This document shows, piece after piece, positions 1 through 64,000 of a stretch of DNA of 64,000 nucleotides. The stretch lies in the IMG/VR virus record IMGVR_UViG_3300045988_184146, one strand, 5' to 3'. The translations under genes and the position numbers were made by a program. The number at the start of each line of letters is the position of its first letter. The first letter of the stretch is position 1. The notes under the pieces are model-generated. The model searched no databases, had not been told where the DNA came from, and saw only the letters and a program-made list of their open reading frames with translations. This DNA is from a virus.

Positions 1-178
1 GGGTTACACGGGAAGTTAAGCTTGTGGACTGTTATATCAAATGAGAGTAGACTTTATATTTCAAAGTATAAAGACAAAATCAGACAGGTTGAAGCAAGAA
101 GAATTTTTAAAAATAATTTAGAAAGGATCGTAAAATATACATTTTGGTATATTTTATGTAACAGTTTTATATTCTCTA

Positions 179-1003
179 ATGAAAAAATTTTTAAAACGAC
201 TATTATTCGTTGTGGTTATTCTTGGAGTTTTTTCCGGTCTGGGATGGTACTCTTATAAAAGTGGTTGGCTAGAGAAAAAATTATCCACTACTTCGGTTCC
301 TTTTGAATTTTTCAGGACTGATAATAACAAATCAATCAATGAAATGACGGTTAAAAACGAAGGGAATCGTTCAGCAGAGACTCTTAAAAAGGAACTCTAT
401 GGATTAACATCAATATTCAATTCTGATACTGTAACAAAACCAGACATCAGCTCTACACCTTTGACAGATTCAGGAAAGGAAGAGTTAAATAAAATTCTAG
501 AGCCTATTTATGGTGTAGAGAATCAATTCGTAGGTGAATCTCACGTAACAGGATTTGTTCAAGACAAGGACGGTTGGAATCCAATCGTCACCTTTAGTGT
601 TTTTAATGATACATCATCAATTCAGAATATTAGTTATAAACTTGTTAAAGCAGATGGTGTTTGGAGCTTATCGGATAAGATTTCTGAAACAACAGATGAG
701 TTTGCATATTCGGAATTACCAGATGATTTTAGCGTGACTTATTTGGATCAGATCATCGCTCAAGATGATAAGTTTTATAAAAATAAACAGTGGCAAAATC
801 TCACATCAACAGTTCCAGAAGAGGTTACTGAATTACTTTCAAAAAACTATCCAAATACAACTTCAAGAGTTGTCTATTTCGATTCAACAGCAATGGTTAA
901 AATTTACCACGCTGTAAGCACTCCTGAGAAGATTAAGTTTATTGTTAGAACTCAATCACTAGACAGTGCAAACTCTTCAGTTTATTCTTTGAATATTGAA
1001 TAA
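179..1003 (+). CDS. hypothetical membrane-anchored/secreted protein (N-terminal hydrophobic signal-anchor LLFVVVILGVFSGLGWY)
   Basis: 274-aa ORF with N-terminal TM/signal segment; no obvious SD upstream; no recognisable catalytic motifs. Confidence 0.55.
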   Translation: MKKFLKRLLFVVVILGVFSGLGWYSYKSGWLEKKLSTTSVPFEFFRTDNNKSINEMTVKNEGNRSAETLKKELYGLTSIFNSDTVTKPDISSTPLTDSGKEELNKILEPIYGVENQFVGESHVTGFVQDKDGWNPIVTFSVFNDTSSIQNISYKLVKADGVWSLSDKISETTDEFAYSELPDDFSVTYLDQIIAQDDKFYKNKQWQNLTSTVPEEVTELLSKNYPNTTSRVVYFDSTAMVKIYHAVSTPEKIKFIVRTQSLDSANSSVYSLNIE

Positions 1004-1026
1004 TTATTAAAATTAAAATCTAATTG

Positions 1027-1055
1027 TTGACAAAAATATTTTTTTCAACTATAAT
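1027..1055 (+). promoter_or_regulatory. consensus sigma70-type promoter TTGACA-17 bp-TATAAT
   Basis: perfect -35/-10 hexamers with 17-bp spacer; near-identical second copy at 17132. Confidence 0.6.
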
Positions 1056-1061
1056 AATAGT

Positions 1062-1218
1062 AGCGATAAAACGCCCTTCGCTACAAAAAATTCAAAAAGG
1101 GTTTTTGTCTTTCTAGCAACATACTGCGATGACTTCAACCATCGTCGCACGTCTCTTGCATTCACACTGAGGGGATTGTGCAAACGATCCCTTCTTTTAA
1201 TTAAGAATCGAGGTATTT
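1062..1218 (+). ncRNA. structured 5' leader RNA (copy A of a two-copy element): 5' hairpin AGCGA..UCGCU, middle hairpin GCGAUGA..UCGUCGC, attenuator hairpin GGGAU..AUCCC + U-run, upstream of CDS 1223..1999
   Basis: first 45 nt identical to element at 17167; middle hairpin covaries with copy B; terminator-like hairpin lies between promoter and start codon. Confidence 0.4.
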
Positions 1219-1222
1219 TTTT

Positions 1223-1999
1223 ATGAAACAAGTCCTAAAACGATTACAGGATGGAATTGACAATGGGTCAATCAGTATTGATAAGGCTCGCTCACAATTG
1301 GGGCCAACAAGTGTTTATTTTGACACTTGCGATTTGAAACTTTACACAAAACTAAAAAAATCAATTGATAAAAATGTTGGTTATAACCACTTATTCTTGT
1401 TTGATCAAGATGTTAAAGAAAAGATTCCGGTTGATGTTTATAAGGATTACATCAAAAAGGCTTGCGACCATATCGAAGCGCTTTTGCACGATAACCCTAA
1501 AATGGGTCAGCGAATCGAGCTTGTGAAGAAAAATTGGCTTAGTTTAACAATCATCACATCTTCAATTGACGAAGAGTTCGAGTTGTTCAAATCTATTCGT
1601 GCTTCCTATTCAGATATCGAATTTAACGCAACCTTTGGTCAACGATACGAAGAAGATTTTAAAAACTACATTTACAAAGAACTTCGCTCAGAAGCCAATT
1701 CCAAAAAGGATTCTTCAGATCTTGGAAGTGCAACTAACTTCCTTTATAAAACAAACATCGTAAAATTCTTTGGCGGTGAAATTGCAGCAGAATTACTTTG
1801 CTCGCTAACCGGAAAATCACGTGAACGTTACGTTCTACAAGGTAAGATTACATCGGATTTTCTCAGAAGCCCTCACACAGTAGCGGATTTCTTCTCTTTG
1901 GAACAAATCAAAAAAATCGAATCTAACTTAGAGGAATATAGTATCTGGAATAATCAAATTCTAGATTTATTGAATATTGCTAAGAAAAAGCTTAAGTAA
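1223..1999 (+). CDS. hypothetical protein (258 aa)
   Basis: clean ORF directly downstream of leader element, followed by strong terminator 2001..2037. Confidence 0.75.
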   Translation: MKQVLKRLQDGIDNGSISIDKARSQLGPTSVYFDTCDLKLYTKLKKSIDKNVGYNHLFLFDQDVKEKIPVDVYKDYIKKACDHIEALLHDNPKMGQRIELVKKNWLSLTIITSSIDEEFELFKSIRASYSDIEFNATFGQRYEEDFKNYIYKELRSEANSKKDSSDLGSATNFLYKTNIVKFFGGEIAAELLCSLTGKSRERYVLQGKITSDFLRSPHTVADFFSLEQIKKIESNLEEYSIWNNQILDLLNIAKKKLK

Positions 2000-2000
2000 T

Positions 2001-2037
2001 TAATCAGAGACTGTTTTTATTGAAGACAGTCTCTCTT
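2001..2037 (+). terminator. intrinsic terminator (AGAGACUGU..ACAGUCUCU + U-run)
   Basis: perfect 9-bp inverted repeat followed by T-run. Confidence 0.65.
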
Positions 2038-2040
2038 TTC

Positions 2041-2105
2041 TTTTATAATTTAAGAAATTTATAAAATATCTGAATTAATTTCAGAAAGGAAAGAAGGAAA
2101 TTTTA
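2041..2105 (+). promoter_or_regulatory. exemplar of the pervasive expression module: TATAATTTAAGAAA (2044..2057), 5'UTR palindrome CTGAATTAATTTCAG (2070..2084), SD AGAAAGGAAAGAAGGAAA, ATG 2106
   Basis: same architecture before at least 25 genes in window. Confidence 0.6.
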
Positions 2106-3629
2106 ATGGTAAAACAAACTAATGTTAGTTTTGAATCAAGATATTTGAGAATGCTGAACAACATTGCGAAAAAGATGGTTGATAGCGGATTTGAAATCAA
2201 AATTGATGAATCTTATTTAATAGATAATTTATCAAAAAACTCAACAAATAAAAAAAGATTATCAGTATCAATCAATCGAAATGGAGGACAGCTAATCATT
2301 TTTGGTGATGAAGGGGCAGATTTTAATAATGTAAGCTATTGTAATTTTGAAAATATTTTTACAGGGATTGTTATTAAAGATTTGAATATCGAGAAATACC
2401 TCAGAGAAGAGACTAGATATGGCAAGTTTTATGGTCACAATCTATCAAAGGTAATTGGGAAAACCCTGCTAGATGAATTATCTGATTTAAACTCAGATAA
2501 CGATTTCACAAACCATCAAACTTTGAATTTAATTGAGAATTTAACACCAGGACTTGCTTTGTTAATTTATGTTAAATTAATGGACATTGGTTCTCGTTAT
2601 AAAAATTATGATTCCCACGAGATCAAATACTACATTGATGACAAAGATGTCAACGAAGGTATTTATAGAGACCTTGATCTTTGTAAGTTCTTGCTAGAAG
2701 ATTTGGAAAATTACTTCTCGAAAGATGTTTTAGTTGATCGAGTTACGAATGCGATTTCTGAGTATATTTCTGATGATGAGGATACGTATGAGAACATAAA
2801 CTATTTCTGTATTTCAAATTCGAGATATGAAAGTGTCTTTGATACAATTGTGAAATGTTTCGGCAAAGATGTATTTGTGAGTGCTATCCAAAAATTGGTA
2901 AGTAGCAAACAGCATAATCTAAATAATTGTGAATATGATCATCTGCGTAATAGTGAATTGAAATCTCATTTTGTTTTCGCAAAATCTATTCTGAAATTTT
3001 TAAAGGATGGAGATTTCAGTGAATCACAAAAGAAAATTCTTTTTGATGAATTGATGTTTGTTTTTTTTGAAAAAGATGAACATTCAGAATACACACTTCA
3101 TCGAAAATGGCAACAGATGTTTGATGTAGCCCAAAAAAAATCTACTTTTGATTTTCGTTTAAATGATTTTAAAGAACGATTCCAAGAAGCGTTCGGTATG
3201 TTGATTGATTACCTAAAAGAAAACAGCAATACTGATAGAACTTTATTTATCAACGCTCCAACTCATAGCGGGCGTAATTTGGATATTTTAAAGCAAGAAA
3301 AAATTGATGATGAAGAGTTTGATATTTTCAATCCTTATCTGAAAAACTTTTTAAATTTCTTTGATTTTGCTACAAAAATTATCACTGACCACAAGGCGGA
3401 ATATCTTTTCAAAATAGTAACGCTATCATACAATGATGAGTTTATAACGCTAGACGAAAATGAAGATTTAAGTTCCTTGAGAAAAACAAAAGACTATCGT
3501 GAACTTCTAAATATATCTTTGAATGTTTTTAGTGAAATTTCAGACGAATTTTACGAAGGATCAAAAGAGGTCTTAAACAATCTCATCAACAGTGCAAACT
3601 ACCGATTATCTCAAATTGATTCAAAATAA
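2106..3629 (+). CDS. hypothetical protein, large acidic family (paralogue of 23705..25258; shared FGKDV(F/I)(V/I)xxI segment)
   Basis: 507-aa ORF with module upstream and terminator downstream. Confidence 0.8.
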   Translation: MVKQTNVSFESRYLRMLNNIAKKMVDSGFEIKIDESYLIDNLSKNSTNKKRLSVSINRNGGQLIIFGDEGADFNNVSYCNFENIFTGIVIKDLNIEKYLREETRYGKFYGHNLSKVIGKTLLDELSDLNSDNDFTNHQTLNLIENLTPGLALLIYVKLMDIGSRYKNYDSHEIKYYIDDKDVNEGIYRDLDLCKFLLEDLENYFSKDVLVDRVTNAISEYISDDEDTYENINYFCISNSRYESVFDTIVKCFGKDVFVSAIQKLVSSKQHNLNNCEYDHLRNSELKSHFVFAKSILKFLKDGDFSESQKKILFDELMFVFFEKDEHSEYTLHRKWQQMFDVAQKKSTFDFRLNDFKERFQEAFGMLIDYLKENSNTDRTLFINAPTHSGRNLDILKQEKIDDEEFDIFNPYLKNFLNFFDFATKIITDHKAEYLFKIVTLSYNDEFITLDENEDLSSLRKTKDYRELLNISLNVFSEISDEFYEGSKEVLNNLINSANYRLSQIDSK

Positions 3630-3766
3630 AAAAAAGACCCAAACCGGGTCTTTTATTTTTGCGTTTTTCTGTAATAAAGTTTCACTCCAATTACAAATAG
3701 CACTAATGTTAGAGTGAACACCCCCACAAAAACTGAATACATTATATTAAAAAATAAGTTTTTCAT
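3611..3766 (-). CDS. possible small ORF (51 aa, MKNLFFNIMYSVFVGGVHSNISAICNW...) behind a full promoter/hairpin/SD module
   Basis: AAGAAGGAG SD 4 nt before ATG and TATAAT module upstream. However the ORF runs through the bidirectional terminator and overlaps the 3' end of the convergent gene, so it may be an untranslated or antisense RNA instead. Confidence 0.25.
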
Positions 3767-3797
3767 TTTTCTCCTTCTTTAAAAAAGTTATTTTTTA

Positions 3798-4625
3798 TTA
3801 ATTATAATATCCAGTCAATTTTAAAATATTCTTAGGATCATCACTGATATTAGCACGACCTCGAAGATCCTGGTAGTTGGTGACAGCACCTTCTGAAATT
3901 TGAACAGGGTGTGCCACTGATATGATATCTCCAGAATATCGAACTTCTTCTAATTCTACAGGATCTGCCTTATTCACATCTACAATATTTAATTTGTAAA
4001 TCTTTCCACTTTTTTGTGCAAAATCCACAACTAAACCAAGAGCCTCTGATAACTTATCCTCTTCAGATCCGGGATTGTAGTATATTGTGATATCAAAAAA
4101 TAGACCTGATAGTTTTTCAGACAAGTTTTTGTTCTGATACTGATATAGCAAGTGTGCCTTGCCGGAATTTAAAGATAACAGTGAAATCCTAGAAGCAGAA
4201 TCCCCATTCTTAAATTGTTCAAGAATATTTTCTGTTTCTTTATCAAATTCAGATTGATTGTTTTCCAAAATCTTGATAAAATAACTCTCGTCCTGTTTCT
4301 GCTCCAGTAATGATTTGTTAAACAACAAGATAGTTTTTCCTTCATTATTGTAGTAGAATACATCGTCGGATGGGTTGGATTTGTAAGGAACTAAAGATGA
4401 ATATTTATCCTTATATTTTTTAATAAAATCAATCTGTTGCTCTTCTTTGGTGTCACTAGAGTTAGATTCTTGTTTTGCTACCAATTCTGATTTGTTCTGA
4501 TCGTTTGTGCTGACTTCCTTTTGACTTTTTTGTTGATCAGAAGTAGCGATTAAAAAACTCACAAAAAAGAAAATTAGAGCTAAAGCTAGAATACTAGCAA
4601 TTGTTTCGTTGTCATCTTTATACAT
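3798..4625 (-). CDS. hypothetical N-terminally membrane-anchored protein (paralogue of 5170..6066)
   Basis: 275-aa ORF, N-terminal TM IASILALALIFFFVSFLIA, good SD; C-terminal 200 aa alignable to 5170..6066 product. Confidence 0.8.
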   Translation of the reverse strand: MYKDDNETIASILALALIFFFVSFLIATSDQQKSQKEVSTNDQNKSELVAKQESNSSDTKEEQQIDFIKKYKDKYSSLVPYKSNPSDDVFYYNNEGKTILLFNKSLLEQKQDESYFIKILENNQSEFDKETENILEQFKNGDSASRISLLSLNSGKAHLLYQYQNKNLSEKLSGLFFDITIYYNPGSEEDKLSEALGLVVDFAQKSGKIYKLNIVDVNKADPVELEEVRYSGDIISVAHPVQISEGAVTNYQDLRGRANISDDPKNILKLTGYYN

Positions 4626-4742
4626 AATAAAACCTTCTTCCTAACAGTTATTACTGTTTATATTATTTTTCTAAATTATATAAAAACAAAAGACCCGCAA
4701 TAAAATGAGAGTCTTATTTTATTAAATTAATCGCCACCAAAA

Positions 4743-5084
4743 CTAATTAGGTCTTGAACTGTCGAAATAATCCGTTGAATGATTGTAAGTTCTATATATT
4801 TTCTCCTCCTTATCCTCGTGCTCTTTTGATTCTCCCTTACCTTTTGGTAATTCTCTGGTAAATACGTATTTGATTTTATCATAAACCGACGTATTTTCGA
4901 CACCATATTCACTAAACTTTTCTGGAATAACAAAAGTGAAGACGAATGCAACTGATAAGAAGAATATTACGTGCAAAAATATAAAAATAAAAAACAACTT
5001 CTTTTTTCTACTTTCCTTGTTAAGATTGTTCTTTCTTCTTTTATTGTTTAATGAAAACTGATTCTTTCTTTTAAAATTATTCAT
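4743..5084 (-). CDS. small basic membrane protein (113 aa)
   Basis: AGGAGG SD 6 nt upstream; Lys/Arg-rich N-terminus then TM helix. Confidence 0.6.
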   Translation of the reverse strand: MNNFKRKNQFSLNNKRRKNNLNKESRKKKLFFIFIFLHVIFFLSVAFVFTFVIPEKFSEYGVENTSVYDKIKYVFTRELPKGKGESKEHEDKEEKIYRTYNHSTDYFDSSRPN

Positions 5085-5169
5085 AATTTTCCTCCTAAAT
5101 TTTGTTAATTTTTGAAAAATTATATTAGAGAAAAAGAGCCCACTAACAAATGGACTCTTTTTCTAATGG

Positions 5170-6066
5170 CTAATCTTCATTTTTCGGAATCACGTTGTTT
5201 TGAATAAATTCTTCAAAATTAGATTTATTGAAATAATCAACCAAATCAATGATGTGATCTGGATTTTTCGTTAAACTAATTTGATGTCGATTTTCTTTGT
5301 TTTCAAACATACCATATTCGGCTGTAACACGTATAGGATAAGCCACGGCTGTAACATCTCCAGAGTAATTGATATCCTCCAAAACAACGGCATTTTCCTT
5401 GTTGACATCAATTAAATTCAAACGAAGAATATTTCCCTTATCCTTTGCCTGTTTTCTCAGGATATCCAAGGATGTTGCTAGGTTATTTATATCTGATTCT
5501 GAATTTGGATTGTAGTAAATTTTTAAAACCAGGTAATCCCCGTTCAACCAGCGCTCGTAGCCCGGATTCCCGTTGTAACGATAAATTAGGTGCGCCTTTC
5601 CACGCTCAGTAGACAACAAATCTACTTTTGCTTTTGCGTCCCCATTCTGAAATTCTTCAAAAACAGAATTACTTTCCTGATCGAAGTCTTCTTGCTTATC
5701 TGATAGGAATTTTAGGACATCTTTTTCTTTTTCCTTTATATCAGTTCCGTATAGTTCTTCTGGGACTAGATTTATATAACCATCTTTTTGATAGTAAATA
5801 ATCTTATTTATATAGTCAAAACTGTTTACTGATAATACAGAAAATTTATTTTTATTCTTTGCTACAAACTCAAGTACTTCACGTTTTTGTTGCCACAATG
5901 AAGGTTCTGAAGTTTCTCTTTCAACATAGCTTCTAACCCCGAAAGGATCGTTATTTTTCTTGTGATATTCTGAAGAAAAATGGAGATAACCAAAGAAAAG
6001 AAAAAGCAATGTTAAAAATGCGAAAAATGAATATAGCCAATCGCTATTGTTTTTGTTGTTTTCCAT
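5170..6066 (-). CDS. hypothetical N-terminally membrane-anchored protein (paralogue of 3798..4625)
   Basis: start moved to Met-32 (MENNKNNSDW) because the module hairpin CCAGTAAAAACTGG + AGAAAGAAGG lies directly upstream of that ATG. Confidence 0.8.
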   Translation of the reverse strand: MENNKNNSDWLYSFFAFLTLLFLFFGYLHFSSEYHKKNNDPFGVRSYVERETSEPSLWQQKREVLEFVAKNKNKFSVLSVNSFDYINKIIYYQKDGYINLVPEELYGTDIKEKEKDVLKFLSDKQEDFDQESNSVFEEFQNGDAKAKVDLLSTERGKAHLIYRYNGNPGYERWLNGDYLVLKIYYNPNSESDINNLATSLDILRKQAKDKGNILRLNLIDVNKENAVVLEDINYSGDVTAVAYPIRVTAEYGMFENKENRHQISLTKNPDHIIDLVDYFNKSNFEEFIQNNVIPKNED

Positions 6067-6099
6067 AACAACCTTCTTTCTACCAGTTTTTACTGGATT

Positions 6100-6150
6100 T
6101 ATATTTTTATTAATTATAATTAAAATAAAAATAAAAGAAAGAAGGTGCCT
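6100..6150. promoter_or_regulatory. divergent promoter region with palindromic -10 (TTAATTATAATTAA) apparently serving genes on both strands
   Basis: TATAAT readable on both strands; module hairpin + SD follow in each direction. Confidence 0.4.
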
Positions 6151-6152
6151 TG

Positions 6153-6743
6153 ATGGCAAAATTAAAAGAATTAGAAAAGAATATTTTCTATAAAAAGGAA
6201 CTTATCGAGACCGGGTCTCAACTAGATTTGGTTAAGTGGCGGTTTGATGAACTCGGGATGGATTTGTCTGATTTAACACGAATCGTTTACGAACATCAAC
6301 ACACATACTATTCTTTCCTTGATAAGAAAGAATGTGAGAATGCAATTCGAAAGGTTCTCAAGAAACGTGAGATCCAACAAATTCTCATTACTGCAATTAA
6401 TCTAGACGTTCTCTGTGAACAAGGATTGTTGCTGGAACCACTGCAAAGTATGGTATGGAAGGACGAGGGGACGTTCGGAGTCGATGAGGTTCTGATTCAT
6501 TCCGCACAATTGTTTGGGTCAATCGGTATCGCAAACGCCTACAATCTTGACAAAGAAAAGCCTGGAGTTATTGGTCTTACTGACAAGGTTGGTAAGAACT
6601 CCAAGTACTGCAATACGTTCTTAGATGACGCACTTTGTGTTGTCTGTGGTGCTGCAATGGGTAAGATTGCTCATTCTTACGGATTGGAAGCTCAGGAACA
6701 ACTGGCGGGTGCTCTCGATGACAACCTGCTAGACACTCTATAA
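6153..6743 (+). CDS. hypothetical protein (197 aa), GC-rich relative to surroundings (about 43% GC)
   Basis: ORF with SD AGAAAGAAGG; terminator 6751..6772. Confidence 0.75.
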   Translation: MAKLKELEKNIFYKKELIETGSQLDLVKWRFDELGMDLSDLTRIVYEHQHTYYSFLDKKECENAIRKVLKKREIQQILITAINLDVLCEQGLLLEPLQSMVWKDEGTFGVDEVLIHSAQLFGSIGIANAYNLDKEKPGVIGLTDKVGKNSKYCNTFLDDALCVVCGAAMGKIAHSYGLEAQEQLAGALDDNLLDTL

Positions 6744-6830
6744 CAATTAAAGGACTAGACAGTCCTTTTTCTGTTATAATTAAAGAAATAAATTTATCTG
6801 GAGTTATTCCAGTAGAAAGAAGGAAAGAGT

Positions 6831-8348
6831 ATGGTAATCGACACTAAATCTAACAAAACTAAAGTTAGCCCGATTAGTTACGAATTGAACTCTGTTATTT
6901 GGGCATACCTGAATAAATTGATACAGGTATTAAAAGATGATGATTGGTCAAGTTGGGGGGTTATTGTCGGTGAACGACTATGCTTTCCTGACGGTAACTT
7001 TGGTACAAATTTAGTTGGTTTCGACCTAACTAATAAAACAATAACGTTATCATCTAATGGACTTTTAGGTAAAGATGATTGCTTACTACCGGATATGAAC
7101 CTGTATAAACGATTTTGGATAAAATACAATTTTAAGACAACCTTTAAAAGTGATATTTTAAATAATCTTGGTTCCGACACATTATCTAGCAAACTCAACG
7201 TTGAGGATTTAATTGAAAAACTTTTAAATTTGATTTGCGAAGCCTATATAGACGATAAGACAATCGAGAATAGATTTGAATTTTGGAAGCAGATTTCTCT
7301 AGATCGAGATTTAAATTCTTACACTAATCTTCTTGATTATTTGAAAGATGAAAAGTTATCTAAAAATTCAGATTTGTTTTTAAAAGATCTTTTAACTAAA
7401 TATTTTGTTGAATATTCCAAAAAGAATCTTAAACTTATTAAGGATTCAGCCTACAAATTTGGATACGACCTTAAAGAATTTGAGAAAATTGTTCCTGGTA
7501 TCATCACCAAAGATTTTATCAATGATATAATGGATTACAATAACTATCAATATAATAGATTTTATCAGGATAGCTTGTCTAAGTCCGGTAAATATTCACT
7601 TAGTCTATTCAAATTCTTTTTAACAAACTATCAGTTATTTAAGGAGAGTGTTTTGAGTCGAGAGGATTCAAATTACAGAGATAATTTGATAGTATTATCC
7701 ACTATTTTATTCTTGGTGGAAGAAAATCAGTATTTTAATACAATAACATTTTCGCCTAAAATATCAGCTTTGTACCAGTCTGATACATCGGCTTATGATA
7801 TTGCAGCAAAAGACCTCCTTAATTTATTAAAGGAAGAATTTGGCACTGTAATTGTAAGAGTTGATTGCATTCGCTATCTTATTTACAGTAAGGAGATTCG
7901 TGGTATTCACTCATCTTTAGGAAAGAACGATTTTTCTATCAGAAATTTTTCATCTTTGTTGAAAAATATTCGCTCTTTAGGTAAAGATAATTTTGAGCTT
8001 GTAATGAAATACAATAATCGTATAAGTGCAATCCCAGATAACGTTTTACTGATAAGTAAACACAAAAACGTTCCAACCCTTTTGATGGAAGTTAATTATT
8101 TTAAAGAATACAAATATTCAATTAGAGAAGAATATCTGTATTACAGCAATTTAATTGATGTTGCTAAAGACACAAAAGAGTTGTTATCTGAATCATCTAA
8201 AGATAAGATTGTATTGCTGGATGATTTTCAGAAGGAGTGTGGTGAACAAATCCAGAAGATGGGATACAATCGTTTTTTAGGATTTTTTAGAAAAATCTTA
8301 TCAAAATTAAAATCAGAAAAAATAAAATCAATTTCTGATTTTCTATGA
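6831..8348 (+). CDS. hypothetical protein (505 aa), Asn/Lys/Asp-rich
   Basis: module (TATAATTAAAGAAA, hairpin CTGGAGTTATTCCAG, SD) upstream. Confidence 0.8.
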   Translation: MVIDTKSNKTKVSPISYELNSVIWAYLNKLIQVLKDDDWSSWGVIVGERLCFPDGNFGTNLVGFDLTNKTITLSSNGLLGKDDCLLPDMNLYKRFWIKYNFKTTFKSDILNNLGSDTLSSKLNVEDLIEKLLNLICEAYIDDKTIENRFEFWKQISLDRDLNSYTNLLDYLKDEKLSKNSDLFLKDLLTKYFVEYSKKNLKLIKDSAYKFGYDLKEFEKIVPGIITKDFINDIMDYNNYQYNRFYQDSLSKSGKYSLSLFKFFLTNYQLFKESVLSREDSNYRDNLIVLSTILFLVEENQYFNTITFSPKISALYQSDTSAYDIAAKDLLNLLKEEFGTVIVRVDCIRYLIYSKEIRGIHSSLGKNDFSIRNFSSLLKNIRSLGKDNFELVMKYNNRISAIPDNVLLISKHKNVPTLLMEVNYFKEYKYSIREEYLYYSNLIDVAKDTKELLSESSKDKIVLLDDFQKECGEQIQKMGYNRFLGFFRKILSKLKSEKIKSISDFL

Positions 8349-8496
8349 TTTTTTTGTTAGATCTTTTAATAAAATTTATAAAAAGGGTATCTAAAAGACG
8401 CTCTTTTTATTTTTTATTACAATATATATAAAAATATATATTAAAAAGTTATATAATACAAAGGAGTAAAGAAAAAAAATACGGGGGAAATGTTTT

Positions 8497-10398
8497 TTGA
8501 GAAACAATAAAAAAATTCTAAATAGGATTGCAGGATCATCTGCTATTGTTATTACAGCTCTAGGTTCTGGAGCTGGTGCAGTAGCAACTCAGATTCCTGG
8601 AATTATGAGTACAGTTCTTGCTGAAGAAGCTAAGAACGTCAATGCAACAGCAACCCTTGATGTAGGTATTCAAGAAAATAGTAATTTTGGACGAACTGAT
8701 AAATTCGAAATCAGTGCCGAAGTAAAACAACCAGTCAAGGAAGGCGATACTGTAACATTTACAGCTCAAGGTATTAGTGCTACAGCCTTAAATAATCAAG
8801 AAGTTAAAACTGCTGATGGTACTGTAATTGGTGTTATCAAGGCTAAGGTGGGAGTTGGTTCTCCGACAGGACCTGACTATTGGAAAACTGTTTATTATAA
8901 AGATAAAAACAACCTCTCAAAAGAAAACAAAGACTTGAAACCTACAGACCAAGAAGTTTCTGAGATTCAAGTTGTATTCAACAAGAAAGCAGAAGAGTTC
9001 CAAAATCTATCCTTTAAAGTTGGATCAAATAATAATCGAACAGTTATCACTGTGCCAGTAAAAGATAAGGTTGAAAAAATCAATATCAAGCTTGGTGAAA
9101 AAACCCTAGTTGAAAAGGAAAATAAAGTTTCTGCTGCTAAAATTGTTCCAAATAATTTAAATAAAAATTATTTTGGAGTTATTAGTGAAACATCGAATAT
9201 CTACAACACAGAGAAAGGTTTAGGTGGTGGTGTTTCCACATTCGGCTCAGTGCCAGCAAAAAACAAAGGTTTTAAGACGGGTGATAAATTCACAATTGAA
9301 TTACCTAATGACGCTGGAGTAAAAGTTGATGTTAATCGTGCCTATAAAGTTGGAGAGGTTATTACACTAAGTCACGGTAGACTTTTAAGGGAAGAAGTTA
9401 CAACAGTGAACACTAACGGTGTTATACTTACACAACAAAATGATATTAAAGTCAAAGTTGTGGAGATTAATGCTGATAAAGCTGTTTTTGAAGTTGTTGA
9501 TCAGCCAAACTTTTATTACGAAGATGTTAACATTCCATTGGCTGTTGTTGCAACAGACGTAAGTAAAGTTGATCAAGCAAACAACCGTGTTAATGTTAAG
9601 TTCAAAACATCTTTCGAATCAAAATCAGATCCAACTTTAAATACTACAGAAGAATCAAAAGACGCTTACATTCCAATTCGTGGAACAAGCCTTTCTTCTA
9701 CTGGTGTTAAATTAGAGTTTAAAACAACACAATGGCGTGACGTTGATACGAATAAGAACCTGAAAGCTTCTAAGGTTGACACAAAGACTTATCCAGCTGA
9801 TAAGATTGAAGGTTACACTTTTGTTCGTACAGATACAGATACAAAAACTGGTAACGTTATCCACTTCTTCAAGAAGGTTGGTGATACAGGATCACGTGAT
9901 GATGTAAAGGATATTAAGACAACACGTTTCCTTGAAAAAGGAACAAATAAGGTTCTTAAACCTGAACAAAAAGGTGATAAATTCTTAGAATCCGGAACAA
10001 TAGATGGTTATACTTTCGTAAATTCTGAGGTAAAAGGTGATATCACAACTCACTTCTTTAAGAAAGCTGAAGAACCTAAAAAGCCAGAAGTTCCTAAAAC
10101 TACAGAACAACCTAAGACTACGGAAGTTCCAAAAACAACTGAAGAGCCTAAAACAACTGAAACTCCTGCAACAGAGGAGCCTAAGAAACCAGAAGCTCCA
10201 AAAACAACAGAGGCTCCTAAAACGGAAGAACCTAAAAAGGTAGAAAAACCTAAAACTGCCGACGTTAAAACACCAGACAAAAAAGACGCTGTGAAGACAG
10301 GAGCTAACGCTTCTGTTGCATTCGCTCCACTTATCGGGATTGCCAGCGGTGTTGGTGCTATTGGTGCCGCAGTCTACGTCGTAAAAAAACGTAAATAA
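8497..10398 (+). CDS. cell-wall-anchored surface protein: signal peptide, variable N-terminal region, PK(T)TE proline-rich wall-spanning repeats, AVKTGANAS sorting-signal-like motif + hydrophobic segment + KKRK
   Basis: TTG start with GGGGG SD; classic Gram-positive sortase-substrate architecture; C-terminal about 170 aa nearly identical to 10552..12546. Confidence 0.85.
   Translation: MRNNKKILNRIAGSSAIVITALGSGAGAVATQIPGIMSTVLAEEAKNVNATATLDVGIQENSNFGRTDKFEISAEVKQPVKEGDTVTFTAQGISATALNNQEVKTADGTVIGVIKAKVGVGSPTGPDYWKTVYYKDKNNLSKENKDLKPTDQEVSEIQVVFNKKAEEFQNLSFKVGSNNNRTVITVPVKDKVEKINIKLGEKTLVEKENKVSAAKIVPNNLNKNYFGVISETSNIYNTEKGLGGGVSTFGSVPAKNKGFKTGDKFTIELPNDAGVKVDVNRAYKVGEVITLSHGRLLREEVTTVNTNGVILTQQNDIKVKVVEINADKAVFEVVDQPNFYYEDVNIPLAVVATDVSKVDQANNRVNVKFKTSFESKSDPTLNTTEESKDAYIPIRGTSLSSTGVKLEFKTTQWRDVDTNKNLKASKVDTKTYPADKIEGYTFVRTDTDTKTGNVIHFFKKVGDTGSRDDVKDIKTTRFLEKGTNKVLKPEQKGDKFLESGTIDGYTFVNSEVKGDITTHFFKKAEEPKKPEVPKTTEQPKTTEVPKTTEEPKTTETPATEEPKKPEAPKTTEAPKTEEPKKVEKPKTADVKTPDKKDAVKTGANASVAFAPLIGIASGVGAIGAAVYVVKKRK
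9894..10095 (+). repeat. near-identical DNA segment shared with 12040..12241 (conserved C-terminal module of the surface protein pair)
   Basis: roughly 95% nucleotide identity over about 200 bp while the N-terminal two-thirds of the genes are unrelated. Confidence 0.7.
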
Positions 10399-10551
10399 TA
10401 AAAACTTAAATAAAAATAAAAACTAAGATCGTTGCGAAATACATTCGTGGCGGTCTTTTTTTTGTATATATATAAGAATATAGTTGCAAATATCCTATAA
10501 TACAAAAGAGTGAAGAATGATAAACAATAAAAATTTCGTGAGGGAATAAAT

Positions 10552-12546
10552 TTGACAAATAAGAAAAAATTAATGAATCGTATTGCTGGTTCCTCTGCAA
10601 TTTTAGTAACCGCATTAGGTTCTGGAGTTGGAACTGTATTAACTCAAGCACCGAGCTTATCTAACACTGTATTTGCAGCAGAAGGTAGAGCTGTAACAAA
10701 TATAGAGGGTACTGGTAAACTCGAGATCCTTACAAAACCGAAAGTTGAGGGTACAAAAATTTACAGAACACCACAATTCGATACCAACCAAAGTTACGAG
10801 TTTACGGTGAACGACAGTAATCTTAAGGAAGGCGATTATATCCCAATTCAAGGTGAAGGTTTGAATCTCTTACCAGATGACGTTCGTGTAGGCGAAACTG
10901 TTGTTGGAAAATTGGTTTATGATAAGACAGATTTGAATCTTCCTAAATCAGGAAACTGGAATGCGAGCGAAGATAATGTGAATGACTCGACACATAAACT
11001 TTTAGGAACTCAACATTGGAAGATTGTGTTTAATAAAGAAATCGAGAAATTCCAAAATCCAAAAATAAAACTTGATATTAAAAATAAACGTATTGAGGGT
11101 CACAAGAATTACAAACCTAACGGTGGAGCTGACGTCACGCTATCAATGAAATTTGGTAACAAGATGTTGATAAACGAAACTGTTAAGGTTGAAGGTTTGG
11201 ATAAACCACAAGAAAAAAATGGCATTTACTTTGGTAGTGGTGATGGTTGGTGGACAACTACACTTGAAACAAGTGGAAAGCTCGTCAGCGATAATTTCTT
11301 TCCAATGGCAGTTACTACACCACTAAACGAATCAGGGCAACCAAACTTTGAAGTTGGAGATTTAATTGAATGGAACTTTGGTGAAGGAAGTGAAAACTTC
11401 GTCGTAACTCCGAAAGATTATGTAAAACTTGGTAGCGAATTAAAACACGTTGACACATTAGATAATTTCAATCTAACTTCTTACAAAGTAAATAAAAATA
11501 CAGGTGCTATCTTAGTTGATGATAACAATGTAAAAGTTAAGCTTGTCGAAGCTGGTAAGAATAAAATTGTGGTACAAGTCGTTCGTGCAGGAGCCCCTGG
11601 TACAATCTCAAACTTTGGAAATGATTTCAAGGCAGAACTTACATCAACTAAAGGTGTGGACTTAAACAAGATGGTTGCGCCACCAGTCGCAGTAAACACA
11701 AAACTAATCCGTAACGGAAAAGTTTTAGCAGAGCAAAACAGAAACTTTACTCCTAAAATTTCAGGCGTAGCAATCGGTGCCAACGCTAATTTAGTTAAAC
11801 GTGGATCTGTTGTAGTTACAGGTGTTGATGAACAAGGTAAGAATCTATTCAAAGCGGTTGTTGCTATAAACAACGAAAAGGTTGGTACAGACTACAAGGT
11901 TGATGAATCCAAATACAACAAAGTTGAAGGATACACATATTCTGGACTTAAACAAGGATCTGCACCAGTTTCAGGTAAAATTATCGAGGGAACTCAAACA
12001 GTTACACTTCTATTTAAGAAAAATCAAGATGAGAAACCTCGTGATGATGTAAAGGATATTAAGACAACACGTTTCCTTGAAAAAGGAACAAATAAGGTTC
12101 TTAAACCTGAACAAAAAGGTGATAAATTCTTAGAAGCTGGAACAATCGACGGTTATACTTTCGTAAATTCTGAGGTAAAAGGTGATGTCACAACTCACTT
12201 CTTCAAGAAGGCTGAAGAGCCCAAAAAGCCAGAAACTCCTAAAGCAACTGAGACCCCTAAGACAACTGAAGAACCTAAAAAAGTAGAAGAACCTAAGACC
12301 ACTGAAATTCCTACGACAGAAGAACCTAAGAAACCAGAACAACCTAAGACAACAGAAGCTCCTAAAACGACAGAAGAGCCTAAAAAGGCTGAAAAACCCA
12401 AAAACCCTGATGTGAAAACACCAGACAAGAAAGAAGCTGTTAAGACTGGAGCCAACGCTTCTTCTGCAATAGCTCCACTAATTGCTGTTCCTATTGGATC
12501 TGGCGTAATTGGTGCTTCACTATATGTTTCTAAAAAACGTAAGTAA
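10552..12546 (+). CDS. cell-wall-anchored surface protein, second member (different N-terminal region, same C-terminal stalk/anchor)
   Basis: TTG start; same signal peptide motif NRIAGSSAI; C-terminal sorting signal. Confidence 0.85.
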   Translation: MTNKKKLMNRIAGSSAILVTALGSGVGTVLTQAPSLSNTVFAAEGRAVTNIEGTGKLEILTKPKVEGTKIYRTPQFDTNQSYEFTVNDSNLKEGDYIPIQGEGLNLLPDDVRVGETVVGKLVYDKTDLNLPKSGNWNASEDNVNDSTHKLLGTQHWKIVFNKEIEKFQNPKIKLDIKNKRIEGHKNYKPNGGADVTLSMKFGNKMLINETVKVEGLDKPQEKNGIYFGSGDGWWTTTLETSGKLVSDNFFPMAVTTPLNESGQPNFEVGDLIEWNFGEGSENFVVTPKDYVKLGSELKHVDTLDNFNLTSYKVNKNTGAILVDDNNVKVKLVEAGKNKIVVQVVRAGAPGTISNFGNDFKAELTSTKGVDLNKMVAPPVAVNTKLIRNGKVLAEQNRNFTPKISGVAIGANANLVKRGSVVVTGVDEQGKNLFKAVVAINNEKVGTDYKVDESKYNKVEGYTYSGLKQGSAPVSGKIIEGTQTVTLLFKKNQDEKPRDDVKDIKTTRFLEKGTNKVLKPEQKGDKFLEAGTIDGYTFVNSEVKGDVTTHFFKKAEEPKKPETPKATETPKTTEEPKKVEEPKTTEIPTTEEPKKPEQPKTTEAPKTTEEPKKAEKPKNPDVKTPDKKEAVKTGANASSAIAPLIAVPIGSGVIGASLYVSKKRK

Positions 12547-12650
12547 TATTTTAAAATAAAAGATTATCACTAAATAAGTTTAGTGATAATTTTTTTATAA
12601 AAAAAAATTATTTTTATTAAGCTATAATAGAGAGAGAAATAAAAAAAGGA

Positions 12651-14483
12651 ATGGTATTTATCTTGAATAAAAGAAAATTGTCATCTATTTTGGCTACTGG
12701 TGCATTAATGGTAACGGTGGCCCCTGCATTAGGAACATTTGTACAAGTAGGTAATAATATCGCACACGCAGAAGTTTTCAAAGCCGGATCTACTGGAACA
12801 CGAACGATTAAATTTAATGTAAAAGCTGGAGAATCAGTGACCTCAAAGACTGAAACTGTTACAGAGCCAGTTGATTTGATTCTCGTTGTGGACGGATCTG
12901 GATCTTTCACAGAACCTTTTAATGATGGTAAAAATCCATCTCGAAGAAAATTCCAAGCTGCTCTTATTGACGCTGCGAAGTTAGTTGAATCTCTACCAGA
13001 GGGCTCTCAGGTTATGATTGCTTCCTATACTTGGAATACGACAGAATCTTACACATCTAATAGAATCACCAATTTGATTCCTAAAGCGGACGCTGCTAGA
13101 ATTTTGAAAGATATCCTAAACAAACCATCTGATTTAGACTGGTATACAACTTGGGAAAGATACTTATCTGATGTGGATAAAAAGATTTACAGCTCTTACG
13201 AAAAATTACCATACGAAGAAGCATACGAGAAAAGTACTGCCAAGAAAAACAAGTACGTTTCTGTAGTACAATTCACAGATGAATGGGTGCCTAATGAGGA
13301 TATTGATACATCTTTCGCTGAGTGGTCTAAGAAGAATGCGAAGACCTTTATGAGCGTCATTTACAACAAGACTGATAACCCTGCAATTTCTGAAGCTCAG
13401 ATGAAGAAAATCGGACATCCAAATATTTATAACGCACGTGGAAAAACTGACGATCAACGTCAAAAGGATATCGTCGAAAAATTTAAAACATCAGGTTTGA
13501 AAACAACAGTTATTAAAAATCGAGTTTCACCAGATGGTGTTGTGACAGTTAAAGCCGAAAAAGGTGTTGATATCACAGAGGTTGAATTAGTATCTCCTAA
13601 AGGAGTAAAAGAAAAACTTGAAAAGCAACCAGGTGACGCAATCTCTTGGTCTTGGAAGGGTAAATTTGCTGAAGATGGAGAATATACTCTAAACTACAAG
13701 TTTACTGGTACACCATCAGAAACAAAATCAATTACTGGTACTGTTCAAGTCTCAAATAAAGAGGTAGCGAAAGCTGTTGATACAATTGAACCTAACAAAT
13801 CTTCTGATGTCGATACCGCTAAAGAGGACATTCCTTTTAAAACGATTGAAGAAAAGGATCCAACACTTCCATTTGGTGAACGTAAGGTTAAGGTTAAGGG
13901 TGTTCTCGGTGAACGCACGATTACAAAGACATACGATGTTCTTAATGGAAAACGTGTGGGTGATCCTAAAGTTGATACCAAGGTTACAAAAGAACCAGTT
14001 GACGAAGTTGTTCTTGTTGGTACTAAGGTAGAAGAAAAAGTAACTTACAAGACGATTCATAAAGGTGACGATGGTAAGATTCTCAAGGAAGAAAACATCG
14101 CAGCTGAAAAGTCAGAGTTCGAAGGGTACAAGTACGTTAAAACTGAAGCTGACAACTCAGACAAGTTGAATGTTGTGACAACTCACCACTACCATAAGCT
14201 CACCACAACCTACAAGGGTGTTGATGAAAACGGCAAGGAAGTTATTTTAGAAAAAGTTGACGGAACTAAGGACAAGAAAGACTTCAAGGGTTACATCTTC
14301 GAAAAGACAGAAAAATTAGACAACGGTGACGTGGTTCATCACTACAAGGCTAAAAAAGCTGATGAGAAGAAAAAACCAGTAGAAACTGGAGCTTCAGCTG
14401 GATCAATGTTACTTCCAATTGGTGCACTAGGAGCCTCTGTTGCTCTTGTTGGCGTCGCTAAGTTTAAATCTAAAAGAAAATAA
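12651..14483 (+). CDS. surface protein with vWA domain (DLILVVDGSGSF MIDAS motif), G5 domain and C-terminal PVETGAS sorting signal + TM + KSKRK
   Basis: signal peptide; vWA and G5 motifs recognisable; alternative start at conserved downstream TTG (12663). Confidence 0.85.
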   Translation: MVFILNKRKLSSILATGALMVTVAPALGTFVQVGNNIAHAEVFKAGSTGTRTIKFNVKAGESVTSKTETVTEPVDLILVVDGSGSFTEPFNDGKNPSRRKFQAALIDAAKLVESLPEGSQVMIASYTWNTTESYTSNRITNLIPKADAARILKDILNKPSDLDWYTTWERYLSDVDKKIYSSYEKLPYEEAYEKSTAKKNKYVSVVQFTDEWVPNEDIDTSFAEWSKKNAKTFMSVIYNKTDNPAISEAQMKKIGHPNIYNARGKTDDQRQKDIVEKFKTSGLKTTVIKNRVSPDGVVTVKAEKGVDITEVELVSPKGVKEKLEKQPGDAISWSWKGKFAEDGEYTLNYKFTGTPSETKSITGTVQVSNKEVAKAVDTIEPNKSSDVDTAKEDIPFKTIEEKDPTLPFGERKVKVKGVLGERTITKTYDVLNGKRVGDPKVDTKVTKEPVDEVVLVGTKVEEKVTYKTIHKGDDGKILKEENIAAEKSEFEGYKYVKTEADNSDKLNVVTTHHYHKLTTTYKGVDENGKEVILEKVDGTKDKKDFKGYIFEKTEKLDNGDVVHHYKAKKADEKKKPVETGASAGSMLLPIGALGASVALVGVAKFKSKRK

Positions 14484-14599
14484 AAACTAATTTATAAGTT
14501 ATAAAAAGGTATCTAAATTGGATACCTTTTTGAATTTTTAAAACCACTAAGAATATCGAGATATGATAACCTATAATAGATAAAGAAATAAAAAAAGGA

Positions 14600-16438
14600 T
14601 TGGTACTTATTTTGAATAAAAAATTATCATCTATCTTGGCTACTGGTGCATTAATGGTTACTGTATCGCCAGCACTTGGAACTTTTGTTCAGGTTGGCAA
14701 CAACATCGTACACGCAGAAGCCTTTAAAGCTGGTTCTACCGGGACACGAACATTAAAATTTAATGTTAAAGCTGAAGAAAAAGTAAATACAAAAACCGAG
14801 ACTGTAGCTGAACCGGTTGACTTAATTATGATTATTGACGGATCAGGGTCTTTTATTGTTCCTTTCGATAGTGGAGACAATCCACAGAGACAAAAAGTAA
14901 ACGTGGCGTTAAGTGACGCTTTGAAACTTGTAGAATCTCTTCCTGAAGGATCACAAGTTATGATTGCCTCTTACACTTGGAACTCAAAAGATTCTTACGC
15001 AGCGAAAGGTGTTAGTAATTTAATTTCAAAGGCTGACGCCATCAAAACTCTTAATGATATCAAGGACAAATCAAAACTATCTGATTTTGACTGGTACACA
15101 ACTTGGGAGAATTATCTTAAGACTGTAGATTCAAAAATTTACAATAAAAATTCTGAAACTCTTCCATACGAAGAAGCATACGAAAAGAGCACAGCTAAAA
15201 AGAACAAGTACGTATCTGTAGTTCAATTTACAGATGAGTGGATTCAGAACGAAGACATCGACACCTCTTTTGCTGATTGGTCTAAGAAGAATGCGAAGAC
15301 TTTTATGAGTGTCATTTATCCTAAAATTAATGGAAGTACAAAGTCTGAAGAGCAGATGAAAAAAATCGGACACCCTAATATTTACAACGCTCGTGGAAAA
15401 ACTGACGCAGTACGACAAAAAGATATTATTGAAAAATTCAAAAGCTCTGGTTTGAAAACAACTGTCACCAAGGATCGTATTTCTCCTGACGGGGTTGTAT
15501 CTGTTAAAGCAGAAGACGGTGTAGATTTGACGGAAGTTGAGTTGGTATCTCCTACTGGAGCAAAGAAAAAACTTGAAAAAAACTCCGGTGACGCAACATT
15601 TTGGTCTTGGAAAGGCAAACTAGAAGAAGATGGTGAGTATACACTTAATTACAAATTTACGGGTACACCTTCTGAGACTAAAACTATTACAGGAAGTGTG
15701 CAAGTTTCAAATAAAGAAGTGGTAAAAGCAGTTGATACGATTGAGCCTAACAAGTCAAGTTCTGTAGATAAATCAGAAGAGGATATTCCTTTTAAAACGA
15801 TTGAAGAAAAGGATCCTACACTTCCACTGGGAGAACGTAAGGTTAAAGTTAAGGGTGAAATCGGTAAGAAATCCACCACTAAGACTTACAATATGGTGAA
15901 CGGTAAACGTGTGGGTGATCCTAAAGTTGATACCAAGGTTACAAAAGAACCAGTTGACGAAGTTGTTCTCGTTGGTACCAAAGTAGACGAAAAAGTAACT
16001 TATAAGACTATTCACAAGGGTGACGATGGTAAGGTTCTTAAAGAAGAAAACACTGCTGCCGAAAAATCCGAGTTCGAAGGATACAAGTACGTTAAAACAG
16101 AATCTGATAATTCGGATAAGTTGAACGTCGTGACAACTCACCACTACCATAAGCTCATCACTACCTACAAGGGTGTGGATGAAAACGGCAAGGAAGTTGT
16201 TTTAGAAAAAGTTGACGGAACTAAGGACAAGAAAGACTTCAAGGGTTACATCTTCGAAAAGACAGAAAAATTAGACAACGGTGACGTGGTTCATCACTAC
16301 AAGGCTAAAAAAGCTGATGAGAAGAAAAAACCAGTAGAAACTGGAGCTTCAGCTGGATCAATGTTACTTCCAATTGGTGCACTAGGAGCCTCTGTTGCTC
16401 TTCTAGGAGTTGCTAAGTTTAAATCTAAAAGAAAATAA
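14600..16438 (+). CDS. surface protein, tandem paralogue of 12651..14483 (about 80% identical, 3' 250 bp nucleotide-identical)
   Basis: same domain order; alternative TTG start at 14612 giving MNKKLSSILATG signal peptide. Confidence 0.85.
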   Translation: MVLILNKKLSSILATGALMVTVSPALGTFVQVGNNIVHAEAFKAGSTGTRTLKFNVKAEEKVNTKTETVAEPVDLIMIIDGSGSFIVPFDSGDNPQRQKVNVALSDALKLVESLPEGSQVMIASYTWNSKDSYAAKGVSNLISKADAIKTLNDIKDKSKLSDFDWYTTWENYLKTVDSKIYNKNSETLPYEEAYEKSTAKKNKYVSVVQFTDEWIQNEDIDTSFADWSKKNAKTFMSVIYPKINGSTKSEEQMKKIGHPNIYNARGKTDAVRQKDIIEKFKSSGLKTTVTKDRISPDGVVSVKAEDGVDLTEVELVSPTGAKKKLEKNSGDATFWSWKGKLEEDGEYTLNYKFTGTPSETKTITGSVQVSNKEVVKAVDTIEPNKSSSVDKSEEDIPFKTIEEKDPTLPLGERKVKVKGEIGKKSTTKTYNMVNGKRVGDPKVDTKVTKEPVDEVVLVGTKVDEKVTYKTIHKGDDGKVLKEENTAAEKSEFEGYKYVKTESDNSDKLNVVTTHHYHKLITTYKGVDENGKEVVLEKVDGTKDKKDFKGYIFEKTEKLDNGDVVHHYKAKKADEKKKPVETGASAGSMLLPIGALGASVALLGVAKFKSKRK

Positions 16439-16451
16439 TGAGTTAATTAAT

Positions 16452-16487
16452 AAAAACAAAAAAGGTATCTAACCCAGATACCTTTTT
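16452..16487. terminator. bidirectional intrinsic terminator (AAAAGGUAUCUAACCCAGAUACCUUUU)
   Basis: perfect stem flanked by A-run and U-run; sits between convergent genes. Confidence 0.65.
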
Positions 16488-17017
16488 TAATCTTCTGCCG
16501 CAGCTAGTACAGCCAGTACATCATCAGCTACAGCATTGACCACATCATCGAATGTAGCTTTATCAAATGCAAAGTCTACAAACAAATGACTGTTTGTGGG
16601 GTGGTCGAAATCGATGATAACCTCATCAATTAGGTTATCAGAAACGGTTACATCCCAACCCCAAGAAGCTACTGCAAGAGGCTTTCTTGACACGAAGCTA
16701 AAGAAATCCTTTCGGAACTTAAGCTCGTCATTTGGGTTCTTGATGACCCATAATGATTTGCTATGGTTGACTTTTTTAAAGTCCATCAAAGCTTTAGCCA
16801 CAACATCTTTATCAAAGATGTCAGCCTCTTTCGCTTTAGCAACAATAGAAATTGGATCATTGCTGTTCAAAAAACTAGTAGTACGTCTGTTAGTTCTAAT
16901 ATTTTGAACATTTACAATATGATCAACTCGACCTTTAAGAGAGCTGATCATTTTTGTTGCTGTAGTTGATTTATTCAAGAAATCAACTACTTCTTCTTTT
17001 GTGAATGTTGTTTTCAT
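16487..17017 (-). CDS. hypothetical protein (176 aa), paralogue of 48430..48930
   Basis: start set at Met-8 (MKTTFTKEEV) because the track's upstream Met codons are the SD itself (GAAAAGAAGGAG); C-terminal VDFAFDK..DDV..A motif shared with paralogue. Confidence 0.75.
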   Translation of the reverse strand: MKTTFTKEEVVDFLNKSTTATKMISSLKGRVDHIVNVQNIRTNRRTTSFLNSNDPISIVAKAKEADIFDKDVVAKALMDFKKVNHSKSLWVIKNPNDELKFRKDFFSFVSRKPLAVASWGWDVTVSDNLIDEVIIDFDHPTNSHLFVDFAFDKATFDDVVNAVADDVLAVLAAAED

Positions 17018-17131
17018 ATTTTTCTCCTTCTTTTCCAAACATCTATGTTTGGTTTTTTATTATTATTTGTAATAATTATATTTATTAATTTATTTTATTA
17101 CAAAAAATAAAAATAATAAAAAAATTCTATT

Positions 17132-17160
17132 GACAAAAAATATTTTTTTTACTATAATAA
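17132..17160 (+). promoter_or_regulatory. consensus promoter TTGACA-17 bp-TATAAT (copy B)
   Basis: perfect hexamers; drives the element below. Confidence 0.6.
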
Positions 17161-17166
17161 TATTAG

Positions 17167-17292
17167 CGATAAAACGCCCTTCGCTACAAAAATTCAAAGA
17201 GGGTTTTTTCTAGTAAAGTGGTGATGGCTACCATACATCACCCTATCTCTTACATTTATATTAAGGGGTTGCTTTGCAGCCTCTTTTTTTTA
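17167..17292 (+). ncRNA. candidate small RNA (copy B): conserved 5' hairpin/pseudoknot segment, middle hairpin GGUGAUG..CAUCACC, terminator GGGGUUGC..GCAGCCUC + U8; no ORF follows on this strand
   Basis: own promoter and own terminator; 5' 45 nt identical to leader at 1062. Confidence 0.45.
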
Positions 17293-17352
17293 TTTATATT
17301 GAAAGTAAAAAAAAGACCGGCTAGGTCTTTTAATTATCTAAATTTGATTTCG

Positions 17353-17898
17353 TCACAAGCAATAAGATTTGATTTCCTCTATAAATAATTCAGTTTGAAG
17401 TTCATCAAATAGAATTTTTGTATTGGTGAGATTATTGTTAATAACTCCGCACTCATCGTAACTAATAAAGAATAACAAGGTTTGTACAGTTTTAACATCC
17501 GTCTTAGACAAATCTCCCTTAATAAACTTCTTTATCAAAACTTGCGAAGCAACTCTCATTTTATTAAAAAATAAGGAATTGTCACCGGAATCAAATCCTG
17601 GAACAGAAAAAGAGATCCCGGTTCTGAGCAATGAATCAGAACTCTCAATTTCTGGTACAGAATATTTGTTCTTGATGACGAAACATCTTTTACTTGGAAT
17701 GTAATAAAGCTCCAAAGTGTCATCAGTTGGAAGTTTTAAATTTTCGATTTCATCAATATTGCTTGAAGAATCACATTGCAAGAATGATAATCCACCAGAA
17801 TCAATGCTAATGATAGTACCTTCAGAAATGGAATCAATATCTTCCAAAAGTGATTCGAAACCAATAAATTTATTGTTATTATTTAAAGTTTTAATCAT
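17353..17898 (-). CDS. hypothetical protein (181 aa)
   Basis: start at MIKTLNN with AAAGAAGGAG SD; terminator AAAAGACCGGCUAGGUCUUUU downstream. Confidence 0.7.
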   Translation of the reverse strand: MIKTLNNNNKFIGFESLLEDIDSISEGTIISIDSGGLSFLQCDSSSNIDEIENLKLPTDDTLELYYIPSKRCFVIKNKYSVPEIESSDSLLRTGISFSVPGFDSGDNSLFFNKMRVASQVLIKKFIKGDLSKTDVKTVQTLLFFISYDECGVINNNLTNTKILFDELQTELFIEEIKSYCL

Positions 17899-18027
17899 TT
17901 TGTTCTCCTTCTTTCCCCTTCTAAAATTCATTTAGTTTTTATCTCTCTCTGAAATTATATCAGAATCTTCTTTTTCTTTTATAATTTGAGAAAGATATTT
18001 TATATTAAGAAAGAAGGTATTATATTA

Positions 18028-18636
18028 ATGAAAAAATACAATCGTATTGCAATCGAGGGTGGGGAAGGCGTTGGTAAATCAACCGTCTTAGATATCCTCA
18101 AGAAAAAACTCGATCCGGAAACGACTCTGTTTGTCAAAGAGCCTTACGAAAAATCATCTGTCGCTAATGATATCATTCGTTGGCGAAAAGGAGATATCGA
18201 TTTGGATGAAATTGAACAAACTGAGCTTATGGCGAAATCACGTGCTGAATTGAACAATCAGGTTGTTATTCCGGCAATTAATGACGGAAAAACTGTTGTT
18301 TTTGACCGATCTATCATCTCAAATTTGGTCTATCAGTTGACGGGAACACATCTGACTCGTAATGAAATCATTGACATCAACTTAGCAGAAGATGAGAATA
18401 TGACTCTTCCGGATTTGTGTGTTTTAATCGACGCTGATCCTCGTGCTGTACAAGATCGACTAAATAAAAATGGTCGAGAATGTGACGCTATCGATTCGAA
18501 ACCTCTTGAATTTCATTATCAAATTCGAGATGAGTTCTTGAATCTCTCAGAAGACTTCCCTTGCGATTTTCTAATCCTATCCGGATTTGACGATCCTGAA
18601 GTTAATGCAGAGAAGATTCTTGAATTGCTGAACTAA
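18028..18636 (+). CDS. tmk: thymidylate (dTMP) kinase
   Basis: P-loop IAIEGGEGVGKST near N-terminus, DRS/DRY-like motif VVFDRSI, about 200 aa; start set at ATG after AAGAAGG SD. Confidence 0.85.
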   Translation: MKKYNRIAIEGGEGVGKSTVLDILKKKLDPETTLFVKEPYEKSSVANDIIRWRKGDIDLDEIEQTELMAKSRAELNNQVVIPAINDGKTVVFDRSIISNLVYQLTGTHLTRNEIIDINLAEDENMTLPDLCVLIDADPRAVQDRLNKNGRECDAIDSKPLEFHYQIRDEFLNLSEDFPCDFLILSGFDDPEVNAEKILELLN

Positions 18637-18826
18637 AAACAGAAAAAGCACCGCTTAAATAATTGCAGTGCTTTTTTTGTTGTTTTTTACGATGATAGAT
18701 TTTCTTAAATAAAAAATATTTAAAAAGAGGATTCAAAAAAAATCTTCTTTTTTTATAAAAAAACTATTGCTTTTAATTATTTTATTTGATATAATGTTCC
18801 TATCACAAATATAGGAGGAGTCATAT

Positions 18827-20311
18827 TTGGACTTAGGTATTATTTTTTGGATTATTGGGGGATTAGTTGGATTCCTTGTGCTCTTGTCATTGTTTTACGC
18901 AGGGTACGTGATTGCACCACCAAACCAGGCAGTTGTTATTACTGGTGGAGGGAAACAGCGTGTGCTTCTTGGTGAAGCAGGTTGGATGATTCCGTTTCTA
19001 TCTACACGAAATTACATCTCTGTAGAGCAATTTAAAACTGATGTAAAAACATCAAACTTTGTTCCTACGAAAGATTTTATCAACGTTAAAGCTGACGCAG
19101 CAGTAACTCTTAAGATCGGAACATCAAAAGAAATGCTTGCCGCAGCTGCTGAAAACTTCTTGAACTGGAATACGGAAGATATTTCTGCACAAGTAACAGA
19201 CGTTCTTGAAGGTAATCTTCGTGAAATTATCGGCCAGATGAACTTGCGTGAAATGGTAAATAACCGTCAAGAATTTGCTGGTAAAGTACAAGAAAATGTT
19301 AGTCCCGACCTTGCCAAGATGGGTATTGAAGTTATCGCCTTTACAGTTCAAAGTTTCGAAGATCAAAACAACGTAATTCTAGACCTCGGTGTTGATAATA
19401 TTGTTGCGATCAAGAAAGACGCTGCGATTGCACGTGCTATTGCAGAGCGTGAAGAAAAAGAAACTAAAGCTGAACAAGACCGTCTCGCTAATGAGGCACG
19501 TGTCACAGCTGACCTTGAAATTTCTAAACGTCAAAATGAACTAAAAATCAAGCAAGCAGAACTTCAAGCGGTATCAGACGCAGAAATTGCTAAGAGTGCC
19601 GCAGTTCTTGAGATTGAAACAGAGCGCCAACGTAAAACTATCGAGTTCGAGCGTTCACAAGCTGATATCACGAAACAAGAACAAGAAGCGATTATCGCCC
19701 AAAAAGGCGTTGAAGTTCAACGTCAATATTTAGCTGCCGAAGTTGAAGCTGCTGCCGACGCAGAAAAATACAAACGTGAACGTGAAGCTGAAGCACAACT
19801 TGCACTTAGTCAACGTGAAGCTGAAGCTCAATTGTACCGTGTACAAAAAGAAGCTGAAGCTCAAGAACGCCGTGCTGAATCTAATCGCCGTCAAGCTGAA
19901 GAAGAAGCTAAAGGTATTGAAGCTAAAGGTCGTGCTGAAGCGGAAGCCATTCGTCTTCGTCTAGAAGCTGAAGCTGAAGGTTTAGAGAAGAAAGCAGAAG
20001 CCCTTGCTAAAATGGATCAGGCTGGTATTGCTCAAATGTACTTCGAGGTTCTTCCTCAAGTTGTTGCAGCGGCAACTCAACCACTTGCTAACGTTGATAG
20101 TATCACAATGTACGGAGAAGGTAACAACTCTAAGATGATTGGTGATATTATGACAAGTATCAGCACCATCAACGAAGGTTCTGGAATGGACATCCGACAA
20201 CTTCTAAGTGGATTGGTTGGAGCCAACATCACTGGAAATGCGATTGGAAGACAAATCAAATCTGCAACAGTTGAAGAAGTTCCAGCAACTCCTGAAGTTG
20301 TTTCAGAATAG
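18827..20311 (+). CDS. flotillin-like SPFH/band-7 membrane protein
   Basis: N-terminal TM, SPFH core, long Ala/Glu-rich coiled coil (AEAEAQ repeats) typical of bacterial flotillins. Confidence 0.85.
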   Translation: MDLGIIFWIIGGLVGFLVLLSLFYAGYVIAPPNQAVVITGGGKQRVLLGEAGWMIPFLSTRNYISVEQFKTDVKTSNFVPTKDFINVKADAAVTLKIGTSKEMLAAAAENFLNWNTEDISAQVTDVLEGNLREIIGQMNLREMVNNRQEFAGKVQENVSPDLAKMGIEVIAFTVQSFEDQNNVILDLGVDNIVAIKKDAAIARAIAEREEKETKAEQDRLANEARVTADLEISKRQNELKIKQAELQAVSDAEIAKSAAVLEIETERQRKTIEFERSQADITKQEQEAIIAQKGVEVQRQYLAAEVEAAADAEKYKREREAEAQLALSQREAEAQLYRVQKEAEAQERRAESNRRQAEEEAKGIEAKGRAEAEAIRLRLEAEAEGLEKKAEALAKMDQAGIAQMYFEVLPQVVAAATQPLANVDSITMYGEGNNSKMIGDIMTSISTINEGSGMDIRQLLSGLVGANITGNAIGRQIKSATVEEVPATPEVVSE

Positions 20312-20398
20312 TAGAATTAAGAGAATCCAAACGGGTTCTCTTTTTTTCTCTTATAATTGAAGAAAATAAGTTTAATACTTTTAGAAAGAAGGAAAATA

Positions 20399-21646
20399 AT
20401 GGTAAAAAACACAAAGGATAATAGCTTTTTTATCCTAAATCAAGCAGAAAAAGCCATCGATGATTGCAAATTTATTTTTAGTGACTTAGAGTTTTTGAAG
20501 GATGATTCAGACACTGATTTGGTTTCTATACATTATTCTCGATCTTTAAACTCTTATTTGTTTCGTAGTGAGAATAAACCATATCGTCAATTTATTGACA
20601 ACTTCACAAGATTCAATTCTGACTGCACATCTCTGGGCATACACTTGAATCTTAAATTTTTAGTTGATTATCAAATTGATAAAAAGAAAGATATTTTAAA
20701 TAAACTTTTAAGAAAGATGTTAAAATATTTCACTTTAAACCAATTAACAAAAGATATTATAGAAGCTATTCAATTAGAGTCTGATATAGATAATTTAGAA
20801 TTTTATGTTTCACGATATACAGATTCTATTTATGTAGATAACGACGATGAACTTTTAGAAGCCATCTCTAAAAAAAGTAATGATTTTTTGGATCAGTTGA
20901 GAGATTGGAGCGATGAAAAACATTACTATTTCTCCGATTATTTAAAACTATTGCACAACAAAGAAGAATTAGAAAAAAACAATCTCTTTGTTGACGAAGA
21001 ATATTTAAAATGGGTCGAGAAAATTTCTATCGAAGATATTGAAAAAAATTTATCTAGAATAATCTACCATAATTATTCCCCACAAGATTGGATAAAATAT
21101 GAGAACGGAATTAAGCTTTTATCAAAAGATTATATTTCAAATAATATCTTGAAACCGGAATATGCAAACAAGATTAAGTTAGATTATGGTTTGGTTCAGT
21201 TGATATACAAGTATCACGGATTCGAATGTGCGCCGGATGAGTTTTGGAAAAATTTTCAAACAAAACGACAACGAGCCTTTGTTCACGACTTTTATTTTTA
21301 CAATTATGAAGATAAAAATGATTTCATTGATATGATTGTGGATATTGAGAATGAATTTGGTGTAAAAAAACAAATTACTCTTAACACTCTGGAATTTAGA
21401 GAATTATCGAAGGCTAAAGTTGAAGATAGTAGGAGTTATTTTATGACTCGTCTTGTATCAGTGATGGATACCGCAATTCTACTCGAAAGCGAAAAGTTCT
21501 TTGATATGATTCAGGGGAGCAATCGATTATTTAATTTCCTATCTGAATTTTATATAGCAATGGAGGAATACGATTCTTTAATTGTTAAAGATGAGAATTA
21601 CAATAAGATTATCAACGCAATCGAGGCTTTATCTAATTTGAAATAA
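20399..21646 (+). CDS. hypothetical protein (415 aa)
   Basis: start at ATG after module + SD rather than upstream in-frame ATG. Confidence 0.8.
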   Translation: MVKNTKDNSFFILNQAEKAIDDCKFIFSDLEFLKDDSDTDLVSIHYSRSLNSYLFRSENKPYRQFIDNFTRFNSDCTSLGIHLNLKFLVDYQIDKKKDILNKLLRKMLKYFTLNQLTKDIIEAIQLESDIDNLEFYVSRYTDSIYVDNDDELLEAISKKSNDFLDQLRDWSDEKHYYFSDYLKLLHNKEELEKNNLFVDEEYLKWVEKISIEDIEKNLSRIIYHNYSPQDWIKYENGIKLLSKDYISNNILKPEYANKIKLDYGLVQLIYKYHGFECAPDEFWKNFQTKRQRAFVHDFYFYNYEDKNDFIDMIVDIENEFGVKKQITLNTLEFRELSKAKVEDSRSYFMTRLVSVMDTAILLESEKFFDMIQGSNRLFNFLSEFYIAMEEYDSLIVKDENYNKIINAIEALSNLK

Positions 21647-21686
21647 AAAAAAAGAAAAGGGGCAAAACCTCTTTTCTTTTTGTGTT

Positions 21687-22592
21687 TCAGACAAATACCA
21701 CCATCGCCTTGTAGCAATCCGGTTTGTCCGGGAAGCGAACTAATGACACCTCCTTGTTTGTAATCCTTCGTGTGCTAAACTTGATATTTTCAAAGCTACT
21801 CTCATCTAAGTAAACGACGTAGAGTCGGTTACAGATATCACCCTTTTCAAGTCGGTAAACATCTTGATTTTCAAATAGACTTTGTGCAAGTTTATTTGGA
21901 TTTTTTCGTGCCGCCTTTACAGCCTCATCGTGCGATTCATAATCCTTTTCAAACATAGCTCCGAGGCTACGGGAAACCTTTTGGTCGTATGGTACGCCAT
22001 CAACAAAATAGTCCAAACCAGCACTATGCTTCAGCGTTGGGAACACTTCCGAATTATTTTTAAAAATCTCATACTCGATAAAATCATTTCGTAGTGCGTT
22101 GAAGTGCGTTACGCTAAGTTGATTAAGTGCCATATCCACTACTAGTTTCTCACGTGTTCGGCGAGAAATACAGTAACGGCGATTAATTTGCTGAATGGTT
22201 TGATCCAAGTTTCCTTGACGATTGGCCCAGAAATTATCCTGTTGCGATTCCAAACGATAATTTCGCTCTGCCGTTCGATACTGATTGTACTTGTCATACT
22301 TGTACTTGCCGTTGGGCAATACTGTCATCAGTTCATTTCGTGCGAACTGGAGTGCAATATTGTAGTCCCAATGTTCGATAATGATATCGTATGCTTTAGC
22401 TTTCGGAATCCGAAACAGACCCTTATTCTTTCCAGTTTTTAGTTTATAAGGTTCCTGATCGCCACCGGCAAGAATAAACAACTTTTCAGCCAAATCCTTT
22501 GCAGTTTCAGTTGTAAAAATCTTTTTAACTGTGTATCGATTGATTTCTTTCTTAATATTCTGGGACAGTTTCTTCTCTTCTGTTTTACTCAT
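21687..22592 (-). CDS. hypothetical protein (301 aa), translationally coupled to upstream Toprim gene (8-nt overlap)
   Basis: ATG embedded in GATGAGTAA stop of upstream gene. Confidence 0.7.
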   Translation of the reverse strand: MSKTEEKKLSQNIKKEINRYTVKKIFTTETAKDLAEKLFILAGGDQEPYKLKTGKNKGLFRIPKAKAYDIIIEHWDYNIALQFARNELMTVLPNGKYKYDKYNQYRTAERNYRLESQQDNFWANRQGNLDQTIQQINRRYCISRRTREKLVVDMALNQLSVTHFNALRNDFIEYEIFKNNSEVFPTLKHSAGLDYFVDGVPYDQKVSRSLGAMFEKDYESHDEAVKAARKNPNKLAQSLFENQDVYRLEKGDICNRLYVVYLDESSFENIKFSTRRITNKEVSLVRFPDKPDCYKAMVVFV

Positions 22593-23574
22593 CAGAATCA
22601 CTTCCCTTCTTAATCAATTTAAGCAAATCATTCCAATCTTTAACTGGTACAGTTCGTGAATCCGGTTTTTCTCTGATAGCTCCAGAAAAATGTTCCTTAA
22701 ACAAATCATAAGCACCATTACCCGCTTCATCATTATCAGTTGCGATGATTAGCTGTAATTCCTTAAGATTCAAACCAAATCCAGTAGTTAGTTGTTCGAT
22801 GATTCGTTCAACCTTTGTTAATGATCCACCGATTGCAACATACATAGTTTTAGATTCGGATTTTGGAATATTGTAAGGAATCTTATCTCGTACAGAATCA
22901 GAATATCCGATTAGTTCCACATAGGATAATAGATCGATAACACCCTCGCAAAAGACAATCCGCTCTACATCTTTAAGAGAATTACAGTCCTTTCCAAGGA
23001 TATAAAAGAACCCTTTAGATCCCGGCATATTTAATCGAATACGATTACCATCTTTGTCAGGATGTGTCCCGATAACCTCAGCTCCGATACGATGTCCGTC
23101 CTTATCCAGTTGCAAAAAGACTAAGTTTCCAGAGGCGTTTTCTAAAATAAGTCCTCGTTTGAATACAACATCTACCAACATCTCGTTTAGTTTACGTTCA
23201 TCAATCAGATACTCCTTAGTTTGCCAAGCGTTCGGGTCATACACAATCTCGTCGAAGTTAGAATCTTCTGCAATTTTCAGATCAACTTCTTTAAGTTTGT
23301 AAGACTTTCCGTTTGTCTTTCCGCCTAAGAAATTAAGCGCTGCTTTTTTGTCAACGATTCCCTGTTTCATCAAATAGGTCACAAGAGTATCGACCCCACG
23401 GCCACCTTCTTTTGTTGACCATCGGAACCAAGCGTCTTTGTATTCACCTTCAAGAGTGATTTGAAGTGAGTCGTGATCAACTAACTGAGCATTTCGTCCT
23501 TTCACAATATACGGAACTCCAAGGATGTCAAGTGCTGCTAGTGTTTTTGAAAATACTTTCTTTGTTTTTACCAT
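22585..23574 (-). CDS. Toprim-domain protein, primase-like (plasmid/phage/ICE-type)
   Basis: Toprim signature: acidic Glu in IVFCEGVIDL and DxD in IIATDNDEAGNG; start at MVKTKKVF with AGAAAGAGGG SD and module hairpin GAGTGTATACCGCACTC. Confidence 0.7.
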   Translation of the reverse strand: MVKTKKVFSKTLAALDILGVPYIVKGRNAQLVDHDSLQITLEGEYKDAWFRWSTKEGGRGVDTLVTYLMKQGIVDKKAALNFLGGKTNGKSYKLKEVDLKIAEDSNFDEIVYDPNAWQTKEYLIDERKLNEMLVDVVFKRGLILENASGNLVFLQLDKDGHRIGAEVIGTHPDKDGNRIRLNMPGSKGFFYILGKDCNSLKDVERIVFCEGVIDLLSYVELIGYSDSVRDKIPYNIPKSESKTMYVAIGGSLTKVERIIEQLTTGFGLNLKELQLIIATDNDEAGNGAYDLFKEHFSGAIREKPDSRTVPVKDWNDLLKLIKKGSDSDE

Positions 23575-23704
23575 TTTATTCCCTCTTTCTAGAGTGCGGT
23601 ATACACTCAATATCAATATTTTTAAAATTATAGAAGAATAAACAAGACTGTTATAATTAAAGAAAAAAATAGTAACTTTAAAAGTTACAGAAAGAAGGTA
23701 AATA

Positions 23705-25258
23705 ATGAAAGAAACTAAAAATAGCGTTTTGTCTCGATATCTCCAGCATATTAGAGATTTAGTCGTAATGTTAGGCAATACAAGCGATTGGGAATTTGTT
23801 ATTGGCGATATCGATGTTATTGATGATGGCAGCAAGAAAAAGCTATACTTCATTAATGAAAAATCAAAAAAAATTGAAATCGCAAACGCAAAAATTTACA
23901 ATCATAAGTATAAACCTGACAGTTTAGAATCTTTATCCACTGGTTTGAGTATTGTTGCTGATTTATCTGGCAATAATGACAAAAATAGTCGAATTGTTAA
24001 ATTAAAGAATATTTTAATTGATGAATTATCAATTATTAATGATGATGGTACGAAATTTAACAATGAAGGATTGAATAAGCAGTATAGCACGATCAGTAAC
24101 GAAATCAAGTATATTGACTATGTTACTAATTTTCACTCGATTGATTCTATCATCAAAACGGAAGACACATCGGGGCTTGAAAAAATCCTAGTAGACAAAC
24201 TAAAGGGTGTTTTGGTTTCATCTCCAGCCACCTCTTGGGATAATATTTTAAAAATACAAAAAAATGAACACGAAATTAATTACAGTGCTAAGGTTCTACT
24301 ATCATTCTTTGGTAAGGATGTAATTATCAACTCTATTCGTGAATATTTCAAAATCGATTTTGTCGATGGCGTTCGTTATAGAGAGAATAATACTGTTTAT
24401 ATTTTAAAATATGTTAAGTCCTTCTGTCAATTTGAAAAGAATCACCGAGATGAGTTTGAAGAACTTTTGGATTTTTGCTTCTATAAATACGCAGGTTTTC
24501 TAATTTCAGATTCAAACATCGAAGATGATAAGTACCTCCGATTTAATGCAGAATTAATTAGATTGTTGAATTTTGTCGAATTTAAACCAAATTCAATGTA
24601 CGGAGCTGGTGAAGAATTTTTGAATGATTTGATCGGTAGACTGGTATTGGCAATTAAAAAAGTTTTCATCGAAAAGGATAAACCTATCTGTTTATTCCAG
24701 GATTTTTCGGGTGAATTGTCCAATGATTGGGCCCACAAGTACACCGGTTATCATTCGACCTCGACACTTGACGATTTAAGAAAAACGATTGATAGTCTGA
24801 AAATTTATAATAAATTTTTAGAAAAACTTATCGAAATCAAGGATGATGTTAAGTTTGCTTACAAGAACTTCTCGTTAATAGATATTTTTGTTCCGAAAAC
24901 TTTTGGTAGAAGTTCAGGAGAGGGATTGTTAAAAATCAATAATGAGCTCCGTTTCTATTCTGAATCAGAAACATCCAAGAATTTCTTGCTAGAACACCAA
25001 AAGTCTTGTGAATTATTCTCTCAATTAGTTTCAGAAGATTCCATCGATCTTCAAATATACAAAATGGATATTGAATTTCTGATTAAAAAGATGGAACTTA
25101 TGGCAAAATCTGATTATGGAAAATTAGAACCTAAAGTGGAATTTTCTAAAATTTTAGATGATTCAACATTTTCTTTGGATGACGAGGAGGAACTTGACTG
25201 GTCTGATGATTATTGGATGGTTAAGGATGATTCGACATTCAAAAAGATCACCTTTTAA
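23705..25258 (+). CDS. hypothetical protein, large acidic family (paralogue of 2106..3629)
   Basis: 517 aa; module upstream; terminator downstream. Confidence 0.8.
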   Translation: MKETKNSVLSRYLQHIRDLVVMLGNTSDWEFVIGDIDVIDDGSKKKLYFINEKSKKIEIANAKIYNHKYKPDSLESLSTGLSIVADLSGNNDKNSRIVKLKNILIDELSIINDDGTKFNNEGLNKQYSTISNEIKYIDYVTNFHSIDSIIKTEDTSGLEKILVDKLKGVLVSSPATSWDNILKIQKNEHEINYSAKVLLSFFGKDVIINSIREYFKIDFVDGVRYRENNTVYILKYVKSFCQFEKNHRDEFEELLDFCFYKYAGFLISDSNIEDDKYLRFNAELIRLLNFVEFKPNSMYGAGEEFLNDLIGRLVLAIKKVFIEKDKPICLFQDFSGELSNDWAHKYTGYHSTSTLDDLRKTIDSLKIYNKFLEKLIEIKDDVKFAYKNFSLIDIFVPKTFGRSSGEGLLKINNELRFYSESETSKNFLLEHQKSCELFSQLVSEDSIDLQIYKMDIEFLIKKMELMAKSDYGKLEPKVEFSKILDDSTFSLDDEEELDWSDDYWMVKDDSTFKKITF

Positions 25259-25291
25259 AACAAAAAACAGCTGTTAAGCTGTTTTTTTTAT

Positions 25292-26587
25292 TTAGATAAA
25301 ATTCTTCTTTTCCAAGAATTTCAAACCATCAATAATGTTGTTAATAGATTTTATTTTTTTACTTAAAATAGATCTATTTTTCTTGTCCTTGATTTGCTGT
25401 TCTATCGATTTATCTTTATCAACTAAATTATTGATACCTTTATAAATTTTTAGAAAAATATAATAATTCAAAAGTTCTTTTGAACAGATTACTTTATCAA
25501 CCTCTCCAAAAATTGGAACATAAAAATCCTCTATTTTTCTATCCGATAAATAAGCGAGCTCTTCTGAAAGACCTTTTATTTCCAGGATACCTTCTTCAAT
25601 AAATTCAGTCCAAAGTCCCACGTCAATATTTTTATTGTATTCGGTTATTTTTTCGTAAATAAAATCATTCTCTTTGTCGTAATGATTTTGTAGGCAAAAG
25701 TCTAGAATAAATTTAAATTGATTTTTCTTAAACAAATCTAGATAGTATTTATCATCTAAAAAATAAACAGATAGATAATCAACAAAAAGAGAAAAATTGA
25801 ATGCGTTGAGTGTTGGAGTTGAACCCTTTCTCTTGTGATAATCAATAAATTTATTTAAAAAATTGCAAACATCATCTCTTGTCTCAAATAAATCCATCAA
25901 GATTCCATCAATAACAAGTTCATCGATTGGATATCCAATTTTACAGAAAAACGAATCCCAATTTTTTTCATTTTGTAACAATTCTAATGTCAATCCTGTT
26001 AAGGAGAAGTTTTTTGTTTCAGCATTATTATAATACCAACTGAGAGCTCCGTAAAATTCCTCTGAGCACTCATCCAAGAAAAATTTTGCAAAATGATCTA
26101 CAAATTTTATCCGGATATCCTCATTGTAGGGATATTTAGAATTTTCTTCGTCTGATAAGGGAATTATATTTAAAATCTTCATACGCTTTTTATTACCCTC
26201 ATCACCTTGGGATGAGTTTTTAAAAATATTCATCAGATTAAATGCGTGCTCATCAACAACAGGATTTAATGATGTTGCACGATTCCGCAACTCAATACGA
26301 AGAGTTTCAATGGATACGTGATCGCTACAAGATAAAATATCATTCAGACTGTTCCCGTAAGAAACTGCAACAAATCTATCAAGTGGGTAATCAAAACTCT
26401 TTGATGTTAGGTAGAAATTATTGTCTACAAAACAAAACAAAATGATTGGTGAGTTTCCGCCAACGCCAGCCTCTACTATCGATTTTGGGAAGAGATTTTC
26501 TGTTGGTAGCAATAATTTTGCACCGTTATTAACAGCGTCAAGAACCATCTTGTCTATTTCCAACCGAAAATTTCCTGTTTCTTTCAT
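25292..26587 (-). CDS. hypothetical protein, family with 32867..34108 and 36106..36447 (shared N-terminal domain)
   Basis: 431 aa; its promoter module directly abuts the left end of IS copy 1. Confidence 0.8.
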   Translation of the reverse strand: MKETGNFRLEIDKMVLDAVNNGAKLLLPTENLFPKSIVEAGVGGNSPIILFCFVDNNFYLTSKSFDYPLDRFVAVSYGNSLNDILSCSDHVSIETLRIELRNRATSLNPVVDEHAFNLMNIFKNSSQGDEGNKKRMKILNIIPLSDEENSKYPYNEDIRIKFVDHFAKFFLDECSEEFYGALSWYYNNAETKNFSLTGLTLELLQNEKNWDSFFCKIGYPIDELVIDGILMDLFETRDDVCNFLNKFIDYHKRKGSTPTLNAFNFSLFVDYLSVYFLDDKYYLDLFKKNQFKFILDFCLQNHYDKENDFIYEKITEYNKNIDVGLWTEFIEEGILEIKGLSEELAYLSDRKIEDFYVPIFGEVDKVICSKELLNYYIFLKIYKGINNLVDKDKSIEQQIKDKKNRSILSKKIKSINNIIDGLKFLEKKNFI

Positions 26588-26658
26588 TTTAATACCTTCT
26601 TTCTACTGAAATAAATTCAGATTTATTATTTCTTAAATTATAAAAGTAAATTCAATTC

Positions 26659-28225
26659 TATTATTTATATTTTTATTTATTTTTGTATATTTTTAATTCA
26701 ATTTTTGAATCGAATTTGTTATTTTAACTATTTTATGATATAATAAGTTAATAAATAAAAATTAGAAAAGGAGGTAGTGGTGAGACAGGTAGAAAGACAT
26801 TTAATTAAACCTGGCAATGGTTTATACACAATTTGTGATGATTTAACATTTAAATCTAAAAATCTTTATAACGCTGGATTGTATCAAATTCGCCAATCCA
26901 TATTCGAACGAAACAAGTATGATAAGGAAAATAAAAAACCAGTACTAAGCTGGTCACAATTAGTTTCTGAATTTAGAAAACAAGATCAGACCGATATGAA
27001 AGCATTACCATCTAAGGTTTCAACTAATATCATAAAAATGTTAGGCGGAAATATCAGCTCGTATTATCAGCTTTTGAAAGGTTATAATGATAAGTCCAAT
27101 AGGAAAATAGCGAATAAGCCAAAGATTCCGGGATATTTACACAAAAAAGATGGTCGTTATGTAGTTGAGTTCACAAACCAAACTTTCGCTAAAAAACGTG
27201 GCGAAAATAACGAACTTATCTTATGCCCAAAGGATCTGAGAATCTCAATTCCAACAAAAGTTGATAACCCAAAATGTGTCAAGATAATTCCTAAAAATGG
27301 TTATTTTTTTATTGATGTTATTTACGAGGTTAAAGAAAAGTCTTTGAGAAAGACTCAAAAATACGCCTCAATTGACCTCGGGGTTGATAATTTAGCTTCG
27401 GTTACATTTTCTGATGGAACTAACCCACTTTTAGTTAAGGGTTTGAAGGTTAAACATATCAATCAAGGATACAACCGTCTAATAGCAAAATCTCAATCAA
27501 AATTACCAAAAAATCAAAAAACAAGTAAGCACATCCACCGTCTTTTTAGAAATCGTGAGATGAAATTGCAATCAGAATTTCATAAAATTACAGGATTTCT
27601 AGCAGAATTTTTCGACGAGATGGCACTTGAAAAGGTTTTTGTTGGTAAGAATGTTGGTTTGAAGTCCGGTATTTCTATAGGGAGAAGAGGAAATCAAAAT
27701 TTTGTCCAAATTCCATATAATAAATTCATCTCTCAACTTAAGTACAAGTGTCAGTTGCGAGGAATAGAAGTTGTAGAACAGGAGGAGTCTTATACATCCA
27801 AGGCTAGTTTTATAGACTGTGATGTTATCCCTGTTTGGAAAAACGATGGCAAAAAGTATAAGTTTTCAGGAGTACGTGAGAAAAGAGGTTTGTATAAAAC
27901 TAAAAGCGGGAAACTTATTAATGCTGATGTTAACGGTTCTTACAATATCCTAGTTAAAGGTTTGAATAATTTAGGTATCAATTTAAAAAGAGATAAGGTG
28001 TCATTCCACACGAGAAGTTTGACTGGTTATAATATCTTGTCTAATAAAAAGTTAATAGAAAAATACACGTAAACCTGTATTTGGTATTTACCAAAGAGGG
28101 CTTATAGAGGTGTTGTAGGACGCCTTTAGCAAAATCAATAAATCAAATTTTATTGTAGTATGTTAAGAATTAAATGATACAGATTATAACAATTTATACA
28201 TTTGTATAAACCATTTAAACCTATA
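26659..28225 (+). mobile_element. IS200/IS605-family, tnpA-less TnpB element, copy 1 (about 1.57 kb)
   Basis: boundaries from where the two copies stop being alignable (left after AATTC; right after AAACCTATA). Confidence 0.7.
26780..28072 (+). CDS. tnpB: TnpB (OrfB) RNA-guided endonuclease-like transposon protein
   Basis: RuvC-I ASIDLGVDN, C-terminal NADVNGSYNI RuvC-III motif, zinc-finger region; GTG start (ATG in copy 2). Confidence 0.9.
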   Translation: MRQVERHLIKPGNGLYTICDDLTFKSKNLYNAGLYQIRQSIFERNKYDKENKKPVLSWSQLVSEFRKQDQTDMKALPSKVSTNIIKMLGGNISSYYQLLKGYNDKSNRKIANKPKIPGYLHKKDGRYVVEFTNQTFAKKRGENNELILCPKDLRISIPTKVDNPKCVKIIPKNGYFFIDVIYEVKEKSLRKTQKYASIDLGVDNLASVTFSDGTNPLLVKGLKVKHINQGYNRLIAKSQSKLPKNQKTSKHIHRLFRNREMKLQSEFHKITGFLAEFFDEMALEKVFVGKNVGLKSGISIGRRGNQNFVQIPYNKFISQLKYKCQLRGIEVVEQEESYTSKASFIDCDVIPVWKNDGKKYKFSGVREKRGLYKTKSGKLINADVNGSYNILVKGLNNLGINLKRDKVSFHTRSLTGYNILSNKKLIEKYT

Positions 28226-28245
28226 CGTTAATGAAATTCTTATCT
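28073..28245 (+). ncRNA. probable right-end/omega-RNA (reRNA) region of the TnpB element
   Basis: about 150 nt conserved between copies downstream of tnpB stop, diverging exactly at the element boundary. Confidence 0.3.
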
Positions 28246-28256
28246 GAGAATTTTAA

Positions 28257-28424
28257 AAAATCTATGATGAATTTATTGGCTTCTTAACAGAAGAAGACGG
28301 TGGTGATTACCAAAAAGCATTTGAGTTTTTCAAATACGGTGTCGAAAATGGAACGTTATCTAACTTTACTAACACAAAATACTTATCTGATTTCATCATC
28401 AAGATGGCGGATCATCTTAAAAAG
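28257..28424 (+). pseudogene. start-less C-terminal gene remnant (56 codons, ..EFIGFLTEEDGGDYQKAFEFFKYG..) abutting IS right end
   Basis: open frame begins at a stop immediately after the IS boundary; higher GC; weak similarity to the remnant next to copy 2. Confidence 0.3.
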
Positions 28425-28470
28425 TAAAAGGAAAGCCTTTTACTTTTTTATTTCAAGGACGCATACTTTT

Positions 28471-28530
28471 GCTATTATAATTTAAGAAATAATAATTCTG
28501 AATTTAATTCAGTTAGAAAGAAGGAAAATA
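28471..28530 (+). promoter_or_regulatory. expression module exemplar: TATAATTTAAGAAA (28476), hairpin CTGAATTTAATTCAG (28498..28512), SD, ATG 28531
   Basis: conserved architecture. Confidence 0.6.
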
Positions 28531-30336
28531 ATGGTAGTAAAAAGTAATTCTATTTCAACAGAACGAGAATCGGAACCGGTTCGTTGGGAAAGAATTGATA
28601 AAATCAAATCCTTAATTAAGGGCAAAAAAATCACAGTATCTGAAGATAATATAGATTTTTTACTTAAATTACTAAAAGGATTCACTTCCCCTTGGTATCC
28701 AAGCGAAAATTCACTAGATGGAGTTTATTTTAGCAAATTCCAAATTTGGTATAGTTTCTTAGAAGATAAGATTATTTTAATCAAAGGTGAAAGGTTGGAT
28801 GATATTCAACATCAGAACGTTTTGGATAAAGATGTCCTATATTTAGGTATTTTCAATCTAAATCAGTCGAGAAAATCTAAAAAACTTGTAGAGTGTTATT
28901 CATTAATCGAATATAATGATTCTTGGGGTATGAAAAAGAAGGGGATTCAATTAACCGATGAGGATTCAGCTAAGAAATTTATCGTTGAATACTTGACAAA
29001 AAGAGTTCGTGAAAAACTTAAATTAGTTTGCGAACGACTGGTTTTAAAAGATGAAACTTTTCTTCATAGTGGTGTTCTAGGTACTGAAGGTTTACTTACA
29101 TCACCTAAAAGAGATATTAAATTTATTTTCAATACACCTTTATCGTTACTAAAAAAGAAGGAACGAGAATGGATGTATAGATATTTATTTTTTGAAACAG
29201 CCGATCCGTTAAAATCAACCTCCAACTATGACGGAGAATTAAAGGTTGTTGAATCTGAGTCTTGGGATTATCTGTCAACTTTTCGTGAAGAATTTAACCA
29301 ATATTTATCGGATATTAAAACTGATATCGTTAATATGTTTGTTCAAGCAAATAGTTACACAGGCTTAAAAACTATGTCTACACGAAGTGAACTTCTAGGA
29401 CTTCTCTGTAATTGGTTTAGAAAATATTTCTTTACTGAAGAAGCTGGTGTTTTCTACCTAAAGGATTCTAGTGTATGTTGCGAAAATCTTTATTTCGAAG
29501 ATAGCAAGTACTATTCTAATCAAATTGCTTTTATTGAATTATTAGGAGAGATAGCTAGATCTTCATTTAATAGTAATGCAGAAAATGTTGTTTTAGGATT
29601 AGCGGAAATTACAGGTGAACTTGCAGGTGGACGATTTATGAACTCGGCTATGAGTACTTTAAATTTGTCAACATCATTCTTTTTCTCTACAGGAACGAAA
29701 GGAAAATTTGTTCAGCTTTTATTCAGTAAGCTACTTGAATCCTCAACAAAAGATTTTAACAAAAAAGAACTTGAAAGTTTGGTTTATGATTTTCAAAATG
29801 GTATTACCATTGGTAAGGTTGGGCGAGGCTCTGTATTTCTTGGCGACGCATACAATAAAAAGTTGATTTTGGAAGAGCTGGACTCATTCATCAAGAATAA
29901 AGAACTCGATAAATTAAGAGAATTTAACCTCGACATTGATTTGGTGTATAACCTTACAAGTAAAAATAATTCTATTACGTTTGGTTACTCAACTGTGGAT
30001 CTTGCGATTTTAAAATCCATATCCAATAATATTCCGGTTAAGATAGGTGGTTCTCTTTTTATAAGGCTTGAGTTTGAAACAATCCTTAAATTGTTAATTG
30101 ACGAAGTTGATTTTAATTATCAATCTACTATGGATCACATCAAAATAATCAAAGAAATTAAAGATAATAATCCTGGAAAAGTAAAAGTGATTCTTGAAAA
30201 TTCAGAACCAGAATTGTTTTCAAAACAAATTGATTATTTAAGGGTTGGAATTGAGAATGGAATTTATGACGAATTTGAAAAGCCTAAAATTTTACTTGAA
30301 TTTATCAACCTAATTTTAGAATTGATGAAAAACTGA
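28531..30336 (+). CDS. hypothetical protein (601 aa), paralogue of 31098..32837
   Basis: shared internal motifs and C-terminal G(I/L)YDEFE(K/S). Confidence 0.8.
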   Translation: MVVKSNSISTERESEPVRWERIDKIKSLIKGKKITVSEDNIDFLLKLLKGFTSPWYPSENSLDGVYFSKFQIWYSFLEDKIILIKGERLDDIQHQNVLDKDVLYLGIFNLNQSRKSKKLVECYSLIEYNDSWGMKKKGIQLTDEDSAKKFIVEYLTKRVREKLKLVCERLVLKDETFLHSGVLGTEGLLTSPKRDIKFIFNTPLSLLKKKEREWMYRYLFFETADPLKSTSNYDGELKVVESESWDYLSTFREEFNQYLSDIKTDIVNMFVQANSYTGLKTMSTRSELLGLLCNWFRKYFFTEEAGVFYLKDSSVCCENLYFEDSKYYSNQIAFIELLGEIARSSFNSNAENVVLGLAEITGELAGGRFMNSAMSTLNLSTSFFFSTGTKGKFVQLLFSKLLESSTKDFNKKELESLVYDFQNGITIGKVGRGSVFLGDAYNKKLILEELDSFIKNKELDKLREFNLDIDLVYNLTSKNNSITFGYSTVDLAILKSISNNIPVKIGGSLFIRLEFETILKLLIDEVDFNYQSTMDHIKIIKEIKDNNPGKVKVILENSEPELFSKQIDYLRVGIENGIYDEFEKPKILLEFINLILELMKN

Positions 30337-30411
30337 GGGGGTATCATTCCTCCTCTTTTATAATTTAAGAAATAAAAAAATCTGAATTTATTTCAGTAGA
30401 AAGAGGGAAAA

Positions 30412-30957
30412 ATGGTTTTAAACACAAAAACAGAAGAATCTTCTCAGTTTGAACAGATGAAGCAAATAAAAGATATCATCCAAAAAGGAGAATATCCACT
30501 TTCAGAACAATTTATGGATGTTGTTAGGTTATCTATTAAGAAGCTAAACAAATATCCTTATGTTCGTGTTGAAGCTGGATCTGTAGGTGAATTGAAGTTG
30601 CCTGTTTTTATTATTTATTACTTCTGTGAAACAAACACATTTGAAATTTTTTCAAAATATGAAATCGATTATCTTCCGAGTTTTACCGAAGATTTGTGTG
30701 TGAATCAGCCTATTTTATTGGGTGAATTACATTTAAACGCAAGTCGTGATACTAGACAGTTTAGGGCAATTTTTGGAAAAAGCCTGCTAAGTGGATCAGA
30801 AAATCGAAAATTAGAAGTCAACGATTATTATCTTGATAGATTTATAAATTACAAATTCAAAAGTTTTATTAAGAAAAAATTGTTGTCAATTTATCAAGAT
30901 TTTTTGAATAAGGGTGATTTTCCGAGTATTATTACATCGGAAAATCTTGACTACTGA
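30412..30957 (+). CDS. hypothetical protein (181 aa)
   Basis: module upstream, terminator AGAAGAGUU..AACUCUUCU downstream. Confidence 0.75.
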   Translation: MVLNTKTEESSQFEQMKQIKDIIQKGEYPLSEQFMDVVRLSIKKLNKYPYVRVEAGSVGELKLPVFIIYYFCETNTFEIFSKYEIDYLPSFTEDLCVNQPILLGELHLNASRDTRQFRAIFGKSLLSGSENRKLEVNDYYLDRFINYKFKSFIKKKLLSIYQDFLNKGDFPSIITSENLDY

Positions 30958-31097
30958 TGAGTTTCCAGATATTATTACTCGATAATAAAAAAGAAGAGTT
31001 CAAACTCTTCTTTTTTTATTAAAGATTTTATTCTCTAATCTGTTATAATTTAAGAGAATAAAAATAAAACTATTTAAATAGAAAGAAGGAAAACAAA

Positions 31098-32837
31098 ATG
31101 ATTAAAACATCAGGTTCCAGCAAGATGGAGACTATTAAAAAGATTAAGAATGCTTTTGAGCGTGTATCCAAATCTGACTTCAAATTCAGCAAAGAAAATG
31201 TCAAGGATCTATGCTTGGCAATCTATAGCTTCGAAGATGATGGTACATACCTTAACAAAGAGGAGGGATCTTTAAAAACTTTAATTTTTAAAAAGATCGA
31301 CGTTTGGTACTTATTCGACACAGAAGAGTTTCTCTTCAAGATGAGTGGCATTCCACGCCAAAAACTAGAGCAACAAGCTATCAAGATCGGAACTATCAAC
31401 TTTAACAAAAACAAGGGTTCATCATTGTTGAAGGACGCTTTCGGTTTATCTTTGTATAAAAATAAATTTGGATCAATTGATCCAAAAATTGAAGACAAAG
31501 ACATCCTGAAAAAGTTTGTTGAGAGCGCAGCTAAGAAATTTGTTGTAAAAAATCTGAAAGAACTTTATCGACAATTGTTAGAATACGAATCAACCTACTC
31601 TAATAACTTCTTAGATAAACCAACTGAACACTGGGTTCGTTCAGGTAATTTTCCAGTCCCGCTTTGTCTTTTAAGTGAAACTGAACGAGATGAAGCCCTC
31701 AAAACTCTAATCTTCACTGAATCTACTTCAGAAAAGTGGACACACGCCTTAAAATTATCAGTAGATGGTTTTGAAATAATGAATCAGAATCTTCTCTCAT
31801 ACACAAAACCTTTTGAAGAATATGTCAAATCTTTTGTGAAGAAAGAACAGGATAACTTTGTTGACAATTTAATTCCTGAAATTGATTCAACAGATAAATA
31901 CAACAACTCGAAGTTGAGATTGAACTATATTTCTAAATATTTGTATAGTTTGTATACAAAAGAAGATCTTTACGATAGCTTCGATGATGAAGAAAAGTTG
32001 AATCAAAAATTGGAATCTCTTGGTATGCAATTTGAAGAGATCTTAGAAGATACCGACAATTTCATTCTTTATTTATTCAAGGAACTGTCAAAGCGTAGCC
32101 CAGGTTACGGTATGAAGTTTTTATTATACATCCTAGATGATGGTTATTATCATCTATCAAGCCATATATCTAAACATTCTAGAGTTGGTTATGGTTACGG
32201 TTATAATAATAAAGATTCGCAAATAAAATCTGCGTTTAACAAGATTTCTAATCACGTGCTAGATTTTATTGAAGCTAAAATTGACAGTCGTGATGATCTC
32301 CTATCAGAATATGTTGCGTTTGAAGAAAGTTACGCTTCAAAAAAGAAAGAGCGACACTACTACGGATCTAGAGCTTTTGATCCCAGTGATTTATTTGTTA
32401 TCAAAATTAAATCAAGATACAAGGACGAGTCTTTGAAGGTTGTGAGTAGCTTCAAGGTTGAAAAGAAATTGAAGTACGAATCAACAATTCTTATCAAGAA
32501 ATTTGATGATTATGAAAAACGCATACTTCAGATGATTAATTTTGGTAAGGAATTGTCCTTTTCAGAACCTGTAATTTTTGGATTCAAATTTGAAGATTTG
32601 ATAAATCTAATTACTGTAAAAGTCGACGAAACTGATGATCGTGTTAAATTATTCGAACATCTTCTGGATCAATATAAGGATAATCTGACTGTTCTAATTC
32701 CAGATGGTGAAACATCTGAACAGTTTAAGAAGAAGATTGGCTTATTCAGCGAAAGTATCGATTCTGGTCTGTACGACGAGTTTGAATCAATTTCAGTTTT
32801 GAAGACAATCCTAAAAATCTATCTTGCAAAAATCTAA
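31098..32837 (+). CDS. hypothetical protein (579 aa), paralogue of 28531..30336
   Basis: module with hairpin CTATTTAAATAG; bidirectional terminator at 32840..32866. Confidence 0.8.
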   Translation: MIKTSGSSKMETIKKIKNAFERVSKSDFKFSKENVKDLCLAIYSFEDDGTYLNKEEGSLKTLIFKKIDVWYLFDTEEFLFKMSGIPRQKLEQQAIKIGTINFNKNKGSSLLKDAFGLSLYKNKFGSIDPKIEDKDILKKFVESAAKKFVVKNLKELYRQLLEYESTYSNNFLDKPTEHWVRSGNFPVPLCLLSETERDEALKTLIFTESTSEKWTHALKLSVDGFEIMNQNLLSYTKPFEEYVKSFVKKEQDNFVDNLIPEIDSTDKYNNSKLRLNYISKYLYSLYTKEDLYDSFDDEEKLNQKLESLGMQFEEILEDTDNFILYLFKELSKRSPGYGMKFLLYILDDGYYHLSSHISKHSRVGYGYGYNNKDSQIKSAFNKISNHVLDFIEAKIDSRDDLLSEYVAFEESYASKKKERHYYGSRAFDPSDLFVIKIKSRYKDESLKVVSSFKVEKKLKYESTILIKKFDDYEKRILQMINFGKELSFSEPVIFGFKFEDLINLITVKVDETDDRVKLFEHLLDQYKDNLTVLIPDGETSEQFKKKIGLFSESIDSGLYDEFESISVLKTILKIYLAKI

Positions 32838-32866
32838 AACAAAAAAGAGGCTTTAAAACCTCTTTT

Positions 32867-34108
32867 TTAATTTTCGTGAATTTTACTAAAATTACCCGAA
32901 GTTTCAGCAAGATTCTCGTTGATCTTTTTCAAAGATTTCACTAAAAACTCATTTCCCTGTTCGGACAACTGTTTGTTAAATAGAACCAAAATTTTTAATG
33001 CAATATTAAACTCAATATATTCTGTATTAAATCTAGAGAGATCTGATTCAAACGTTGATTTTCCAAGATCTCCTCTATCTAACCTTTTTTGTAATGAACT
33101 TTGATAATTTTTTAGATACTCAGAGTGTCTCTCCATTTTATTAATTAAAATTTCAAGATCAACTATTTCAAGTCTTTTTTCTTCTACAAGTTTTTCAAAA
33201 TCCATTTTAAAAATTTCATCCTTAAAATTTTCAAAATAATCCTTGTTAAATTTTGGAGTAACTTTTAGTTTTAAATTTGGATCTTCGAATAACTTGATAA
33301 AATCATCGCCTAATTCATTAGCGATTGAAATTAAATCTGCAACAGATATTTCGTTGTATTCTAATAATAAGTTTTTGTAAAAGTTTAACAGGCTAAATTC
33401 AGGAATTTTCTTTGAAATTGAAAATAGAAGATTCTTTCTACCAAGTGGGTTTGTTAAATTTTTAAATAAAAATAATAACTTATCTTCACTATTTATAAAG
33501 TTTAAGAAAAAATCCTTTAATCGTGTGGTAAACCAACCTTTTTCAAGTGAAATTATTGCATACTTAGTTTCACCTTTGAAAAACACATCAAACACAAAAT
33601 CCTTGAGTTCAACTTCAAAGTCACTGTTTGTGTTTGAAAACTTGTATCGTCTCAAAGCTGTCCTAAAGTTCCTTTCCTCCAAATCTAAATTAAAGTTCTT
33701 CGAATCATAATATTTGTGATATTTGAAAATTAATTGATAAAAGTCATCACAAGAAAAAATTCCAAACTTTCCCTCTGAGAACCTCGTTAATAAAAGATTC
33801 CTAATTAGTTCTGCGGTTAATACGTCCGGAATCTCATACCCGTATTTTTCTTCATCAAAAAGTACAACAAACTTATCACTTGGAAGAGCTCCTCCATTTG
33901 ATAAAAGATAAAATTTATTGTTATCTAAGCAGAATACTACTTTTTGAATATTCTTTGCTTTGAATTTGATAAATTCATCATCAAACACTTCACGATCCGG
34001 AAGATTTAAAAACTGTTCTCCAGAATCGACGTAGGAATCAATAGACTCCAATACTTTCTGTTCTAATCTCAGCAGAAGACTGTCATTATTGGTTTTGATC
34101 ATAAACAA
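32867..34108 (-). CDS. hypothetical protein (413 aa), same family as 25292..26587
   Basis: N-terminal domain alignable with 25292 and 36106 products. Confidence 0.8.
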   Translation of the reverse strand: MFMIKTNNDSLLLRLEQKVLESIDSYVDSGEQFLNLPDREVFDDEFIKFKAKNIQKVVFCLDNNKFYLLSNGGALPSDKFVVLFDEEKYGYEIPDVLTAELIRNLLLTRFSEGKFGIFSCDDFYQLIFKYHKYYDSKNFNLDLEERNFRTALRRYKFSNTNSDFEVELKDFVFDVFFKGETKYAIISLEKGWFTTRLKDFFLNFINSEDKLLFLFKNLTNPLGRKNLLFSISKKIPEFSLLNFYKNLLLEYNEISVADLISIANELGDDFIKLFEDPNLKLKVTPKFNKDYFENFKDEIFKMDFEKLVEEKRLEIVDLEILINKMERHSEYLKNYQSSLQKRLDRGDLGKSTFESDLSRFNTEYIEFNIALKILVLFNKQLSEQGNEFLVKSLKKINENLAETSGNFSKIHEN

Positions 34109-34193
34109 TCCTTCTTTCTTTTATTTTTTTTAAAAATTATACCAAAAATAAAAATTGGAAGTTCTACTAAACCTCCAATTTTCTTATAAATAA

Positions 34194-34508
34194 TTATTCG
34201 ATATTGTTATCTGACAATAATTTTTTGAAATTTTCTTTATCAAAATTAAATAGACTACTCCACTCTTTTTCTAGGTATTCGAAAATCCAATCCCCAAAAG
34301 TTGATTTCCCTAAACTCTGAAGAAATTCCAGGAGCTTATTTTCATCTGTTACAAAATCAGATAAAACTTTTGAAAAGTCTGAGTTTGAGTTTTTATTCAA
34401 AGTCTGAGAGTATGGTTTGGATTTCAGGTGTTTCACAACAAGGCTATCAGAACCTTTGAACAGTAGATTATAAACGAAATTTTGCAAGCTAAGTTTGTAA
34501 TCACTATC
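34194..34508 (-). pseudogene. C-terminal gene remnant (open from the IS copy-2 right-end boundary; internal TTG/97-aa ORF 34194..34487)
   Basis: frame opens at a stop right after the IS boundary; contains LGKSTF segment resembling the C-terminal region of 32867..34108 product. Confidence 0.4.
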
Positions 34509-34531
34509 TTACTTTGAAAGTTCGTAAAATC

Positions 34532-36096
34532 TATAGGTTTAAATGGTTCATACAAATGTATCATTTATTATCATCTGTATCATTTAATTCTTAACATTCC
34601 ACAACAATATTTAAATTATTGTTTTTGCTAAAGGCGCCCCACAACACCTCTATAAGCCCTCTTTGGTAAATACCAAATACAGGTTTACGTGTATTTTTTT
34701 ATTAGCTTTTTATTAGACAAGATATTACAACAGTTCAAACTTCTCGTATGGAATGACACCTTATCTCTTTTTAAACTGATACCTAAATTATTCAGGCCTT
34801 TAACCAGGATATTGTAGGAACCGTTAACATCAGCATTAATTAGTTTTCCGCTTTTAGTTTTATACAAACCTCTTTTTACACGCACCCCTGAAAACTGATA
34901 CTTTTTGCCATCATTTTTCCAAACCGGAATTACATCAGAGTCTATAAAGCTAGCTTTGGATGTGTAAGATTCCTCCTGTTCTACAACTTCTATTCCTAGC
35001 AACTGACACTTGTACTTAAGCTGAGAAATGAATTTGTTATAGGGAATTTGAACAAAATTTTGATTTCCTTTTTTACCAATGGAGATACCGGACTTCAAAC
35101 CTACGTTTTTACCAACAAAAACCTTTTCAAGTGACATCTCGTCGAAAAATTCTGCTAAAAATCCTGTAATTTTATGAAATTCTGATTGCAATTTCATCTC
35201 ACGATTTCTAAAAAGACGGTGGATGTGCTTACTTGTTTTTTGATTTTTTGGTAATTTTGATTGTGATTTTGCTATTAAACGATTGTATCCTTGATTGATG
35301 TATTTAACTTTCAAGCCCTTTACTAAAAGTGGGTTTGTTCCATCAGAAAATGTAACAGCAGCTAAATTATCGACTCCGAGGTCAATTGAGGCGTATTTTT
35401 GAGTCCTTTTTAAAGATTTTTCTTTAACATCGTAAATAACATCAATAAAAAAATAACCATTTTGGGGAATTATCTTAACACATTTGGGGTTGTCAACTTT
35501 TGTTGGAATTGAGATCCTCAAATCTCTTGGACATAAGATAAGTTCATTATTTTCACCACGCTTTTTAGCAAAAGTTTGGTTTGTAAACTCAACCACATAC
35601 CTACCTTCTGTCTTGTGTAGATATCCTGGGATCCTCGGCTTATTTGTTATTTTCTTATTTGACTTATCATTATAACCTTTTAAAAGCTGATAATATGAAC
35701 TGATATTACCTCCCAACATTTTTATGATATTAGTTGAAACCTTAGATGGTAATGCTTTCATATCGGTCTGATCTTGTTTTCTAAATTCAGAAACTAATTG
35801 TGACCAGCGTAGTACTGGTTTTTTATTTTCCTTATCAGATTTATTTCGCTCGAATATAGATTGACGAATCTGATACAATCCAGCGTTATAAAGATTTTTA
35901 GATTTAAACGTTAAATCATCACAAATTGAATACAAATTACTACTAGGTTTAATTAAATGTCTTTCTACCTGTCTCATTACTACCCCCTTTTCTAAAATTT
36001 TTTTATTAACTTATTATATCATAAAATATTTAAAATAACAAATTCGACTAAAAATTGAATTAAAAATGTACAAAAATAAATAAAAATATAAATAAC
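34532..36096 (-). mobile_element. IS200/IS605-family tnpA-less TnpB element, copy 2 (inverted relative to copy 1)
   Basis: about 95% identical to copy 1 over its whole length including 5' and 3' non-coding parts. Confidence 0.7.
34685..35977 (-). CDS. tnpB: TnpB (OrfB) protein, copy 2
   Basis: 430 aa, >95% identical to copy 1; ATG start. Confidence 0.9.
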   Translation of the reverse strand: MRQVERHLIKPSSNLYSICDDLTFKSKNLYNAGLYQIRQSIFERNKSDKENKKPVLRWSQLVSEFRKQDQTDMKALPSKVSTNIIKMLGGNISSYYQLLKGYNDKSNKKITNKPRIPGYLHKTEGRYVVEFTNQTFAKKRGENNELILCPRDLRISIPTKVDNPKCVKIIPQNGYFFIDVIYDVKEKSLKRTQKYASIDLGVDNLAAVTFSDGTNPLLVKGLKVKYINQGYNRLIAKSQSKLPKNQKTSKHIHRLFRNREMKLQSEFHKITGFLAEFFDEMSLEKVFVGKNVGLKSGISIGKKGNQNFVQIPYNKFISQLKYKCQLLGIEVVEQEESYTSKASFIDSDVIPVWKNDGKKYQFSGVRVKRGLYKTKSGKLINADVNGSYNILVKGLNNLGISLKRDKVSFHTRSLNCCNILSNKKLIKKYT

Positions 36097-36105
36097 GAAT
36101 TAACC

Positions 36106-36447
36106 TTAAATAATACGATTAACAATAATCTTCGCAAACTCCTCGGCGTTTACTACGATATCAGTCATCTCTTTTTGAAAATCAAGAATAGAATCGTAAA
36201 GAGTTACAAACTGATCGATTGGCAAAAGTTCTCCCGAGTTCACACAGTAGAACTTGTCATTAACAATGCAGAATACAATTTTCGAACTTCTGTGACCCAC
36301 TCCGATTCTCATTTTATCAGGCGGGAATACACCCTTTTCCGGAAAATTAAGGAATTGATCTCCAGATTTTGAATATTGATCTAAAACCTTAAGAACGTGC
36401 TTTTCTAATTCTAAAAGAAAATTATTATTTTTGTTTGTTGCAATCAA
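36106..36447 (-). CDS. short member (N-terminal domain only, 113 aa) of the 25292/32867 family; stop codon 4 nt from IS copy-2 left end
   Basis: aligns to residues about 5-115 of the 413/431-aa paralogues; possibly truncated by the insertion. Confidence 0.6.
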   Translation of the reverse strand: MIATNKNNNFLLELEKHVLKVLDQYSKSGDQFLNFPEKGVFPPDKMRIGVGHRSSKIVFCIVNDKFYCVNSGELLPIDQFVTLYDSILDFQKEMTDIVVNAEEFAKIIVNRII

Positions 36448-36592
36448 ATAAATGGCCCTCTTTCTAAAACTGTAAAAGTTTGTTTTTTTCTAAATTTATA
36501 AAATCGGATGAGAATCCCCCCTCTTTTTGTTGCAAAAAATTCAATTTTTTGATATAATATAAGAAACAAAAATATAGAAAGAAGGAATTAAA

Positions 36593-37150
36593 ATGGTTTT
36601 AAAATCTGAGATTTTATCTCAAGAAAAAGATGTTGTTTTCAAAGAACGTCTGAAAGAACTTCTGGAATTATCTCAGAAAGATGATGTCCTGGATTTAATT
36701 CAGAATTTTAATCGACGTTATTCCACTTGGGAAAAAATTGCGATTAAAGTGATGGAAAAAAATAGAAAAATGATGAAGGACGATCGAACTGAATATTTAT
36801 CTATGTTTATTTTTTTATTCACCTATCACCCAAATAATAAACAAAAATTAAGAATTGAATTGAAGCCGTTCTTTCACAATGGACTTTTATCATCAACTAA
36901 CGGACAAAAGTTAACCGTTTCAAAATTGAAGAGTTCTTCTAACGAGATAGTTTTGGGGGTTCTTCCAATGAGCTTTCCATTATCCAGCGAAAATCATCCA
37001 ATTCTAACTCTTCGGCAGCTTGAATATCTAAAGGAATTTGTTAAAAATAGATTAAAGGATATTTTTGATGAAATTTCAGAAGATTATTTGAATCCAGAGA
37101 ACTCAACAGGGTCAAAAGATATTTTGAAGAAATATATTCCTTATAATTAA
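36593..37150 (+). CDS. hypothetical protein (185 aa)
   Basis: module + SD; its stop codon overlaps TATAAT of the next module. Confidence 0.75.
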   Translation: MVLKSEILSQEKDVVFKERLKELLELSQKDDVLDLIQNFNRRYSTWEKIAIKVMEKNRKMMKDDRTEYLSMFIFLFTYHPNNKQKLRIELKPFFHNGLLSSTNGQKLTVSKLKSSSNEIVLGVLPMSFPLSSENHPILTLRQLEYLKEFVKNRLKDIFDEISEDYLNPENSTGSKDILKKYIPYN

Positions 37151-37192
37151 GGAAAGCAAAAATAATATAGAAAGAAGGGAGGTAATCAAATT

Positions 37193-37819
37193 ATGATTAT
37201 CGAAAACCAAGAAAAGCGTCAAGCTGGTATTGTGGTGATTACCGGAATTTCGGGTTCTGGTAAGACAACTTTATCAAAAATCTTTGATGATGAACACACG
37301 TTGATTTCGTATACCACACGATCCCCACGACCCGGGGAGGTAGACGGAGTTGATTATTATTTTCTTTCAGAAGCTCAAGCAAAAGAACTGTCTGAGTCCA
37401 ACTCGGTTTTTGAGGAAACAAAATTTCAAGAAAATCTTTACGGTGTTACGAAAGATGAGGTTGTATCGAAGACCGATAATTTCACCAATCACGCTGTATT
37501 AGTTGCAGATACGAATTTCTACTCACACGTATTTCAAGATCAGGGTGATCTGTATTACGAGTATGGTGGTTTACGTGTGAAGGTATACCCTGTTATTTTG
37601 AATCTACCTATTGATGTTGCTATCGAGCGTATCAAATCTCGTGGTGGAGACGAAGAACAAATCAACGGTCGTATCGAACGAGTTCAACTCGAACAGGAAC
37701 GGGTATCAACCATTCAAGACTTGTTCTGCTTGCCAGTTTTCAACGTTCTTCCTGACGTGTCACTCGATGGCAACGTCGAACGATTTGTTGAATTTTTGGA
37801 TGAAACGTACAATATCTAA
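37193..37819 (+). CDS. gmk: guanylate kinase
   Basis: P-loop GISGSGKTT and the GMP-binding signature SYTTRSPRPGEVDGVDYYF, about 205 aa. Confidence 0.85.
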   Translation: MIIENQEKRQAGIVVITGISGSGKTTLSKIFDDEHTLISYTTRSPRPGEVDGVDYYFLSEAQAKELSESNSVFEETKFQENLYGVTKDEVVSKTDNFTNHAVLVADTNFYSHVFQDQGDLYYEYGGLRVKVYPVILNLPIDVAIERIKSRGGDEEQINGRIERVQLEQERVSTIQDLFCLPVFNVLPDVSLDGNVERFVEFLDETYNI

Positions 37820-37911
37820 AAAAGAAGAGTGAAATATTCACTCTTCTTTTATAATTTAAGAAAAAAATATTTTACTGAATTATTTTCAGTTAGAAAAGAA
37901 GGAAATTTATA

Positions 37912-39339
37912 ATGAAAAGAACTGATGAACCAACAAAGAGCCAATCTTTGGAAGGTAAGTTTTATTTAAAAGCAGTAGCTAAACTTTTATCTGAAAAACC
38001 GGAAGATATCTCAGTTATTGATTTGGGTGGATCTTTATTCAATTCTCGTGTTGCTTACTACGATGATAGCACAAAAACGATTTATTTAATCGAATCATCT
38101 GATGGTGGAATCAATCTAATCAATATAAAGATGATGAAAGAAAAACTTGAAAAACCACTGAATATTTACAACCTAATACCTGTAACTGCTTCAGTGAAGA
38201 TTCAACAAAATGAGGATGAATTTAAAAGATTACTGTTTAATTCTATCAGAAAAGATTTTGAAGATTCAACCTTATCTGATAATTTAAAAAAGGATGACTT
38301 TGTTCCTTTTGTAAAAAATTACCTAAAATCAATAAATATTAAAGGTGATGAGGGATACAAATCGATTTTGTTCTTATTGGAACTCGGATTGAAAGCAAAA
38401 GATGTCCGAAAAAGTGAAAATTTTATGAAATACTTACAAAAAGTTACACTGGAACAATTTGGTTACTTAAAAGAAAATCCTTTGGATAATAGATTCTTCT
38501 TCCCATCTATCTTAATTTTGTTTGAGATTGACGATATTGTGAGTGGCAATTTACCAGGCGAGGTAGTTAAGTTTGTTGAAAAATCTGGGATCAAAAAACT
38601 TGTGGAGAGTGATTGGTTTGGTATTGACATCCAACTACACTTTATCTTGAAGGAGATGACACAGCTTGGATATTTGAAGAAGAAATATTTTTCTAATAAT
38701 CCGGAACGTGTTATTTTAACAGAAAAAGCTACAAAGTACCTCAATACAGCTGAAAAATATGAGTTGATGGATTACAACTTTTTAAAAGAATCACCATTTT
38801 ATCGCAGTGATATTTACACTTTTTTTAATAAGAAAGAAGAGTTACCTGATATTTTCTATAAATTCTTCAAAGAAGAAAAGAAAATTTTGGGGAAAAATCG
38901 TTGTATTAGATGTTGTGATTATTTCAGCAAAGAAAACAAATCCTTATCGCTCCTTGAATTACACAAGAAAAAGATTTTCAGTGTAACCTTTGATTATGAG
39001 GAAGGAAATCCACTAAACGAAAGCGGAGCTCTTTCTGAAGTATATCTTAAAGAAAATGTACTATCAAAACTTAAGGATAAAGGCGCTGTATTTTCGGACG
39101 TGTTAAAGAATTATTACGAGTTGATTTCTAACGAATACATTGACTTTTTCCTTTATAAGTATGATCAGAGTGATCTTCGTGATATGATTAATGGACTTAT
39201 CGAGGAAGCCAAGTCTGACTTGAGAGAGGAATTAGAAAAAGAATTTTCTTTAGAACGTGAAGAATTTGAACGAATTATTGAAAATAAGAATGATGAGATT
39301 TTTTACTTGACTCAAGAGATTGATGATCTTCGGGGTTAA
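37912..39339 (+). CDS. hypothetical protein (475 aa) with C-terminal coiled-coil
   Basis: module with hairpin ACTGAATTATTTTCAGT; terminator AAGAGGAAUAAACCUCUU. Confidence 0.8.
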   Translation: MKRTDEPTKSQSLEGKFYLKAVAKLLSEKPEDISVIDLGGSLFNSRVAYYDDSTKTIYLIESSDGGINLINIKMMKEKLEKPLNIYNLIPVTASVKIQQNEDEFKRLLFNSIRKDFEDSTLSDNLKKDDFVPFVKNYLKSINIKGDEGYKSILFLLELGLKAKDVRKSENFMKYLQKVTLEQFGYLKENPLDNRFFFPSILILFEIDDIVSGNLPGEVVKFVEKSGIKKLVESDWFGIDIQLHFILKEMTQLGYLKKKYFSNNPERVILTEKATKYLNTAEKYELMDYNFLKESPFYRSDIYTFFNKKEELPDIFYKFFKEEKKILGKNRCIRCCDYFSKENKSLSLLELHKKKIFSVTFDYEEGNPLNESGALSEVYLKENVLSKLKDKGAVFSDVLKNYYELISNEYIDFFLYKYDQSDLRDMINGLIEEAKSDLREELEKEFSLEREEFERIIENKNDEIFYLTQEIDDLRG

Positions 39340-39476
39340 ACATAAAAGTATAGCTTATAAAAAGAGGAATAAACCTCTTTTTATTTTTTTTTGCTTTAGT
39401 TTTTTTGTTTCTATATAATTTACAAAATAAAATAAATCCAAACATCTATGTTTGGTCGAACAGAAGGAAACAAAAA

Positions 39477-39507
39477 AACAATCCCTGGGTTAGGGGTTGT
39501 TTTTTTT
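39477..39507 (+). repeat. hairpin direct repeat, left copy (ACAATCCCTGGGTTAGGGGTTGT + T-run); a relic 5'UTR hairpin + SD (CCAAACATCTATGTTTGG..AGAAGGAAA, 39437..39470) with no gene precedes it
   Basis: same loop CTGGGTTAGG as the repeat at 39985; relic module identical to the one used by gene 16487..17017. Confidence 0.5.
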
Positions 39508-39589
39508 GCTCTAGATTTTTTAGATTCTATAATTATTACAAATAATAAAAAAACACTAGATTATTTATCTAGTAAAGAAGGAGCATAAA

Positions 39590-39955
39590 ATGAAAAACAC
39601 ACTAAAACTCGGTCTTACAGACCGTCACGCTGAAGGTATGCCCGTTATGGACGGGTTTATCTTTCCATCAGTTATCGATGATGTAACTGATGTTAAAGCA
39701 ATGGACAGAATGGCAGCTGAAGCTATCTTGCCATTGCTCCAATTTAAAAAAGTTGCTAAGGAGGCCTTAGCAAACGCTGATATGGGCGACCAAGTCCTGT
39801 GGCAATCTGATAAAGGGATTGACCTATACGTGACTGGGCTTACGTCCCTCACAGCTGCTGTTATCAAGTTGGCAGCTTACGAGGGTATTGCCCTAACTTT
39901 GTGGCACTTTGATCGTGCTACAAATACATACTTCCCACAAGTTATTTTTAAATAA
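39590..39955 (+). CDS. hypothetical protein (121 aa), GC-rich (about 42% GC) cargo-like gene
   Basis: module hairpin CTAGATTATTTATCTAG + AAAGAAGGAG; flanked by the two hairpin repeats. Confidence 0.7.
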   Translation: MKNTLKLGLTDRHAEGMPVMDGFIFPSVIDDVTDVKAMDRMAAEAILPLLQFKKVAKEALANADMGDQVLWQSDKGIDLYVTGLTSLTAAVIKLAAYEGIALTLWHFDRATNTYFPQVIFK

Positions 39956-39984
39956 TTGTGGGGAGTATATCTTATCTTGCAAGA

Positions 39985-40016
39985 TTAAAATCGACTCCTG
40001 GGTTAGGAGTTGATTT
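39985..40016 (+). repeat. hairpin direct repeat, right copy (AATCGACTCCTGGGTTAGGAGTTGATT + T-run)
   Basis: matches the left copy in loop and architecture with compensatory stem changes. Confidence 0.5.
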
Positions 40017-40065
40017 TTTTATATTTTAAAAACAAAAAAGGAGTTTTTAAAACCCCTTTTCTTTA

Positions 40066-42060
40066 TTAAATCCAGTGAGAATATACATTCTCAATCAAAT
40101 CCAGGTAAGCCTGTTTGTTGAGATTCTTTGGTAGTTCTTCTGGAAGTTTATCGTTATAGAGTGTAACTGGAGATTCAGGTACGTTTATTACCTTGTTAAG
40201 TTGACCAGTTTTCATATTATAACTCTGAACTCGTTCGCCAGATTCGGTTAGCAGGAATCGATTGATACGAGGTGCTAACTTCAAATCAAAAACAGTTCTA
40301 GTTTCTCGTTGCGCTTTTGATACAAATGCAAATTCTGAAACATTTCCAGATTTGATTTCTTTCTCTAATAAATCAAGCAGCTCTTCCTCCGGATTCAAAA
40401 GTTTTTGTAGAATAACTTTATCAACAACCCGAGGTTTTGTTCCGAGTTTTTTGAGGTTTGAAAGTTGATGGTGAACTAGATCATCCCCTTTAGCCTCAAC
40501 CAAGACACCATCGTTTACTAGGATACGATCATTATCTGATTTTGCAATATACAAGTCAATCATTTCAGATCCAATCTTCATACCCCAGAACTCTTCCCAT
40601 TCACGAACAACACTTGTGATATCTTTCTCAGAAGTCCAAAACACACCATCTGTGTTAGCACTCCAAACTTCACCACCTGCACGCAGGATACGTGTCACTA
40701 GGTTAAATAGAAGAATTTGAAGGATGATACGTCCTTGAATCATACCGATTGGGTTGTAGATTGGTGTTCCGTTACGGTCTGCATTTCCGGTAGGTTCGTT
40801 AGTTGCTAATTTGCTTGACTCAACACCTTCATTAATTACAGTCACGAGATCTGAAATTGTTTTAACAGATTCTTCGATATTGATACCAAAATCTTTAATC
40901 TGCTCTTTTAGCTCAAACAAATCCAGGAATCCTTCGCTATTTGCTTTATCGATAAGTTTCTTTGCTTTTTTGTAGGCAAACTTATCCTCTTTGTATCCAC
41001 GATAAATTCCGGCGATTTCAGGACTGAAGATGTCCTTCGCTAGAATAATTTCAGTATAAGCGCCTTCCACGTCATCGTGATGAACATTTTCCTTACGGAC
41101 ACAAACGGTGTCTAGTCGTTTAGTATGTAAGCCACCACCGGAAGATGAAATTTCCAATTTATTATCAATTGTAAATTTATAGCTTGGGAAAGAAACTTCT
41201 TTGAAAACCTTTTCAGCTTCGAAGATGTGTCCACCTGAAGCAATAATTTCCAAGTATTTATCCATCGCAGCTTCCATCTCAGCTTGATAACGCTTCAACT
41301 CTTCCTTCCAGCCGTCAGGAATAAAATCCAATACGTTGCGACCATTAAATTGCCAGTCGAACTTCTTATCCTTGTGGTTTTTGAATTGCCCGTTTCGTGT
41401 GATACCTTCAGTTGCTAATTGGGCACCGGTTTTAGAAAAGAGGTGTTCTTTTCCATCTAGGTATCGGTCAATCATCGCAAGATGTTGTTTGTAACCAGCT
41501 GTAATATAAGGATGTTTAAACACAACCTTCATATTTGAAGAACGATTCATTGAATAAAGAACAACTTTCAAAAGTTTTTCTTCGTTCAACTTTTTCTTTG
41601 TCTTCAAATATACATCCGGTTCAGAAATTGATAAGCCCATACGGCCAGCGACTTCCTCTAGGGTTGTTCCTTGCTGCAATAAATTTGCAATATCAAAGAA
41701 ACCGTATGTTTGCTTTGGAGCTGGTGTAAGTTTCCAAGGCTTTACACGTTTAACAGTGAGCTGATTGTGCAACCAATCAATATCACTTTGATTTTTTCCT
41801 TGAGAAACAAGTGGCAAAATGTAAGAATCTAGGAACTTACCATTCCAGAAAACTACACGTTTGTTGTACAGGTAATTGTACAAGGCTTTGGAGTCTAAAT
41901 ATTTAGCTCCGTTCTTGTAAATCTCCGCTTGTTTAATTTTTCCACCAATTACAGACACGTACTTCTCATCTGAATCAAGTTCGGAAAATGTTGTGACTGT
42001 ATGATGTTTCAGTAGAATGATATCTACAAAAATAATTGGTTTGTTAATGTCTTTAGCCAT
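40066..42060 (-). CDS. large hypothetical protein (664 aa); weak primase/polymerase-like motifs (SSGGGLHT, ANTDGVFW) but unassigned
   Basis: clean ORF with module (hairpin CTAGCAAAGCTAG) upstream; no Walker A. Confidence 0.75.
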   Translation of the reverse strand: MAKDINKPIIFVDIILLKHHTVTTFSELDSDEKYVSVIGGKIKQAEIYKNGAKYLDSKALYNYLYNKRVVFWNGKFLDSYILPLVSQGKNQSDIDWLHNQLTVKRVKPWKLTPAPKQTYGFFDIANLLQQGTTLEEVAGRMGLSISEPDVYLKTKKKLNEEKLLKVVLYSMNRSSNMKVVFKHPYITAGYKQHLAMIDRYLDGKEHLFSKTGAQLATEGITRNGQFKNHKDKKFDWQFNGRNVLDFIPDGWKEELKRYQAEMEAAMDKYLEIIASGGHIFEAEKVFKEVSFPSYKFTIDNKLEISSSGGGLHTKRLDTVCVRKENVHHDDVEGAYTEIILAKDIFSPEIAGIYRGYKEDKFAYKKAKKLIDKANSEGFLDLFELKEQIKDFGINIEESVKTISDLVTVINEGVESSKLATNEPTGNADRNGTPIYNPIGMIQGRIILQILLFNLVTRILRAGGEVWSANTDGVFWTSEKDITSVVREWEEFWGMKIGSEMIDLYIAKSDNDRILVNDGVLVEAKGDDLVHHQLSNLKKLGTKPRVVDKVILQKLLNPEEELLDLLEKEIKSGNVSEFAFVSKAQRETRTVFDLKLAPRINRFLLTESGERVQSYNMKTGQLNKVINVPESPVTLYNDKLPEELPKNLNKQAYLDLIENVYSHWI

Positions 42061-42163
42061 AATAGCTACCTTCTTTCTATCTCTAGCTTTGCTAGGAATT
42101 TTTTATTAAATTATAAGAAAAATAAAAAGAATAGAGGTATAACTCTCTATTCTTTTTTTAAAA

Positions 42164-43207
42164 TTAAAACGGAAGATTACTGTCCATTTCTTCTAATATT
42201 TCAGAAACAATCCGGATAACCCTCTTGTTTTGTTCAGGATCACATTTAAATTGAAACATATCTATTAATTTTTTCATCGAATCATTCTGTAACAATCCGG
42301 ATTTTAATTGTTCATCACTTATAAGCCAAATTGGTTGGCTACCAGATAGAAAATCTTTAAATTCAAAGCAATTATCAGAAAGTAAGATTTTTTTGTAAAA
42401 TTCTTCAAAATCTTCCTTTGCTTTTTTAGCATAATATTTTAATAAATTTTCATAACCTTCACCACGAGGATCGATTAACATCTGGATTAAATTCTTATTC
42501 ATCCAGCTTGTTGAAAAGTCCTTAGTTGATAGTTTTATATTGTGATGACCAACTTTAGAAGAGTATCTTGTATGATAAAGTGATAGTTTGCTATCTGAAT
42601 CAATATAAAATTCTATTTTATTAGAACCTAAATTTGAATCCAAATCCAATTGATTGAAAATTGATAGTTTTTTTGTGAGATATTGAGAAATTCTTTTGAT
42701 AGTTTCTTCTCTATCAAGTTCAACGCTCGGTTTTTTGGTATTGATGAGATTGTTAAAAACATACGCTGTTTCAACTTCAAGTTTCTTAATATTTTTTGTT
42801 AAAAATTTATACATTTTTTTATTAATATCATCAGGAACCCCGGTAATATTCAATTTTGTGATTTCCAATAGATATCTATGATCTCTACTAAATTTACCAC
42901 CAGGTTTGAAATTAGTTTTTGAATCAAAAAATCTATAATCAATATCGAAAACTAAATTTTCGAGTATCTCATCGTGTTGAATAATGAGGTCTGGATTATT
43001 TGCAAACAAACGAATATCTCTATCATCACTATTAGTTTTGAATTTTGACTTGATTTCGCATAAAACCTTTTTAATTATCAGGTTGAATTTTACATCATCC
43101 CTTAAAACTTCAACAAATTCAGATGTATCAGTTTTTGCTAGATTTTTTGCAGTAGTCATTAAATTAACAAATTGACCGTTATCTTCTTGTTTTGTTTTTA
43201 TTACCAT
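42164..43207 (-). CDS. hypothetical protein, tandem family (conserved ANNP(D/H)LI..E and C-terminal DPEQxKRFAE..ELL motifs)
   Basis: 347 aa; module upstream. Confidence 0.8.
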   Translation of the reverse strand: MVIKTKQEDNGQFVNLMTTAKNLAKTDTSEFVEVLRDDVKFNLIIKKVLCEIKSKFKTNSDDRDIRLFANNPDLIIQHDEILENLVFDIDYRFFDSKTNFKPGGKFSRDHRYLLEITKLNITGVPDDINKKMYKFLTKNIKKLEVETAYVFNNLINTKKPSVELDREETIKRISQYLTKKLSIFNQLDLDSNLGSNKIEFYIDSDSKLSLYHTRYSSKVGHHNIKLSTKDFSTSWMNKNLIQMLIDPRGEGYENLLKYYAKKAKEDFEEFYKKILLSDNCFEFKDFLSGSQPIWLISDEQLKSGLLQNDSMKKLIDMFQFKCDPEQNKRVIRIVSEILEEMDSNLPF

Positions 43208-43272
43208 CTTTTCCTTCTTTCTAAACTTTTTATTTTTTTAAAATTATAAGAAAAGAATAGAGAGGTAACTCT

Positions 43273-44292
43273 CTATTCCTGTAATAATCTGGAGACAGCC
43301 TCCGCAAATCTTTTTCTCTGCTCAGGATCTTTTTCGTGCTGGATTAGAGATTTTAGCTGTTTAAATGCAACACGATTGCGAATCTCATCCTCAATCATTC
43401 CTTCGCTTAGAATAGCAAGCCCGTACTGCCCGGTTTTAACATTGTCAAGAGTAAATTTGTTACCTTCAAGAAGAAGTTTCGATAGATACATTTTAGCTTC
43501 TAGTTTTATTATCTTTGCATAATAAATAACAACATCATCATAAGAATCTCCGTATCTATCGTCCAACATTTTAATGTAAGATGTTTTTAAAAGATCTGGA
43601 CTCATTGAATACAAATAGACATCAACATCACAAAACATTGTGTAATCTTGTGTGTTAGATTCGAAAACATTACCTAAATTACCATCACTATCAACAAATA
43701 AAGAAATACGATTAGAGAGTCTTTCGATACCAAGAAATATATTGAATGGTGATAGATCTTCCTTCATCATTTTTGATACCTTAGAAATAACGTCATTGTG
43801 GGTTACTTCTTCTGGAGTCTCACTATTATATGGATCAATGTTGAGATCTATTTTCTTTATAAGAGAAACCTTTCTCTTTGCAATTTGAATCCGTTTTTCT
43901 AGCGATAAACTCATCTTCTTATTGATATTAGATGGAATATTACTTACCAAAAGATTTTTAATTAAAATTGTCTCGTAAGTATCATTACTCCAGGGAGATG
44001 ATATGATAGAATAAGGCCCGTCTTCAAAATCACAAGAAATTTCAAGTTCACTTACGATCTTGTCATATTCTAATATAAGATGAGGATTGTTAGCTAATAA
44101 ACGAACATCCCTATCTTTTGAATTTGATTTTAAAGATGAGCGCAAACAAGTCAAAATATAATCAATAGCATTGTTGAACGGATCGTTATCAAGTAAGTCT
44201 TCGTAAATTTCTTCAACACTCTTATTAGCAAGAACCTTCATCCTATTAACTAAATTGATAAAGTTTGTTTCATCTTTGGTAGTCTTTACCAT
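43273..44292 (-). CDS. hypothetical protein, same tandem family
   Basis: 339 aa. Confidence 0.8.
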   Translation of the reverse strand: MVKTTKDETNFINLVNRMKVLANKSVEEIYEDLLDNDPFNNAIDYILTCLRSSLKSNSKDRDVRLLANNPHLILEYDKIVSELEISCDFEDGPYSIISSPWSNDTYETILIKNLLVSNIPSNINKKMSLSLEKRIQIAKRKVSLIKKIDLNIDPYNSETPEEVTHNDVISKVSKMMKEDLSPFNIFLGIERLSNRISLFVDSDGNLGNVFESNTQDYTMFCDVDVYLYSMSPDLLKTSYIKMLDDRYGDSYDDVVIYYAKIIKLEAKMYLSKLLLEGNKFTLDNVKTGQYGLAILSEGMIEDEIRNRVAFKQLKSLIQHEKDPEQRKRFAEAVSRLLQE

Positions 44293-44398
44293 TTTTTCAC
44301 CTTCTTTCTAAAATTATTACAGTTTTCAAATATTTCTTAAATTATAACAGAACTGACCGACATCAATGTCGGTCAGTTAAAAACTTAAATTAATATAG

Positions 44399-45358
44399 CT
44401 ATTCTAACAATAATTCTGTAATAATATCAGCGAAGCGTTTTTTATTTTCTTTCGTTTCGTTATATAAAAGTTCTTTAATAGCACAGAAGCTATTATTGTA
44501 ACGCAATTCGCTTTTTATTTTTTTATCAGTGAAATAATCTAATGAGGCTGTTCTAGCCTCCAAATCTTTAAAGGAAAAGATATCCTCTTCAATTAAAAAT
44601 TTTGCACTTAATTCTAGAGCCCTTTTTCTAATTTTATCACAGTAATCTTTTAATAAAAACTTTTCATCTTCATCGTCAATAAATGATTTTAAAAATAACT
44701 TATTATCCCGAGATAAAAAATTGGTTTTATCGTTAATGCCAATCTTCAAGTTTAACAAATCAATAAGATGATTTTTGAAGCTAAGAGATAATTTTTTATT
44801 TTTATCAAGATAAACAGTGGTTGTTTTGAGACGGTGGTGTGACGATTTTTCGGAATGATAGATATGGTTAGCAAAGGATAATTTTTCCTTCAAATACTTA
44901 GATAAAGAAGTTGCAACTTTATCTTCAGATTTGCATTTTGAGTCAACACGAAATGAAACTGTAAAGTATTCCCAACTAGATCCATTAGAAATTTTCTTAA
45001 CTTTAGTATTAATTTTATCCTTAAATTCTTTCTTGATTTTTTCTGGAAATATTACAGAAACATACTTACCAACCTCAAAAGTATTGCTTGAGTTTTCGAC
45101 GATATTAAAATCAAATTTTAAATCCTTAACCGCCTTCTCATACTCAAAGATTAATTCCGGATTTTCCGCAAACATCTTTGCAAAATCATCAGTGTAATTC
45201 AATCGTGCGTACAAATCAGCAAATTCATCATAGATTTCTTTTACAATTTTAGCCTCACCTATTTTTGATAAAATATCCTCATCACTCATTTTTGCAATAT
45301 TCTTAAGCGACAAAGATAGTTCTAAAACTTCATTATTATTATCTTTCGAACTTTTCAT
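44399..45358 (-). CDS. hypothetical protein, same tandem family
   Basis: 319 aa; 5' end and first codons (MKSSK) duplicated in the next gene. Confidence 0.8.
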   Translation of the reverse strand: MKSSKDNNNEVLELSLSLKNIAKMSDEDILSKIGEAKIVKEIYDEFADLYARLNYTDDFAKMFAENPELIFEYEKAVKDLKFDFNIVENSSNTFEVGKYVSVIFPEKIKKEFKDKINTKVKKISNGSSWEYFTVSFRVDSKCKSEDKVATSLSKYLKEKLSFANHIYHSEKSSHHRLKTTTVYLDKNKKLSLSFKNHLIDLLNLKIGINDKTNFLSRDNKLFLKSFIDDEDEKFLLKDYCDKIRKRALELSAKFLIEEDIFSFKDLEARTASLDYFTDKKIKSELRYNNSFCAIKELLYNETKENKKRFADIITELLLE

Positions 45359-45387
45359 TCGAGCACCTTCTTTCTTTATTTAAATTA

Positions 45388-45693
45388 CTACAAATTGTTA
45401 ACCAACAACTCTTTTACCAAAAGGAGTCTATTTTCAGTCTTTTCCAACCACTCCGGCAAATCATCGTCAGGTTTCCACGAATATTTTTTCTCTAGCAAGG
45501 ATAGTTGTGCTTTGTCTCCAAACTCCATATTCTCGGACAACCAACGGACGAAATCTGTATCAGATAAAGTGTAAATCATTACGGTTAGATTTTCTGGGTT
45601 AATATCTGCTCCAAAATTGGGCCAGATAACTTTCAAAAAGTCATAAACTTTTTCTGGAGCAACAAGTTGTGTATTACCTTTCGAACTTTTCAT
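45388..45693 (-). CDS. small hypothetical protein (101 aa) sharing promoter/SD/first five codons with 44399..45358
   Basis: local duplication of the translation-initiation region. Confidence 0.6.
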   Translation of the reverse strand: MKSSKGNTQLVAPEKVYDFLKVIWPNFGADINPENLTVMIYTLSDTDFVRWLSENMEFGDKAQLSLLEKKYSWKPDDDLPEWLEKTENRLLLVKELLVNNL

Positions 45694-45782
45694 TCGAACA
45701 CCTTCTTTCTTTATATTTTTTCTTTAATTATAAAAGAGAATTGATTACAAAAACCAACTCTCTTAATCTCCACGTCTACTTC

Positions 45783-46630
45783 TTAGGAGAGAACTTTTTT
45801 AGCTTCTTTTTTGAAGATTTTTATTAACTTCAACAAGAAAACATCTTCTGAAATTTTTCCGAATGTGTAATCAAAGAAATTATCGTTGATATGAGGGTCG
45901 ATTGAGTTGATTTCGAACCTTGGGATGTGACGGGCAACGGATAAATAAAAATCTAAAATCGTTTTGCGATTTTTATTGTTTGTAATAAATAATTTACCAT
46001 TCTGATCAAAAGAAAGCGTGACTCTCACAGAATCAATAGCACGATGATCAAAAATCAAATTAACAACATTTCCTTGATTGCTAATCATTGAACGAACAGA
46101 TTCAAGAATACGTGAATACTCATTTTGTTCGAATGGTGAATAATAAAATGTTCGATCACTCAGCAAAAAACCCTCGTCAAGTTCTTTTAGGTTGTTTGAG
46201 ATATAATCGATATATTTGCAAAGATTAGGATTTGTATTTTTGGGAAAAATAAGTTTAATGTCATCAATTTTGTATACAGGTATTCCCATCTCAAAACTAT
46301 CTAAATCATTACCTTTGATAATCTCTGATTTAAAACGAATTTTATTCAACATAGGAAGAACCAGTTCGTCATTTTGGTAATCAACTTCAATTTCCATTTT
46401 TTGGATAGTTTCAAAAAATTCAAAAATCAATTCCGGATTTTCGTGAAACATAATAATTCCATCATCACCATCTCGACTTTTATCTAATCGAGCACGCTCT
46501 TTAGCCTCTTCGAAAACCTCATCAAATTTTTTTCTAACAGAACCTAATCGGTTGATAAGAGCCTTGTTCTTCTTGAACTGTTTCAGGAGATCCTGCTCGC
46601 TTCCACTACGTAAAAATTCTAGTTTTTCAT
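45783..46630 (-). pseudogene. member of the tandem family with an in-frame TAG at codon 4 (ATG AAA AAC TAG) and no SD; annotated ORF 45783..46451 is only the part after an internal Met
   Basis: the 60 aa upstream of the internal Met align with paralogue N-termini; third TnpB element inserted immediately upstream. Confidence 0.55.
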
Positions 46631-46877
46631 TAAGTTTAGTTGTGGTACAAGAATTATGAAATAGTGTCTACTCCATAATTCAAGATTGTTTTTCGTCAGT
46701 GACCACAATGACTATTTCATCTTAAAGCAAATGAATATTTTAATTTTATTCTCTTATCCGTTTCACCACAGGGGAATCGCAACATCAAAGATAATAAAAA
46801 GTTATTTTAATTTTAATTTCCACACAGAGCCAGACGTCAATCGCTCGGTCTTATTCTGGATAAGTAGAAATACTATG

Positions 46878-48230
46878 TTATTTTATTTTATCTGTTAAAA
46901 ACATACCTCTACGAGCAATAACATAAGAGGCTCCTGAGTGTATATTTAATTTCATTTTAGGACAATATTTTTGTTTTGCAATCCAACTAGTCCAAGCTGG
47001 ATTAACTTTGTGTAAGAAAATTCTATTCTTAACGCATTTCGAAGTTATGATAGAATCGAATTTAGAATAAGCGAGAGATGATAACATCTCATTATATTTT
47101 TTGCCTTTTTTACTGATTAAACCATCTTTCTTTTTGTTGAAATTAAGTTTTTCTATAACTAAATCTTTTCCAGTATTTAAACAATAGTTTTTTAATTTAG
47201 TAGCTATATATCGAAAATCGTTTGATGTTTGATTTCCTTTACTATATTGGTAATTTATATTAAAAGTATTTATCAAATTTCCATACTTATCTGTTTCACT
47301 AACTGATACGAAACCTTTGTTGAAATCAACTCCAATAACTCCACAACTATCTCTAGTAATACACAAATCTTTGTTATGTTTAAGGTTGTACATAATTTGA
47401 AGAAAGACTCTATTATCTTTAATCTTAATTCTATAAGTTAATGCACTTTCCTTTGTTCGAAGTAGATTTTTCAATAAATTATTATAAATTTTATTATTGA
47501 AATAAAAATTCCCATAAACAAATTTGTTGTTTTCTAAGTCAATTTCTTTTCTAATTCTAAAATAGAATTGATTTGTTTTTGAACTGTATTCAACTTGAAA
47601 ATTGTTATTACAAGCACCATCACCAGCTCTACCTAAAAAATAAATTTCATCATCTCTTTTTTTAACAAATTTCTTATAATCCTTTTTCAGTAGCTCTTTT
47701 GTTCCAAAACAAACTTTATATTTACCTGTTTCAATTTCATCAACAAGATTTTTTAGTTTTTGTTTTTTAGTGTTTAATCTATTTTGCTTCCAATAAATTT
47801 TAATTTTTAGATTTTTATATTTAGTGTAGTTAAAAACTTTAGGATCGTTTTTCAAATTAATTCTTTGTAAAGTTCTTTCATCTTTTAATTTAATAAGCTC
47901 TTTTTCAAGATTGAGTATCTTCCTCTCTAAGCTCTCTCTTTCGAACTTTTTTAATCCTTTAATAGATTCATATCGACCTAACATATTACTCAATATTGCG
48001 TCTATCGCTCTACTTGTTAGATTAAATTCTTCTTTTAATTGAGTATGAATAATGTTTTTATCCTTTAGAGTGACCTTGCCATTCTTTATATAATAATTTT
48101 TAATTCTATGGAAAGTTAATCGTTGAATTTTATTAAATAGTTCAATGTAATCAGAAATGTATTTCCCTAACAACTGATTATATTCTTTATTTAATTTTAA
48201 TTCAGTTGTTATCGTAAATACATTACTCAT
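46878..48230 (-). CDS. tnpB: TnpB-like (IS605 OrfB family) protein, distinct lineage from the other two copies
   Basis: 450 aa; RuvC-like GVIGVDFNKG motif, C-terminal NPAWTSWIAKQKYCP..HSGASYVIARRG resembling the RuvC-III/zinc-finger end; AGGAGG SD. Confidence 0.7.
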   Translation of the reverse strand: MSNVFTITTELKLNKEYNQLLGKYISDYIELFNKIQRLTFHRIKNYYIKNGKVTLKDKNIIHTQLKEEFNLTSRAIDAILSNMLGRYESIKGLKKFERESLERKILNLEKELIKLKDERTLQRINLKNDPKVFNYTKYKNLKIKIYWKQNRLNTKKQKLKNLVDEIETGKYKVCFGTKELLKKDYKKFVKKRDDEIYFLGRAGDGACNNNFQVEYSSKTNQFYFRIRKEIDLENNKFVYGNFYFNNKIYNNLLKNLLRTKESALTYRIKIKDNRVFLQIMYNLKHNKDLCITRDSCGVIGVDFNKGFVSVSETDKYGNLINTFNINYQYSKGNQTSNDFRYIATKLKNYCLNTGKDLVIEKLNFNKKKDGLISKKGKKYNEMLSSLAYSKFDSIITSKCVKNRIFLHKVNPAWTSWIAKQKYCPKMKLNIHSGASYVIARRGMFLTDKIK

Positions 48231-48429
48231 TATTGGATACCTCCTTGTATTATATTACCGTGTTAAACAAAATTTTATGGTAAAAGTTATAATTATCTCT
48301 TATCATATATTATATATAAATAATATCAAAAAGTCATTATAAAACCTTCTTTCTTTTCATTCTTTTAATTTATTATATCAAAATTCGTACTTTTTTTCAA
48401 TAAAAAAAGAGGGTGCCGACCCTCATTTT

Positions 48430-48930
48430 TTATTTATTCATCAACTTGACAACATCGTCAGCTAATGCGTCAATAACGTCGTCAACCCCGACTCCGTTTT
48501 TGTTGAACGCAAAGTCAATGAACAAGTCGGAATGATCATCGTTATCAAAATCGACAACGATTGATCCTAAAAGTGGATGTAGGCGATTAACAACATCGCC
48601 ATCACGAACAACACCAAAGAATGGATTCGTGATGGGTTTAACCACCCCATTAACAGACATTAAAAATAATGTCTTTGTGGTTCCAAGAGAACCCTTGGAA
48701 TCTTTTAGTGCGTTTACTAAAAGATCCGCACCAATGTTGAAGTTTGTGTCGGTTGCGGCAGAACCAATAATAAACATTGGTGAATTTTTGTGATTTTTCA
48801 CCACTTTAGACTTATTAAAGTCTTTAGTGATGTTAACTACACGATTACGCATAGCTAGAATAGCTTTGCGGGTTGCTGTTGATTTTTTTAGCATATCAAC
48901 AGCTGTTTTTTTAGTGAATTTGTCAGTCAT
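48430..48930 (-). CDS. hypothetical protein (166 aa), paralogue of 16487..17017
   Basis: module hairpin ATCCGATACAAAATCGGG + SD. Confidence 0.75.
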   Translation of the reverse strand: MTDKFTKKTAVDMLKKSTATRKAILAMRNRVVNITKDFNKSKVVKNHKNSPMFIIGSAATDTNFNIGADLLVNALKDSKGSLGTTKTLFLMSVNGVVKPITNPFFGVVRDGDVVNRLHPLLGSIVVDFDNDDHSDLFIDFAFNKNGVGVDDVIDALADDVVKLMNK

Positions 48931-49029
48931 ATTGTTCCTTCTTTCCCCGATTTTGTATCGGATTTTTTTAATCTGAATTAATTATAGAGAAAAAATAAAA
49001 GGACATACTAATGTCCCTTTTTGTTTTGC

Positions 49030-49575
49030 TTATAAAACTTCAAAAATGATATCGAAGTTTTCTTTTTTGATTGGGTAAAGTTCGCCATTTACCCCACGAG
49101 CAAGGATATCTGTTGGAAACAGATTTTCCCTACCTTCTAAAGTATCAATTACGATATACCCAAATTCTTTTACTGATTCAGTCGTTTGATTTGTTTCTCC
49201 AATGAATTTCAGAACATCCTGAATGTCTTCATCTTTTAAAGACGAAAATTCAATCACGTCAATTTGAATGGGTACTTTTTTGTAAGTATCCCCCTCGACT
49301 TTTTCGTATGTTTTAGAGAAAATTTCAGGATCGACAGACCAGTAGGAAACACCATCAACATCCAATAACATCCAGTTATTCACTGGTAATGAAATTTGTT
49401 GTTTTTCACCCCCGAAAGTCTTAGTAATCAAAATAGTTTTTGATTTTTCTTCGAAAATAGCCGGTTCAGATTCATTTTTATTTAACAAATCTAGTACCAA
49501 TTCAGTGTTGGAGCCATCATATTGGATAGCAAATGTTTCGATACTTCTTTTTTGCGCTTTAAATTCTTTTGTCAT
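49030..49575 (-). CDS. hypothetical protein (181 aa)
   Basis: module hairpin CTGAGCAATGCTCAG + AGGAAGAAGGAAA. Confidence 0.75.
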   Translation of the reverse strand: MTKEFKAQKRSIETFAIQYDGSNTELVLDLLNKNESEPAIFEEKSKTILITKTFGGEKQQISLPVNNWMLLDVDGVSYWSVDPEIFSKTYEKVEGDTYKKVPIQIDVIEFSSLKDEDIQDVLKFIGETNQTTESVKEFGYIVIDTLEGRENLFPTDILARGVNGELYPIKKENFDIIFEVL

Positions 49576-49665
49576 TTTAATTTCCTTCTTCCTCTGAGCA
49601 TTGCTCAGTAATTTATTTTTAATAATTATAAAAAAGAAAACCGATTAATTCGGTTTTCTTAAGCG

Positions 49666-50664
49666 TTACCCTTTTAACAACTCTGCAATAATTTCAGCAA
49701 AGCGTTCAATCTGTTTCGGATCTTTTTCATTCTTAATAAAATCTTTGAGACCTAATACGTTATGATTAAATTTAAGACGCTCTTTTATTTTCTCATCAGA
49801 AATCAATTCAAGTTTAGCGTTACCCTTTCGAACATCATCAATTGTAAAGGGATCGTTCAAAATTAAAACTTCCGAGGCTTTTTTAACTGCATATTTGATT
49901 ATCTTTTCTGCATAAAACTCCAATAAAAGTTTTTTATTAAGATCAAGATTATTACACAAATAATTAAAGAACAGCCCGTTTGATTTTGAAGAGTAAGTTC
50001 CTAAAGTATTTAGTCCAATTTGTAAATTTCCGAATTTGATACATTCCTTTTGAAACTTATAACTCTTATCTGTATAAAGCTGGCCATCCTTGTCAATCAA
50101 AAGCGGAATAAGTTTTGTGGTTGTTTCAATCCACTTATCACGGAAAATAATATTAAAAGGATATAATCCTCTTTTAATTTTCTTAAGTAAAAAATTTTCA
50201 ATTTCACTTTTTTTTGCTCGTTGTGAAGGGCTTTTTTTTATATCGTAAACATTAATTTCTAAGAGATCACCTTTTACTTTCGAAAATCTTTCGGTAATTA
50301 TTGTTTTGATATTGGGATTTGTATCTTGGGGAATGTTGATTTTTAAATTTTTAATTTCGTGAACGTAAAAATTATTTCTTGTCACAAACCGCTCATCAAA
50401 TGAAATCGTAATTTCACCAATTGCTTTTTCTAGTTCAGGAACTAAATCTAAATTTTCAACAAGCAATTTTCCTTCTTGAGTATCAACGTTTTTGAGATTT
50501 AAAAAATAAGAACAATTTTTAATTAAGGTATTTAACGCCCCCATAAAAGATTCGTCGTTTTCCAAAATTGTTGCCACATCACTAACAGATTTTTTTGAAA
50601 AAGTTTGCAATTGTTTAAAAACATCAATTTTAGGATCCTTAATTTCATTAGACTTTTTAACCAT
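49666..50664 (-). CDS. hypothetical protein, fifth member of the tandem family (separated from the array by the TnpB element and two genes)
   Basis: C-terminal DPKQIERFAEIIAELL motif. Confidence 0.8.
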   Translation of the reverse strand: MVKKSNEIKDPKIDVFKQLQTFSKKSVSDVATILENDESFMGALNTLIKNCSYFLNLKNVDTQEGKLLVENLDLVPELEKAIGEITISFDERFVTRNNFYVHEIKNLKINIPQDTNPNIKTIITERFSKVKGDLLEINVYDIKKSPSQRAKKSEIENFLLKKIKRGLYPFNIIFRDKWIETTTKLIPLLIDKDGQLYTDKSYKFQKECIKFGNLQIGLNTLGTYSSKSNGLFFNYLCNNLDLNKKLLLEFYAEKIIKYAVKKASEVLILNDPFTIDDVRKGNAKLELISDEKIKERLKFNHNVLGLKDFIKNEKDPKQIERFAEIIAELLKG

Positions 50665-50788
50665 TATTTTAAATTCCTTTCTTTCAACTGAATTTAATTC
50701 AGTATTTAATTCTTTCTTATATTATATCAGAAATATAGCTCTATATCAAATCAAAAAGGGGATATCGAAACTGATACCCCTAGTTTTA

Positions 50789-51739
50789 TTAAAGTGAATG
50801 ATATTCTTGTAAACTTTCATAACTCGGTTTGTAATCACCATTCAAGGCTGACCATTTGTATTTATACTTTCTATCATCAATCCAGAATTTCATCTTTTCC
50901 AAGAGATAATCTGAAAAAATAAGGTTTTTTAACCCGCCAATATTAATTTCATTAATAGATAAAATGTCTTTTACGGATCTAACAGAAAAACCTTGTTCTT
51001 CCGACATTTCCGAAACTTTTCTGCAAAATTTACATTTTTTAAATAAGAAAAACTCATAAATCAAAAAGAAAGATATAATACCTAAACCATAATAGAAGAA
51101 CATTTCTTCGGATAACATAATAATTCCGATACCAATCCAAAAAACAACCATAAAAGGCGTTGGTATAACTGGAAAAAATACTTTTTCTTTTGCGTGCTTG
51201 AAGAAATTGATCTCCCAAGATCGCTTATCCAACAAAGATAAGTAAGACTCGAGGTCGTACCCTTTATACCAGGAAAGATTTTTTAAAACCTCTTCCAATT
51301 TTGGATCAAAAACATTGTCAATCTTTTCAATATCTACAAAATTGTTGTCAGCAACTCTGGACTTGGTTGAATCATTTGCAAAATCAACTAATTTACTGAT
51401 AACAATTTCATACTCTTCCACTGAAATAAATTCAGAAAGTTTCTGTGCTTGGCTGAAATACAATTCAGTGGAAGGGATTTTTTCTTGATTTAATAAAGTA
51501 TCGCCTTCGTTTTCTTTCAAGACTTTCATACGATTTCCAGGTGCCGTTGAAATTGTTGATCCGCTATCCTCAAGCTCTAATTTCACTTTGCCATCAGAAA
51601 TGTTGATAAAAATATTTGTTTCTCCAGTTGAAAATTGAGCCCCAACACTACTATGATTTTCTTTTAGTTTGGAACTATAAATATTATTAATTTTTAGCAA
51701 TTTATCCAAATAAATAGCCAATTCTTTTGTTAATGCCAT
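50789..51739 (-). CDS. hypothetical membrane protein (316 aa, two TM helices near residue 190-235), co-transcribed with helicase
   Basis: starts 20 nt after helicase stop, AGAAAGGA SD, no separate promoter module. Confidence 0.75.
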   Translation of the reverse strand: MALTKELAIYLDKLLKINNIYSSKLKENHSSVGAQFSTGETNIFINISDGKVKLELEDSGSTISTAPGNRMKVLKENEGDTLLNQEKIPSTELYFSQAQKLSEFISVEEYEIVISKLVDFANDSTKSRVADNNFVDIEKIDNVFDPKLEEVLKNLSWYKGYDLESYLSLLDKRSWEINFFKHAKEKVFFPVIPTPFMVVFWIGIGIIMLSEEMFFYYGLGIISFFLIYEFFLFKKCKFCRKVSEMSEEQGFSVRSVKDILSINEINIGGLKNLIFSDYLLEKMKFWIDDRKYKYKWSALNGDYKPSYESLQEYHSL

Positions 51740-51761
51740 TTTTAAATGTATCCTTTCTTAA

Positions 51762-54137
51762 TTACAGACGTTCTTTAATCAAACTAACCCTTTCCAGATT
51801 AGACACGTCTGATAGTGCCTCGTTAAGAGTTTCTACTTGACCGATGATAACATTGACTTCTCGTGTCCTTGTATATCCGGTGTAAACGAGCGATCTATTC
51901 AAAGTTCTTCGTTGTGTCTTATCTACAATCTGAATAACAACCTTAGCTTCGCTGCCTTGCGATTTATGGCAAGTTATTGCGTATGCAATGTTAATGTCAT
52001 AAATACTGTATCCGGAATACTCAACAACCCTATTTTCATCAACAGTATCACCCTCGAATGTTACCTCTAAAATCTTTTTTCCATTATCTCTAACAATAAT
52101 GTCAGTTACGATCCCGGTTTCTCCGTTAAAGACAAAATTATCATAGTCATTCACCATTTGAATAATTGGATCTCCAACATAAAACGCAGAATTATCTTCC
52201 TTACGAATAATAACCGGTTCATCTTCTGGGTGTTCAAACGTCCTCTGGATTTCACGATTGATATTTAAAGTTCCTAACTCGCCTTTTTTTTGAGCGGACA
52301 GAATTAAAATATCGCTATGTTCAAAGCCTAGCTTTAAAAATCGTTTGTACGATTTAATTAAAGCGTCAATGCCTTCTTGGGTATTTTGTGTATTGATAAA
52401 GTAAGAGTCTGAAATACCACCATCGCTTCTTTTTTCGTTGAAAACAAGACCGTTAGGGTTTTCTTTGTTATAACCAACACCAGATTTCATAAGATGTGCG
52501 TTACTAACCAATCTTGATCCGTCTGCTTGACGAAAAACTTTGTTTAAGATAACAGTTTCTACTTTTTTAGATTCAATCAAATCTCTTAGAATCAAACCTG
52601 CTCCAACAGAAGGTAATTGGTTCTCATCACCAACAAGCAAAAGGTTTGAATTTGGCGACAATGCGCTTAAAAGTTGAGAAAACAGGTAAACATCAATCAT
52701 TGAGGATTCGTCTACGATTACAAAATGCTCCTCGATTTTCTTAATATTTTCTTCTCTACCAAATCCCTGAAGATGTAATTTTCGATGAATTGTAGAAGCG
52801 GGAAATCCCAGAACTTCAGCAAGACGTTTTGCGGCTTTACCTGTTGGTGCCAACAACACAACACTCGAGTCTTTAATTTTACCCTTTTCAGAAAGGAAAT
52901 CGATAAATTCTTTCACAGCTTTAACGGTTGTGGTCTTTCCGGATCCAGGGCCACCTGTCAAAATGGAAATCTTATTGTTTGCCAATAAATCAACAGCTTG
53001 TTTTTGATTGTCTGCTAGTTTAAATCCATACTTTTTCTGATACTCCTCGATAAATTCGTGAACATCATCCTCTGAAGATTTTGAGTAACTATTCCGATTG
53101 AACGATTTAATTAACTGAACGATATTTGTTTCTGCCAAGAAAGAGTTTTGTAAATACAGATAATACTCACCACTAGTTTTAGATTTAGTTTGATAGATCT
53201 CACCCTCTTTTTCCAATTCCCCTAATAAAATTGTTAGTTGAGTCTTTGTTAATCTTGCACCTTGAGAGCCAAATCTTGACATTCGCTCCCAAAACTTTGT
53301 ATCTAAAAACTTATCCTGTAATTCTTTCAGAGGGTAGGCTAGAGAACCTGATAATTCAACTTTTAATTTCAGGAAGTATTTGATTGCTGTACGAAATCGT
53401 AGTGGGTTTGCAGAGAAATCTAACAAACTAGGTAAATCCTTGTTTTCTTTTAACTGACGATAGTAAAAATCATCAGCGGCTCTCCAATGTAACGGGCTAA
53501 CTTCGGCGATAATATAAGGGTTAGCAAGCAACTCATCGTATGATTTTGCACCGTATTTATCATAAATTTTAATAGCTAAATTTTCCCGGAGCTGCATTAA
53601 ATTAAGGACTGTGAATACCTTGTTTAGAACTCCACCATCTACAAGTCTTGATTTTATACACTCCATAGTTTTGTTTGTGATAGGGACTCCAACTTTTTTA
53701 ACTAACTCAGGGTTTCCTTGAAGAATTTGAATTGTATCCTCACCGAAATAATCAAAAATACGTTCAGCCTTAATCTTCCCAATTCCATCAATTTGAGAGC
53801 TTAGGAAATCAACAATTTCAACCTTTGTTCTTGGGGTGTAGACTTGAGGTGTTGTTTTCAATTTGACGGAATACCCGTAACGTTTATCGTGCTGGATGAT
53901 TCCGGTTCCAGTGAACACATCTCCAATCCGTGGATCTAAGAATGAGCCTAAGATAGTGGTTCTGTTTTGAGGAAAAAGAACACGCTTATCATTCCAGGTA
54001 ACATCAACATTAACAATTGCGAAAGTGTCTTTTTGGAATAAGACTTTTTCGATTTTAAATTTTAATTCAATTTTCTGATGTCTATCAAAATCTTCAACAA
54101 AAATCGCTTTATTGCTATAAACAGTACCCTTTTTCAA
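51762..54137 (-). CDS. recD2: RecD2-type ATP-dependent DNA helicase (SF1B)
   Basis: Walker A GGPGSGKTT, Walker B VIVDESSM, LLLVGDENQLPSVGAG, C-terminal ITCHKSQGSE; start set at TTG after AGAAAGAAGG rather than far-upstream ATG. Confidence 0.85.
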   Translation of the reverse strand: MKKGTVYSNKAIFVEDFDRHQKIELKFKIEKVLFQKDTFAIVNVDVTWNDKRVLFPQNRTTILGSFLDPRIGDVFTGTGIIQHDKRYGYSVKLKTTPQVYTPRTKVEIVDFLSSQIDGIGKIKAERIFDYFGEDTIQILQGNPELVKKVGVPITNKTMECIKSRLVDGGVLNKVFTVLNLMQLRENLAIKIYDKYGAKSYDELLANPYIIAEVSPLHWRAADDFYYRQLKENKDLPSLLDFSANPLRFRTAIKYFLKLKVELSGSLAYPLKELQDKFLDTKFWERMSRFGSQGARLTKTQLTILLGELEKEGEIYQTKSKTSGEYYLYLQNSFLAETNIVQLIKSFNRNSYSKSSEDDVHEFIEEYQKKYGFKLADNQKQAVDLLANNKISILTGGPGSGKTTTVKAVKEFIDFLSEKGKIKDSSVVLLAPTGKAAKRLAEVLGFPASTIHRKLHLQGFGREENIKKIEEHFVIVDESSMIDVYLFSQLLSALSPNSNLLLVGDENQLPSVGAGLILRDLIESKKVETVILNKVFRQADGSRLVSNAHLMKSGVGYNKENPNGLVFNEKRSDGGISDSYFINTQNTQEGIDALIKSYKRFLKLGFEHSDILILSAQKKGELGTLNINREIQRTFEHPEDEPVIIRKEDNSAFYVGDPIIQMVNDYDNFVFNGETGIVTDIIVRDNGKKILEVTFEGDTVDENRVVEYSGYSIYDINIAYAITCHKSQGSEAKVVIQIVDKTQRRTLNRSLVYTGYTRTREVNVIIGQVETLNEALSDVSNLERVSLIKERL

Positions 54138-54251
54138 TGACTTCACCACCTTCTTTCTCAAGTATTTTAAAACCAAAACAAAAAACAACGTAAGATGACG
54201 CAAATGTTGTCGTTCTTTGTTATCAGCAATCATTATATCACAACAAAACAA

Positions 54252-55481
54252 CTAAGTCAATAAATAAAAAACAACCTCCTTTACCCTCGTGCTACATCTA
54301 GGTACTTTAAATTAACAAATAGTTATATATATTATTATTCTGTAATAAATATAGTTATATATTATATATACTTAAATAATTAAAGAATAATATATACCCT
54401 TAATTAATTAAAGAATATTATATATACTGTAATAATAATAGTATTAGACTACTTTTACTGTATTAGAGAAGGCTCCCTTCGGTCGCTCTAGAATATTCGG
54501 CTTCGCCTTGTTGGAAGTCGCCTTCGGCTCCTTTTATTTTTTTTTCGACAGATAGGTTCGCTTACTCCTGTACATCGTTCGCATTTTCCGAACTTAATGC
54601 AAAAATAAGTAATAAATACTATTGTTTTTATCAAAAACAGAGATTCTTTCGAGAATCTTATTTTAAAATATCATCAAAATAGTTTGTAAAATAACACTTT
54701 TTAGGATATATTTTAAAATCAATATCTTTAATATTTTTCATAAAACTTTTTAATAATTCGATTGTTTTTGGATTCGTCTGATAATAATATTTTTATATTT
54801 GTTTAGATTAAAATATAAAGGCAAAACCTTATCAAACTGCGAATTATCGAAGATAATTCGCAATGGTTTGTGTAAGCAAACCATTCATCCAAATACTTTC
54901 ATAATATTATTATTTTGTATAAAAAAATATTTTTAAGTATTCTTGTTGTTGATTTAAAACCATATTCAATTTTCAATGTGCACTTTAATATCTATTTCTT
55001 ATAGGCTTTGAAATATAATCAAAGTCTATAACATTTAAAAAACATAAAAATCTTAGTTGAAAAACTCAAAGATTTTTTATCACGTAACTATTATAACATC
55101 CTTTTTTGAAATAAATTCTAGCTAAAAACACAACACCAAATCCCTTGTGTATCAAGACTTTCGCTGATATATATATTAATATCTTGATTAAAATAATTGC
55201 ATTTTTTTAATGGTAATATTTTCTTTAACCGGATTGAACTATAAGAACTCAATAATAACCTAAATGATTAAATAAAACCGAACGTTAATAATACGTTCGT
55301 TAAAATACATTCGTGTTTTAACGCAATGAACCCAAGTGCTCGTTTGCACACATTCACTCGAATATATTTGTAATATTGATATTTGTTTTTGGGTAAAATT
55401 GACCCAGAATTTTTAAAAATAAAGATGGTAAAATAAAGAAAGAATGACGCAAAAAAATAAAAGGGGGTATTCAGCCTGAAA
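54252..55481. other. 1.23-kb ORF-free AT-rich region containing a GC-rich patch with three CCTTCGG repeats (54466..54530) and AT-rich direct repeats (AATTAAAGAATA(A)TATATA, 54375..54435)
   Basis: no ORF >60 aa on either strand; longest non-coding stretch in window. Confidence 0.5.
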
Positions 55482-56492
55482 TTGAAAAAGAATAAAAAGA
55501 ATCTTGCTAGAATAATTGGAGTTTTAGGATCTTCTCTGATATTGCTTCAGCATTGTAATTCTACAACTCAAACGACACACGCAATAGGGCCTAGTCCAGC
55601 ATTCGAAACTAGTAAGGTTGATGATGGAGCTAAAAAAGAAGCTATTATTCGAGCAGTCGCAAAACAGTTGGATGGTTTGTTGCCTCTAACTAACGAAGTT
55701 TACAAAAAAACTGAGATTGCAGAAAAACTTCACAAGAATTACGCAGATGTGGGTTACCCATCCGTTAACAAAGATAACAAAGAGGGGATTGATGAGGATG
55801 GCAAGATTGACGTAAACTCAATCAAGAAGCCGATCACGGAGCCTAGTAAAATTGAATTAGCCGAACAAGTTCGATATTACCAGTTCTTCTTCACCAACGG
55901 GTTGAAATATCAGAAGATTGATCCTGCACAAAGTGCCATCAAGGAATTTACAGAAAAAGATAAACTTAACTTTTTTGATTATGTAGATCTCATCAATTCT
56001 ATCAAAGAAAATCCATCTTATTCAACCGCCGTTAAAGAAAAGAAATTAACAGAGGTTGAAAATGATCTGATGGCTGGTATAGAATTACTTTATTACGGAA
56101 ATACAGATAAGAGTTTTTCTGCGATGAATGCGGTTAAGACTGTATCTTTGCCTTTTTCCTATAACAAATACAGCTATTTGCAATTGTTAGCAGCATACGA
56201 TAAAGATGACGCTATCAACTCAACTTTAAGTTATTATTCTGAAATTATCGATACTTTGAATACGATCAGGCTTTATTCTGCCGGTATTCGTCAAGGGCGA
56301 GATGTGCAAATCAATACCGCAGTTTTGGCAAATAACTTAAATGAAAAGTATAACAATGTTCAAGATAAATTGATTGCTCCTGTTGCGAAAGTTGTTAACC
56401 GTAACTTCCAAGAGCAAGAGGATCTTAAGGCTGGTGAAAACTTCCAAAAAGAACAACTTAAGAAAGAATTTAATATCAAGGGGGGCGAATAA
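55482..56492 (+). CDS. secreted hypothetical protein (signal peptide)
   Basis: TTG start, hydrophobic N-terminus IIGVLGSSLILL. Confidence 0.7.
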   Translation: MKKNKKNLARIIGVLGSSLILLQHCNSTTQTTHAIGPSPAFETSKVDDGAKKEAIIRAVAKQLDGLLPLTNEVYKKTEIAEKLHKNYADVGYPSVNKDNKEGIDEDGKIDVNSIKKPITEPSKIELAEQVRYYQFFFTNGLKYQKIDPAQSAIKEFTEKDKLNFFDYVDLINSIKENPSYSTAVKEKKLTEVENDLMAGIELLYYGNTDKSFSAMNAVKTVSLPFSYNKYSYLQLLAAYDKDDAINSTLSYYSEIIDTLNTIRLYSAGIRQGRDVQINTAVLANNLNEKYNNVQDKLIAPVAKVVNRNFQEQEDLKAGENFQKEQLKKEFNIKGGE

Positions 56493-57230
56493 TTGAAAAA
56501 AGTATTCATAACAATTCTCGTCATCCTTGGTGTTTTAGGAGGCTCTGCTTTAGCAATTGCAGCTCCTAAAATCATTGAGCACCAACAAATTTTAGATAGT
56601 CAAGTTGCACCTTATACAATTGAAAGGTATTATTCTTGGGCTAAGGCATACGACGCTCTGGAAAAAGCCAATGATACTTTGTACTCTAGCTATCCAAAAG
56701 AAAAGGAAAATCCAGAAGAATATACTAGAGCGATTCAGAGGGATTATCCTAAAAAATATTTGCCTGATATGATCCAAGAATTTGGTATTGTAGTTCAAAA
56801 AGATTATTCTAGTTACTATATTTTTTCTGAGCGTAAAGGTGATCTTCAAAACTACACTTCAAGTTTGATGAAACAAATTCAATCTGCACGAGAAGGCTAT
56901 TTACCTGTTGATAAAGAGCCGAATGCAAATGACGCTAACGTTCTTGTTGCTTTAGAAAAATACTATGCGCTTCTAGAAAAGTTGAATTATTCGATTGAAG
57001 AGTTAACTCAAGAACAAGCTAAAACTGGTGCTTTGGGTCAATACATTCAAGATAATGTAGGTGAAAAAATGTTTTCCGATCCAATTGCATACGGTCAGGT
57101 TGCTCAAAGTTATCTAAAAGCAAATTTGGAAAGATATAAGAATACTTTCGCCCACAGAGAAAATGATGGGGAATTGACAGTTGATCAGATAAAAGAAATT
57201 GAAACTATTATGTGGATCAATAAAGAATAA
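56493..57230 (+). CDS. secreted hypothetical protein (signal peptide ...GGSALAIAAP)
   Basis: TTG start overlapping previous stop (TAATTG). Confidence 0.7.
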   Translation: MKKVFITILVILGVLGGSALAIAAPKIIEHQQILDSQVAPYTIERYYSWAKAYDALEKANDTLYSSYPKEKENPEEYTRAIQRDYPKKYLPDMIQEFGIVVQKDYSSYYIFSERKGDLQNYTSSLMKQIQSAREGYLPVDKEPNANDANVLVALEKYYALLEKLNYSIEELTQEQAKTGALGQYIQDNVGEKMFSDPIAYGQVAQSYLKANLERYKNTFAHRENDGELTVDQIKEIETIMWINKE

Positions 57231-57341
57231 ACTTAAAAAAATATAAATATATAGAATTAAAGAAAAGGTACTACCTTTTCTTTTTTGCAATAAAATTAGT
57301 TAGAAAACTTATTCTTTTTTCAATCAAGGAGAATCTAATCG

Positions 57342-59312
57342 ATGAAAAAAAACAAACAGGAGCTTATCAATTCCTATTCAGATAAGGATACGAATCACTT
57401 AGAGCCCCTAAAACATATTTTTTATAAGCCAACAATGTATCTTGGTAGTACAGAGACTCCTCAACATACGATTGAGGAAGCTTTGATGAACTCCATTGAT
57501 GAGGCGAAAATTGGGGTTGCCGAACATATTATCATCACATTTCACTCAGATGATTCCTTTTCGGTTCAAGACGATGGGCGTGGTATTCCATACGAATATT
57601 CTGAAAAATATAAACAACCAACAATGCGAGCCCTTTTTACTTTACCAAATACAGGAAAGGCTTTTGCCGGACACAACGATGGATCATCTCAGCACGGTGT
57701 TGGTATGAAGGCGGTTGTTGCAACATCAGATTGGTTTGAGGTTCAATCATTCAGAAAAGGTAAGACTGCAATTGATCGTTACGAGCTTCACGGAGATAAT
57801 CCGGGAGTCCCGGTTATAAAACTTAATAAAAACGGCTCTCTTCCTCTGAAAAAAATTCAGAAAGGAGAGCCAGAGCACGGAACAATCGTTCGATGGAAAC
57901 CTTCTCTAGAAGTATTCGATAAAATATCCGTCAATAAAAGAAGAGTTGAAGAACTTGCTCACCGACTCGCATATTTAAATCCAGGATTGAAACTGACTGT
58001 TATTGATGAGGATCGTGATTCTAGAAAGGATTATCTTGAATTAGGAGGAATTTCATCTTTAGTAGAAGATTTGGCTAAAAGCGCAGACTCTAATCTGATT
58101 ACGCCAGTTTATCTTTTTAAAGGGATGTATGTATCTCAGTCAAACGGCAAGAAAAAAACTGAGTCTATCATCAAAGCAGAAGTTGCATTCGCTTGGAGTG
58201 ATAATACTATTAAGAACGACCTGTTATTTACAAACAATGTTCCCAATCCTCTTGGCGGAACTCCTATTGTAGGAGCACACAAAGGCTTTGTTAATTTAAT
58301 CAATAAATATGCAAATGATTTGAATATTACTAAAGAAAATCTTGAGGGGCGTGATATCATCCCGGGATTAGTTCTTGTTATATCATTGACTCACCCATCA
58401 CCAAAATTTGACGGGCAAGCTAAAAAAGAAATCACATCAAGTGACGCATTGACCGCCTTATCTTCAATCGTTTTTGTTGATTCTCAAGCCGTTATAGATA
58501 GAAATATTGACGGTATTCGTGATGTTGTAACTTTAGCTTTAAAGAGAGCAAACGAACGGAAGAGATTACAAGAGGATAACTACGAGCTTAAAGGTAAAGA
58601 AGTAAATCGAATGGTTCTAAAGAAACTTTCCGATTGTGATATCAAGGGGTACGGAAAAAATTCTGAGTTTTTCATAGTAGAGGGGGATTCTGCTGGTGGT
58701 TCGATAAAAGAACGGAAGGATCCAACTTTCCAAGCAATGCTACCAATTCGTGGTAAGATTATTAATGTTATAAAAGCTACACCAGAAAAAGTTTTTGCTA
58801 ATAACGAGTTTGCTGCTATTTTTAAGGCTCTTGGTTGTGGAATTAATGCTAAATTTGACATCAAAAAGCTAAATTATGATAGAATTATTATTGCTACCGA
58901 CCAGGACGCTGATGGCGCTGCGATCAGTTGCTTAATACTTTCATTAATACTAAAATTCACTCCAGAATTAATCAAACAAGGACACGTTTATCGGGTTCTT
59001 ACTCCACTTTTCGTTAACAAACTTAAAAATGGTGATGTTCATTACACTTATTCAAATAAAGAACAAGAAGAGTTCTTGTCTAAGGCAAAAAATAAAAAGA
59101 ATGTTATTAATACAAGCCGAAACAAAGGGCTCGGAGAACTTTTTGATGAAGAGGTTGACTCTGCTATCTTAAATCCAGCAACAAGAAGACTGATTCAATT
59201 CCAGATGGACGATGATAACATCGAAGAATGTTACGATATTGTTGAAAAAATGATGGGTTCTCGTACAGACGATCGCCAAGCTATTTTCTTTGACGAAAAG
59301 TTATATCAATAA
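57342..59312 (+). CDS. type IIA DNA topoisomerase, ATPase/Toprim (B) subunit, GyrB/ParE-like
   Basis: GHKL ATPase N-terminus (PTMYLGS, DDGRGIP), Toprim EGDSAGGS and ATDQDADGA; no A-subunit gene adjacent. Confidence 0.85.
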   Translation: MKKNKQELINSYSDKDTNHLEPLKHIFYKPTMYLGSTETPQHTIEEALMNSIDEAKIGVAEHIIITFHSDDSFSVQDDGRGIPYEYSEKYKQPTMRALFTLPNTGKAFAGHNDGSSQHGVGMKAVVATSDWFEVQSFRKGKTAIDRYELHGDNPGVPVIKLNKNGSLPLKKIQKGEPEHGTIVRWKPSLEVFDKISVNKRRVEELAHRLAYLNPGLKLTVIDEDRDSRKDYLELGGISSLVEDLAKSADSNLITPVYLFKGMYVSQSNGKKKTESIIKAEVAFAWSDNTIKNDLLFTNNVPNPLGGTPIVGAHKGFVNLINKYANDLNITKENLEGRDIIPGLVLVISLTHPSPKFDGQAKKEITSSDALTALSSIVFVDSQAVIDRNIDGIRDVVTLALKRANERKRLQEDNYELKGKEVNRMVLKKLSDCDIKGYGKNSEFFIVEGDSAGGSIKERKDPTFQAMLPIRGKIINVIKATPEKVFANNEFAAIFKALGCGINAKFDIKKLNYDRIIIATDQDADGAAISCLILSLILKFTPELIKQGHVYRVLTPLFVNKLKNGDVHYTYSNKEQEEFLSKAKNKKNVINTSRNKGLGELFDEEVDSAILNPATRRLIQFQMDDDNIEECYDIVEKMMGSRTDDRQAIFFDEKLYQ

Positions 59313-59375
59313 TTTTTTTAAAATAACGTACAATAGAATCAGAGAATAAAATCCAAAAAATAAGGAGAAAATTAA

Positions 59376-60524
59376 GTGCTTTTTATTATTACAGAAAATA
59401 AAGATATTTTAAATAAAACCCTACCATTCGTGGATGAACTTTCAATTGTTTATTCAAGAAGTGTTAAAGAATTAACAGATTATAGAATTGTTCAATCAGA
59501 AGATGTGGTTCTTCTTGCTAACGGCGAAACTGTAAATTCTAACGTTCGAAAGAAATTTCCTGAACAAACAACACTAATTGATCTTGGTAAAAACGGTGGT
59601 GTGGAAAATTTAGATCTTGCATACTTATTCATCAAGGTTCTTGGTAGACCTCGTTTGGGTGCATATTTACACGATCAAGGCAACCTTCTGAACTCTGTTG
59701 TTGTAGACCCAAAAAATAAAATTGAAGTGGTTTCGGCTGTCAATATTGCAGAAGATAAAAATGTAACTGTTGAAGAAAATAACAAAAAAGTTAAATCTAA
59801 ACCTGTTGCAAAAAAAGAGTCTGTTAAAAAAGCAGAAGAAAAGCTTCCAGTTGAGAAAAAACCGGAAATTAGAATTGAAACAATTGAAGAAGAAGTTCCT
59901 ATTAAACCAAAAAGAAAACACCTAGTAGATACTGAATTGGAAGGTGTGCAAGAGCAACTTCTTTCTGAAGGTGTTCCGGGTATGGCAGTTCGTAATGTCG
60001 AAGTTACTTATACTGACGGTGTTGAAACTGGACGCAAGATTCTTCGTGATACGTTTAAAGTTATTAAGGAACCTGTTCCTGCAAAATATATCGTTTCTGC
60101 TGAAAAGGATCGTATGACACCACCAAATCAAAAATACTTTGAAAAGGATTTGGCTCGCCCAGTAGCTCCAAAGAGTGAAAAAAAGGCTCCAGTCAAACAA
60201 AACACAAATAAACCTGTAAAAGCAACAAAAATTGCCGCAAATAGACTAGGTTCTTCAATCGCAAAAGATGAAAAACTAAAAGATATCACTGAAGAAATCC
60301 CAACTTTTGTAGATGAAACAAAGAGTTCTTCAGAACAAGAACAATCAAACGATTTTCCAACATTTGTTGATGTAACTGCTCCAGAAAAGGCAGATTCAAA
60401 ACAAGATGATGAGTTTCCGACATTTGTAGATGTTGATTCTGAATCTGGAAACAAAACAGATACAAATGAAGATGATTTCCCAACATTTGAGGATGGTATT
60501 CCTTCAATGTTTCGCACTAACTAA
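59376..60524 (+). CDS. hypothetical protein with Lys/Glu-rich linker, G5-like segment and four C-terminal (D/E)FPTFVD repeats
   Basis: GTG start after AAGGAGAAA; repeats at residues about 310-375. Confidence 0.7.
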   Translation: MLFIITENKDILNKTLPFVDELSIVYSRSVKELTDYRIVQSEDVVLLANGETVNSNVRKKFPEQTTLIDLGKNGGVENLDLAYLFIKVLGRPRLGAYLHDQGNLLNSVVVDPKNKIEVVSAVNIAEDKNVTVEENNKKVKSKPVAKKESVKKAEEKLPVEKKPEIRIETIEEEVPIKPKRKHLVDTELEGVQEQLLSEGVPGMAVRNVEVTYTDGVETGRKILRDTFKVIKEPVPAKYIVSAEKDRMTPPNQKYFEKDLARPVAPKSEKKAPVKQNTNKPVKATKIAANRLGSSIAKDEKLKDITEEIPTFVDETKSSSEQEQSNDFPTFVDVTAPEKADSKQDDEFPTFVDVDSESGNKTDTNEDDFPTFEDGIPSMFRTN

Positions 60525-60538
60525 AGGAGGTGGTCTTT

Positions 60539-61546
60539 TTGACAGCTAAGGGAAGTAGAGAAGGACTATCAAAAACCCTTCCTTTTTGGTTAATTGAAAA
60601 GAATGAACATAGAAAGGAAGATTATTACTTCAAACTATTATTTCAAGATATCGTAACAATGAATTTTTCAATCCCTGGAATTGTTGAAGAGGGTGAAGTT
60701 GTAGCTGTTATTGATACAGACGGTGGGCAAGCTATTGTTCCAGCAAAAGAATTTTCTGTTGTGAAGAAATTGAATCATCGTATTCTAGGAAAGGTTTTGT
60801 CAGGTTACTTAAAAGAAATCATTCCTGTAGAATATGAGGATGGCACAACTGAAAAAATTGCAATTTTTAGTACAAAAGAGTATGAAAAACGATCCAGAGA
60901 AAAGCTTATCGAAGAATTGAAAGAAAAAGATACAGTTATCGCTGAAGTGATTGGTTTTACAGATTACTCTGTTATTCTATTTTGGAAAGGGATTCGATTT
61001 GAATTATTTAACAAGGATATTGTTGGTAAGGGAAATACTATTAATGTAAATCTCTTAATTCAAACGGGCGATAAATTACCGGTTAGATTGAAAAAGGTTG
61101 CTAAAAATGGCAAGCTCATTCAGGTTGTAGCTGTTAATAAATTGAATGATCCTGTTTATACAAAAGAATTTAACGAATCTGAAATTAAAGAAGACGATGA
61201 GTTTACTGGTGTAGTTACAGAACGTAACGAACAAGAAATTAAAATTAAAATCGGTAGAAACTCTGGTGAGGATGGTAGAAGTAAGTACGAAATTATCGTT
61301 AAATCGAAGTTTCCACATCCTGCTATCAAGGATCAAGTTTTCGAAGATCAGATTGTTAGGGTTAAGATCAAAAAAGTATTTAAGAATGAGAAAAAGAATA
61401 AGGTGATTATCACTGGTTATATCGTTTCAGTATTTTCTCACTATATCGATGACGCTATTATTCAATTCCGCTCAGATGTTGAATATGAATTGAATAGACT
61501 TCAGGCTTTAGAAAAAGAACAAATTGAGTTAGAAGGGGAGGCATAA
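60539..61546 (+). CDS. hypothetical protein with repeated S1/OB-fold-like segments
   Basis: TTG start 8 nt after AAAGGAGG; motifs GEVVAVIDTDGGQAIV, VIAEVIGFTDYSVIL. Confidence 0.6.
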   Translation: MTAKGSREGLSKTLPFWLIEKNEHRKEDYYFKLLFQDIVTMNFSIPGIVEEGEVVAVIDTDGGQAIVPAKEFSVVKKLNHRILGKVLSGYLKEIIPVEYEDGTTEKIAIFSTKEYEKRSREKLIEELKEKDTVIAEVIGFTDYSVILFWKGIRFELFNKDIVGKGNTINVNLLIQTGDKLPVRLKKVAKNGKLIQVVAVNKLNDPVYTKEFNESEIKEDDEFTGVVTERNEQEIKIKIGRNSGEDGRSKYEIIVKSKFPHPAIKDQVFEDQIVRVKIKKVFKNEKKNKVIITGYIVSVFSHYIDDAIIQFRSDVEYELNRLQALEKEQIELEGEA

Positions 61547-61547
61547 T

Positions 61548-62522
61548 TTGGCTATCAAAACATCTGAGATTAATCTTGATTATTTCAAAATCAAAGATAA
61601 TCTATTTCAAACATTTAAAAACCCAGGATTTTCATTCCGTTCTGTTGCAAACGTTGATATTGCACGAAAAATGCAAGACGGCAAAATTAGTCGTGACGTT
61701 GTTGAATTGATTAAATTTGTATTTCAGGTTAGATTTGCAACACACGATCAAATTTCTCGTGGAATTGGGAAGGAAGTTTCTGATAAAACAATCGATGAAC
61801 TTGTTAGATTGAAGTATCTTAATGTGTTCACATTGGGAGAATTTCAAGAAGAACATTATTCTGCAAAAGAGAGCGACCTAAAAATTTACGTTCTTGATTT
61901 TGCTGGAATTTACGTCTTGAATTACGAGGGTGTTGATACTTCCAACTGGAGATACACCGATTACTTCAAATCTTCACGTGTTATCCGTAACAACTTGGTT
62001 CAAGGTGAGGTTGTTATTGCTTTTCGTAACCTTAGACAACTTCGTATCCGTGAATACAAAGAAAATCCAGAATTTCGTATCGGACAGACTGAAGTTAATA
62101 CAGACTTTAGTTTCTCTTTAGCTCAACCAGATGAGGGAAGTTTACCTCTTAACTTTATTGGGTTTATTTCTGAGAATGGTTATGAGGATCTTAACTTATC
62201 TGATCGCTTACGTAAAGTTAATAGTGTATTCCACGAAACAAAAGCTGGTCTCAAGTACTATCCACTTGGCCAACAAACATTGCCAATCTTGATGGTTATC
62301 GCCCAAACGTCGACTGACACTGCACACATCAAGCGTACAGCAGAAGTCGTTGGTAGAACAACAGACTATGCAGGAACTCAATGTATCATCATCGGCTACG
62401 ATGAGCTAGTTGCAAAAGGGTTTGCTGGAAGTCGATTGTTTGTAATTCGAACAAACGAAGATCCTAATTTAGGTATCAAAAATGTTCAAGTTGGAATTGC
62501 TGAAAATAAAATTCTTTTATAG
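61548..62522 (+). CDS. hypothetical protein (324 aa)
   Basis: TTG start 2 nt after previous stop; GGGGAGG SD. Confidence 0.7.
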   Translation: MAIKTSEINLDYFKIKDNLFQTFKNPGFSFRSVANVDIARKMQDGKISRDVVELIKFVFQVRFATHDQISRGIGKEVSDKTIDELVRLKYLNVFTLGEFQEEHYSAKESDLKIYVLDFAGIYVLNYEGVDTSNWRYTDYFKSSRVIRNNLVQGEVVIAFRNLRQLRIREYKENPEFRIGQTEVNTDFSFSLAQPDEGSLPLNFIGFISENGYEDLNLSDRLRKVNSVFHETKAGLKYYPLGQQTLPILMVIAQTSTDTAHIKRTAEVVGRTTDYAGTQCIIIGYDELVAKGFAGSRLFVIRTNEDPNLGIKNVQVGIAENKILL

Positions 62523-62620
62523 AATGAAACAGGCACTCAGAATGATGAGTGCTTTTTCTTAACTTTTTGCAAAGCTATAATATACTAAAATAAGATAAAA
62601 AGTCTAAAAGGAGAGATAAA

Positions 62621-63043
62621 TTGCAAGAATTAAAAGAAAGGGGTAATGACCGATTTAATATATTGGTTTTACATCCAGATAATTTTAAGTTATTAGTTAG
62701 TCGTGGTTTTATAAAAGAGATCGGTAACATTACATTCCTTTACGATAAATACACAAATCTTTGGTATTTGGTTAACTCCGATTTTCATTGCGTATCGGTC
62801 CCTACTAATGTTAGAAATAATAAGCTATGGTATGTATTTAGAACAAAGAAGAAAATGTTTGGCGGGCGAAAATATTCACCAAAACCACCTGAGAATGTGA
62901 TTGAATTATCAGATGATCAGGTTTGGAGTATTGCTCAACAAATTCTTCAATCAGACTATACTTTTAAAGATGTTTATGAAGCTCTCAAAGGACAGTTAGG
63001 TTTGGGGGAATACACTCTCCCAGATAAGGATGGAGGAAAATGA
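62621..63043 (+). CDS. hypothetical protein (140 aa)
   Basis: TTG start after AAAGGAGAG SD. Confidence 0.65.
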   Translation: MQELKERGNDRFNILVLHPDNFKLLVSRGFIKEIGNITFLYDKYTNLWYLVNSDFHCVSVPTNVRNNKLWYVFRTKKKMFGGRKYSPKPPENVIELSDDQVWSIAQQILQSDYTFKDVYEALKGQLGLGEYTLPDKDGGK

Positions 63044-64000
63044 AAAAAAACGAAGATACAAAAGATACAAACGTTGTTAACTCCGTTGATCAAAATAATG
63101 ACGTAAATAACAATGATGATGAAATGTCAACTCTTAAGCAGTTAAAGGAAAAAAGTGTTAAATTTCTAAAAACTACAAAAGGTAAGATTGTTTACGGAGT
63201 TGGTATAGCAAGTGTTATTTTAGGTGGTATTTTCTTTTACAATCACTATGAAAATACAAAGCCAATCGGAAATGGCGATACAGTTGTAACCAGCCAGGAT
63301 AACTCAAAAGATAAGCGTGGTCGTGATGTAAGAGCGAAAGATGTTCTTGCAGTTCAGGCGGATGGTAGTAAATCTAACGACCGTGGGTTTAAGTACCTAT
63401 TTGAGTCTCCGATTGCGGCAGGAATTGAGGCTTTTGATAAAAAAGATAAAGATGAGTTTATTGGGTCTTCCAATTTTATTAAAAATATGATAACATTGTT
63501 AACAACGAAAGATATCGGTGATGTAAACTCGGCGGCCGCACTTTATGCTAGAAACGCTTCAAACTATAAGTTCACAACCGATGATAATGTGATTGCGGTT
63601 GGTATCGGTCGTGACGCAACGTTGTTTTACAATTATTTAAAAAATACTGAAGGAACATCTACTTCGGGACGACTAGAGTTAGAGAGACGCTTTGCTAGTA
63701 AGTTTAAAGAGCGTATTGCGACACCATATTCCGGGATCGCCATCGCAAGCAATCTCTCAACATCTGGTTTGGAGGCTCTAGTTGAGGATGATATTTCAAC
63801 TGCAATAGTTGGTCAAGTTCAATTTATCGGTTCTAAGCAATTCAAAAATTACGATGATGTTGTTCAAAATTCAAAAAAAATTAATATAGAAACAACTTAT
63901 AAAAATGCAACCCTAGACGCTTGGAACTCAATCAAGAATATAAATTCAGTTTACGAAGTTTATCTAAAAGATTTGAGTAACGGTCGTGATGTGTTAGGCG
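63041..64000 (+). CDS. hypothetical membrane protein, 3'-truncated by window end
   Basis: ATG overlapping previous stop (ATGA); open to end of window; TM IVYGVGIASVILGGIFFY. Confidence 0.6.

Follow-up and report, generated by a model that had tools for sequence, protein, structure and literature searches.

Mosaic surface proteins are well known in streptococci; in the Alp/Rib, PspA/PspC and M-like families, which are chromosomal and carry LPxTG or choline-binding anchors, recombination between paralogous or allelic genes homogenises the leader and the anchor and reshuffles the modules. Sorting signals that depart from LPxTG are also known. The (S/P)PxTG motif of C. difficile, the proposed NVQTG and the (Q/E)VPTG of S. 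pyogenes pilins (TIGR03065) are each a pentapeptide with TG at its end, set in a sorting signal that is otherwise canonical, and C. difficile SrtB failed to cleave the valine-containing NVQTG in vitro (PMC4155245). A third point of comparison is the Inocles, elements of 245-395 kb with a GC content of 32%, rich in IS and with 88.9% ANI within the group, whose reported host is S. salivarius and which are reported to encode a RecD-like helicase, gyrase, an S26 signal peptidase, sortase A, a PBP and six families of proteins with an “LPXTG-like motif” (PMC12340149). The latter reportedly carry a signal peptide at the N-terminus and, at the C-terminus, the motif plus a transmembrane segment (Kiguchi et al. 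2025, PMC12340149).

The locus described here lies in a stretch of 64,000 nucleotides (“the window”; IMG/VR record IMGVR_UViG_3300045988_184146) and, a point absent from an earlier sequence-only reading, it is carried on a giant (~350-390 kb) plasmid-like extrachromosomal element and not on a chromosome. Judged by properties shared with the published description and not by a sequence match, this element very probably belongs to the Inocles, a recently described group of giant plasmid-like elements from oral streptococci. Like the Inocles (Kiguchi et al. 2025, PMC12340149), it is giant, IS-rich and low in GC (0.28-0.39 in 2-kb windows, mostly ~0.30-0.35), and most of its genes are unknown; nearly all neighbouring ORFs are without a Pfam match, and the window encodes a RecD2-like helicase, a GyrB-like protein, a DUF3991-Toprim protein, a divergent DNA polymerase and copies of TnpB. 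Related contigs are up to 349-385 kb long, strains share 85-92% identity, and on one related contig an S26 signal peptidase adjoins a protein with the same anchor as the locus proteins. The InoC marker was not found in the window and the Inocle_004 primer sequences were absent; phage collections, plasmid collections and IMG/VR gave no matches, and GTDB genomes none except two distant (38-40%) TnpB relatives. The features of the locus are as follows.

8497..10398, + strand: gene 1, 633 aa; signal peptide (~aa 1-42), MSCRAMM-like two-Ig head (aa 45-400), two SSSPR-51 units, PK(T)TE repeats, sorting signal
9895..10089, + strand: 195-bp stalk module (SSSPR-51) in gene 1, of the gene-2 type by conversion, with a sharp junction at 9895
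10067..10245, + strand: wall-spanning PK(T)TE repeats in gene 1 with a period of 18 bp (TRF)
10288..10395, + strand: sorting signal of gene 1 as read from sequence (AVKTG, 27 hydrophobic residues, KKRK)
10425..10457, + strand: terminator-like hairpin after gene 1
10552..12546, + strand: gene 2, 664 aa; head paralogous to that of gene 1, MucBP-like and SSSPR-51 units, PK repeats, AVKTGANAS anchor (12436-12543)
12040..12234, + strand: gene 2 copy of the 195-bp module common to gene 1
12549-12602: 54-bp palindrome after gene 2
12618..16491, + strand: tandem duplication; ~1.95-kb unit including ribosome-binding region and terminator
12651..14483, + strand: gene 3, 610 aa; signal peptide, vWA domain with MIDAS (~aa 70-290), beta-sandwich, G5 (aa 388-459), SSSPR-51 units, PVETG sorting signal (14376-14480)
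14245..14447, + strand: 203-bp tract identical to 16200-16402, the core of the 3'-end conversion tract of genes 3 and 4
14502-14532: terminator-like hairpin after gene 3
14600..16438, + strand: gene 4, 612 aa (start at 14612 in the public gene call); tandem duplicate of gene 3, PVETG signal at 16331-16435
16457-16489: terminator-like hairpin after gene 4

The sequence-only reading had described a four-gene surface-protein locus with cassette-like architecture; its observations are confirmed in part, and its interpretation is partly supported. The four same-strand ORFs are there at exactly the coordinates given, as are the PK(T)TE repeats, and all four genes are complete and encode a signal peptide of their own. 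Terminator-like sites number 11 where shuffled sequences lead one to expect 4.3. The assignment of the stalk domains is clear for both SSSPR-51 (TIGR04308; 42-61 bits in the locus proteins, cutoff 35) and the G5 of gene 3 (Pfam E 1.8e-18). In the most probable reading, the locus comprises four adhesin genes that are transcribed independently and whose products sortase links to the cell wall, is carried on an Inocle-type element and evolves by duplication, conversion and module turnover.

A vWA domain had been proposed for genes 3 and 4, and it stands; the Pfam match is weak, the structural one firm (Foldseek, gene 3: vWA 4fx5, E 3.7e-12), and the MIDAS residues D81, S83, S85, T209 and D210 of gene 3 are invariant in 29 sequences. 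Matches of gene 3 to vWA and integrin beta I-like domains span E 1e-12 to 1e-9, the G5 of SasG/Aap is matched as well, and Aap and SasG are also its sequence matches in the PDB. The gene 1/2-type head has no Pfam or PDB sequence match, and in structure it comes closest to monomeric MSCRAMMs. The N-terminal regions of genes 1 and 2, earlier called unrelated, are in fact distant paralogs (25% identity over 314 aa for the heads alone, E 9e-5) behind near-identical signal peptides. Genes 1 and 2 would display an MSCRAMM-like double-Ig head, and genes 3 and 4 a metal-dependent vWA/MIDAS head whose fold comes from structure comparison and whose ligand-binding is putative, on stalks of SSSPR-51, G5 and Pro/Lys-rich repeats. 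The MSCRAMM-like heads have only 10-16% sequence identity to described MSCRAMMs (Cna, Ace, the Srr1/Srr2 binding regions, FnBPA, Clf/Sdr), and the anchor motif differs from theirs in not being LPxTG. As in the G5-E periscope proteins SasG/Aap and in streptococcal SSSPR-51 proteins, the G5/SSSPR-51 stalk is elongated and its repeat number strain-variable, but unlike SasG/Aap there is one G5 per protein and variation arises by paralog module swaps besides changes in repeat number; SSSPR-51 is also mentioned in a paper on periscope proteins (10.1101/2020.12.24.424174).

The proposed ligands are host or bacterial. The adhesins could mainly serve the element itself, as mating-aggregate proteins resembling aggregation substance that assist conjugative transfer rather than colonisation of the human host. 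This we consider unlikely: no T4SS genes were found beside the locus in the 82 kb examined, and the head folds are nearer to the host-matrix binders Cna, Srr, Ace and FnBPA than to PrgB. Such a role would concern the ligand and not the mechanism of anchoring, and is compatible with the main explanation.

Comparison of sequences supports the reading of the locus proteins as surface adhesins that end in a sortase-type signal with a pentapeptide other than LPxTG. Their C-termini run from AVKTGANAS or PVETGASAG through ~27 hydrophobic residues to KKRK or KSKRK. The motif of the family, [A/P/S][V/I]xTGA, is kept in all close homologs and is carried by just 29 clusters among 1.84 billion representative proteins; K[D/E]AVKTGA is kept in 104 of 107 gene-1 homologs and P[V/I][E/K]TG[A/S] in all close homologs of gene 3. 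The 29 clusters are diverged and have unrelated heads, and the TG is invariant across them. Other proteins with unrelated heads and the same anchor are one of 903-945 aa, encoded immediately upstream of the window, a V8-like serine protease and proteins of GbpC type. Distant homologs of gene 3 (~25-38% identity) have LPKTS, LPNTG, LPKTN or YA[E/K]TN at the same site, followed by a similar hydrophobic segment and basic tail. Anchor models of Pfam and NCBIfam give no match with the full-length proteins; TIGR01167 (LPXTG_anchor) gives 17.0 bits against a cutoff of 15.9 with the isolated C-terminus of gene 1, over profile positions 4-33 only, and falls below it (13.1) with the gene-3-type C-terminus. 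Strong as the conservation of KDAVKTGANAS is, part of it could stem from gene conversion and not from recognition by an enzyme.

That the motif is not LPxTG had already been noticed; its nearness to the clostridial (S/P)PxTG is loose, since the latter keeps proline at position 2 where the locus motif has valine or isoleucine. NVQTG and (Q/E)VPTG do share valine at that position, although the locus C-terminus scores only 11.1 with TIGR03065 (cutoff 21.35) and, unlike these variant signals, the locus has no class B or class C sortase linked to it. At the other end of the protein, a proposed resemblance to YSIRK-G/S-type signal peptides was not borne out, there being neither a YSIRK motif nor a match to a YSIRK model.

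From these features, the N-terminal signal peptide would direct export by Sec, and the hydrophobic segment and basic tail would hold the protein in the membrane until, by analogy, a sortase cleaves between the Thr and Gly of [A/P][V/I][K/E]TG and links the protein covalently to peptidoglycan. The enzyme would most likely be an Inocle-encoded sortase with a specificity shifted from LPxTG. No sortase (TLxTC motif or Sortase Pfam) was found in the window, in ~82 kb of its contig or in the other related loci examined, ~150 kb of element sequence in all, and therefore the enzyme is known solely from the published statement on Inocles. Together with the loss of both the Leu and the Pro of LPxTG, and with anchor models that are silent on full-length proteins and under the cutoff for the gene-3 type, this would fit C-termini that are plain membrane anchors, escape sortase and keep xVxTGA for a structural or juxtamembrane purpose. 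We regard that as improbable, as the full tripartite layout is present at the canonical distance, with the motif 35 residues from the C-terminus and wall-spanning Pro/Lys-rich repeats ahead of it; the invariant TG of otherwise diverged clusters and the genuine LPxT[G/S/N] of distant homologs at the homologous position also argue for processing, and a conserved sortase is reported for Inocles (PMC12340149).

The similarities among the locus genes are beyond chance. Genes 3 and 4 arose, as had been proposed, by tandem duplication (12618-14535 against 14567-16491, 80.2% nt over 1939 bp by self-blastn; proteins 82% identical), and their 3' ends, said to be identical over 250 bp, nearly are, with 245 of the terminal 250 bp matching but an exact run of only 203 bp. 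The ~95% nucleotide identity claimed for the C-terminal modules of genes 1 and 2 holds for a single 195-bp SSSPR-51 module (95.4%; the 96 bp at 9895-9990 match without a difference), whereas the whole shared C-terminal portion is 86% identical over 442 bp and the PK repeats and anchor 62-82%. Gene conversion between paralogs is upheld, because converted tracts are closer between paralogs of one strain than between orthologs of different strains. The gene 1 module, 95.4% identical to that of gene 2, is only 77.4% identical to that of its head-ortholog L2_a and 84.1% to L2_c (strain L002); likewise, within-strain paralog identity is at least as high as between-strain ortholog identity over the ~500 bp at the 3' ends of genes 3 and 4, whereas in their 5' parts orthologs are 90-98% and paralogs 64-82% identical. 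Conversion falls mainly on the 3' region that encodes stalk and anchor.

Between strains it is the stalks that vary. One gene-1-type head occurs with three versions of a 65-aa module, and across homologs this head type has 0, 2 or 4 extra SSSPR-51 units and 3-13 PK repeats (gap fraction 0.56 in the PK-repeat columns of 45 gene 1 orthologs); stalks are reshuffled across strains, and in gene 1 a sharp junction lies at 9895. A five-gene version of the locus is present on a 379-kb scaffold; the gene 2 ortholog L2_b is 86% and the gene 4 ortholog L2_e 95% identical. The earlier image of variable heads on constant stalks is not supported: each head type persists across strains as an orthologous lineage under purifying selection (dN/dS 0.02-0.22, against 0.04-0.05 in neighbouring control genes).

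Programmed antigenic or adhesive variation, in which frequent recombination swaps heads onto a constant expression stalk for immune evasion, would draw on the reality of paralog recombination, the difference in gene number between strains (4 or 5), the relative variability of the second half of the gene-1 head (entropy 0.6-1.1 bits, dN/dS 0.19-0.22) and an A6/A7 homopolymer frameshift that inactivates gene 1 in one assembly. It is nevertheless very unlikely. The classic layout of such systems, which had been claimed here, is contradicted by copies that are all complete, with no silent or promoterless cassettes; no recombinase or invertase is adjacent, head dN/dS is far under 1, and exchange affects stalk modules and 3' ends rather than heads. 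Since heads persist under purifying selection and stalks are reshuffled, the locus appears to represent concerted evolution of an adhesin family and not cassette-type antigenic variation. Pilus subunits (a vWA tip adhesin and a shaft) joined by a class C or class B pilus sortase would explain the non-LPxTG motif but are highly improbable, given that the cluster, in contrast to pilus islands, has no sortase gene within or close to it, and given the hairpins after genes 1, 3 and 4, the low TIGR03065 score, top structural matches to monomeric MSCRAMMs and not pilins, long PK-rich wall-spanning regions and SSSPR-51/G5 stalks typical of monomeric fibrillar adhesins, and the same anchor on protease and GbpC-type proteins.

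The adhesin family evolves by tandem duplication, gene conversion between paralogs, and gain and loss of stalk modules. As in the Alp/Rib, PspA/PspC and M-like families, leader and anchor regions are homogenised and modules reshuffled; unlike them, this family resides on a giant extrachromosomal element and its heads are conserved. The outcome is that stalk length and gene number vary between strains and head types are conserved. The locus is most likely among the six LPXTG-like families of the Inocles, for which the main text of the Inocle paper gives no motif, domain content or locus structure (PMC12340149). The motif [A/P/S][V/I]xTGA, the MSCRAMM-like and vWA/G5 heads, and the conversion between paralogs with shuffling of stalks are first described here.

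Four open reading frames on the + strand occupy 8497-16438 of the window, exactly where the sequence-only reading had placed them, and each encodes a protein with a head, a repeat stalk and a C-terminal anchor.

8497-10398, + strand, gene 1, 633 aa
10552-12546, + strand, gene 2, 664 aa
12651-14483, + strand, gene 3, 610 aa
14600-16438, + strand, gene 4, 612 aa

Terminator-like hairpins lie 3' of genes 1, 3 and 4 and a 54-bp palindrome lies 3' of gene 2, so that the four genes look like separate transcription units. A fifth protein with the same type of signal peptide and an AVKTGANAS anchor is encoded some 3-6 kb upstream of the window start (4422-7133 in the related locus L004; also in L005, L006 and L007); its length differs between strains, from 903 to 945 aa, because the number of PKTTEA repeats varies. 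In gene 1, an A6 tract (9257-9262, GCAAAAAACAAAGG) is A7 in a 97% identical assembly (L007, position 19739), where it breaks the gene into an ORF of 259 aa and a gene call of 390 aa that continues past the end of the fetched locus. Either slipped-strand phase variation or an error of assembly could explain the difference.

The N-termini combine a basic n-region and a hydrophobic core with a cleavage region rich in Ala (VLA|EE, AHA|E), features of the Sec signal peptides carried by sortase substrates. In the AF2 model the pLDDT is below 50 for residues 1-41 and the folded part begins at around residue 45. A YSIRK-G/S-type signal peptide had been proposed; the motif [YF]S[IL]RKxxxGxxS was absent from all four N-termini when searched as a regular expression, the models TIGR01168 and PF04650 gave no match even with isolated N-termini at E-values up to 10, and KILNRIAGSSAI is differently spaced, so that proposal falls.

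The G5 domain was clearly matched in genes 3 and 4 (Pfam, E about 2e-18, 67 bits against a cutoff of 23), and the SSSPR-51 stalk unit (TIGR04308) in genes 1, 3 and 4 (42-61 bits against a cutoff of 35). The NCBIfam scan found no TIGR04308 in gene 2, where SSSPR-51 is represented by a sub-threshold Pfam match alone (15.6 bits against 27, E 0.014), together with a weak MucBP match. The Pfam match of gene 3 to vWA was also sub-threshold; its structural model, compared using Foldseek, matched vWA domains (4fx5, E 3.7e-12) and integrin beta I-like domains, with E-values of 4e-12 to 1e-8 for the two together, and the G5 modules of SasG/Aap. Genes 3 and 4 thus combine a Rossmann-like fold with a DxSxS...T...D metal site, and the MIDAS residues of gene 3 (D81, S83, S85, T209 and D210) are invariant in 29/29 homologs, down to 25% identity. 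Sequence matches of gene 3 in the PDB were the G5 domains of Aap and SasG. The heads of genes 1 and 2 are modelled as two tandem IgG-like (DEv-IgG) subdomains, the arrangement of the MSCRAMM ligand-binding region; this type of head has no sequence relative in the PDB. Since in each protein a head is followed by a stalk of repeats, a wall-spanning segment rich in Pro and Lys, and the anchor, all four are predicted from anatomy and folds to be fibrillar adhesins. A role in mating aggregation, in place of adhesion to the host, would be compatible with the same anchoring mechanism and is the least improbable of the alternatives, although we regard it as unlikely.

All four C-termini are tripartite: AVKTGANAS or PVETGASAG is followed by about 27 hydrophobic or small residues and then by KKRK or KSKRK. 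The pentapeptide (AVKTG or PVETG) lies 35 residues from the C-terminus, within the range of 17-45 seen for LPxTG, and the hydrophobic segment and basic tail are as expected of a sorting signal. It differs from LPxTG in that Leu and Pro are both replaced and TG alone is retained. The motif is strongly conserved: K[D/E]AVKTGA is kept in 104/107 gene-1 homologs, the three exceptions being truncated or frameshifted, and the close homologs of gene 3 all keep P[V/I][E/K]TG[A/S]. In distant gene-3 homologs (around 25-38% identity) the same position is taken by LPKTS, LPNTG, LPKTN or YA[E/K]TN, again followed by a hydrophobic segment and a basic tail of similar kind. That the C-termini are simply uncleaved membrane anchors we consider improbable.

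Genes 3 and 4 are a tandem duplication of a unit of about 1.95 kb (12618-14535 and 14567-16491), with 80% nucleotide identity over 1939 bp, flanks included, and 82% identity between the proteins. Identity between the two genes is 63-83% in about the first 1.3 kb and rises to 99-100% near the 3' end, where 245/250 of the final positions are identical and an exact run of 203 bp is found (14245-14447 = 16200-16402); the duplication and its near-identical 3' ends had been correctly recognised from the sequence. For genes 1 and 2, similarity at the nucleotide level starts sharply at 9895 and 12040, respectively. Their C-terminal modules had been described as about 95% identical; the outline is right, but the figure is too high. 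Only the 195-bp SSSPR-51 module reaches that level (95.4%, with an exact run of 96 bp), the PK repeats and anchor downstream being 62-82% identical, and over the 442 bp of the complete common tract identity is 86%. Tandem 18-bp repeats encode the PK(T)TE stretches. The signal peptides of genes 1 and 2 are almost identical, and their heads, which had been taken to be unrelated, are 25% identical over 314 residues (E 9e-5).

The window was compared with a second strain (L002, a 378,990-bp scaffold) whose corresponding neighbourhood is 85-92% identical to the window and carries five genes, in the order gene-1-type, gene-2-type, second gene-1-type, gene 3 and gene 4. The gene-1 module of the window is 95.4% identical to that of gene 2 and 88.7% identical to that of the gene-2 ortholog in L002, but its identity to the modules on the orthologous heads there is no more than 77.4% and 84.1%; since it is nearer to gene 2 than to the modules of its own head-orthologs, gene 2 must have been the donor that overwrote it. 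In the 5' 1.3 kb of genes 3 and 4, identity is 90-98% between orthologs and 64-82% between paralogs, whereas over the final 500 bp or so paralogs within a strain are as similar as orthologs, or more so. Across one 100-bp stretch of the alignment (columns 1400-1499) the L002 pair is 97% identical against 86% for orthologs, and in the 3' part the pair in the window is 99-100% identical against 91-95% for orthologs. As this is seen in both strains, conversion has occurred independently in each lineage. Gene conversion between the paralogs, as originally suspected, is thus borne out.

The suggestion that this conversion serves variable heads on constant stalks is not. Among 44 gene-1-type metagenome clusters a single head type is combined with three versions of the 65-aa module, with 0, 2 or 4 extra SSSPR-51 units and with 3-13 PK units, giving proteins of 633-803 aa. 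The extra units match those of the 903-945 aa protein just upstream of the window, and stalk units of that protein recur in the gene-1-type proteins of L002. The dN/dS values of the head lineages are 0.02-0.22 and peak in the second half of the gene-1 head; those of the adjoining thymidylate kinase and flotillin genes are 0.04-0.05. The heads are under purifying selection; positive selection upon them was rejected, all values being below 0.25. True cassette-type antigenic variation might be suspected where paralogs exchange sequence, but it is very unlikely here: every copy in the locus is a complete gene that encodes a signal peptide of its own, none of the locus genes is truncated or lacks a promoter, the heads are conserved, and the exchanged tracts are stalk modules. 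The pattern instead indicates concerted evolution and stalk-module shuffling of an adhesin family, that is, conserved heads with shuffled stalks, the opposite of the textbook layout for antigenic variation.

A second vWA/G5 gene pair, with anchors PIKTGASAG and PIETGA..., is present in other strains (L020, 10001-13068; L022, 8019-11518) between a gene of 576-579 aa and a guanylate-kinase gene. At this site the window has a 413-aa ORF and a 430-aa TnpB (32867-35977), which suggests that the second adhesin locus is variably present or replaced by IS elements. The paralogous surface-protein genes are also places where short-read assemblies tend to break, one contig ending just upstream of the second gene-1-type gene (L003) and another inside an 860-aa paralog (L015); this fits the remark in the paper describing Inocles, giant plasmid-like elements of oral streptococci, that assemblies fragment at IS copies and “hypervariable regions” (PMC12340149).

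To which class the sorting signal belongs was addressed using existing models. On full-length proteins the LPXTG anchor models (TIGR01167 and PF00746) gave no match. With isolated C-termini, LPXTG_anchor scored 17.0 bits for gene 1 against a cutoff of 15.9, aligning over profile positions 4-33 only, so that the Leu-Pro part is missing; the score for gene 3 was below the cutoff (13.1 bits against 15.9). Nor do the proteins seem to be pilus subunits, which we consider the least probable of the readings weighed and rejected for this locus as a pilus island, since the model for the QVPTGV class of sortase B substrates (TIGR03065) scored only 11.1 bits against 21.35 and aligned to the hydrophobic tail alone. 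The signal had been thought closest to the (S/P)PxTG motif of Clostridioides difficile SrtB, which begins with Ser or Pro and has Pro as its second residue. In the homologs bearing the variant motif position 2 is Val or Ile and never Pro, so the motif is not of this type; further, the Val-containing NVQTG is not cleaved by C. difficile SrtB in vitro (PMC4155245).

Searching a word index with the 47-aa anchor gave no more than three fragments; it was superseded by a full HMM scan, in which a profile of the four C-termini was compared with 1.84 billion representative proteins (E <= 1e-3). Just 29 clusters were found, making the motif nearly unique to this element family. Among the 16 anchor-bearing proteins retrieved from these, SSSPR-51-like stalks are present in all but two, which have protease heads; the heads differ, V8-like serine proteases being among them, and the consensus of the signal is [A/P/S][V/I]xTGA. 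Judged from these alignments it appears to be a sortase-type signal of a rare, family-restricted variant. One related contig (L018) encodes a V8/trypsin-like serine protease with the anchor PIKTGAGAG, adjoining a protein with GbpC and SSSPR-51, with an S26 signal peptidase 8 kb upstream of the protease (1575-2279, 10001-12079 and 12199-14226). The variant signal would accordingly serve enzymes as well as adhesins.

The check proposed with the sequence-only reading, to find the sortase, came back negative: a scan for the TLxTC motif across the window and all fetched loci (around 150 kb) found none, and none was seen in the 10-kb flanks of both window ends or in the loci of other proteins with the same anchor. 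A TnpB copy used as a probe to reach other insertion sites returned the same site only. A sortase A is reported both for Inocles and for the Streptococcus that host them (PMC12340149), and it is on this report that a sortase encoded by the element rests. It is possible, though we hold it tentatively, that [A/P/S][V/I]xTGA defines a private sorting class read by an element sortase whose specificity has shifted from LPxTG and which is orthogonal to the SrtA of the host.

The remainder of the window bears on the replicon that carries these genes, and hence on the refuting condition stated with the sequence-only reading, an organism lacking both sortase and peptidoglycan genes. About 40 of the roughly 50 ORFs scanned had no Pfam match; those that did encode a RecD2-like helicase, a GyrB-like protein, a DUF3991-Toprim protein, two OrfB_IS605-type TnpBs, a guanylate-kinase-like protein and a G5-domain protein without a signal peptide. 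This last (59376-60524, + strand, 382 aa, G5 E 5e-9) also lacks an anchor, has three C-terminal (D/E)(D/E)FPTF(V/E)D repeats and lies between the GyrB-like gene and genes of unknown function; such a domain is not usually seen in what looks like a cytoplasmic protein. A 664-aa ORF (40066-42060, - strand) without a Pfam match aligned over its full length with the phage DNA-polymerase family phrog_1252 (E 2e-38); in the phage collection nothing was closer than Leuconostoc phage polymerases at 22% identity, and it is likely to be the element's own, highly divergent replicative polymerase. Public gene calls add a thymidylate kinase and a flotillin (Band_7/Flot), at 17986-20311 on the + strand, and a weak PgpA match; no tRNA or rRNA genes were found in the window. 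Beyond it, L008 carries PspC and a 1064-aa ClpB-like AAA+ protein (15321-18515). These are membrane and stress functions, which agrees with the theme of stress tolerance that has been reported for Inocles. A gene for a 393-aa TnpB with an HTH_OrfB_IS605 domain ends just upstream of the window (L001, 307-1488), and immediately 3' of it, at the start of the window, comes a RAGATH-18 RNA (21-100, + strand), which scored 72.5 bits where the gathering score is 44.9. IS607 TnpB nucleases are guided by RAGATH-18-derived reRNAs in the same arrangement (PMC11061315), and by analogy the pair is probably an active RNA-guided IS.

The window is part of an 89-kb metagenome contig in ENA, and near-identical or related sequences are present in dozens of assemblies, in contigs of 349-385 kb at the largest. 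A megablast of 25 kb against plasmid and phage collections gave no match; gene 3 had no relative in IMG/VR or the GTDB genomes and, by tblastn against plasmids, a G5-domain match in Finegoldia only; the DNA polymerase had no match in IMG/VR, TnpB had only 38-40% relatives in GTDB, in unrelated MAGs, and none of the surface-protein homologs listed was an NCBI or UniRef entry. A bacterial chromosome was rejected, there being no housekeeping or ribosomal genes in 82 kb, as was a known jumbo phage, there being no structural-protein PHROG matches and no phage matches.

Inocles are circular, plasmid-like and IS-rich, 245-395 kb in size with a GC of 32% (alpha, beta and gamma); more than half of their genes are unknown, ANI within a group is 88.9%, they are absent from isolate genomes and the host of one member is S. 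salivarius (PMC12340149). They encode a RecD-like helicase, gyrase, VirB4/VirD4, a PBP, an S26 signal peptidase, a conserved “sortase A” and six families of “LPXTG-like motif” proteins (PMC12340149). The G+C and IS content of the window (TnpB genes, polymorphic insertions) and the contig size fit the range of 245-395 kb and approximately 32% GC. From the reported gene content, the RecD2-like helicase, the GyrB-like protein and LPXTG-like proteins are in the window, S26 is on the related contig with the anchor-bearing protease and the GbpC-type protein, and no sortase was found. The Inocle marker InoC (about 454 aa, Replic_Relax, PF13814) had no match among the window proteins scanned and is presumably located elsewhere on the element, beyond the 64 kb. 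Nor does the window contain the Inocle_004 PCR primers, a result that is uninformative as to membership. Based on shared properties rather than a sequence-level alignment with deposited Inocles, the window very probably belongs to an Inocle-type element.

Taken together, genes 1-4 probably encode Sec-exported, sortase-anchored adhesins of such an element, with converted 3' modules. The analysis shows the structure of the genes, the folds, the conservation of the motif, the conversion tracts and the properties of the replicon; export, cleavage, the enzyme responsible and the ligands follow by inference. The proteins would be exported via Sec and cut by a sortase between the T and G of the motif, most plausibly by the element's own enzyme; the heads would be displayed on stalks of variable length to bind their ligands, and conversion of the 3' modules would keep the adhesin family coherent. 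In broad terms it has already been published that Inocles encode a sortase together with LPXTG-like proteins; the actual motif and its rarity, the head folds, the architecture and concerted evolution of the locus, and the hypothesis of a private sortase-substrate pair on a giant plasmid are new.

About three quarters of human mouths are reported to harbour Inocles, whose genes are almost all without an assigned function. The locus gives a concrete, testable picture of one Inocle activity, as well as a clean example of stalk and anchor modules that evolve in concert while the heads are conserved. The element would equip its streptococcal host with extra wall-anchored adhesins, whose heads are MSCRAMM-like or of the vWA/G5 type and whose stalks can be adjusted in length. 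If the private class is real, the element could decorate the host wall with its own adhesins, protease and glucan-binding proteins, acting independently of the housekeeping SrtA and not competing with it; an element sortase reading this motif would be a natural orthogonal anchoring system, a sortase-substrate pair carried by a mobile replicon. If true, this would bear on plasmid-host biology and on niche specialisation at oral surfaces, and would offer sortase-based protein engineering a new specificity.

Follow-up and report, generated by a model that had tools for sequence, protein, structure and literature searches.

Two old copies of an IS200/IS605-type element that encodes only TnpB have very probably broken two unrelated genes of unknown function in a tandem gene cluster of the window, by which we mean the whole 64-kb stretch of DNA analyzed here. 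The two copies (~1.58 kb, opposite orientations, 91% identity over 1572 bp) carry tnpB as their sole gene, and comparison with element-free alleles places copy 1 in a 582-aa gene and copy 2 in a 260-aa gene (Table 1). An earlier reading made from the sequence alone (the sequence-only reading) had recognized both elements and suspected damage to the neighboring genes. It had also proposed that the element targets one gene family, which the present data do not support.

Table 1 Features of the two interrupted loci and their neighbors; positions are those of the window
Feature	Position	Strand	Basis or remark
Family-A paralog, intact, 431 aa	25292..26587	-	Only the N-terminal ~85-aa domain is common to the other members
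Divergent intergenic DNA with the promoter module of the 431-aa gene	26588..26664	.	100% identity to L003 up to 26664
TnpB element copy 1	~26661..28224	+	Right end intact, ...AAACCTAT; left end truncated
tnpB of copy 1, 431 aa, intact	26777..28072	+	Pfam/NCBIfam
Right-end non-coding region of copy 1, conserved RNA-like structure	28073..28224	+	RNAalifold
Remnant 1a, ~codons 341-360 of the 582-aa family-B gene, native frame	28225..28284	+	TLMKFLSENFKKSMMNLLAS, then stop
Remnant 1b, last 47 codons and stop of the 582-aa gene	28284..28427	+	Different frame from 1a
Family-B paralog, intact, 601 aa	28531..30336	+	Its C-terminus matches remnant 1
Family-B paralog, intact, 579 aa	31098..32837	+	Homology within family B
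Family-A paralog, intact, 413 aa	32867..34108	-	Tandem neighbor of the split 260-aa gene
Remnant 2, C-terminal part of the 260-aa family-A gene (~codons 149-260), native frame	34194..34532	-	Element-free allele
TnpB element copy 2, full length	34533..36115	-	Left end TATTATTTAAGGTTAATTCG..., right end ...AAACCTAT
tnpB of copy 2, 430 aa, intact	34685..35977	-	Pfam/NCBIfam
N-terminal ~110 codons of the 260-aa family-A gene	36116..36447	-	Element-free allele

The TnpB element and its likely carrier

The boundaries of the element were set from 41 further copies. In Pfam, its TnpB matched OrfB_IS605 (PF01385, 60 bits) and the Cas12f1-like TNB domain (PF07282, 48 bits), both above the cut-offs, and the proteins of the two copies scored 134 and 129 bits against the NCBIfam model guided_TnpB NF040570 (cut-off 100), confirming that two TnpB elements are present. 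Of the candidate residues for the RuvC catalytic triad (D, E, D), D200 (IDLG) and D384 (NADVNG) were invariant in 10 diverse relatives. A PDB search with a single TnpB sequence as the query gave no match, and a clade profile reached the ISDra2 TnpB structures 8bf8/8exa (E = 2.5e-6). Comparison of tnpB between copies 1 and 2 gave dN 0.033, dS 0.415, and omega 0.08, and purifying selection was strong even where copies have a truncated left end; this level of constraint (omega ~0.08) suggests that the protein is functional. Judged by their sequences, both window copies appear to be old insertions.

The non-coding stretch of ~150 nt at the right end has a conserved structure, and RNAalifold analysis of the right end in 25 copies predicted 42 pairs, 8 of them with compensatory double changes. 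This region is a candidate omega-RNA scaffold; an Rfam scan of it returned no omega-RNA family and only chance-level matches. In the folding test, the left end gave -1.5 kcal/mol (z = +0.87), with no convincing hairpin, and the right end -6.6 kcal/mol (z = -1.56). The tnpB-only content fits a non-autonomous IS1341-type derivative, which was presumably moved by a Y1 TnpA acting in trans, and its TnpB is probably RNA-guided, with GTAT as its TAM.

The element resembles IS1341-type, TnpB-only IS200/IS605 elements (ISDra2 and IS608 derivatives) in its lone tnpB that passes the guided_TnpB model, its conserved structured RNA-like stretch ending exactly at the right end, its apparent insertion 3' of one constant tetranucleotide (GTAT), its lack of long terminal inverted repeats, and its strand-specific orientation. 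Among the differences, no Y1 (HUH) TnpA was found in the element or among the 30 scanned ORFs of the window, and no clear hairpin was seen at the left end. The TnpB clade differs further in that the column matching the canonical RuvC-II VEDL Glu is not conserved (E, D, W, T, N, or S, with an invariant EE before YTSK) and the zinc-finger cysteines are absent, and the nearest relative among 185,579 reference genomes is only 40% identical.

The carrier of the window is most likely an Inocle-type giant plasmid of ~370 kb and 32% GC from the human mouth, an assignment based on contig size, GC content, oral source, and the number of element copies. The longest contigs that share these genes form a cluster of 337-393 kb, the genes of the window also lie on the 255,898-bp contig ERZ964613 k127_19558, the window has ~32% GC overall (28-39% across 2-kb windows), and the TnpB element reaches up to 4 copies on one contig. 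Contigs with these genes came from human oral metagenomes, including PRJEB6997, a dataset also used for the Inocles by Kiguchi et al. 2025 (PMC12340149). In oral source, contig size, GC content, the presence of several copies, and a setting in which hardly any gene has a known function, the element is similar to the insertion sequences of the Inocles of oral Streptococcus (PMC12340149). That paper reports ~nine elements per Inocle-alpha as detected by ISEScan, and the passages searched are silent on the family, ends, and target of these elements and on what they do to genes (Kiguchi et al. 2025, PMC12340149). The present data would give the first anatomy of an element littering Inocle-type elements (~1.58 kb, TnpB-only, GTAT target, conserved putative right-end RNA, and ancient copies with tnpB under purifying selection).

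Inocles are defined by the marker InoC, which is ~454 aa long and has PF13814 as its N-terminal domain (Kiguchi et al. 2025, PMC12340149). Unlike in Inocles, InoC was not found within this window, where PF13814 matched 0 of the 30 scanned ORFs (the 450-aa and 475-aa ORFs included); this absence from 64 kb says little because InoC occurs as one copy in a genome of ~370 kb. The Inocle_004 PCR primer sequence was not in the window either, which is uninformative. Searches of phage, plasmid, and GTDB collections gave no matches to window sequences, and no near-identical DNA or protein was found among annotated phages and plasmids, indicating that the source is not a known phage or plasmid.

Interrupted genes of the tandem cluster

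The cluster is composed of lineage-restricted genes of unknown function, which fall into family A (proteins of 431, 413, and 260 aa) and the unrelated family B (proteins of 601, 579, and 582 aa); families A, B, and C had no match in Pfam, PADLOC, or PHROGs. Family A is a lineage-restricted ORFan family with three paralogs in one tight tandem cluster. As the sequence-only reading had claimed, the ORFs beginning at 25292, 32867, and 36106 form one family, sharing an N-terminal domain of ~85 aa (BLASTP E = 3e-6, 1e-8, and 1e-18), and the 260-aa and 413-aa proteins align over residues 1-222 (E = 2e-29). The same 431-aa protein was present on 11 metagenome contigs, and the 413-aa protein is annotated as 411 aa in public data. 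The AlphaFold2 model of the 260-aa protein had a mean pLDDT of 47, too poor for a fold search. The further claim that a member of this family sits at every element end held for the 260-aa gene, which was hit, and failed for the other two members, which were not; the 413-aa gene does not abut an element and is the tandem neighbor of the split 260-aa gene. The adjacency of the two unhit members is explained by the tight local cluster of three paralogs.

Comparison with the element-free, collinear L003 allele revealed intact genes at both sites. In L003, the place of the 113-aa ORF, copy 2, and remnant 2 is taken by one intact 260-aa gene, and an intact 582-aa gene occupies the site of copy 1 and remnant 1; the 260-aa gene is intact in L004 too. 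The intact forms prevail in public data (13 clusters for the 260-aa gene and 40 for the 582-aa gene, with hundreds of member sequences). The element-free alleles define what each gene was when intact and where the insertions lie, and they bear out the suspicion that the genes were truncated by the elements, providing direct evidence that these elements erode hypervariable ORFan gene clusters.

At copy 2, the 113-aa ORF (36106-36447) is the N-terminus of the 260-aa gene. It had been described as stopping 4 nt from the element, but the left end starts at 36115, and the last two codons ('II') and the stop codon lie inside copy 2. Compared with the element-free allele, 110 bp of the gene beside the left end are missing, and remnant 2 carries a new in-frame nonsense codon (TAA, 34509-34511) seven codons past the junction. 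Insertion of copy 2 in the 260-aa gene would have left an N-terminal part ending on the stop codon of the element and a C-terminal part with no start.

Copy 1 stands in place of the promoter and first ~340 codons of the 582-aa gene. At its left end, 20-24 nt of the element are missing from the start, and the junction is a TTAT microhomology at 26661-26664; the -10 box region of the 431-aa gene promoter lies at 26623-26642. Remnants 1a and 1b are joined across a second deletion of ~525 bp. In the proposed course of events, copy 1 would have inserted near codon 340 of this family-B gene, a left-side deletion would then have taken 20-24 nt of the element, ~340 codons, and the gene promoter, and the ~525 bp deletion would have shortened the stub.

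An inversion between the inverted copies, considered as an explanation for the mismatched flanks, was ruled out by the collinearity of 28283-34535 with L003, and an assembly artifact was ruled out by the same arrangement in the independent samples ERZ772925 and ERR589458/ERZ964613.

One-sided losses at the insertion sites

Among the six sites with an element-free allele, five lacked 110-1660 bp, on the left-end side only. In every case the DNA lost came from the 5' part of the broken gene, often reaching the promoter or start codon, and the loss sometimes extended 20-26 nt into the element itself, with the right end and the GTAT-derived junction exact in all such sites. The filled site L021, compared with the empty site L039, showed one clean simple insertion. 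As in classical IS-driven pseudogenization, there is a split gene, the stubs have gained nonsense or frameshift mutations and deletions, and intact alleles persist; unlike in the classical case, the losses are confined to one side of the element at these five sites and the right junction is always exact.

We infer that insertion came first and that the left-side deletion followed. The alternative order, in which the element inserted at the upstream junction and a right-side deletion then ended at GTAT, would give the same map, an equivalence that applies to copies with a full left end. A different explanation is that two copies entered nearby sites of each gene in the same orientation and that recombination deleted one copy together with the intervening DNA. 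This would account for flanks lying 110-1660 bp apart in element-free alleles, both ends are complete in L014 as well as in copy 2 of the window, and copies do recombine, since the left flank of L015 is that of the L009 site and its right flank that of the L016 site. We nevertheless consider such double insertion unlikely: a pair of neighboring insertions would be needed in every one of five independent sites, several upstream junctions in empty alleles are not GTAT (copy 2 has CCGTGT there, L041 AAAAAT), and it leaves unexplained why copy 1, L016-type copies, and others have truncated left ends.

It is conceivable, although on balance doubtful, that the one-sided losses do not reflect random decay and are instead a signature of how this TnpB element works. 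Possible causes are imprecise repair that TnpB triggers (homing) and that leaves scars, deletions that TnpA makes or the left end stimulates, and selection keeping only the TnpB and guide-RNA module of immobile copies. To our knowledge, no adjacent-deletion mechanism has been established for IS200/IS605-type elements, and the one-sided deletions raise a testable question about the effect of TnpB-only elements on their own flanks.

Target site and origin of the stubs

The element inserts 3' of GTAT. Empty sites read GTAT| in 5/6 cases and TTAT| in 1/6, and the base directly 5' of the left end was G at 13 of 14 distinct sites (G|TAT); a 3-bp TAT duplication looks identical to a GTAT target because the right end itself ends in CTAT. 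The empty site of copy 1 in L003 is TTAT, where a synonymous Leu codon variant would recreate GTAT. Both copies would have inserted 3' of (G/T)TAT, each oriented like its hit gene. GTAT was at background density in the hit genes (4 per kb in the window).

The sequence-only reading had instead suggested that the element repeatedly enters an AATTC-plus-context motif inside one paralog family and that the stubs are homologous C-termini, pointing to the family members adjoining both copies, to an apparent AATTC in both left-end flanks, and to start-less ORFs in both right-end flanks. If true, this would mean a sequence-directed attack on a paralog family, which the data do not show, and we regard it as very improbable. 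AATTC is internal to the element, forming positions 15-19 of the left end common to copy 2 and at least 13 other sites; at copy 1 it is a deletion-junction microhomology, and in the family genes it occurs at background density. The two hit families are unrelated, GTAT is not enriched in them, and at ~18 other distinct insertion sites of the element no family A, B, or C gene was found within 3 kb.

The stubs themselves decide against a common origin. Both right-end flanks do open into start-less frames, each a gene remnant as had been noticed, but the proposed resemblance between the two did not survive alignment. The Smith-Waterman score of remnant 1 against remnant 2 was 32 (shuffle mean 27.3, z = 0.97, p = 0.17), and hhalign of family A against family B gave a probability of 0.6% (E = 0.095), with a best match that was not C-terminus to C-terminus. 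The supposed similarity to the C-terminus of the 413-aa protein was also absent: remnant 1 showed none to this protein (shuffle test, p = 0.62) and matched the C-terminus of the 601-aa family-B protein (z = 5.5), and remnant 2 aligned with the middle of the 413-aa protein (~residues 160-252). Since 28257-28283 ('KIYDEFIGF') is an out-of-frame reading of ~codons 341-360 of the 582-aa gene, the part of the shared motif written as 'EF(I/L)xxL' is an artifact. On these comparisons, the stubs appear to be decaying pseudogene fragments of two unrelated genes, which speaks for the ordinary erosion of genes by mobile DNA and against the targeting of one family.

That the start-less frames, which both lie directly after the right end and are oriented like tnpB, yield functional small proteins or new C-terminal modules through right-end read-out is barely credible, because neither has a start codon or a ribosome-binding site, remnant 2 is interrupted by its early in-frame TAA, remnant 1 consists of two pieces fused with a shift of frame, and the same stub is reduced to ~25 codons in L041 and ~14 in L004.

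Genes broken by the two TnpB elements

The element-free allele of this region (metagenome contig L003) is collinear with the window and has no element at either insertion site; it carries one intact 260-aa gene where the window has copy 2 and, in place of copy 1, an intact 582-aa gene oriented divergently to the 431-aa gene. The exact-protein look-ups that gave L003 also yielded a second informative variant, L004, in which one 260-aa gene is likewise intact; independent samples (L001, L002, L007, and L008) showed the arrangement seen in the window. Intact proteins of 259–260 aa and 581–590 aa were the common forms in public data (13 and 40 clusters, hundreds of member sequences). These results uphold one suggestion of the sequence-only reading, namely that genes are eroded or truncated by the elements.

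At the copy 2 site, the 113-aa ORF corresponds to the first ~110 codons of the 260-aa gene and closes with two codons and a stop (ATT ATT TAA) that belong to the left end. Beyond the right end, the 260-aa gene resumes in frame from AGA TTT TAC onward, with a new TAA seven codons on, and 110 bp of the gene is lost beside the left end. On related contigs (L018/L022:883-2709), a 608-aa surface protein (signal peptide, C-terminal membrane anchor) and another element copy lie between an intact 260-aa gene and the 185-aa gene; the window equivalent of this interval is only 146 bp.

At the copy 1 site, the promoter and first ~340 codons of the 582-aa gene (1078 bp) are lost, and two pieces remain, separated by a further ~525-bp deletion that changes the frame. 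Positions 28257-28283 had been read out of the native frame, and the resulting "KIYDEFIGF" was never in any protein. In L004 (7131-8732), the interval separating the 431-aa gene from the 601-aa gene holds, in the opposite orientation, an element with a distinct TnpB (407 aa, 40% identical); of the 582-aa gene, only ~14 codons at the C terminus are left. The locus of the 582-aa gene appears to be a hot spot of element turnover.

Features in the window
Feature	Position	Strand	Detail
Copy 1	~26661-28224	+	tnpB clade motifs numbered on 26777-28072
Copy 1 left junction	26661-26664		TTAT microhomology; native DNA to 26664
Copy 2	34533-36115	-
Remnant 1, first piece	28225-28284		~codons 341-360 of 582-aa gene
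Remnant 1, second piece	28284-28427		last 47 codons of 582-aa gene
Remnant 2	34194-34532		piece of 260-aa gene
New TAA in remnant 2	34509-34511
Family A	25292-26587		431 aa
Family A	32867-34108		413 aa
Family A	36106-36447		113 aa
Family B	28531-30336		601 aa
Family B	31098-32837		579 aa
Equivalent of L004 element	26665-28370
Empty site	6826-8141		filled in L016/L017/L046/L048
ORF at this site	6831-8348	+	505 aa
Empty site	49753-50736		filled in L014
ORF at this site	49666-50664	-	332 aa
Promoter module	26623-26642	-
Promoter module	28476-28495	+
Promoter module	30359-30378	+
Promoter module	36553-36572	+
Promoter module	37850-37869	+
Promoter module	44327-44346	-
Promoter module	45713-45732	-
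Promoter module	50707-50726	-
Tandem ORFan group	42164-45358 + 49666-50664
Tandem ORFan group	8497-12546
Tandem ORFan group	12651-16438
Tandem ORFan group	3798-6159

Ends, target, and class of the element

The two copies, in opposite orientations, are 91% identical over 1572 bp (ORF listing and window self-alignment), and tnpB is intact in both (431 and 430 aa). The proteins show Pfam matches to OrfB_IS605 and the Cas12f1-like TNB domain, and both passed the NCBIfam guided_TnpB model (134 and 129 bits; cut-off, 100). A protein-guided scan of metagenome contigs gave 41 further loci, ~35 with the same element (TnpB at most 94% identical to the query; DNA ~78–92% identical to copy 1), and single contigs of 337–393 kb bear several of them. 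No relative above 40% identity was found among 185,579 reference genomes.

Alignment of the ends gave a full left end of TAT(T/C)ATTTAAGGTTAATTCGTTATTTATATTTTTATTTATTTTTGTATA, directly preceded by G at 13 of 14 distinct sites, and a right end that is always ...AACCATTTAAACCTAT, beyond which the flanks diverge. Because these alignments fix both boundaries, copy 2 takes the span listed in the table; the boundaries had been misplaced earlier, and the end of the 113-aa ORF lies inside the left end. AATTC, previously proposed as the target, occupies positions 15–19 of the left end and is not a target. Within the family genes, the densities of AATTC and GTAT are both at background. Copy 1 lacks the first 20–24 nt of the left end, which is truncated or unrecognizable at ~9 of 23 distinct insertion sites (L011, L012, L016/17/46/48, L024, L026, L028, L030, L031, and copy 1). 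The right end is exact wherever sequence extends to it, the sole exception being L037, an internally decayed copy. In left-truncated copies, tnpB is still an intact ORF of ~430 codons (418 in L031) under purifying selection.

The target was read just 5′ of the right-end flank in empty alleles at six sites with an element-free counterpart: TTTTTGTAT (copy 2), CTTTAT (copy 1), CGGTAT (L041, read in L003), CTGTAT (L016/L017/L046/L048, window 8141), ACGTAT (L014, window 49753), and CTATGTAT (L021, read in L039). GTAT was present at five of the six, including both window-empty sites (GTAT density, 4 per kb), and L021 compared with L039 is a clean simple insertion. These results fit insertion 3′ of a fixed tetranucleotide, as IS200/IS605 elements do; by likeness to characterized TnpB systems, the same tetranucleotide would double as the TAM.

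The 150 nt from the tnpB stop codon to the right end has a conserved predicted fold (eight pairs with compensatory changes). Omega values of 0.06–0.12 show strong purifying selection on tnpB. The dS between the two window tnpB genes is 0.415, indicating that both copies are old and do not reflect recent duplication. TnpA was not found in the element or among the window ORFs scanned, and no convincing hairpin was seen at the left end; strict IS200/IS605 membership is therefore not established, and "TnpB-only, IS1341-like" is the safest label. In this TnpB clade (residues ~283–292 and 334–344), the column aligned to the canonical RuvC-II Glu (VEDL) is variable and is followed by conserved IG(K/T/H)N, mostly IGKN; EE is invariant immediately before YTSK, and the usual zinc-finger cysteines are absent, suggesting that the catalytic site may be rearranged.

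One-sided losses at insertion sites

Of the six sites for which an empty allele exists, five lack DNA between the left-end and right-end flanks (110 bp, 1078 bp, ~1310 bp, ~980 bp, and ~1660 bp). At all five, the lost part is the 5′ portion of the interrupted gene and the element has that gene's orientation; the upstream junction lies mostly in the gene's conserved promoter/5′-UTR module or at the start codon. The module, TATAATTTAAGAAATAATAA followed by a short inverted repeat and AGAAAGAAGG, stands upstream of many unrelated ORFan genes (eight matches in the window versus 0.2 expected), and several left-end deletion junctions fall in or beside it. The window itself represents the element-free state of two sites filled in other genomes. 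At one, the element has taken the place of ~437 N-terminal codons of the 505-aa ORF, and a 68-codon C-terminal stub remains; at the other, it replaces most of the 332-aa ORF together with its promoter, and 29 C-terminal codons remain.

Such losses could arise from a deletion mechanism tied to the left end, from imperfect repair following TnpB-induced breaks, from recombination between two nearby element copies, or from selection keeping only the TnpB and guide-RNA module. L015 has the L009 insertion's left flank combined with the right flank of an L016-type insertion (compared with L009 and L016/L017), which points to homologous recombination between element copies and hence genome rearrangement. 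The one-sided deletion pattern deserves a population-scale check.

Gene families and the host element

The surroundings of the elements have 28–32% GC, and their ORFs mostly had no Pfam, PADLOC, or PHROG match. All-against-all BLASTP revealed many small paralog groups among the window ORFs, including families A and B, and the 579-aa protein has an N-terminal region shared with a 181-aa ORF; local gene families are unusually abundant in the host element. The family reported at the element ends does exist, as its three ORFs are related by BLASTP and by an N-terminal-domain profile. Family A, though genuine, is tiny: a search of 1.84 billion representative proteins with this profile recovered only fragments besides the three paralog clusters (259, 409, and 431 aa).

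The start-less remnants are also real, being pieces of the 260-aa and 582-aa genes by comparison with L003. Their proposed mutual homology failed: the local score for remnant 1 versus remnant 2 was 32, with shuffled sequences averaging 27.3 (z = 0.97, p = 0.17), and the 260-aa family versus family B gave a profile–profile probability of 0.6% (E = 0.095) over an irrelevant stretch. Remnant 1 matched the C terminus of the 601-aa protein (z = 5.5). The proposed resemblance of both remnants to the C terminus of the 413-aa protein was absent for remnant 1 (shuffle test, p = 0.62); remnant 2 does match that protein, but at residues 160–252 (z = 3.9). The full 260-aa protein aligned with residues 3–218 (E = 2e-29), which makes remnant 2 the counterpart of the middle part of the 413-aa paralog. 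On these comparisons, the two stubs are not homologous.

Because the three family A genes span no more than 12 kb, any insertion there is near one of them. Only the 260-aa gene is actually interrupted; the 413-aa gene is its tandem neighbor, and the 431-aa gene is the divergent neighbor of the destroyed family B gene. Family A, B, or C genes occur in 3-kb element flanks only at this same region (L041; L018, L019, and L022), and ~18 other distinct element sites have none there. The erosion-by-elements reading stands, whereas insertion aimed at one family does not. This is ordinary gene breakage by insertion sequences in an unusual, recently discovered host element.

Several features of the window and related contigs match the Inocle description (PMC12340149): contigs with the same genes cluster at 337–393 kb, have ~32% GC, are of human oral origin, carry several element copies each, and are absent from reference collections, and the window encodes a RecD-like helicase and G5 surface proteins. 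Because the InoC marker was not found in the window, the host's identity as an Inocle-type element is inferred. The two G5/SSSPR-type surface proteins of the window are 82% identical. The window also holds more tandem ORFan paralog groups (listed in the table), and one paralog group consists of four proteins of 319–347 aa.

Follow-up and report, generated by a model that had tools for sequence, protein, structure and literature searches.

Paired TnpB-only repeats, probably independent non-autonomous IS607-family insertions, on a putative giant plasmid-like element of the human oral cavity

The IS607 serine transposase (TnpA_S), its core dinucleotide and homing by TnpB have been described (bioRxiv 10.1101/2023.11.20.567912), with H. 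pylori IS607 and C. botulinum CboIStron/IS607 as the systems compared here. Homing has likewise been proposed for ISDra2 TnpB and for IS605 of G. stearothermophilus (PMC8612924, PMC10055086). Inocles of oral Streptococcus have as hallmarks, according to the main text of their description, the marker gene InoC (with a replication-relaxation domain), circularity and a length of about 350 kb; Inocle-alpha carries about nine insertion sequences (ISs) per contig and the element is named after its ISs, which that main text leaves untyped and in which TnpB goes unmentioned (PMC12340149).

We analysed a window of 64 kb (the whole stretch of DNA considered here) out of a 256-kb contig. It holds two inverted repeats of 1.56–1.58 kb, copies A and B, each with one intact tnpB and without a transposase gene. 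An inverted-repeat search of the window returned arms of 1535 nt at 26691–28225 and 34532–36066 (91% complementary) and a second arm pair at 26661–26706 and 36050–36095; pairwise alignment confirmed the repeat pair, so the inverted TnpB repeats noted in a preliminary description of this DNA are real. They had been called near-identical, at about 95%, a figure that proved too high: overall identity is 91% (left non-coding 93%, ORF 91%, 3′ non-coding 91%) and dS between the two tnpB genes is 0.42. With dN/dS at 0.08, tnpB is under strong purifying selection.

The source sample is a human oral metagenome, GC is ~32%, relatives of the window sit on contigs of 340–390 kb, and the replicon encodes a RecD-like helicase, gyrase, sortase, a sigma factor and surface proteins. 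Because sample type, GC, gene content and the 340–390 kb relatives fit the main-text description of Inocles of oral Streptococcus (PMC12340149), the replicon is most likely such a giant plasmid-like element. We hold with good confidence that the repeats are independently inserted, non-autonomous IS607-family derivatives that carry TnpB and guide RNA and reside on a giant plasmid-like element from the oral cavity.

Element ends, insertion sites and the DNA between the copies

We defined the element ends by blastn of copy A against ~35 copies. Some 30 copies, together with two clean filled/empty pairs and a further six empty sites, give the element as GTAT/TATTTAAGG...AAACCTAT/ (slashes mark junctions). 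Conservation on the right stops sharply at CCTAT, the next base being variable among ~30 copies; NNGTAT stands at at least 13 independent left junctions, and every empty allele has (G/A)TAT immediately 5′ to the right flank. TAT is common to the target and both junctions, the right end reading ...CCTAT. In the first filled/empty pair, the empty allele (L048) reads CCAGAGTAT/ATTTAGACG and the filled one (L015) CCAGAGTAT/TATTTAAGG...AAACCTAT/ATTTAGGCG; in the second, empty L023 reads TTGTAT/AGAAAATTAC and filled L064 TTGTAT/GATTTAAGG...CCTAT/AGAAAATTAC. In neither pair has insertion duplicated the target, and in both it took place at a short core present in the target and at both junctions. The junctions point to GTAT as target motif and transposon-adjacent motif (TAM). 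AATTC, the earlier candidate for this role, sits inside the left end (GGTTAATTCG) in a register that differs between copies A and B, and was rejected in favour of GTAT on the evidence of junctions and empty sites.

Judged against ~30 copies and the filled/empty pairs, copy B (34533–36112, minus strand) is a complete TnpB-only element of 1,580 bp, TATTTAAGG...AAACCTAT. GTAT stands at its left junction (36113–36116, minus strand), with TAT as the predicted shared recombination core. The insertion disrupts a 259-aa gene, recognized by comparison with empty alleles in L015, L019 and L047–L051: a C-terminal fragment lies at 34194–34532 and an N-terminal fragment, a 113-aa ORF whose stop codon comes from the IS left end, at 36106–36447 (both minus strand). 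Relative to the empty alleles, 112 nt between the two fragments are missing.

Copy A (26661–28224, plus strand; blastn against ~35 copies) is likewise TnpB-only and of IS607 type, but truncated on the left: it is missing GTAT together with IS positions 1–17/21 (17–21 nt of the left end), and comparisons with L038 and L048 identify the apparent left end at 26661 as a deletion junction rather than the IS terminus. Alignment of the window with L048, which carries an intact gene X, and with the canonical left end places a TTAT microhomology at the junction (26661–26664, plus strand); the deletion fused host DNA upstream of the gene X promoter to IS position 18. Gene X, a 582-aa paralogue, was replaced by copy A. 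What is left is a 3′ remnant of this third 580–600-aa paralogue (28225–28467, plus strand), which matches L048 positions 7255–7313 and 7839–8002 by blastn and has suffered an additional internal deletion of 525 nt after 28283. The left boundaries first proposed were wrong for both copies, that of copy B lying 17 nt further out and that of copy A being the deletion junction; the right ends were off by one base only, the true ...CCTAT ending one base inside, at 28224 and 34533.

Copies A and B are separate, old insertions in two different host genes. Divergence between copies at different sites is always at least 4% and mostly 8–24%, and copies at least 97% identical always occupy the same site in different genomes. 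Since such identity is restricted to same-site copies, there is no sign of recent transposition.

The copies bracket genes for proteins of 601, 181 and 579 aa (plus strand) and 413 aa (minus strand) at 28531–34108, which it had been suggested could move or invert as a composite island. Homologous inversion between 1.56-kb inverted repeats at 91% identity could occur in principle. Relatives from seven other contigs (L047–L053, L066), however, have neither insertion and show these genes arranged and oriented as in the window with respect to both outside flanks, and no inverted arrangement of the segment was seen among the relatives compared. A composite or invertible unit that delivered, moves or flips the 6.3-kb segment is further opposed by the separate pre-insertion allele of each copy, by the loss of the left recombination site of copy A and by the geometry of the pair, which exposes a left end at both outer boundaries instead of one left and one right; we give this reading hardly any weight. 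The 6.3 kb between the copies are, as far as synteny can tell, ancestral conserved backbone and neither cargo nor a mobile island.

Family membership

In the window copies, 116–133 nt separate the left end from tnpB, with no serine-recombinase transposase upstream; neither arm has space for a transposase gene, in agreement with the initial observation that both lack tnpA. A domain search of all window ORFs of at least 100 aa gave no match to Y1_Tnp or Resolvase, and tblastn with three IS607 transposase queries found no IS607 transposase in the 64-kb window. Because tnpA_S is absent from them, the window copies are classed as non-autonomous derivatives and not as autonomous members.

The parentage is indicated by complete relatives. 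In L064, a TnpB 90% identical to that of copy A follows immediately on an IS607-family transposase gene, within an element of 2,151 bp; the transposase (218 aa) matches NF033518 IS607 with 197 bits (cutoff 110), and its gene overlaps tnpB by 35 nt. The ends of L064, TTGTAT/GATTTAAGG...GCCATTTAAACCTAT/, correspond to those of the window copies: L064 and the window family agree over the first ~60 bases on the left and the last 14 nt on the right, both left tip and right terminus being present in copy B and the left tip missing from copy A. A complete copy with transposase (L028) lies on BNJV01002830.1, a contig of 374 kb with synteny to the window, and L054, L058 and L060 are further complete relatives with a serine-recombinase transposase. 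More distant complete relatives also have GTAT, the same left-end tip and the same terminus on the right, and the IS607 serine transposase overlaps tnpB in every complete relative found, from 90% down to ~40% TnpB identity. In L055–57, only a C-terminal remnant of tnpA_S is left. The NCBIfam IS607_TnpB exception model gives a weak match (21 bits), and membership is for this reason argued from the accompanying transposase and from the ends. These point to the IS607 family (serine recombinase TnpA), with the window copies apparently derived by loss of tnpA_S.

The copies had initially been typed as IS200/IS605, and we weighed whether they are IS1341-type members of that Y1 superfamily, moved in single-stranded form by a Y1 TnpA from another locus. 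A tnpB alone between left and right ends fits the IS1341 group (PMC9956272), the Pfam domain bears the name OrfB_IS605, and insertion on the 3′ side of a short motif, with no duplication of the target, is also compatible. Yet the closest complete relatives carry the NF033518 transposase overlapping tnpB, as do all complete relatives found; there is no Y1 gene among window ORFs of at least 100 aa; and the left end shows no subterminal hairpin with covariation support (consensus fold −3.95 kcal/mol, no compensatory pair). TAT shared by target, left junction and right end is as expected for a serine-recombinase core. We consider a Y1 origin very unlikely and retain the assignment to IS607. Comparison of the two ends revealed no extended terminal inverted repeat.

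TnpB, guide RNA and persistence

The tnpB of copy A (26777–28072, plus strand) encodes 431 aa from a GTG start, the equivalent of the ATG start of copy B being at 26780; that of copy B (34685–35977, minus strand) encodes 430 aa. Both match Pfam OrfB_IS605 and Cas12f1-like_TNB, and NCBIfam NF040570 guided_TnpB with 134 bits (copy A) and 129 bits (cutoff 100), covering 5–388 of 389 model positions. The RuvC triad, D200 (IDLG), E336/E337 (EESYTS) and D384 (ADVNG), is present in both copies and invariant across a 14-sequence alignment with identity down to 35%. No CxxC zinc-finger pair lies between RuvC II and III in either copy or any aligned clade member, although the Pfam TNB model aligns end to end; because the curated TnpB family model was passed, we read this absence as a clade variant and not as grounds for exclusion. 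A single-sequence search with TnpB found no match in the PDB, and the family profile matches the solved ISDra2 TnpB structures (8BF8/8EXA/8H1J). Both genes are thus predicted to encode RNA-guided RuvC nucleases. Upstream of each is a promoter-like site, TTGTTA-17-TATAAT, found by consensus scan in copy A (26716–26744, plus strand; TG before the −10) and by sequence match in copy B (36013–36041, minus strand), and conserved throughout the left-end alignments.

The 156 nt that follow the tnpB stop codon form a structured scaffold with covariation support (RNAalifold, 33 distinct copies). It spans 28069–28224 in copy A (plus strand; stop codon to right end, ...AAACCTAT) and 34533–34688 in copy B (minus strand; same alignment and structure). 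Seven helices comprise 44 pairs, with 99.2% of cells paired and compensatory changes in five helices; double-change cells number 54 against 15.7 in shuffles (0 of 500), and slid controls reach at most 55% paired. The single-sequence fold of copy A has z = −3.3. No Rfam family matched the scaffold at E up to 5, and no group I intron was detected. Pairing and double-change counts thus lend support to the proposal that the conserved 3′ block is an omega-RNA scaffold, predicted to continue past the right end for ~20 nt into the host flank.

The guides do derive from the differing right flanks as proposed, but begin one base before the positions first given (ACGTTAATG... and AGATTTTACG...). For copy A the guide is predicted to be ACGTTAATGAAATTCTTATC (28225–28244, plus strand), which the intact gene X of L048–L051 matches exactly, immediately 3′ of TTGTAT. 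The predicted copy B guide, AGATTTTACGAACTTTCAAA (34513–34532, minus strand), is the first 20 nt of the C-terminal fragment, with exact matches directly 3′ of TTGTAT in empty alleles of the 259-aa gene. Both 20-nt guides hence match GTAT-flanked sites exactly in relatives without the insertion, and within the window each matches only its donor site, which CTAT precedes.

Our analysis demonstrates anatomy, family, ends, motif, RNA structure, guide–target matches, selection and synteny; nuclease activity, homing and trans-mobilisation we infer from sequence. The complete parent of ~2.15 kb, with TnpA_S overlapping tnpB, would insert at GTAT without target duplication. After loss of tnpA_S, the window copies would retain a left end with its own promoter (the tip deleted in copy A), TnpB and the scaffold. 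TnpB with its guide RNA may cleave insertion-free alleles, at GTAT followed by a guide match, on co-resident or incoming replicons, and recombinational repair from the occupied allele would copy the element in; the donor site would be spared because its right end reads CTAT and not GTAT. New sites would arise only if a complete copy supplied TnpA_S in trans. Copy B could still be mobilised in this way; copy A presumably could not, because its left recombination site is deleted. Of the options raised at the outset, the evidence speaks most for non-autonomous passengers that rely on a TnpA encoded elsewhere. Homing requires two allelic replicon copies in one cell. Inocle_004 and S. salivarius in saliva are estimated at 1:15 in the main text of PMC12340149, so co-residence of allelic replicons, and with it homing, is put forward as a proposal.

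We also entertained the possibility that the copies are domesticated, immobile TnpB–guide RNA loci that benefit the replicon, by cutting competing variants or regulating genes, and are not selfish. Deep between-site divergence with strong purifying selection would suit this, as would the guide matches to alleles in other variants of the same replicon and the several lineages, copy A included, that lost the left end with ORF and scaffold still intact. However, the RuvC triad is intact, with no truncation or catalytic loss suggestive of a nuclease-dead regulator; the guides consist of plain flanking sequence, as they do in selfish homing; and most copies conserve the left-end tip and GTAT, relevant to transposition only. 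Both window insertions are missing from every relative examined and are therefore polymorphic, not fixed. Cutting of competitors and homing look the same in sequence, and we regard domestication as unlikely.

As a further mark of selection, intact ORFs are found in about three quarters of copies, the broken ones coming mostly from BNJ-prefixed long-read assemblies. More tentatively, TnpB–guide RNA loci of these giant oral replicons might be long-lived without a transposase, as homing (drive) alleles or as weapons against uninterrupted sister replicons. If so, element-level selection would shield nothing but the tnpB promoter, ORF, scaffold and guide-matching flank; decay would be expected at the left recombination site and in the upstream portion of the interrupted host gene. 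Such decay could account for the one-sided, left-end deletions found at 6/8 sites.

Comparison with described systems

ISDra2 TnpB and the IS605 system of G. stearothermophilus (PMC8612924, PMC10055086) share with the window copies a RuvC nuclease, a guide taken from the flank past the right end, a TAM that is also the transposase target motif and a proposed role in cleaving empty sites so that the element is copied back. Their partner transposase is of another type, and similarity to ISDra2 is low; here the zinc finger is missing and the scaffold has no Rfam family. Members of the IS1341 group of the IS200/IS605 superfamily likewise consist of a single tnpB between a left and a right end, with few copies per replicon and an autonomy that has been an open question (PMC9956272). 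Here the origin can be resolved as an IS607-type parent minus tnpA_S, judging from the 90%-identical complete relative and the decaying tnpA_S remnants.

The likeness to H. pylori IS607 and C. botulinum CboIStron/IS607 (bioRxiv 10.1101/2023.11.20.567912) covers a TnpA_S with N-terminal HTH and resolvase domain that overlaps tnpB in complete relatives, no terminal inverted repeats, no target duplication, a short core in the target and both junctions that forms part of the TAM, a 3′-terminal guide RNA that reads into the flank, and the presence of TnpA-less and complete copies together on a large plasmid. The core and TAM are GG and TGGG in those systems and TAT and GTAT here; the present TnpB clade is without the CxxC zinc finger, and the group I intron of CboIStron has no counterpart by Rfam match. 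Both window copies are without tnpA_S, and copy A also without the left recombination site. We place them within a known kind, IS607-derived TnpB elements, on these sequence features.

Anatomy of the two elements and their IS607 relatives

The window holds two TnpB elements in opposite orientation, copy A (26661..28224, +) and copy B (34533..36112, -). A repeat search of the window returned inverted arms at 26691-28225 / 34532-36066 (1535 nt, 91% complementary) and a second pair at 26661-26706 / 36050-36095; in a pairwise alignment the similarity between the arms begins at 26661 / 36095 and ends at 28225 / 34532. The single long ORF of each arm is tnpB, encoding 431 aa in copy A (26777..28072, +) and 430 aa in copy B (34685..35977, -). 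Both ORFs match Pfam OrfB_IS605 and Cas12f1-like_TNB and score above the cutoff of NCBIfam NF040570, 'RNA-guided endonuclease TnpB family protein'. In both arms the distance from the left end to tnpB is just 116-133 nt, leaving no space for a transposase gene. The inverted pair of transposase-less TnpB repeats reported in the preliminary description is thereby upheld, but its identity of about 95% was set too high: we measured 91% overall (left non-coding 93%, ORF 91%, 3' non-coding 91%), with a synonymous divergence (dS) of 0.42 and a dN/dS of 0.08, indicative of purifying selection. This dS and the separate empty alleles rule out that one copy is a recent duplicate of the other.

To define the ends, 41 related loci (L-numbers) were retrieved with 3-kb flanks and about 35 copies were compared. 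The right end is sharp: every compared copy terminates in ...CCATTTAAACCTAT and the next base is variable, and the elements therefore end at 28224 (A) and 34533 (B), one base inside the coordinates first proposed. On the left, most copies have 17 bases more in common than copies A and B have with each other, and in most copies these are preceded by GTAT (NNGTAT|TATTTAAGGTTAATTCGTTATTTATA...), which displaces the left boundaries drawn previously. Copy B is itself complete, with GTAT at its left junction (36113..36116). Two clean filled/empty pairs reveal no target duplication on insertion. In one, the empty locus L048 (CCAGAGTAT|ATTTAGACG) is compared with the filled L015 (CCAGAGTAT|TATTTAAGG...AAACCTAT|ATTTAGGCG); in the other, the empty L023 (TTGTAT|AGAAAATTAC) is compared with L064, which carries a complete element between the same bases. 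At six further sites the right flank of the element lies directly 3' of (G/A)TAT in the empty allele. Because of the left junctions, the filled/empty pairs and these six sites, we identify the motif as GTAT; the AATTC earlier put forward as target or TAM belongs to the left end itself (GGTTAATTCG), and the two copies do not have it in the same register. The target, the left junction (G-TAT) and the right end (C-TAT) all share TAT.

The elements had been assigned to the Y1 IS200/IS605 family. Window ORFs of at least 100 aa gave no Y1_Tnp or Resolvase match, and tblastn of the window with three IS607 transposases gave no match. The complete relatives, in contrast to that assignment, carry an IS607 serine-recombinase transposase (TnpA_S). 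The TnpB of the L064 element (P0032; contig ERZ27320304 k141_183387) is 90% identical to that of copy A, and its gene is preceded, with a 35-nt overlap, by an ORF of 218 aa. This ORF, with an HTH at its N-terminus and the serine motif YARVSSSEQ, scores 197 bits against NF033518 'IS607 family transposase' (cutoff 110). This complete element of 2,151 bp (left TTGTAT|GATTTAAGGTTGACCC...TTATATTTTTATTTATTTTTGTATATTTTT, right ...GCCATTTAAACCTAT|) shares with the window copies its tip, its first ~60 left bases and its terminus. A second complete copy, L028, with a TnpA_S 87% identical to that of L064, is located on BNJV01002830.1 (374 kb), a contig that shares synteny with the window over 20.7-41 kb. 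Complete elements that are more distant (TnpB 68% and 53-55% identical) retain GTAT, the ATTAA..GTTAAT.C tip and CCATTTAAACCTAT. TnpA_S is also found upstream in the ~40% identical relatives, which include one from a cyanobacterial MAG. L055-57, with a TnpB 68% identical to that of copy A, have kept just the final ~70 codons of tnpA_S upstream of tnpB (L055 3834..4026, L056 2180..2372, L057 1212..1404), an intermediate stage of transposase loss.

IS607 elements form a dsDNA circle through a serine recombinase, are without inverted repeats, hairpins or target duplication, and have a core dinucleotide contained in the TAM (bioRxiv 10.1101/2023.11.20.567912). The features of the relatives match these published ones; the consensus of our left-end alignments is likewise consistent with them, as it has no hairpin with covariation support. 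Given the transposase in relatives, the matching ends and the IS607 features, the window copies are therefore, judged by sequence, tnpA_S-less derivatives of an IS607-type element.

Insertion sites on a conserved backbone

With the 181-aa protein mid-way in the bracketed segment as query, we retrieved relatives with 10-kb flanks. Loci L047-L053 and L066 comprise seven contigs besides the window's, and neither insertion is present in any of them. The usual gene order, seen in most, runs from the left through a 431-aa gene (-), gene X (an intact paralogue of 582 aa, +), genes of 602, 177 and 578 aa (+), 415 aa (-) and 259 aa (-) and a 613-aa G5/SSSPR-51 gene (-) to genes of 185, 208 and 475 aa (+). 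Two loci (L052, L053) have a 501-aa G5-domain gene where the 415- and 259-aa genes otherwise stand, L066 is without the G5 gene, and L053 stops short of the left flank. PHROGs gave no match for the bracketed genes of the window. The bracketed 602-, 177- and 578-aa genes occur in all of these loci in the window's order and orientation. Since they are conserved where the insertions are absent, they are ancestral backbone rather than cargo, and no inversion of the segment was seen when L047-L053 and L066 were compared with the window; the 6.3-kb composite or mobile island suggested in the preliminary description is thus set aside. At ~36515..36519 the window, like the syntenic BNJV01002830.1 (L066), is missing a ~2.1-kb segment relative to L048 (14608..16727). 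In other relatives this segment lies between the 259-aa and 185-aa genes and holds the 613-aa G5/SSSPR-51 surface-protein gene together with the GTAT site of the L015-type insertion.

Each insertion destroyed one member of a paralogous gene family. Copy A lies inside gene X, the third paralogue of the 580-600-aa family, and its right junction has an empty counterpart in L048 (...TTGTAT|ACGTTAATG). On the left side a deletion has removed ~1.08 kb of gene X with the promoter of that gene, GTAT and IS positions 1-17/21, and its junction shows a TTAT microhomology (26661-26664); on the right side, gene X continues for 59 nt before a 525-nt deletion. With its left tip and GTAT gone, recombination at the left end of copy A is therefore no longer possible, and copy A is not mobilisable; copy B potentially is. 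Copy B interrupts the 259-aa gene, leaving an N-terminal ORF of 113 aa that takes its stop codon from the IS and a C-terminal remnant; 112 nt of the gene are missing on the left side of the copy. The same gene X received a separate insertion in L038, with the right junction at CGGTAT, 645 nt further downstream. L047 is without gene X and has no IS between the 431-aa and 602-aa genes either; only two divergent promoter cassettes (~130 nt, L047 7986..8117) occupy the place. Lineages thus differ at this place: they have gene X (L048 type), an IS instead of it (window) or neither (L047).

The 431-aa (25292..26587, -), 413-aa (32867..34108, -) and disrupted 259-aa (36106..36447, -) proteins resemble one another at the N-terminus (LELEKHVL..SG.QFLN.P, for example) and belong to one paralogue family specific to the replicon. 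The 580-600-aa proteins make up another such family, and neither group has a Pfam or PHROG match.

Guide RNA, population pattern and erosion of the left side

The RuvC triad (D200, E336/E337, D384) is invariant in a TnpB alignment reaching down to 35% identity, both window copies included, and a CxxC zinc finger is found in no clade member of that alignment. A single-sequence search of solved structures (PDB) gave no match; a family profile was needed to reach the ISDra2 TnpB structures (8BF8/8EXA, 8H1J) and Cas12f. For the guide-RNA (omega RNA) scaffold, an alignment was built from 33 distinct copies, each contributing its last 230 nt and 16 nt of flank. Its consensus structure starts at the stop codon (28069) and comprises 44 pairs in 7 helices, with 99.2% of cells paired across the 33 copies and 54 cells changed on both sides versus 15.7 in shuffles, none of 500 shuffles reaching the observed value. 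When the 3' partners were shifted by 1-3 columns, pairing fell to 35-55%. The single-sequence fold has a z of -3.3, an alternative last hairpin fitted the alignment more poorly, and a search of Rfam up to E = 5 gave no family for the 3' block.

The predicted guides are ACGTTAATGAAATTCTTATC for copy A (28225..28244, +) and AGATTTTACGAACTTTCAAA for copy B (34532..34513, -). Each has an exact match directly 3' of TTGTAT in relatives without that insertion, and its sole match in the window is its own donor site, preceded there by CTAT. This G-to-C difference is, from the sequences, the likely basis of self-avoidance. On the published behaviour of TnpB and IS607 (PMC8612924, PMC10055086, 10.1101/2023.11.20.567912), TnpB with the read-through RNA would cleave GTAT-flanked empty alleles, and recombinational repair would then copy the element into the cut allele. 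Such homing would require co-existing empty alleles in which GTAT is joined to ACGTTAATG or AGATTTTACG, and new sites would need a complete copy, for instance that on the syntenic 374-kb contig, to supply TnpA_S in trans.

The ORF is intact (430-432 aa) in about three-quarters of the copies, and most broken ones come from long-read BNJ* assemblies. Copies at least 97% identical always occupy the same site in different genomes, whereas copies at different sites, even on one contig, diverge by 4-24%, comparable to the backbone divergence between replicons (~12-15%). There is thus no sign of recent transposition, which we reject in general, as no different-site pair exceeds 96% identity. The ORF (dN/dS 0.08) and the non-coding ends are conserved despite this divergence. 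Homologous exchange between copies at different sites does therefore occur, as one mosaic demonstrates: on its left, L012 (1..1634) has the flank and end variant of the L006 site, and its right flank is that of the L013 site. In L018 (ERZ773267.3) and L036 (OEEJ01000006.1) an IS of the family sits at almost the same place in opposite orientation, with the flanks partly swapped, which may be an inversion with one endpoint at the right end.

An empty counterpart exists for eight independent sites (copies A and B of the window, L011, L013/L014, L038, L023, L015 and L064). The right junction is exact at all eight, and only two are simple insertions. At the other six, 112 nt to ~1.66 kb of host DNA is missing left of the element; three of these (copy A, the L013 type and L023) have also lost 17-65 nt of the left end, and in L038 the left tip has diverged. 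The deletions reach up to or into the left end, usually from an upstream endpoint in the 5' region of the disrupted gene, which runs in the same direction as the element, and a tnpB promoter-like site is kept at all eight sites. Alternatively, TnpA_S may have deleted the DNA between the left core and TAT pseudo-cores upstream of it, or two direct insertions may have recombined. Two-site insertion as a general, intrinsic replacement mechanism is ruled out by the two clean simple insertions, and at individual sites it is possible. We prefer to interpret the left-side loss as ordinary deletional decay of a dead gene, filtered by element-level selection that would protect the promoter, ORF, scaffold and guide-matching flank.

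The host replicon and comparison with known elements

One public contig encodes the TnpB of copy A: ERR589458 k127_19558 (255,898 bp), from a human oral metagenome. Close TnpB relatives are found on 340-390 kb contigs from saliva metagenomes. The window has a GC content of ~32% and encodes tandem G5/SSSPR-51 surface proteins, a toprim/DUF3991 protein, thymidylate and guanylate kinase-like proteins, a RecD2-like helicase, and GyrB-like and DNA polymerase-like proteins. Four tandem paralogous genes (8497..16438, +; 610-664 aa), three with SSSPR-51 (two of these also with G5) and the fourth with only a weak MucBP match, constitute together with a further G5 protein (59376..60524, +) a variable adhesin-like gene family. 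A 101-aa protein with a DpnD N-terminal domain (45388..45693, -; Pfam PF23117, E = 3e-33) is also present. The only Rfam match in the window is a RAGATH-18 RNA (RF03064; 21..100, +; 72.5 bits against a gathering score of 44.9), and the window contains no tRNA genes.

Ahead of many genes stands a promoter-leader cassette made up of TATAATTWAAGRAA, a short hairpin (often CTG...CAG) and then AGAAAGAAGG. Five exact matches, with none expected by chance, lie at 6775..6823 (+), 23652..23698 (+), 26595..26642 (-), 28476..28524 (+) and 44300..44346 (-), and looser copies near 30355, 31029 and 37835. The cassette looks like a replicon-wide expression signal, and in relatives it is often the left flank of TnpB insertions.

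In the phage collection the sole match was 185 nt at 68% to the transposase gene of Bacillus phage G; the plasmid collection gave no match and IMG/VR no relative. GTDB genomes yielded only relatives of ~40% identity, one from the cyanobacterial MAG and one from an uncultured bacterium, and the TnpB family is thus absent from species-representative genomes. The flanks of the complete elements L054, L058 and L060 have no protein-level match to the window or to other loci.

Inocles are very large plasmid-like elements from oral Streptococcus, named partly for their insertion sequences, of which the main text counts ~9 per Inocle-alpha contig and gives no types (PMC12340149). The oral origin and gene content of the window and the 340-390 kb contigs of its relatives fit their description, making the window's replicon a candidate Inocle-like element. 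At least one IS family of these recently described oral megaplasmids would accordingly be typed, as an IS607-type TnpB family. The ends, GTAT, the TAT core and the covariation-supported scaffold absent from Rfam can serve annotation directly, as well as tests of a TnpB that is compact (430 aa), lacks the zinc finger and has an AT-rich TAM. The lineage forms a natural series, from the complete element through decaying tnpA_S and TnpB-only copies to TnpB-only copies without a left end, and is relevant to the open question of autonomy versus decay in TnpB-only (IS1341-like) elements. Those of this lineage are decayed IS607 elements, and the window copies resemble the 'IS1341 group' (PMC9956272) in architecture only.
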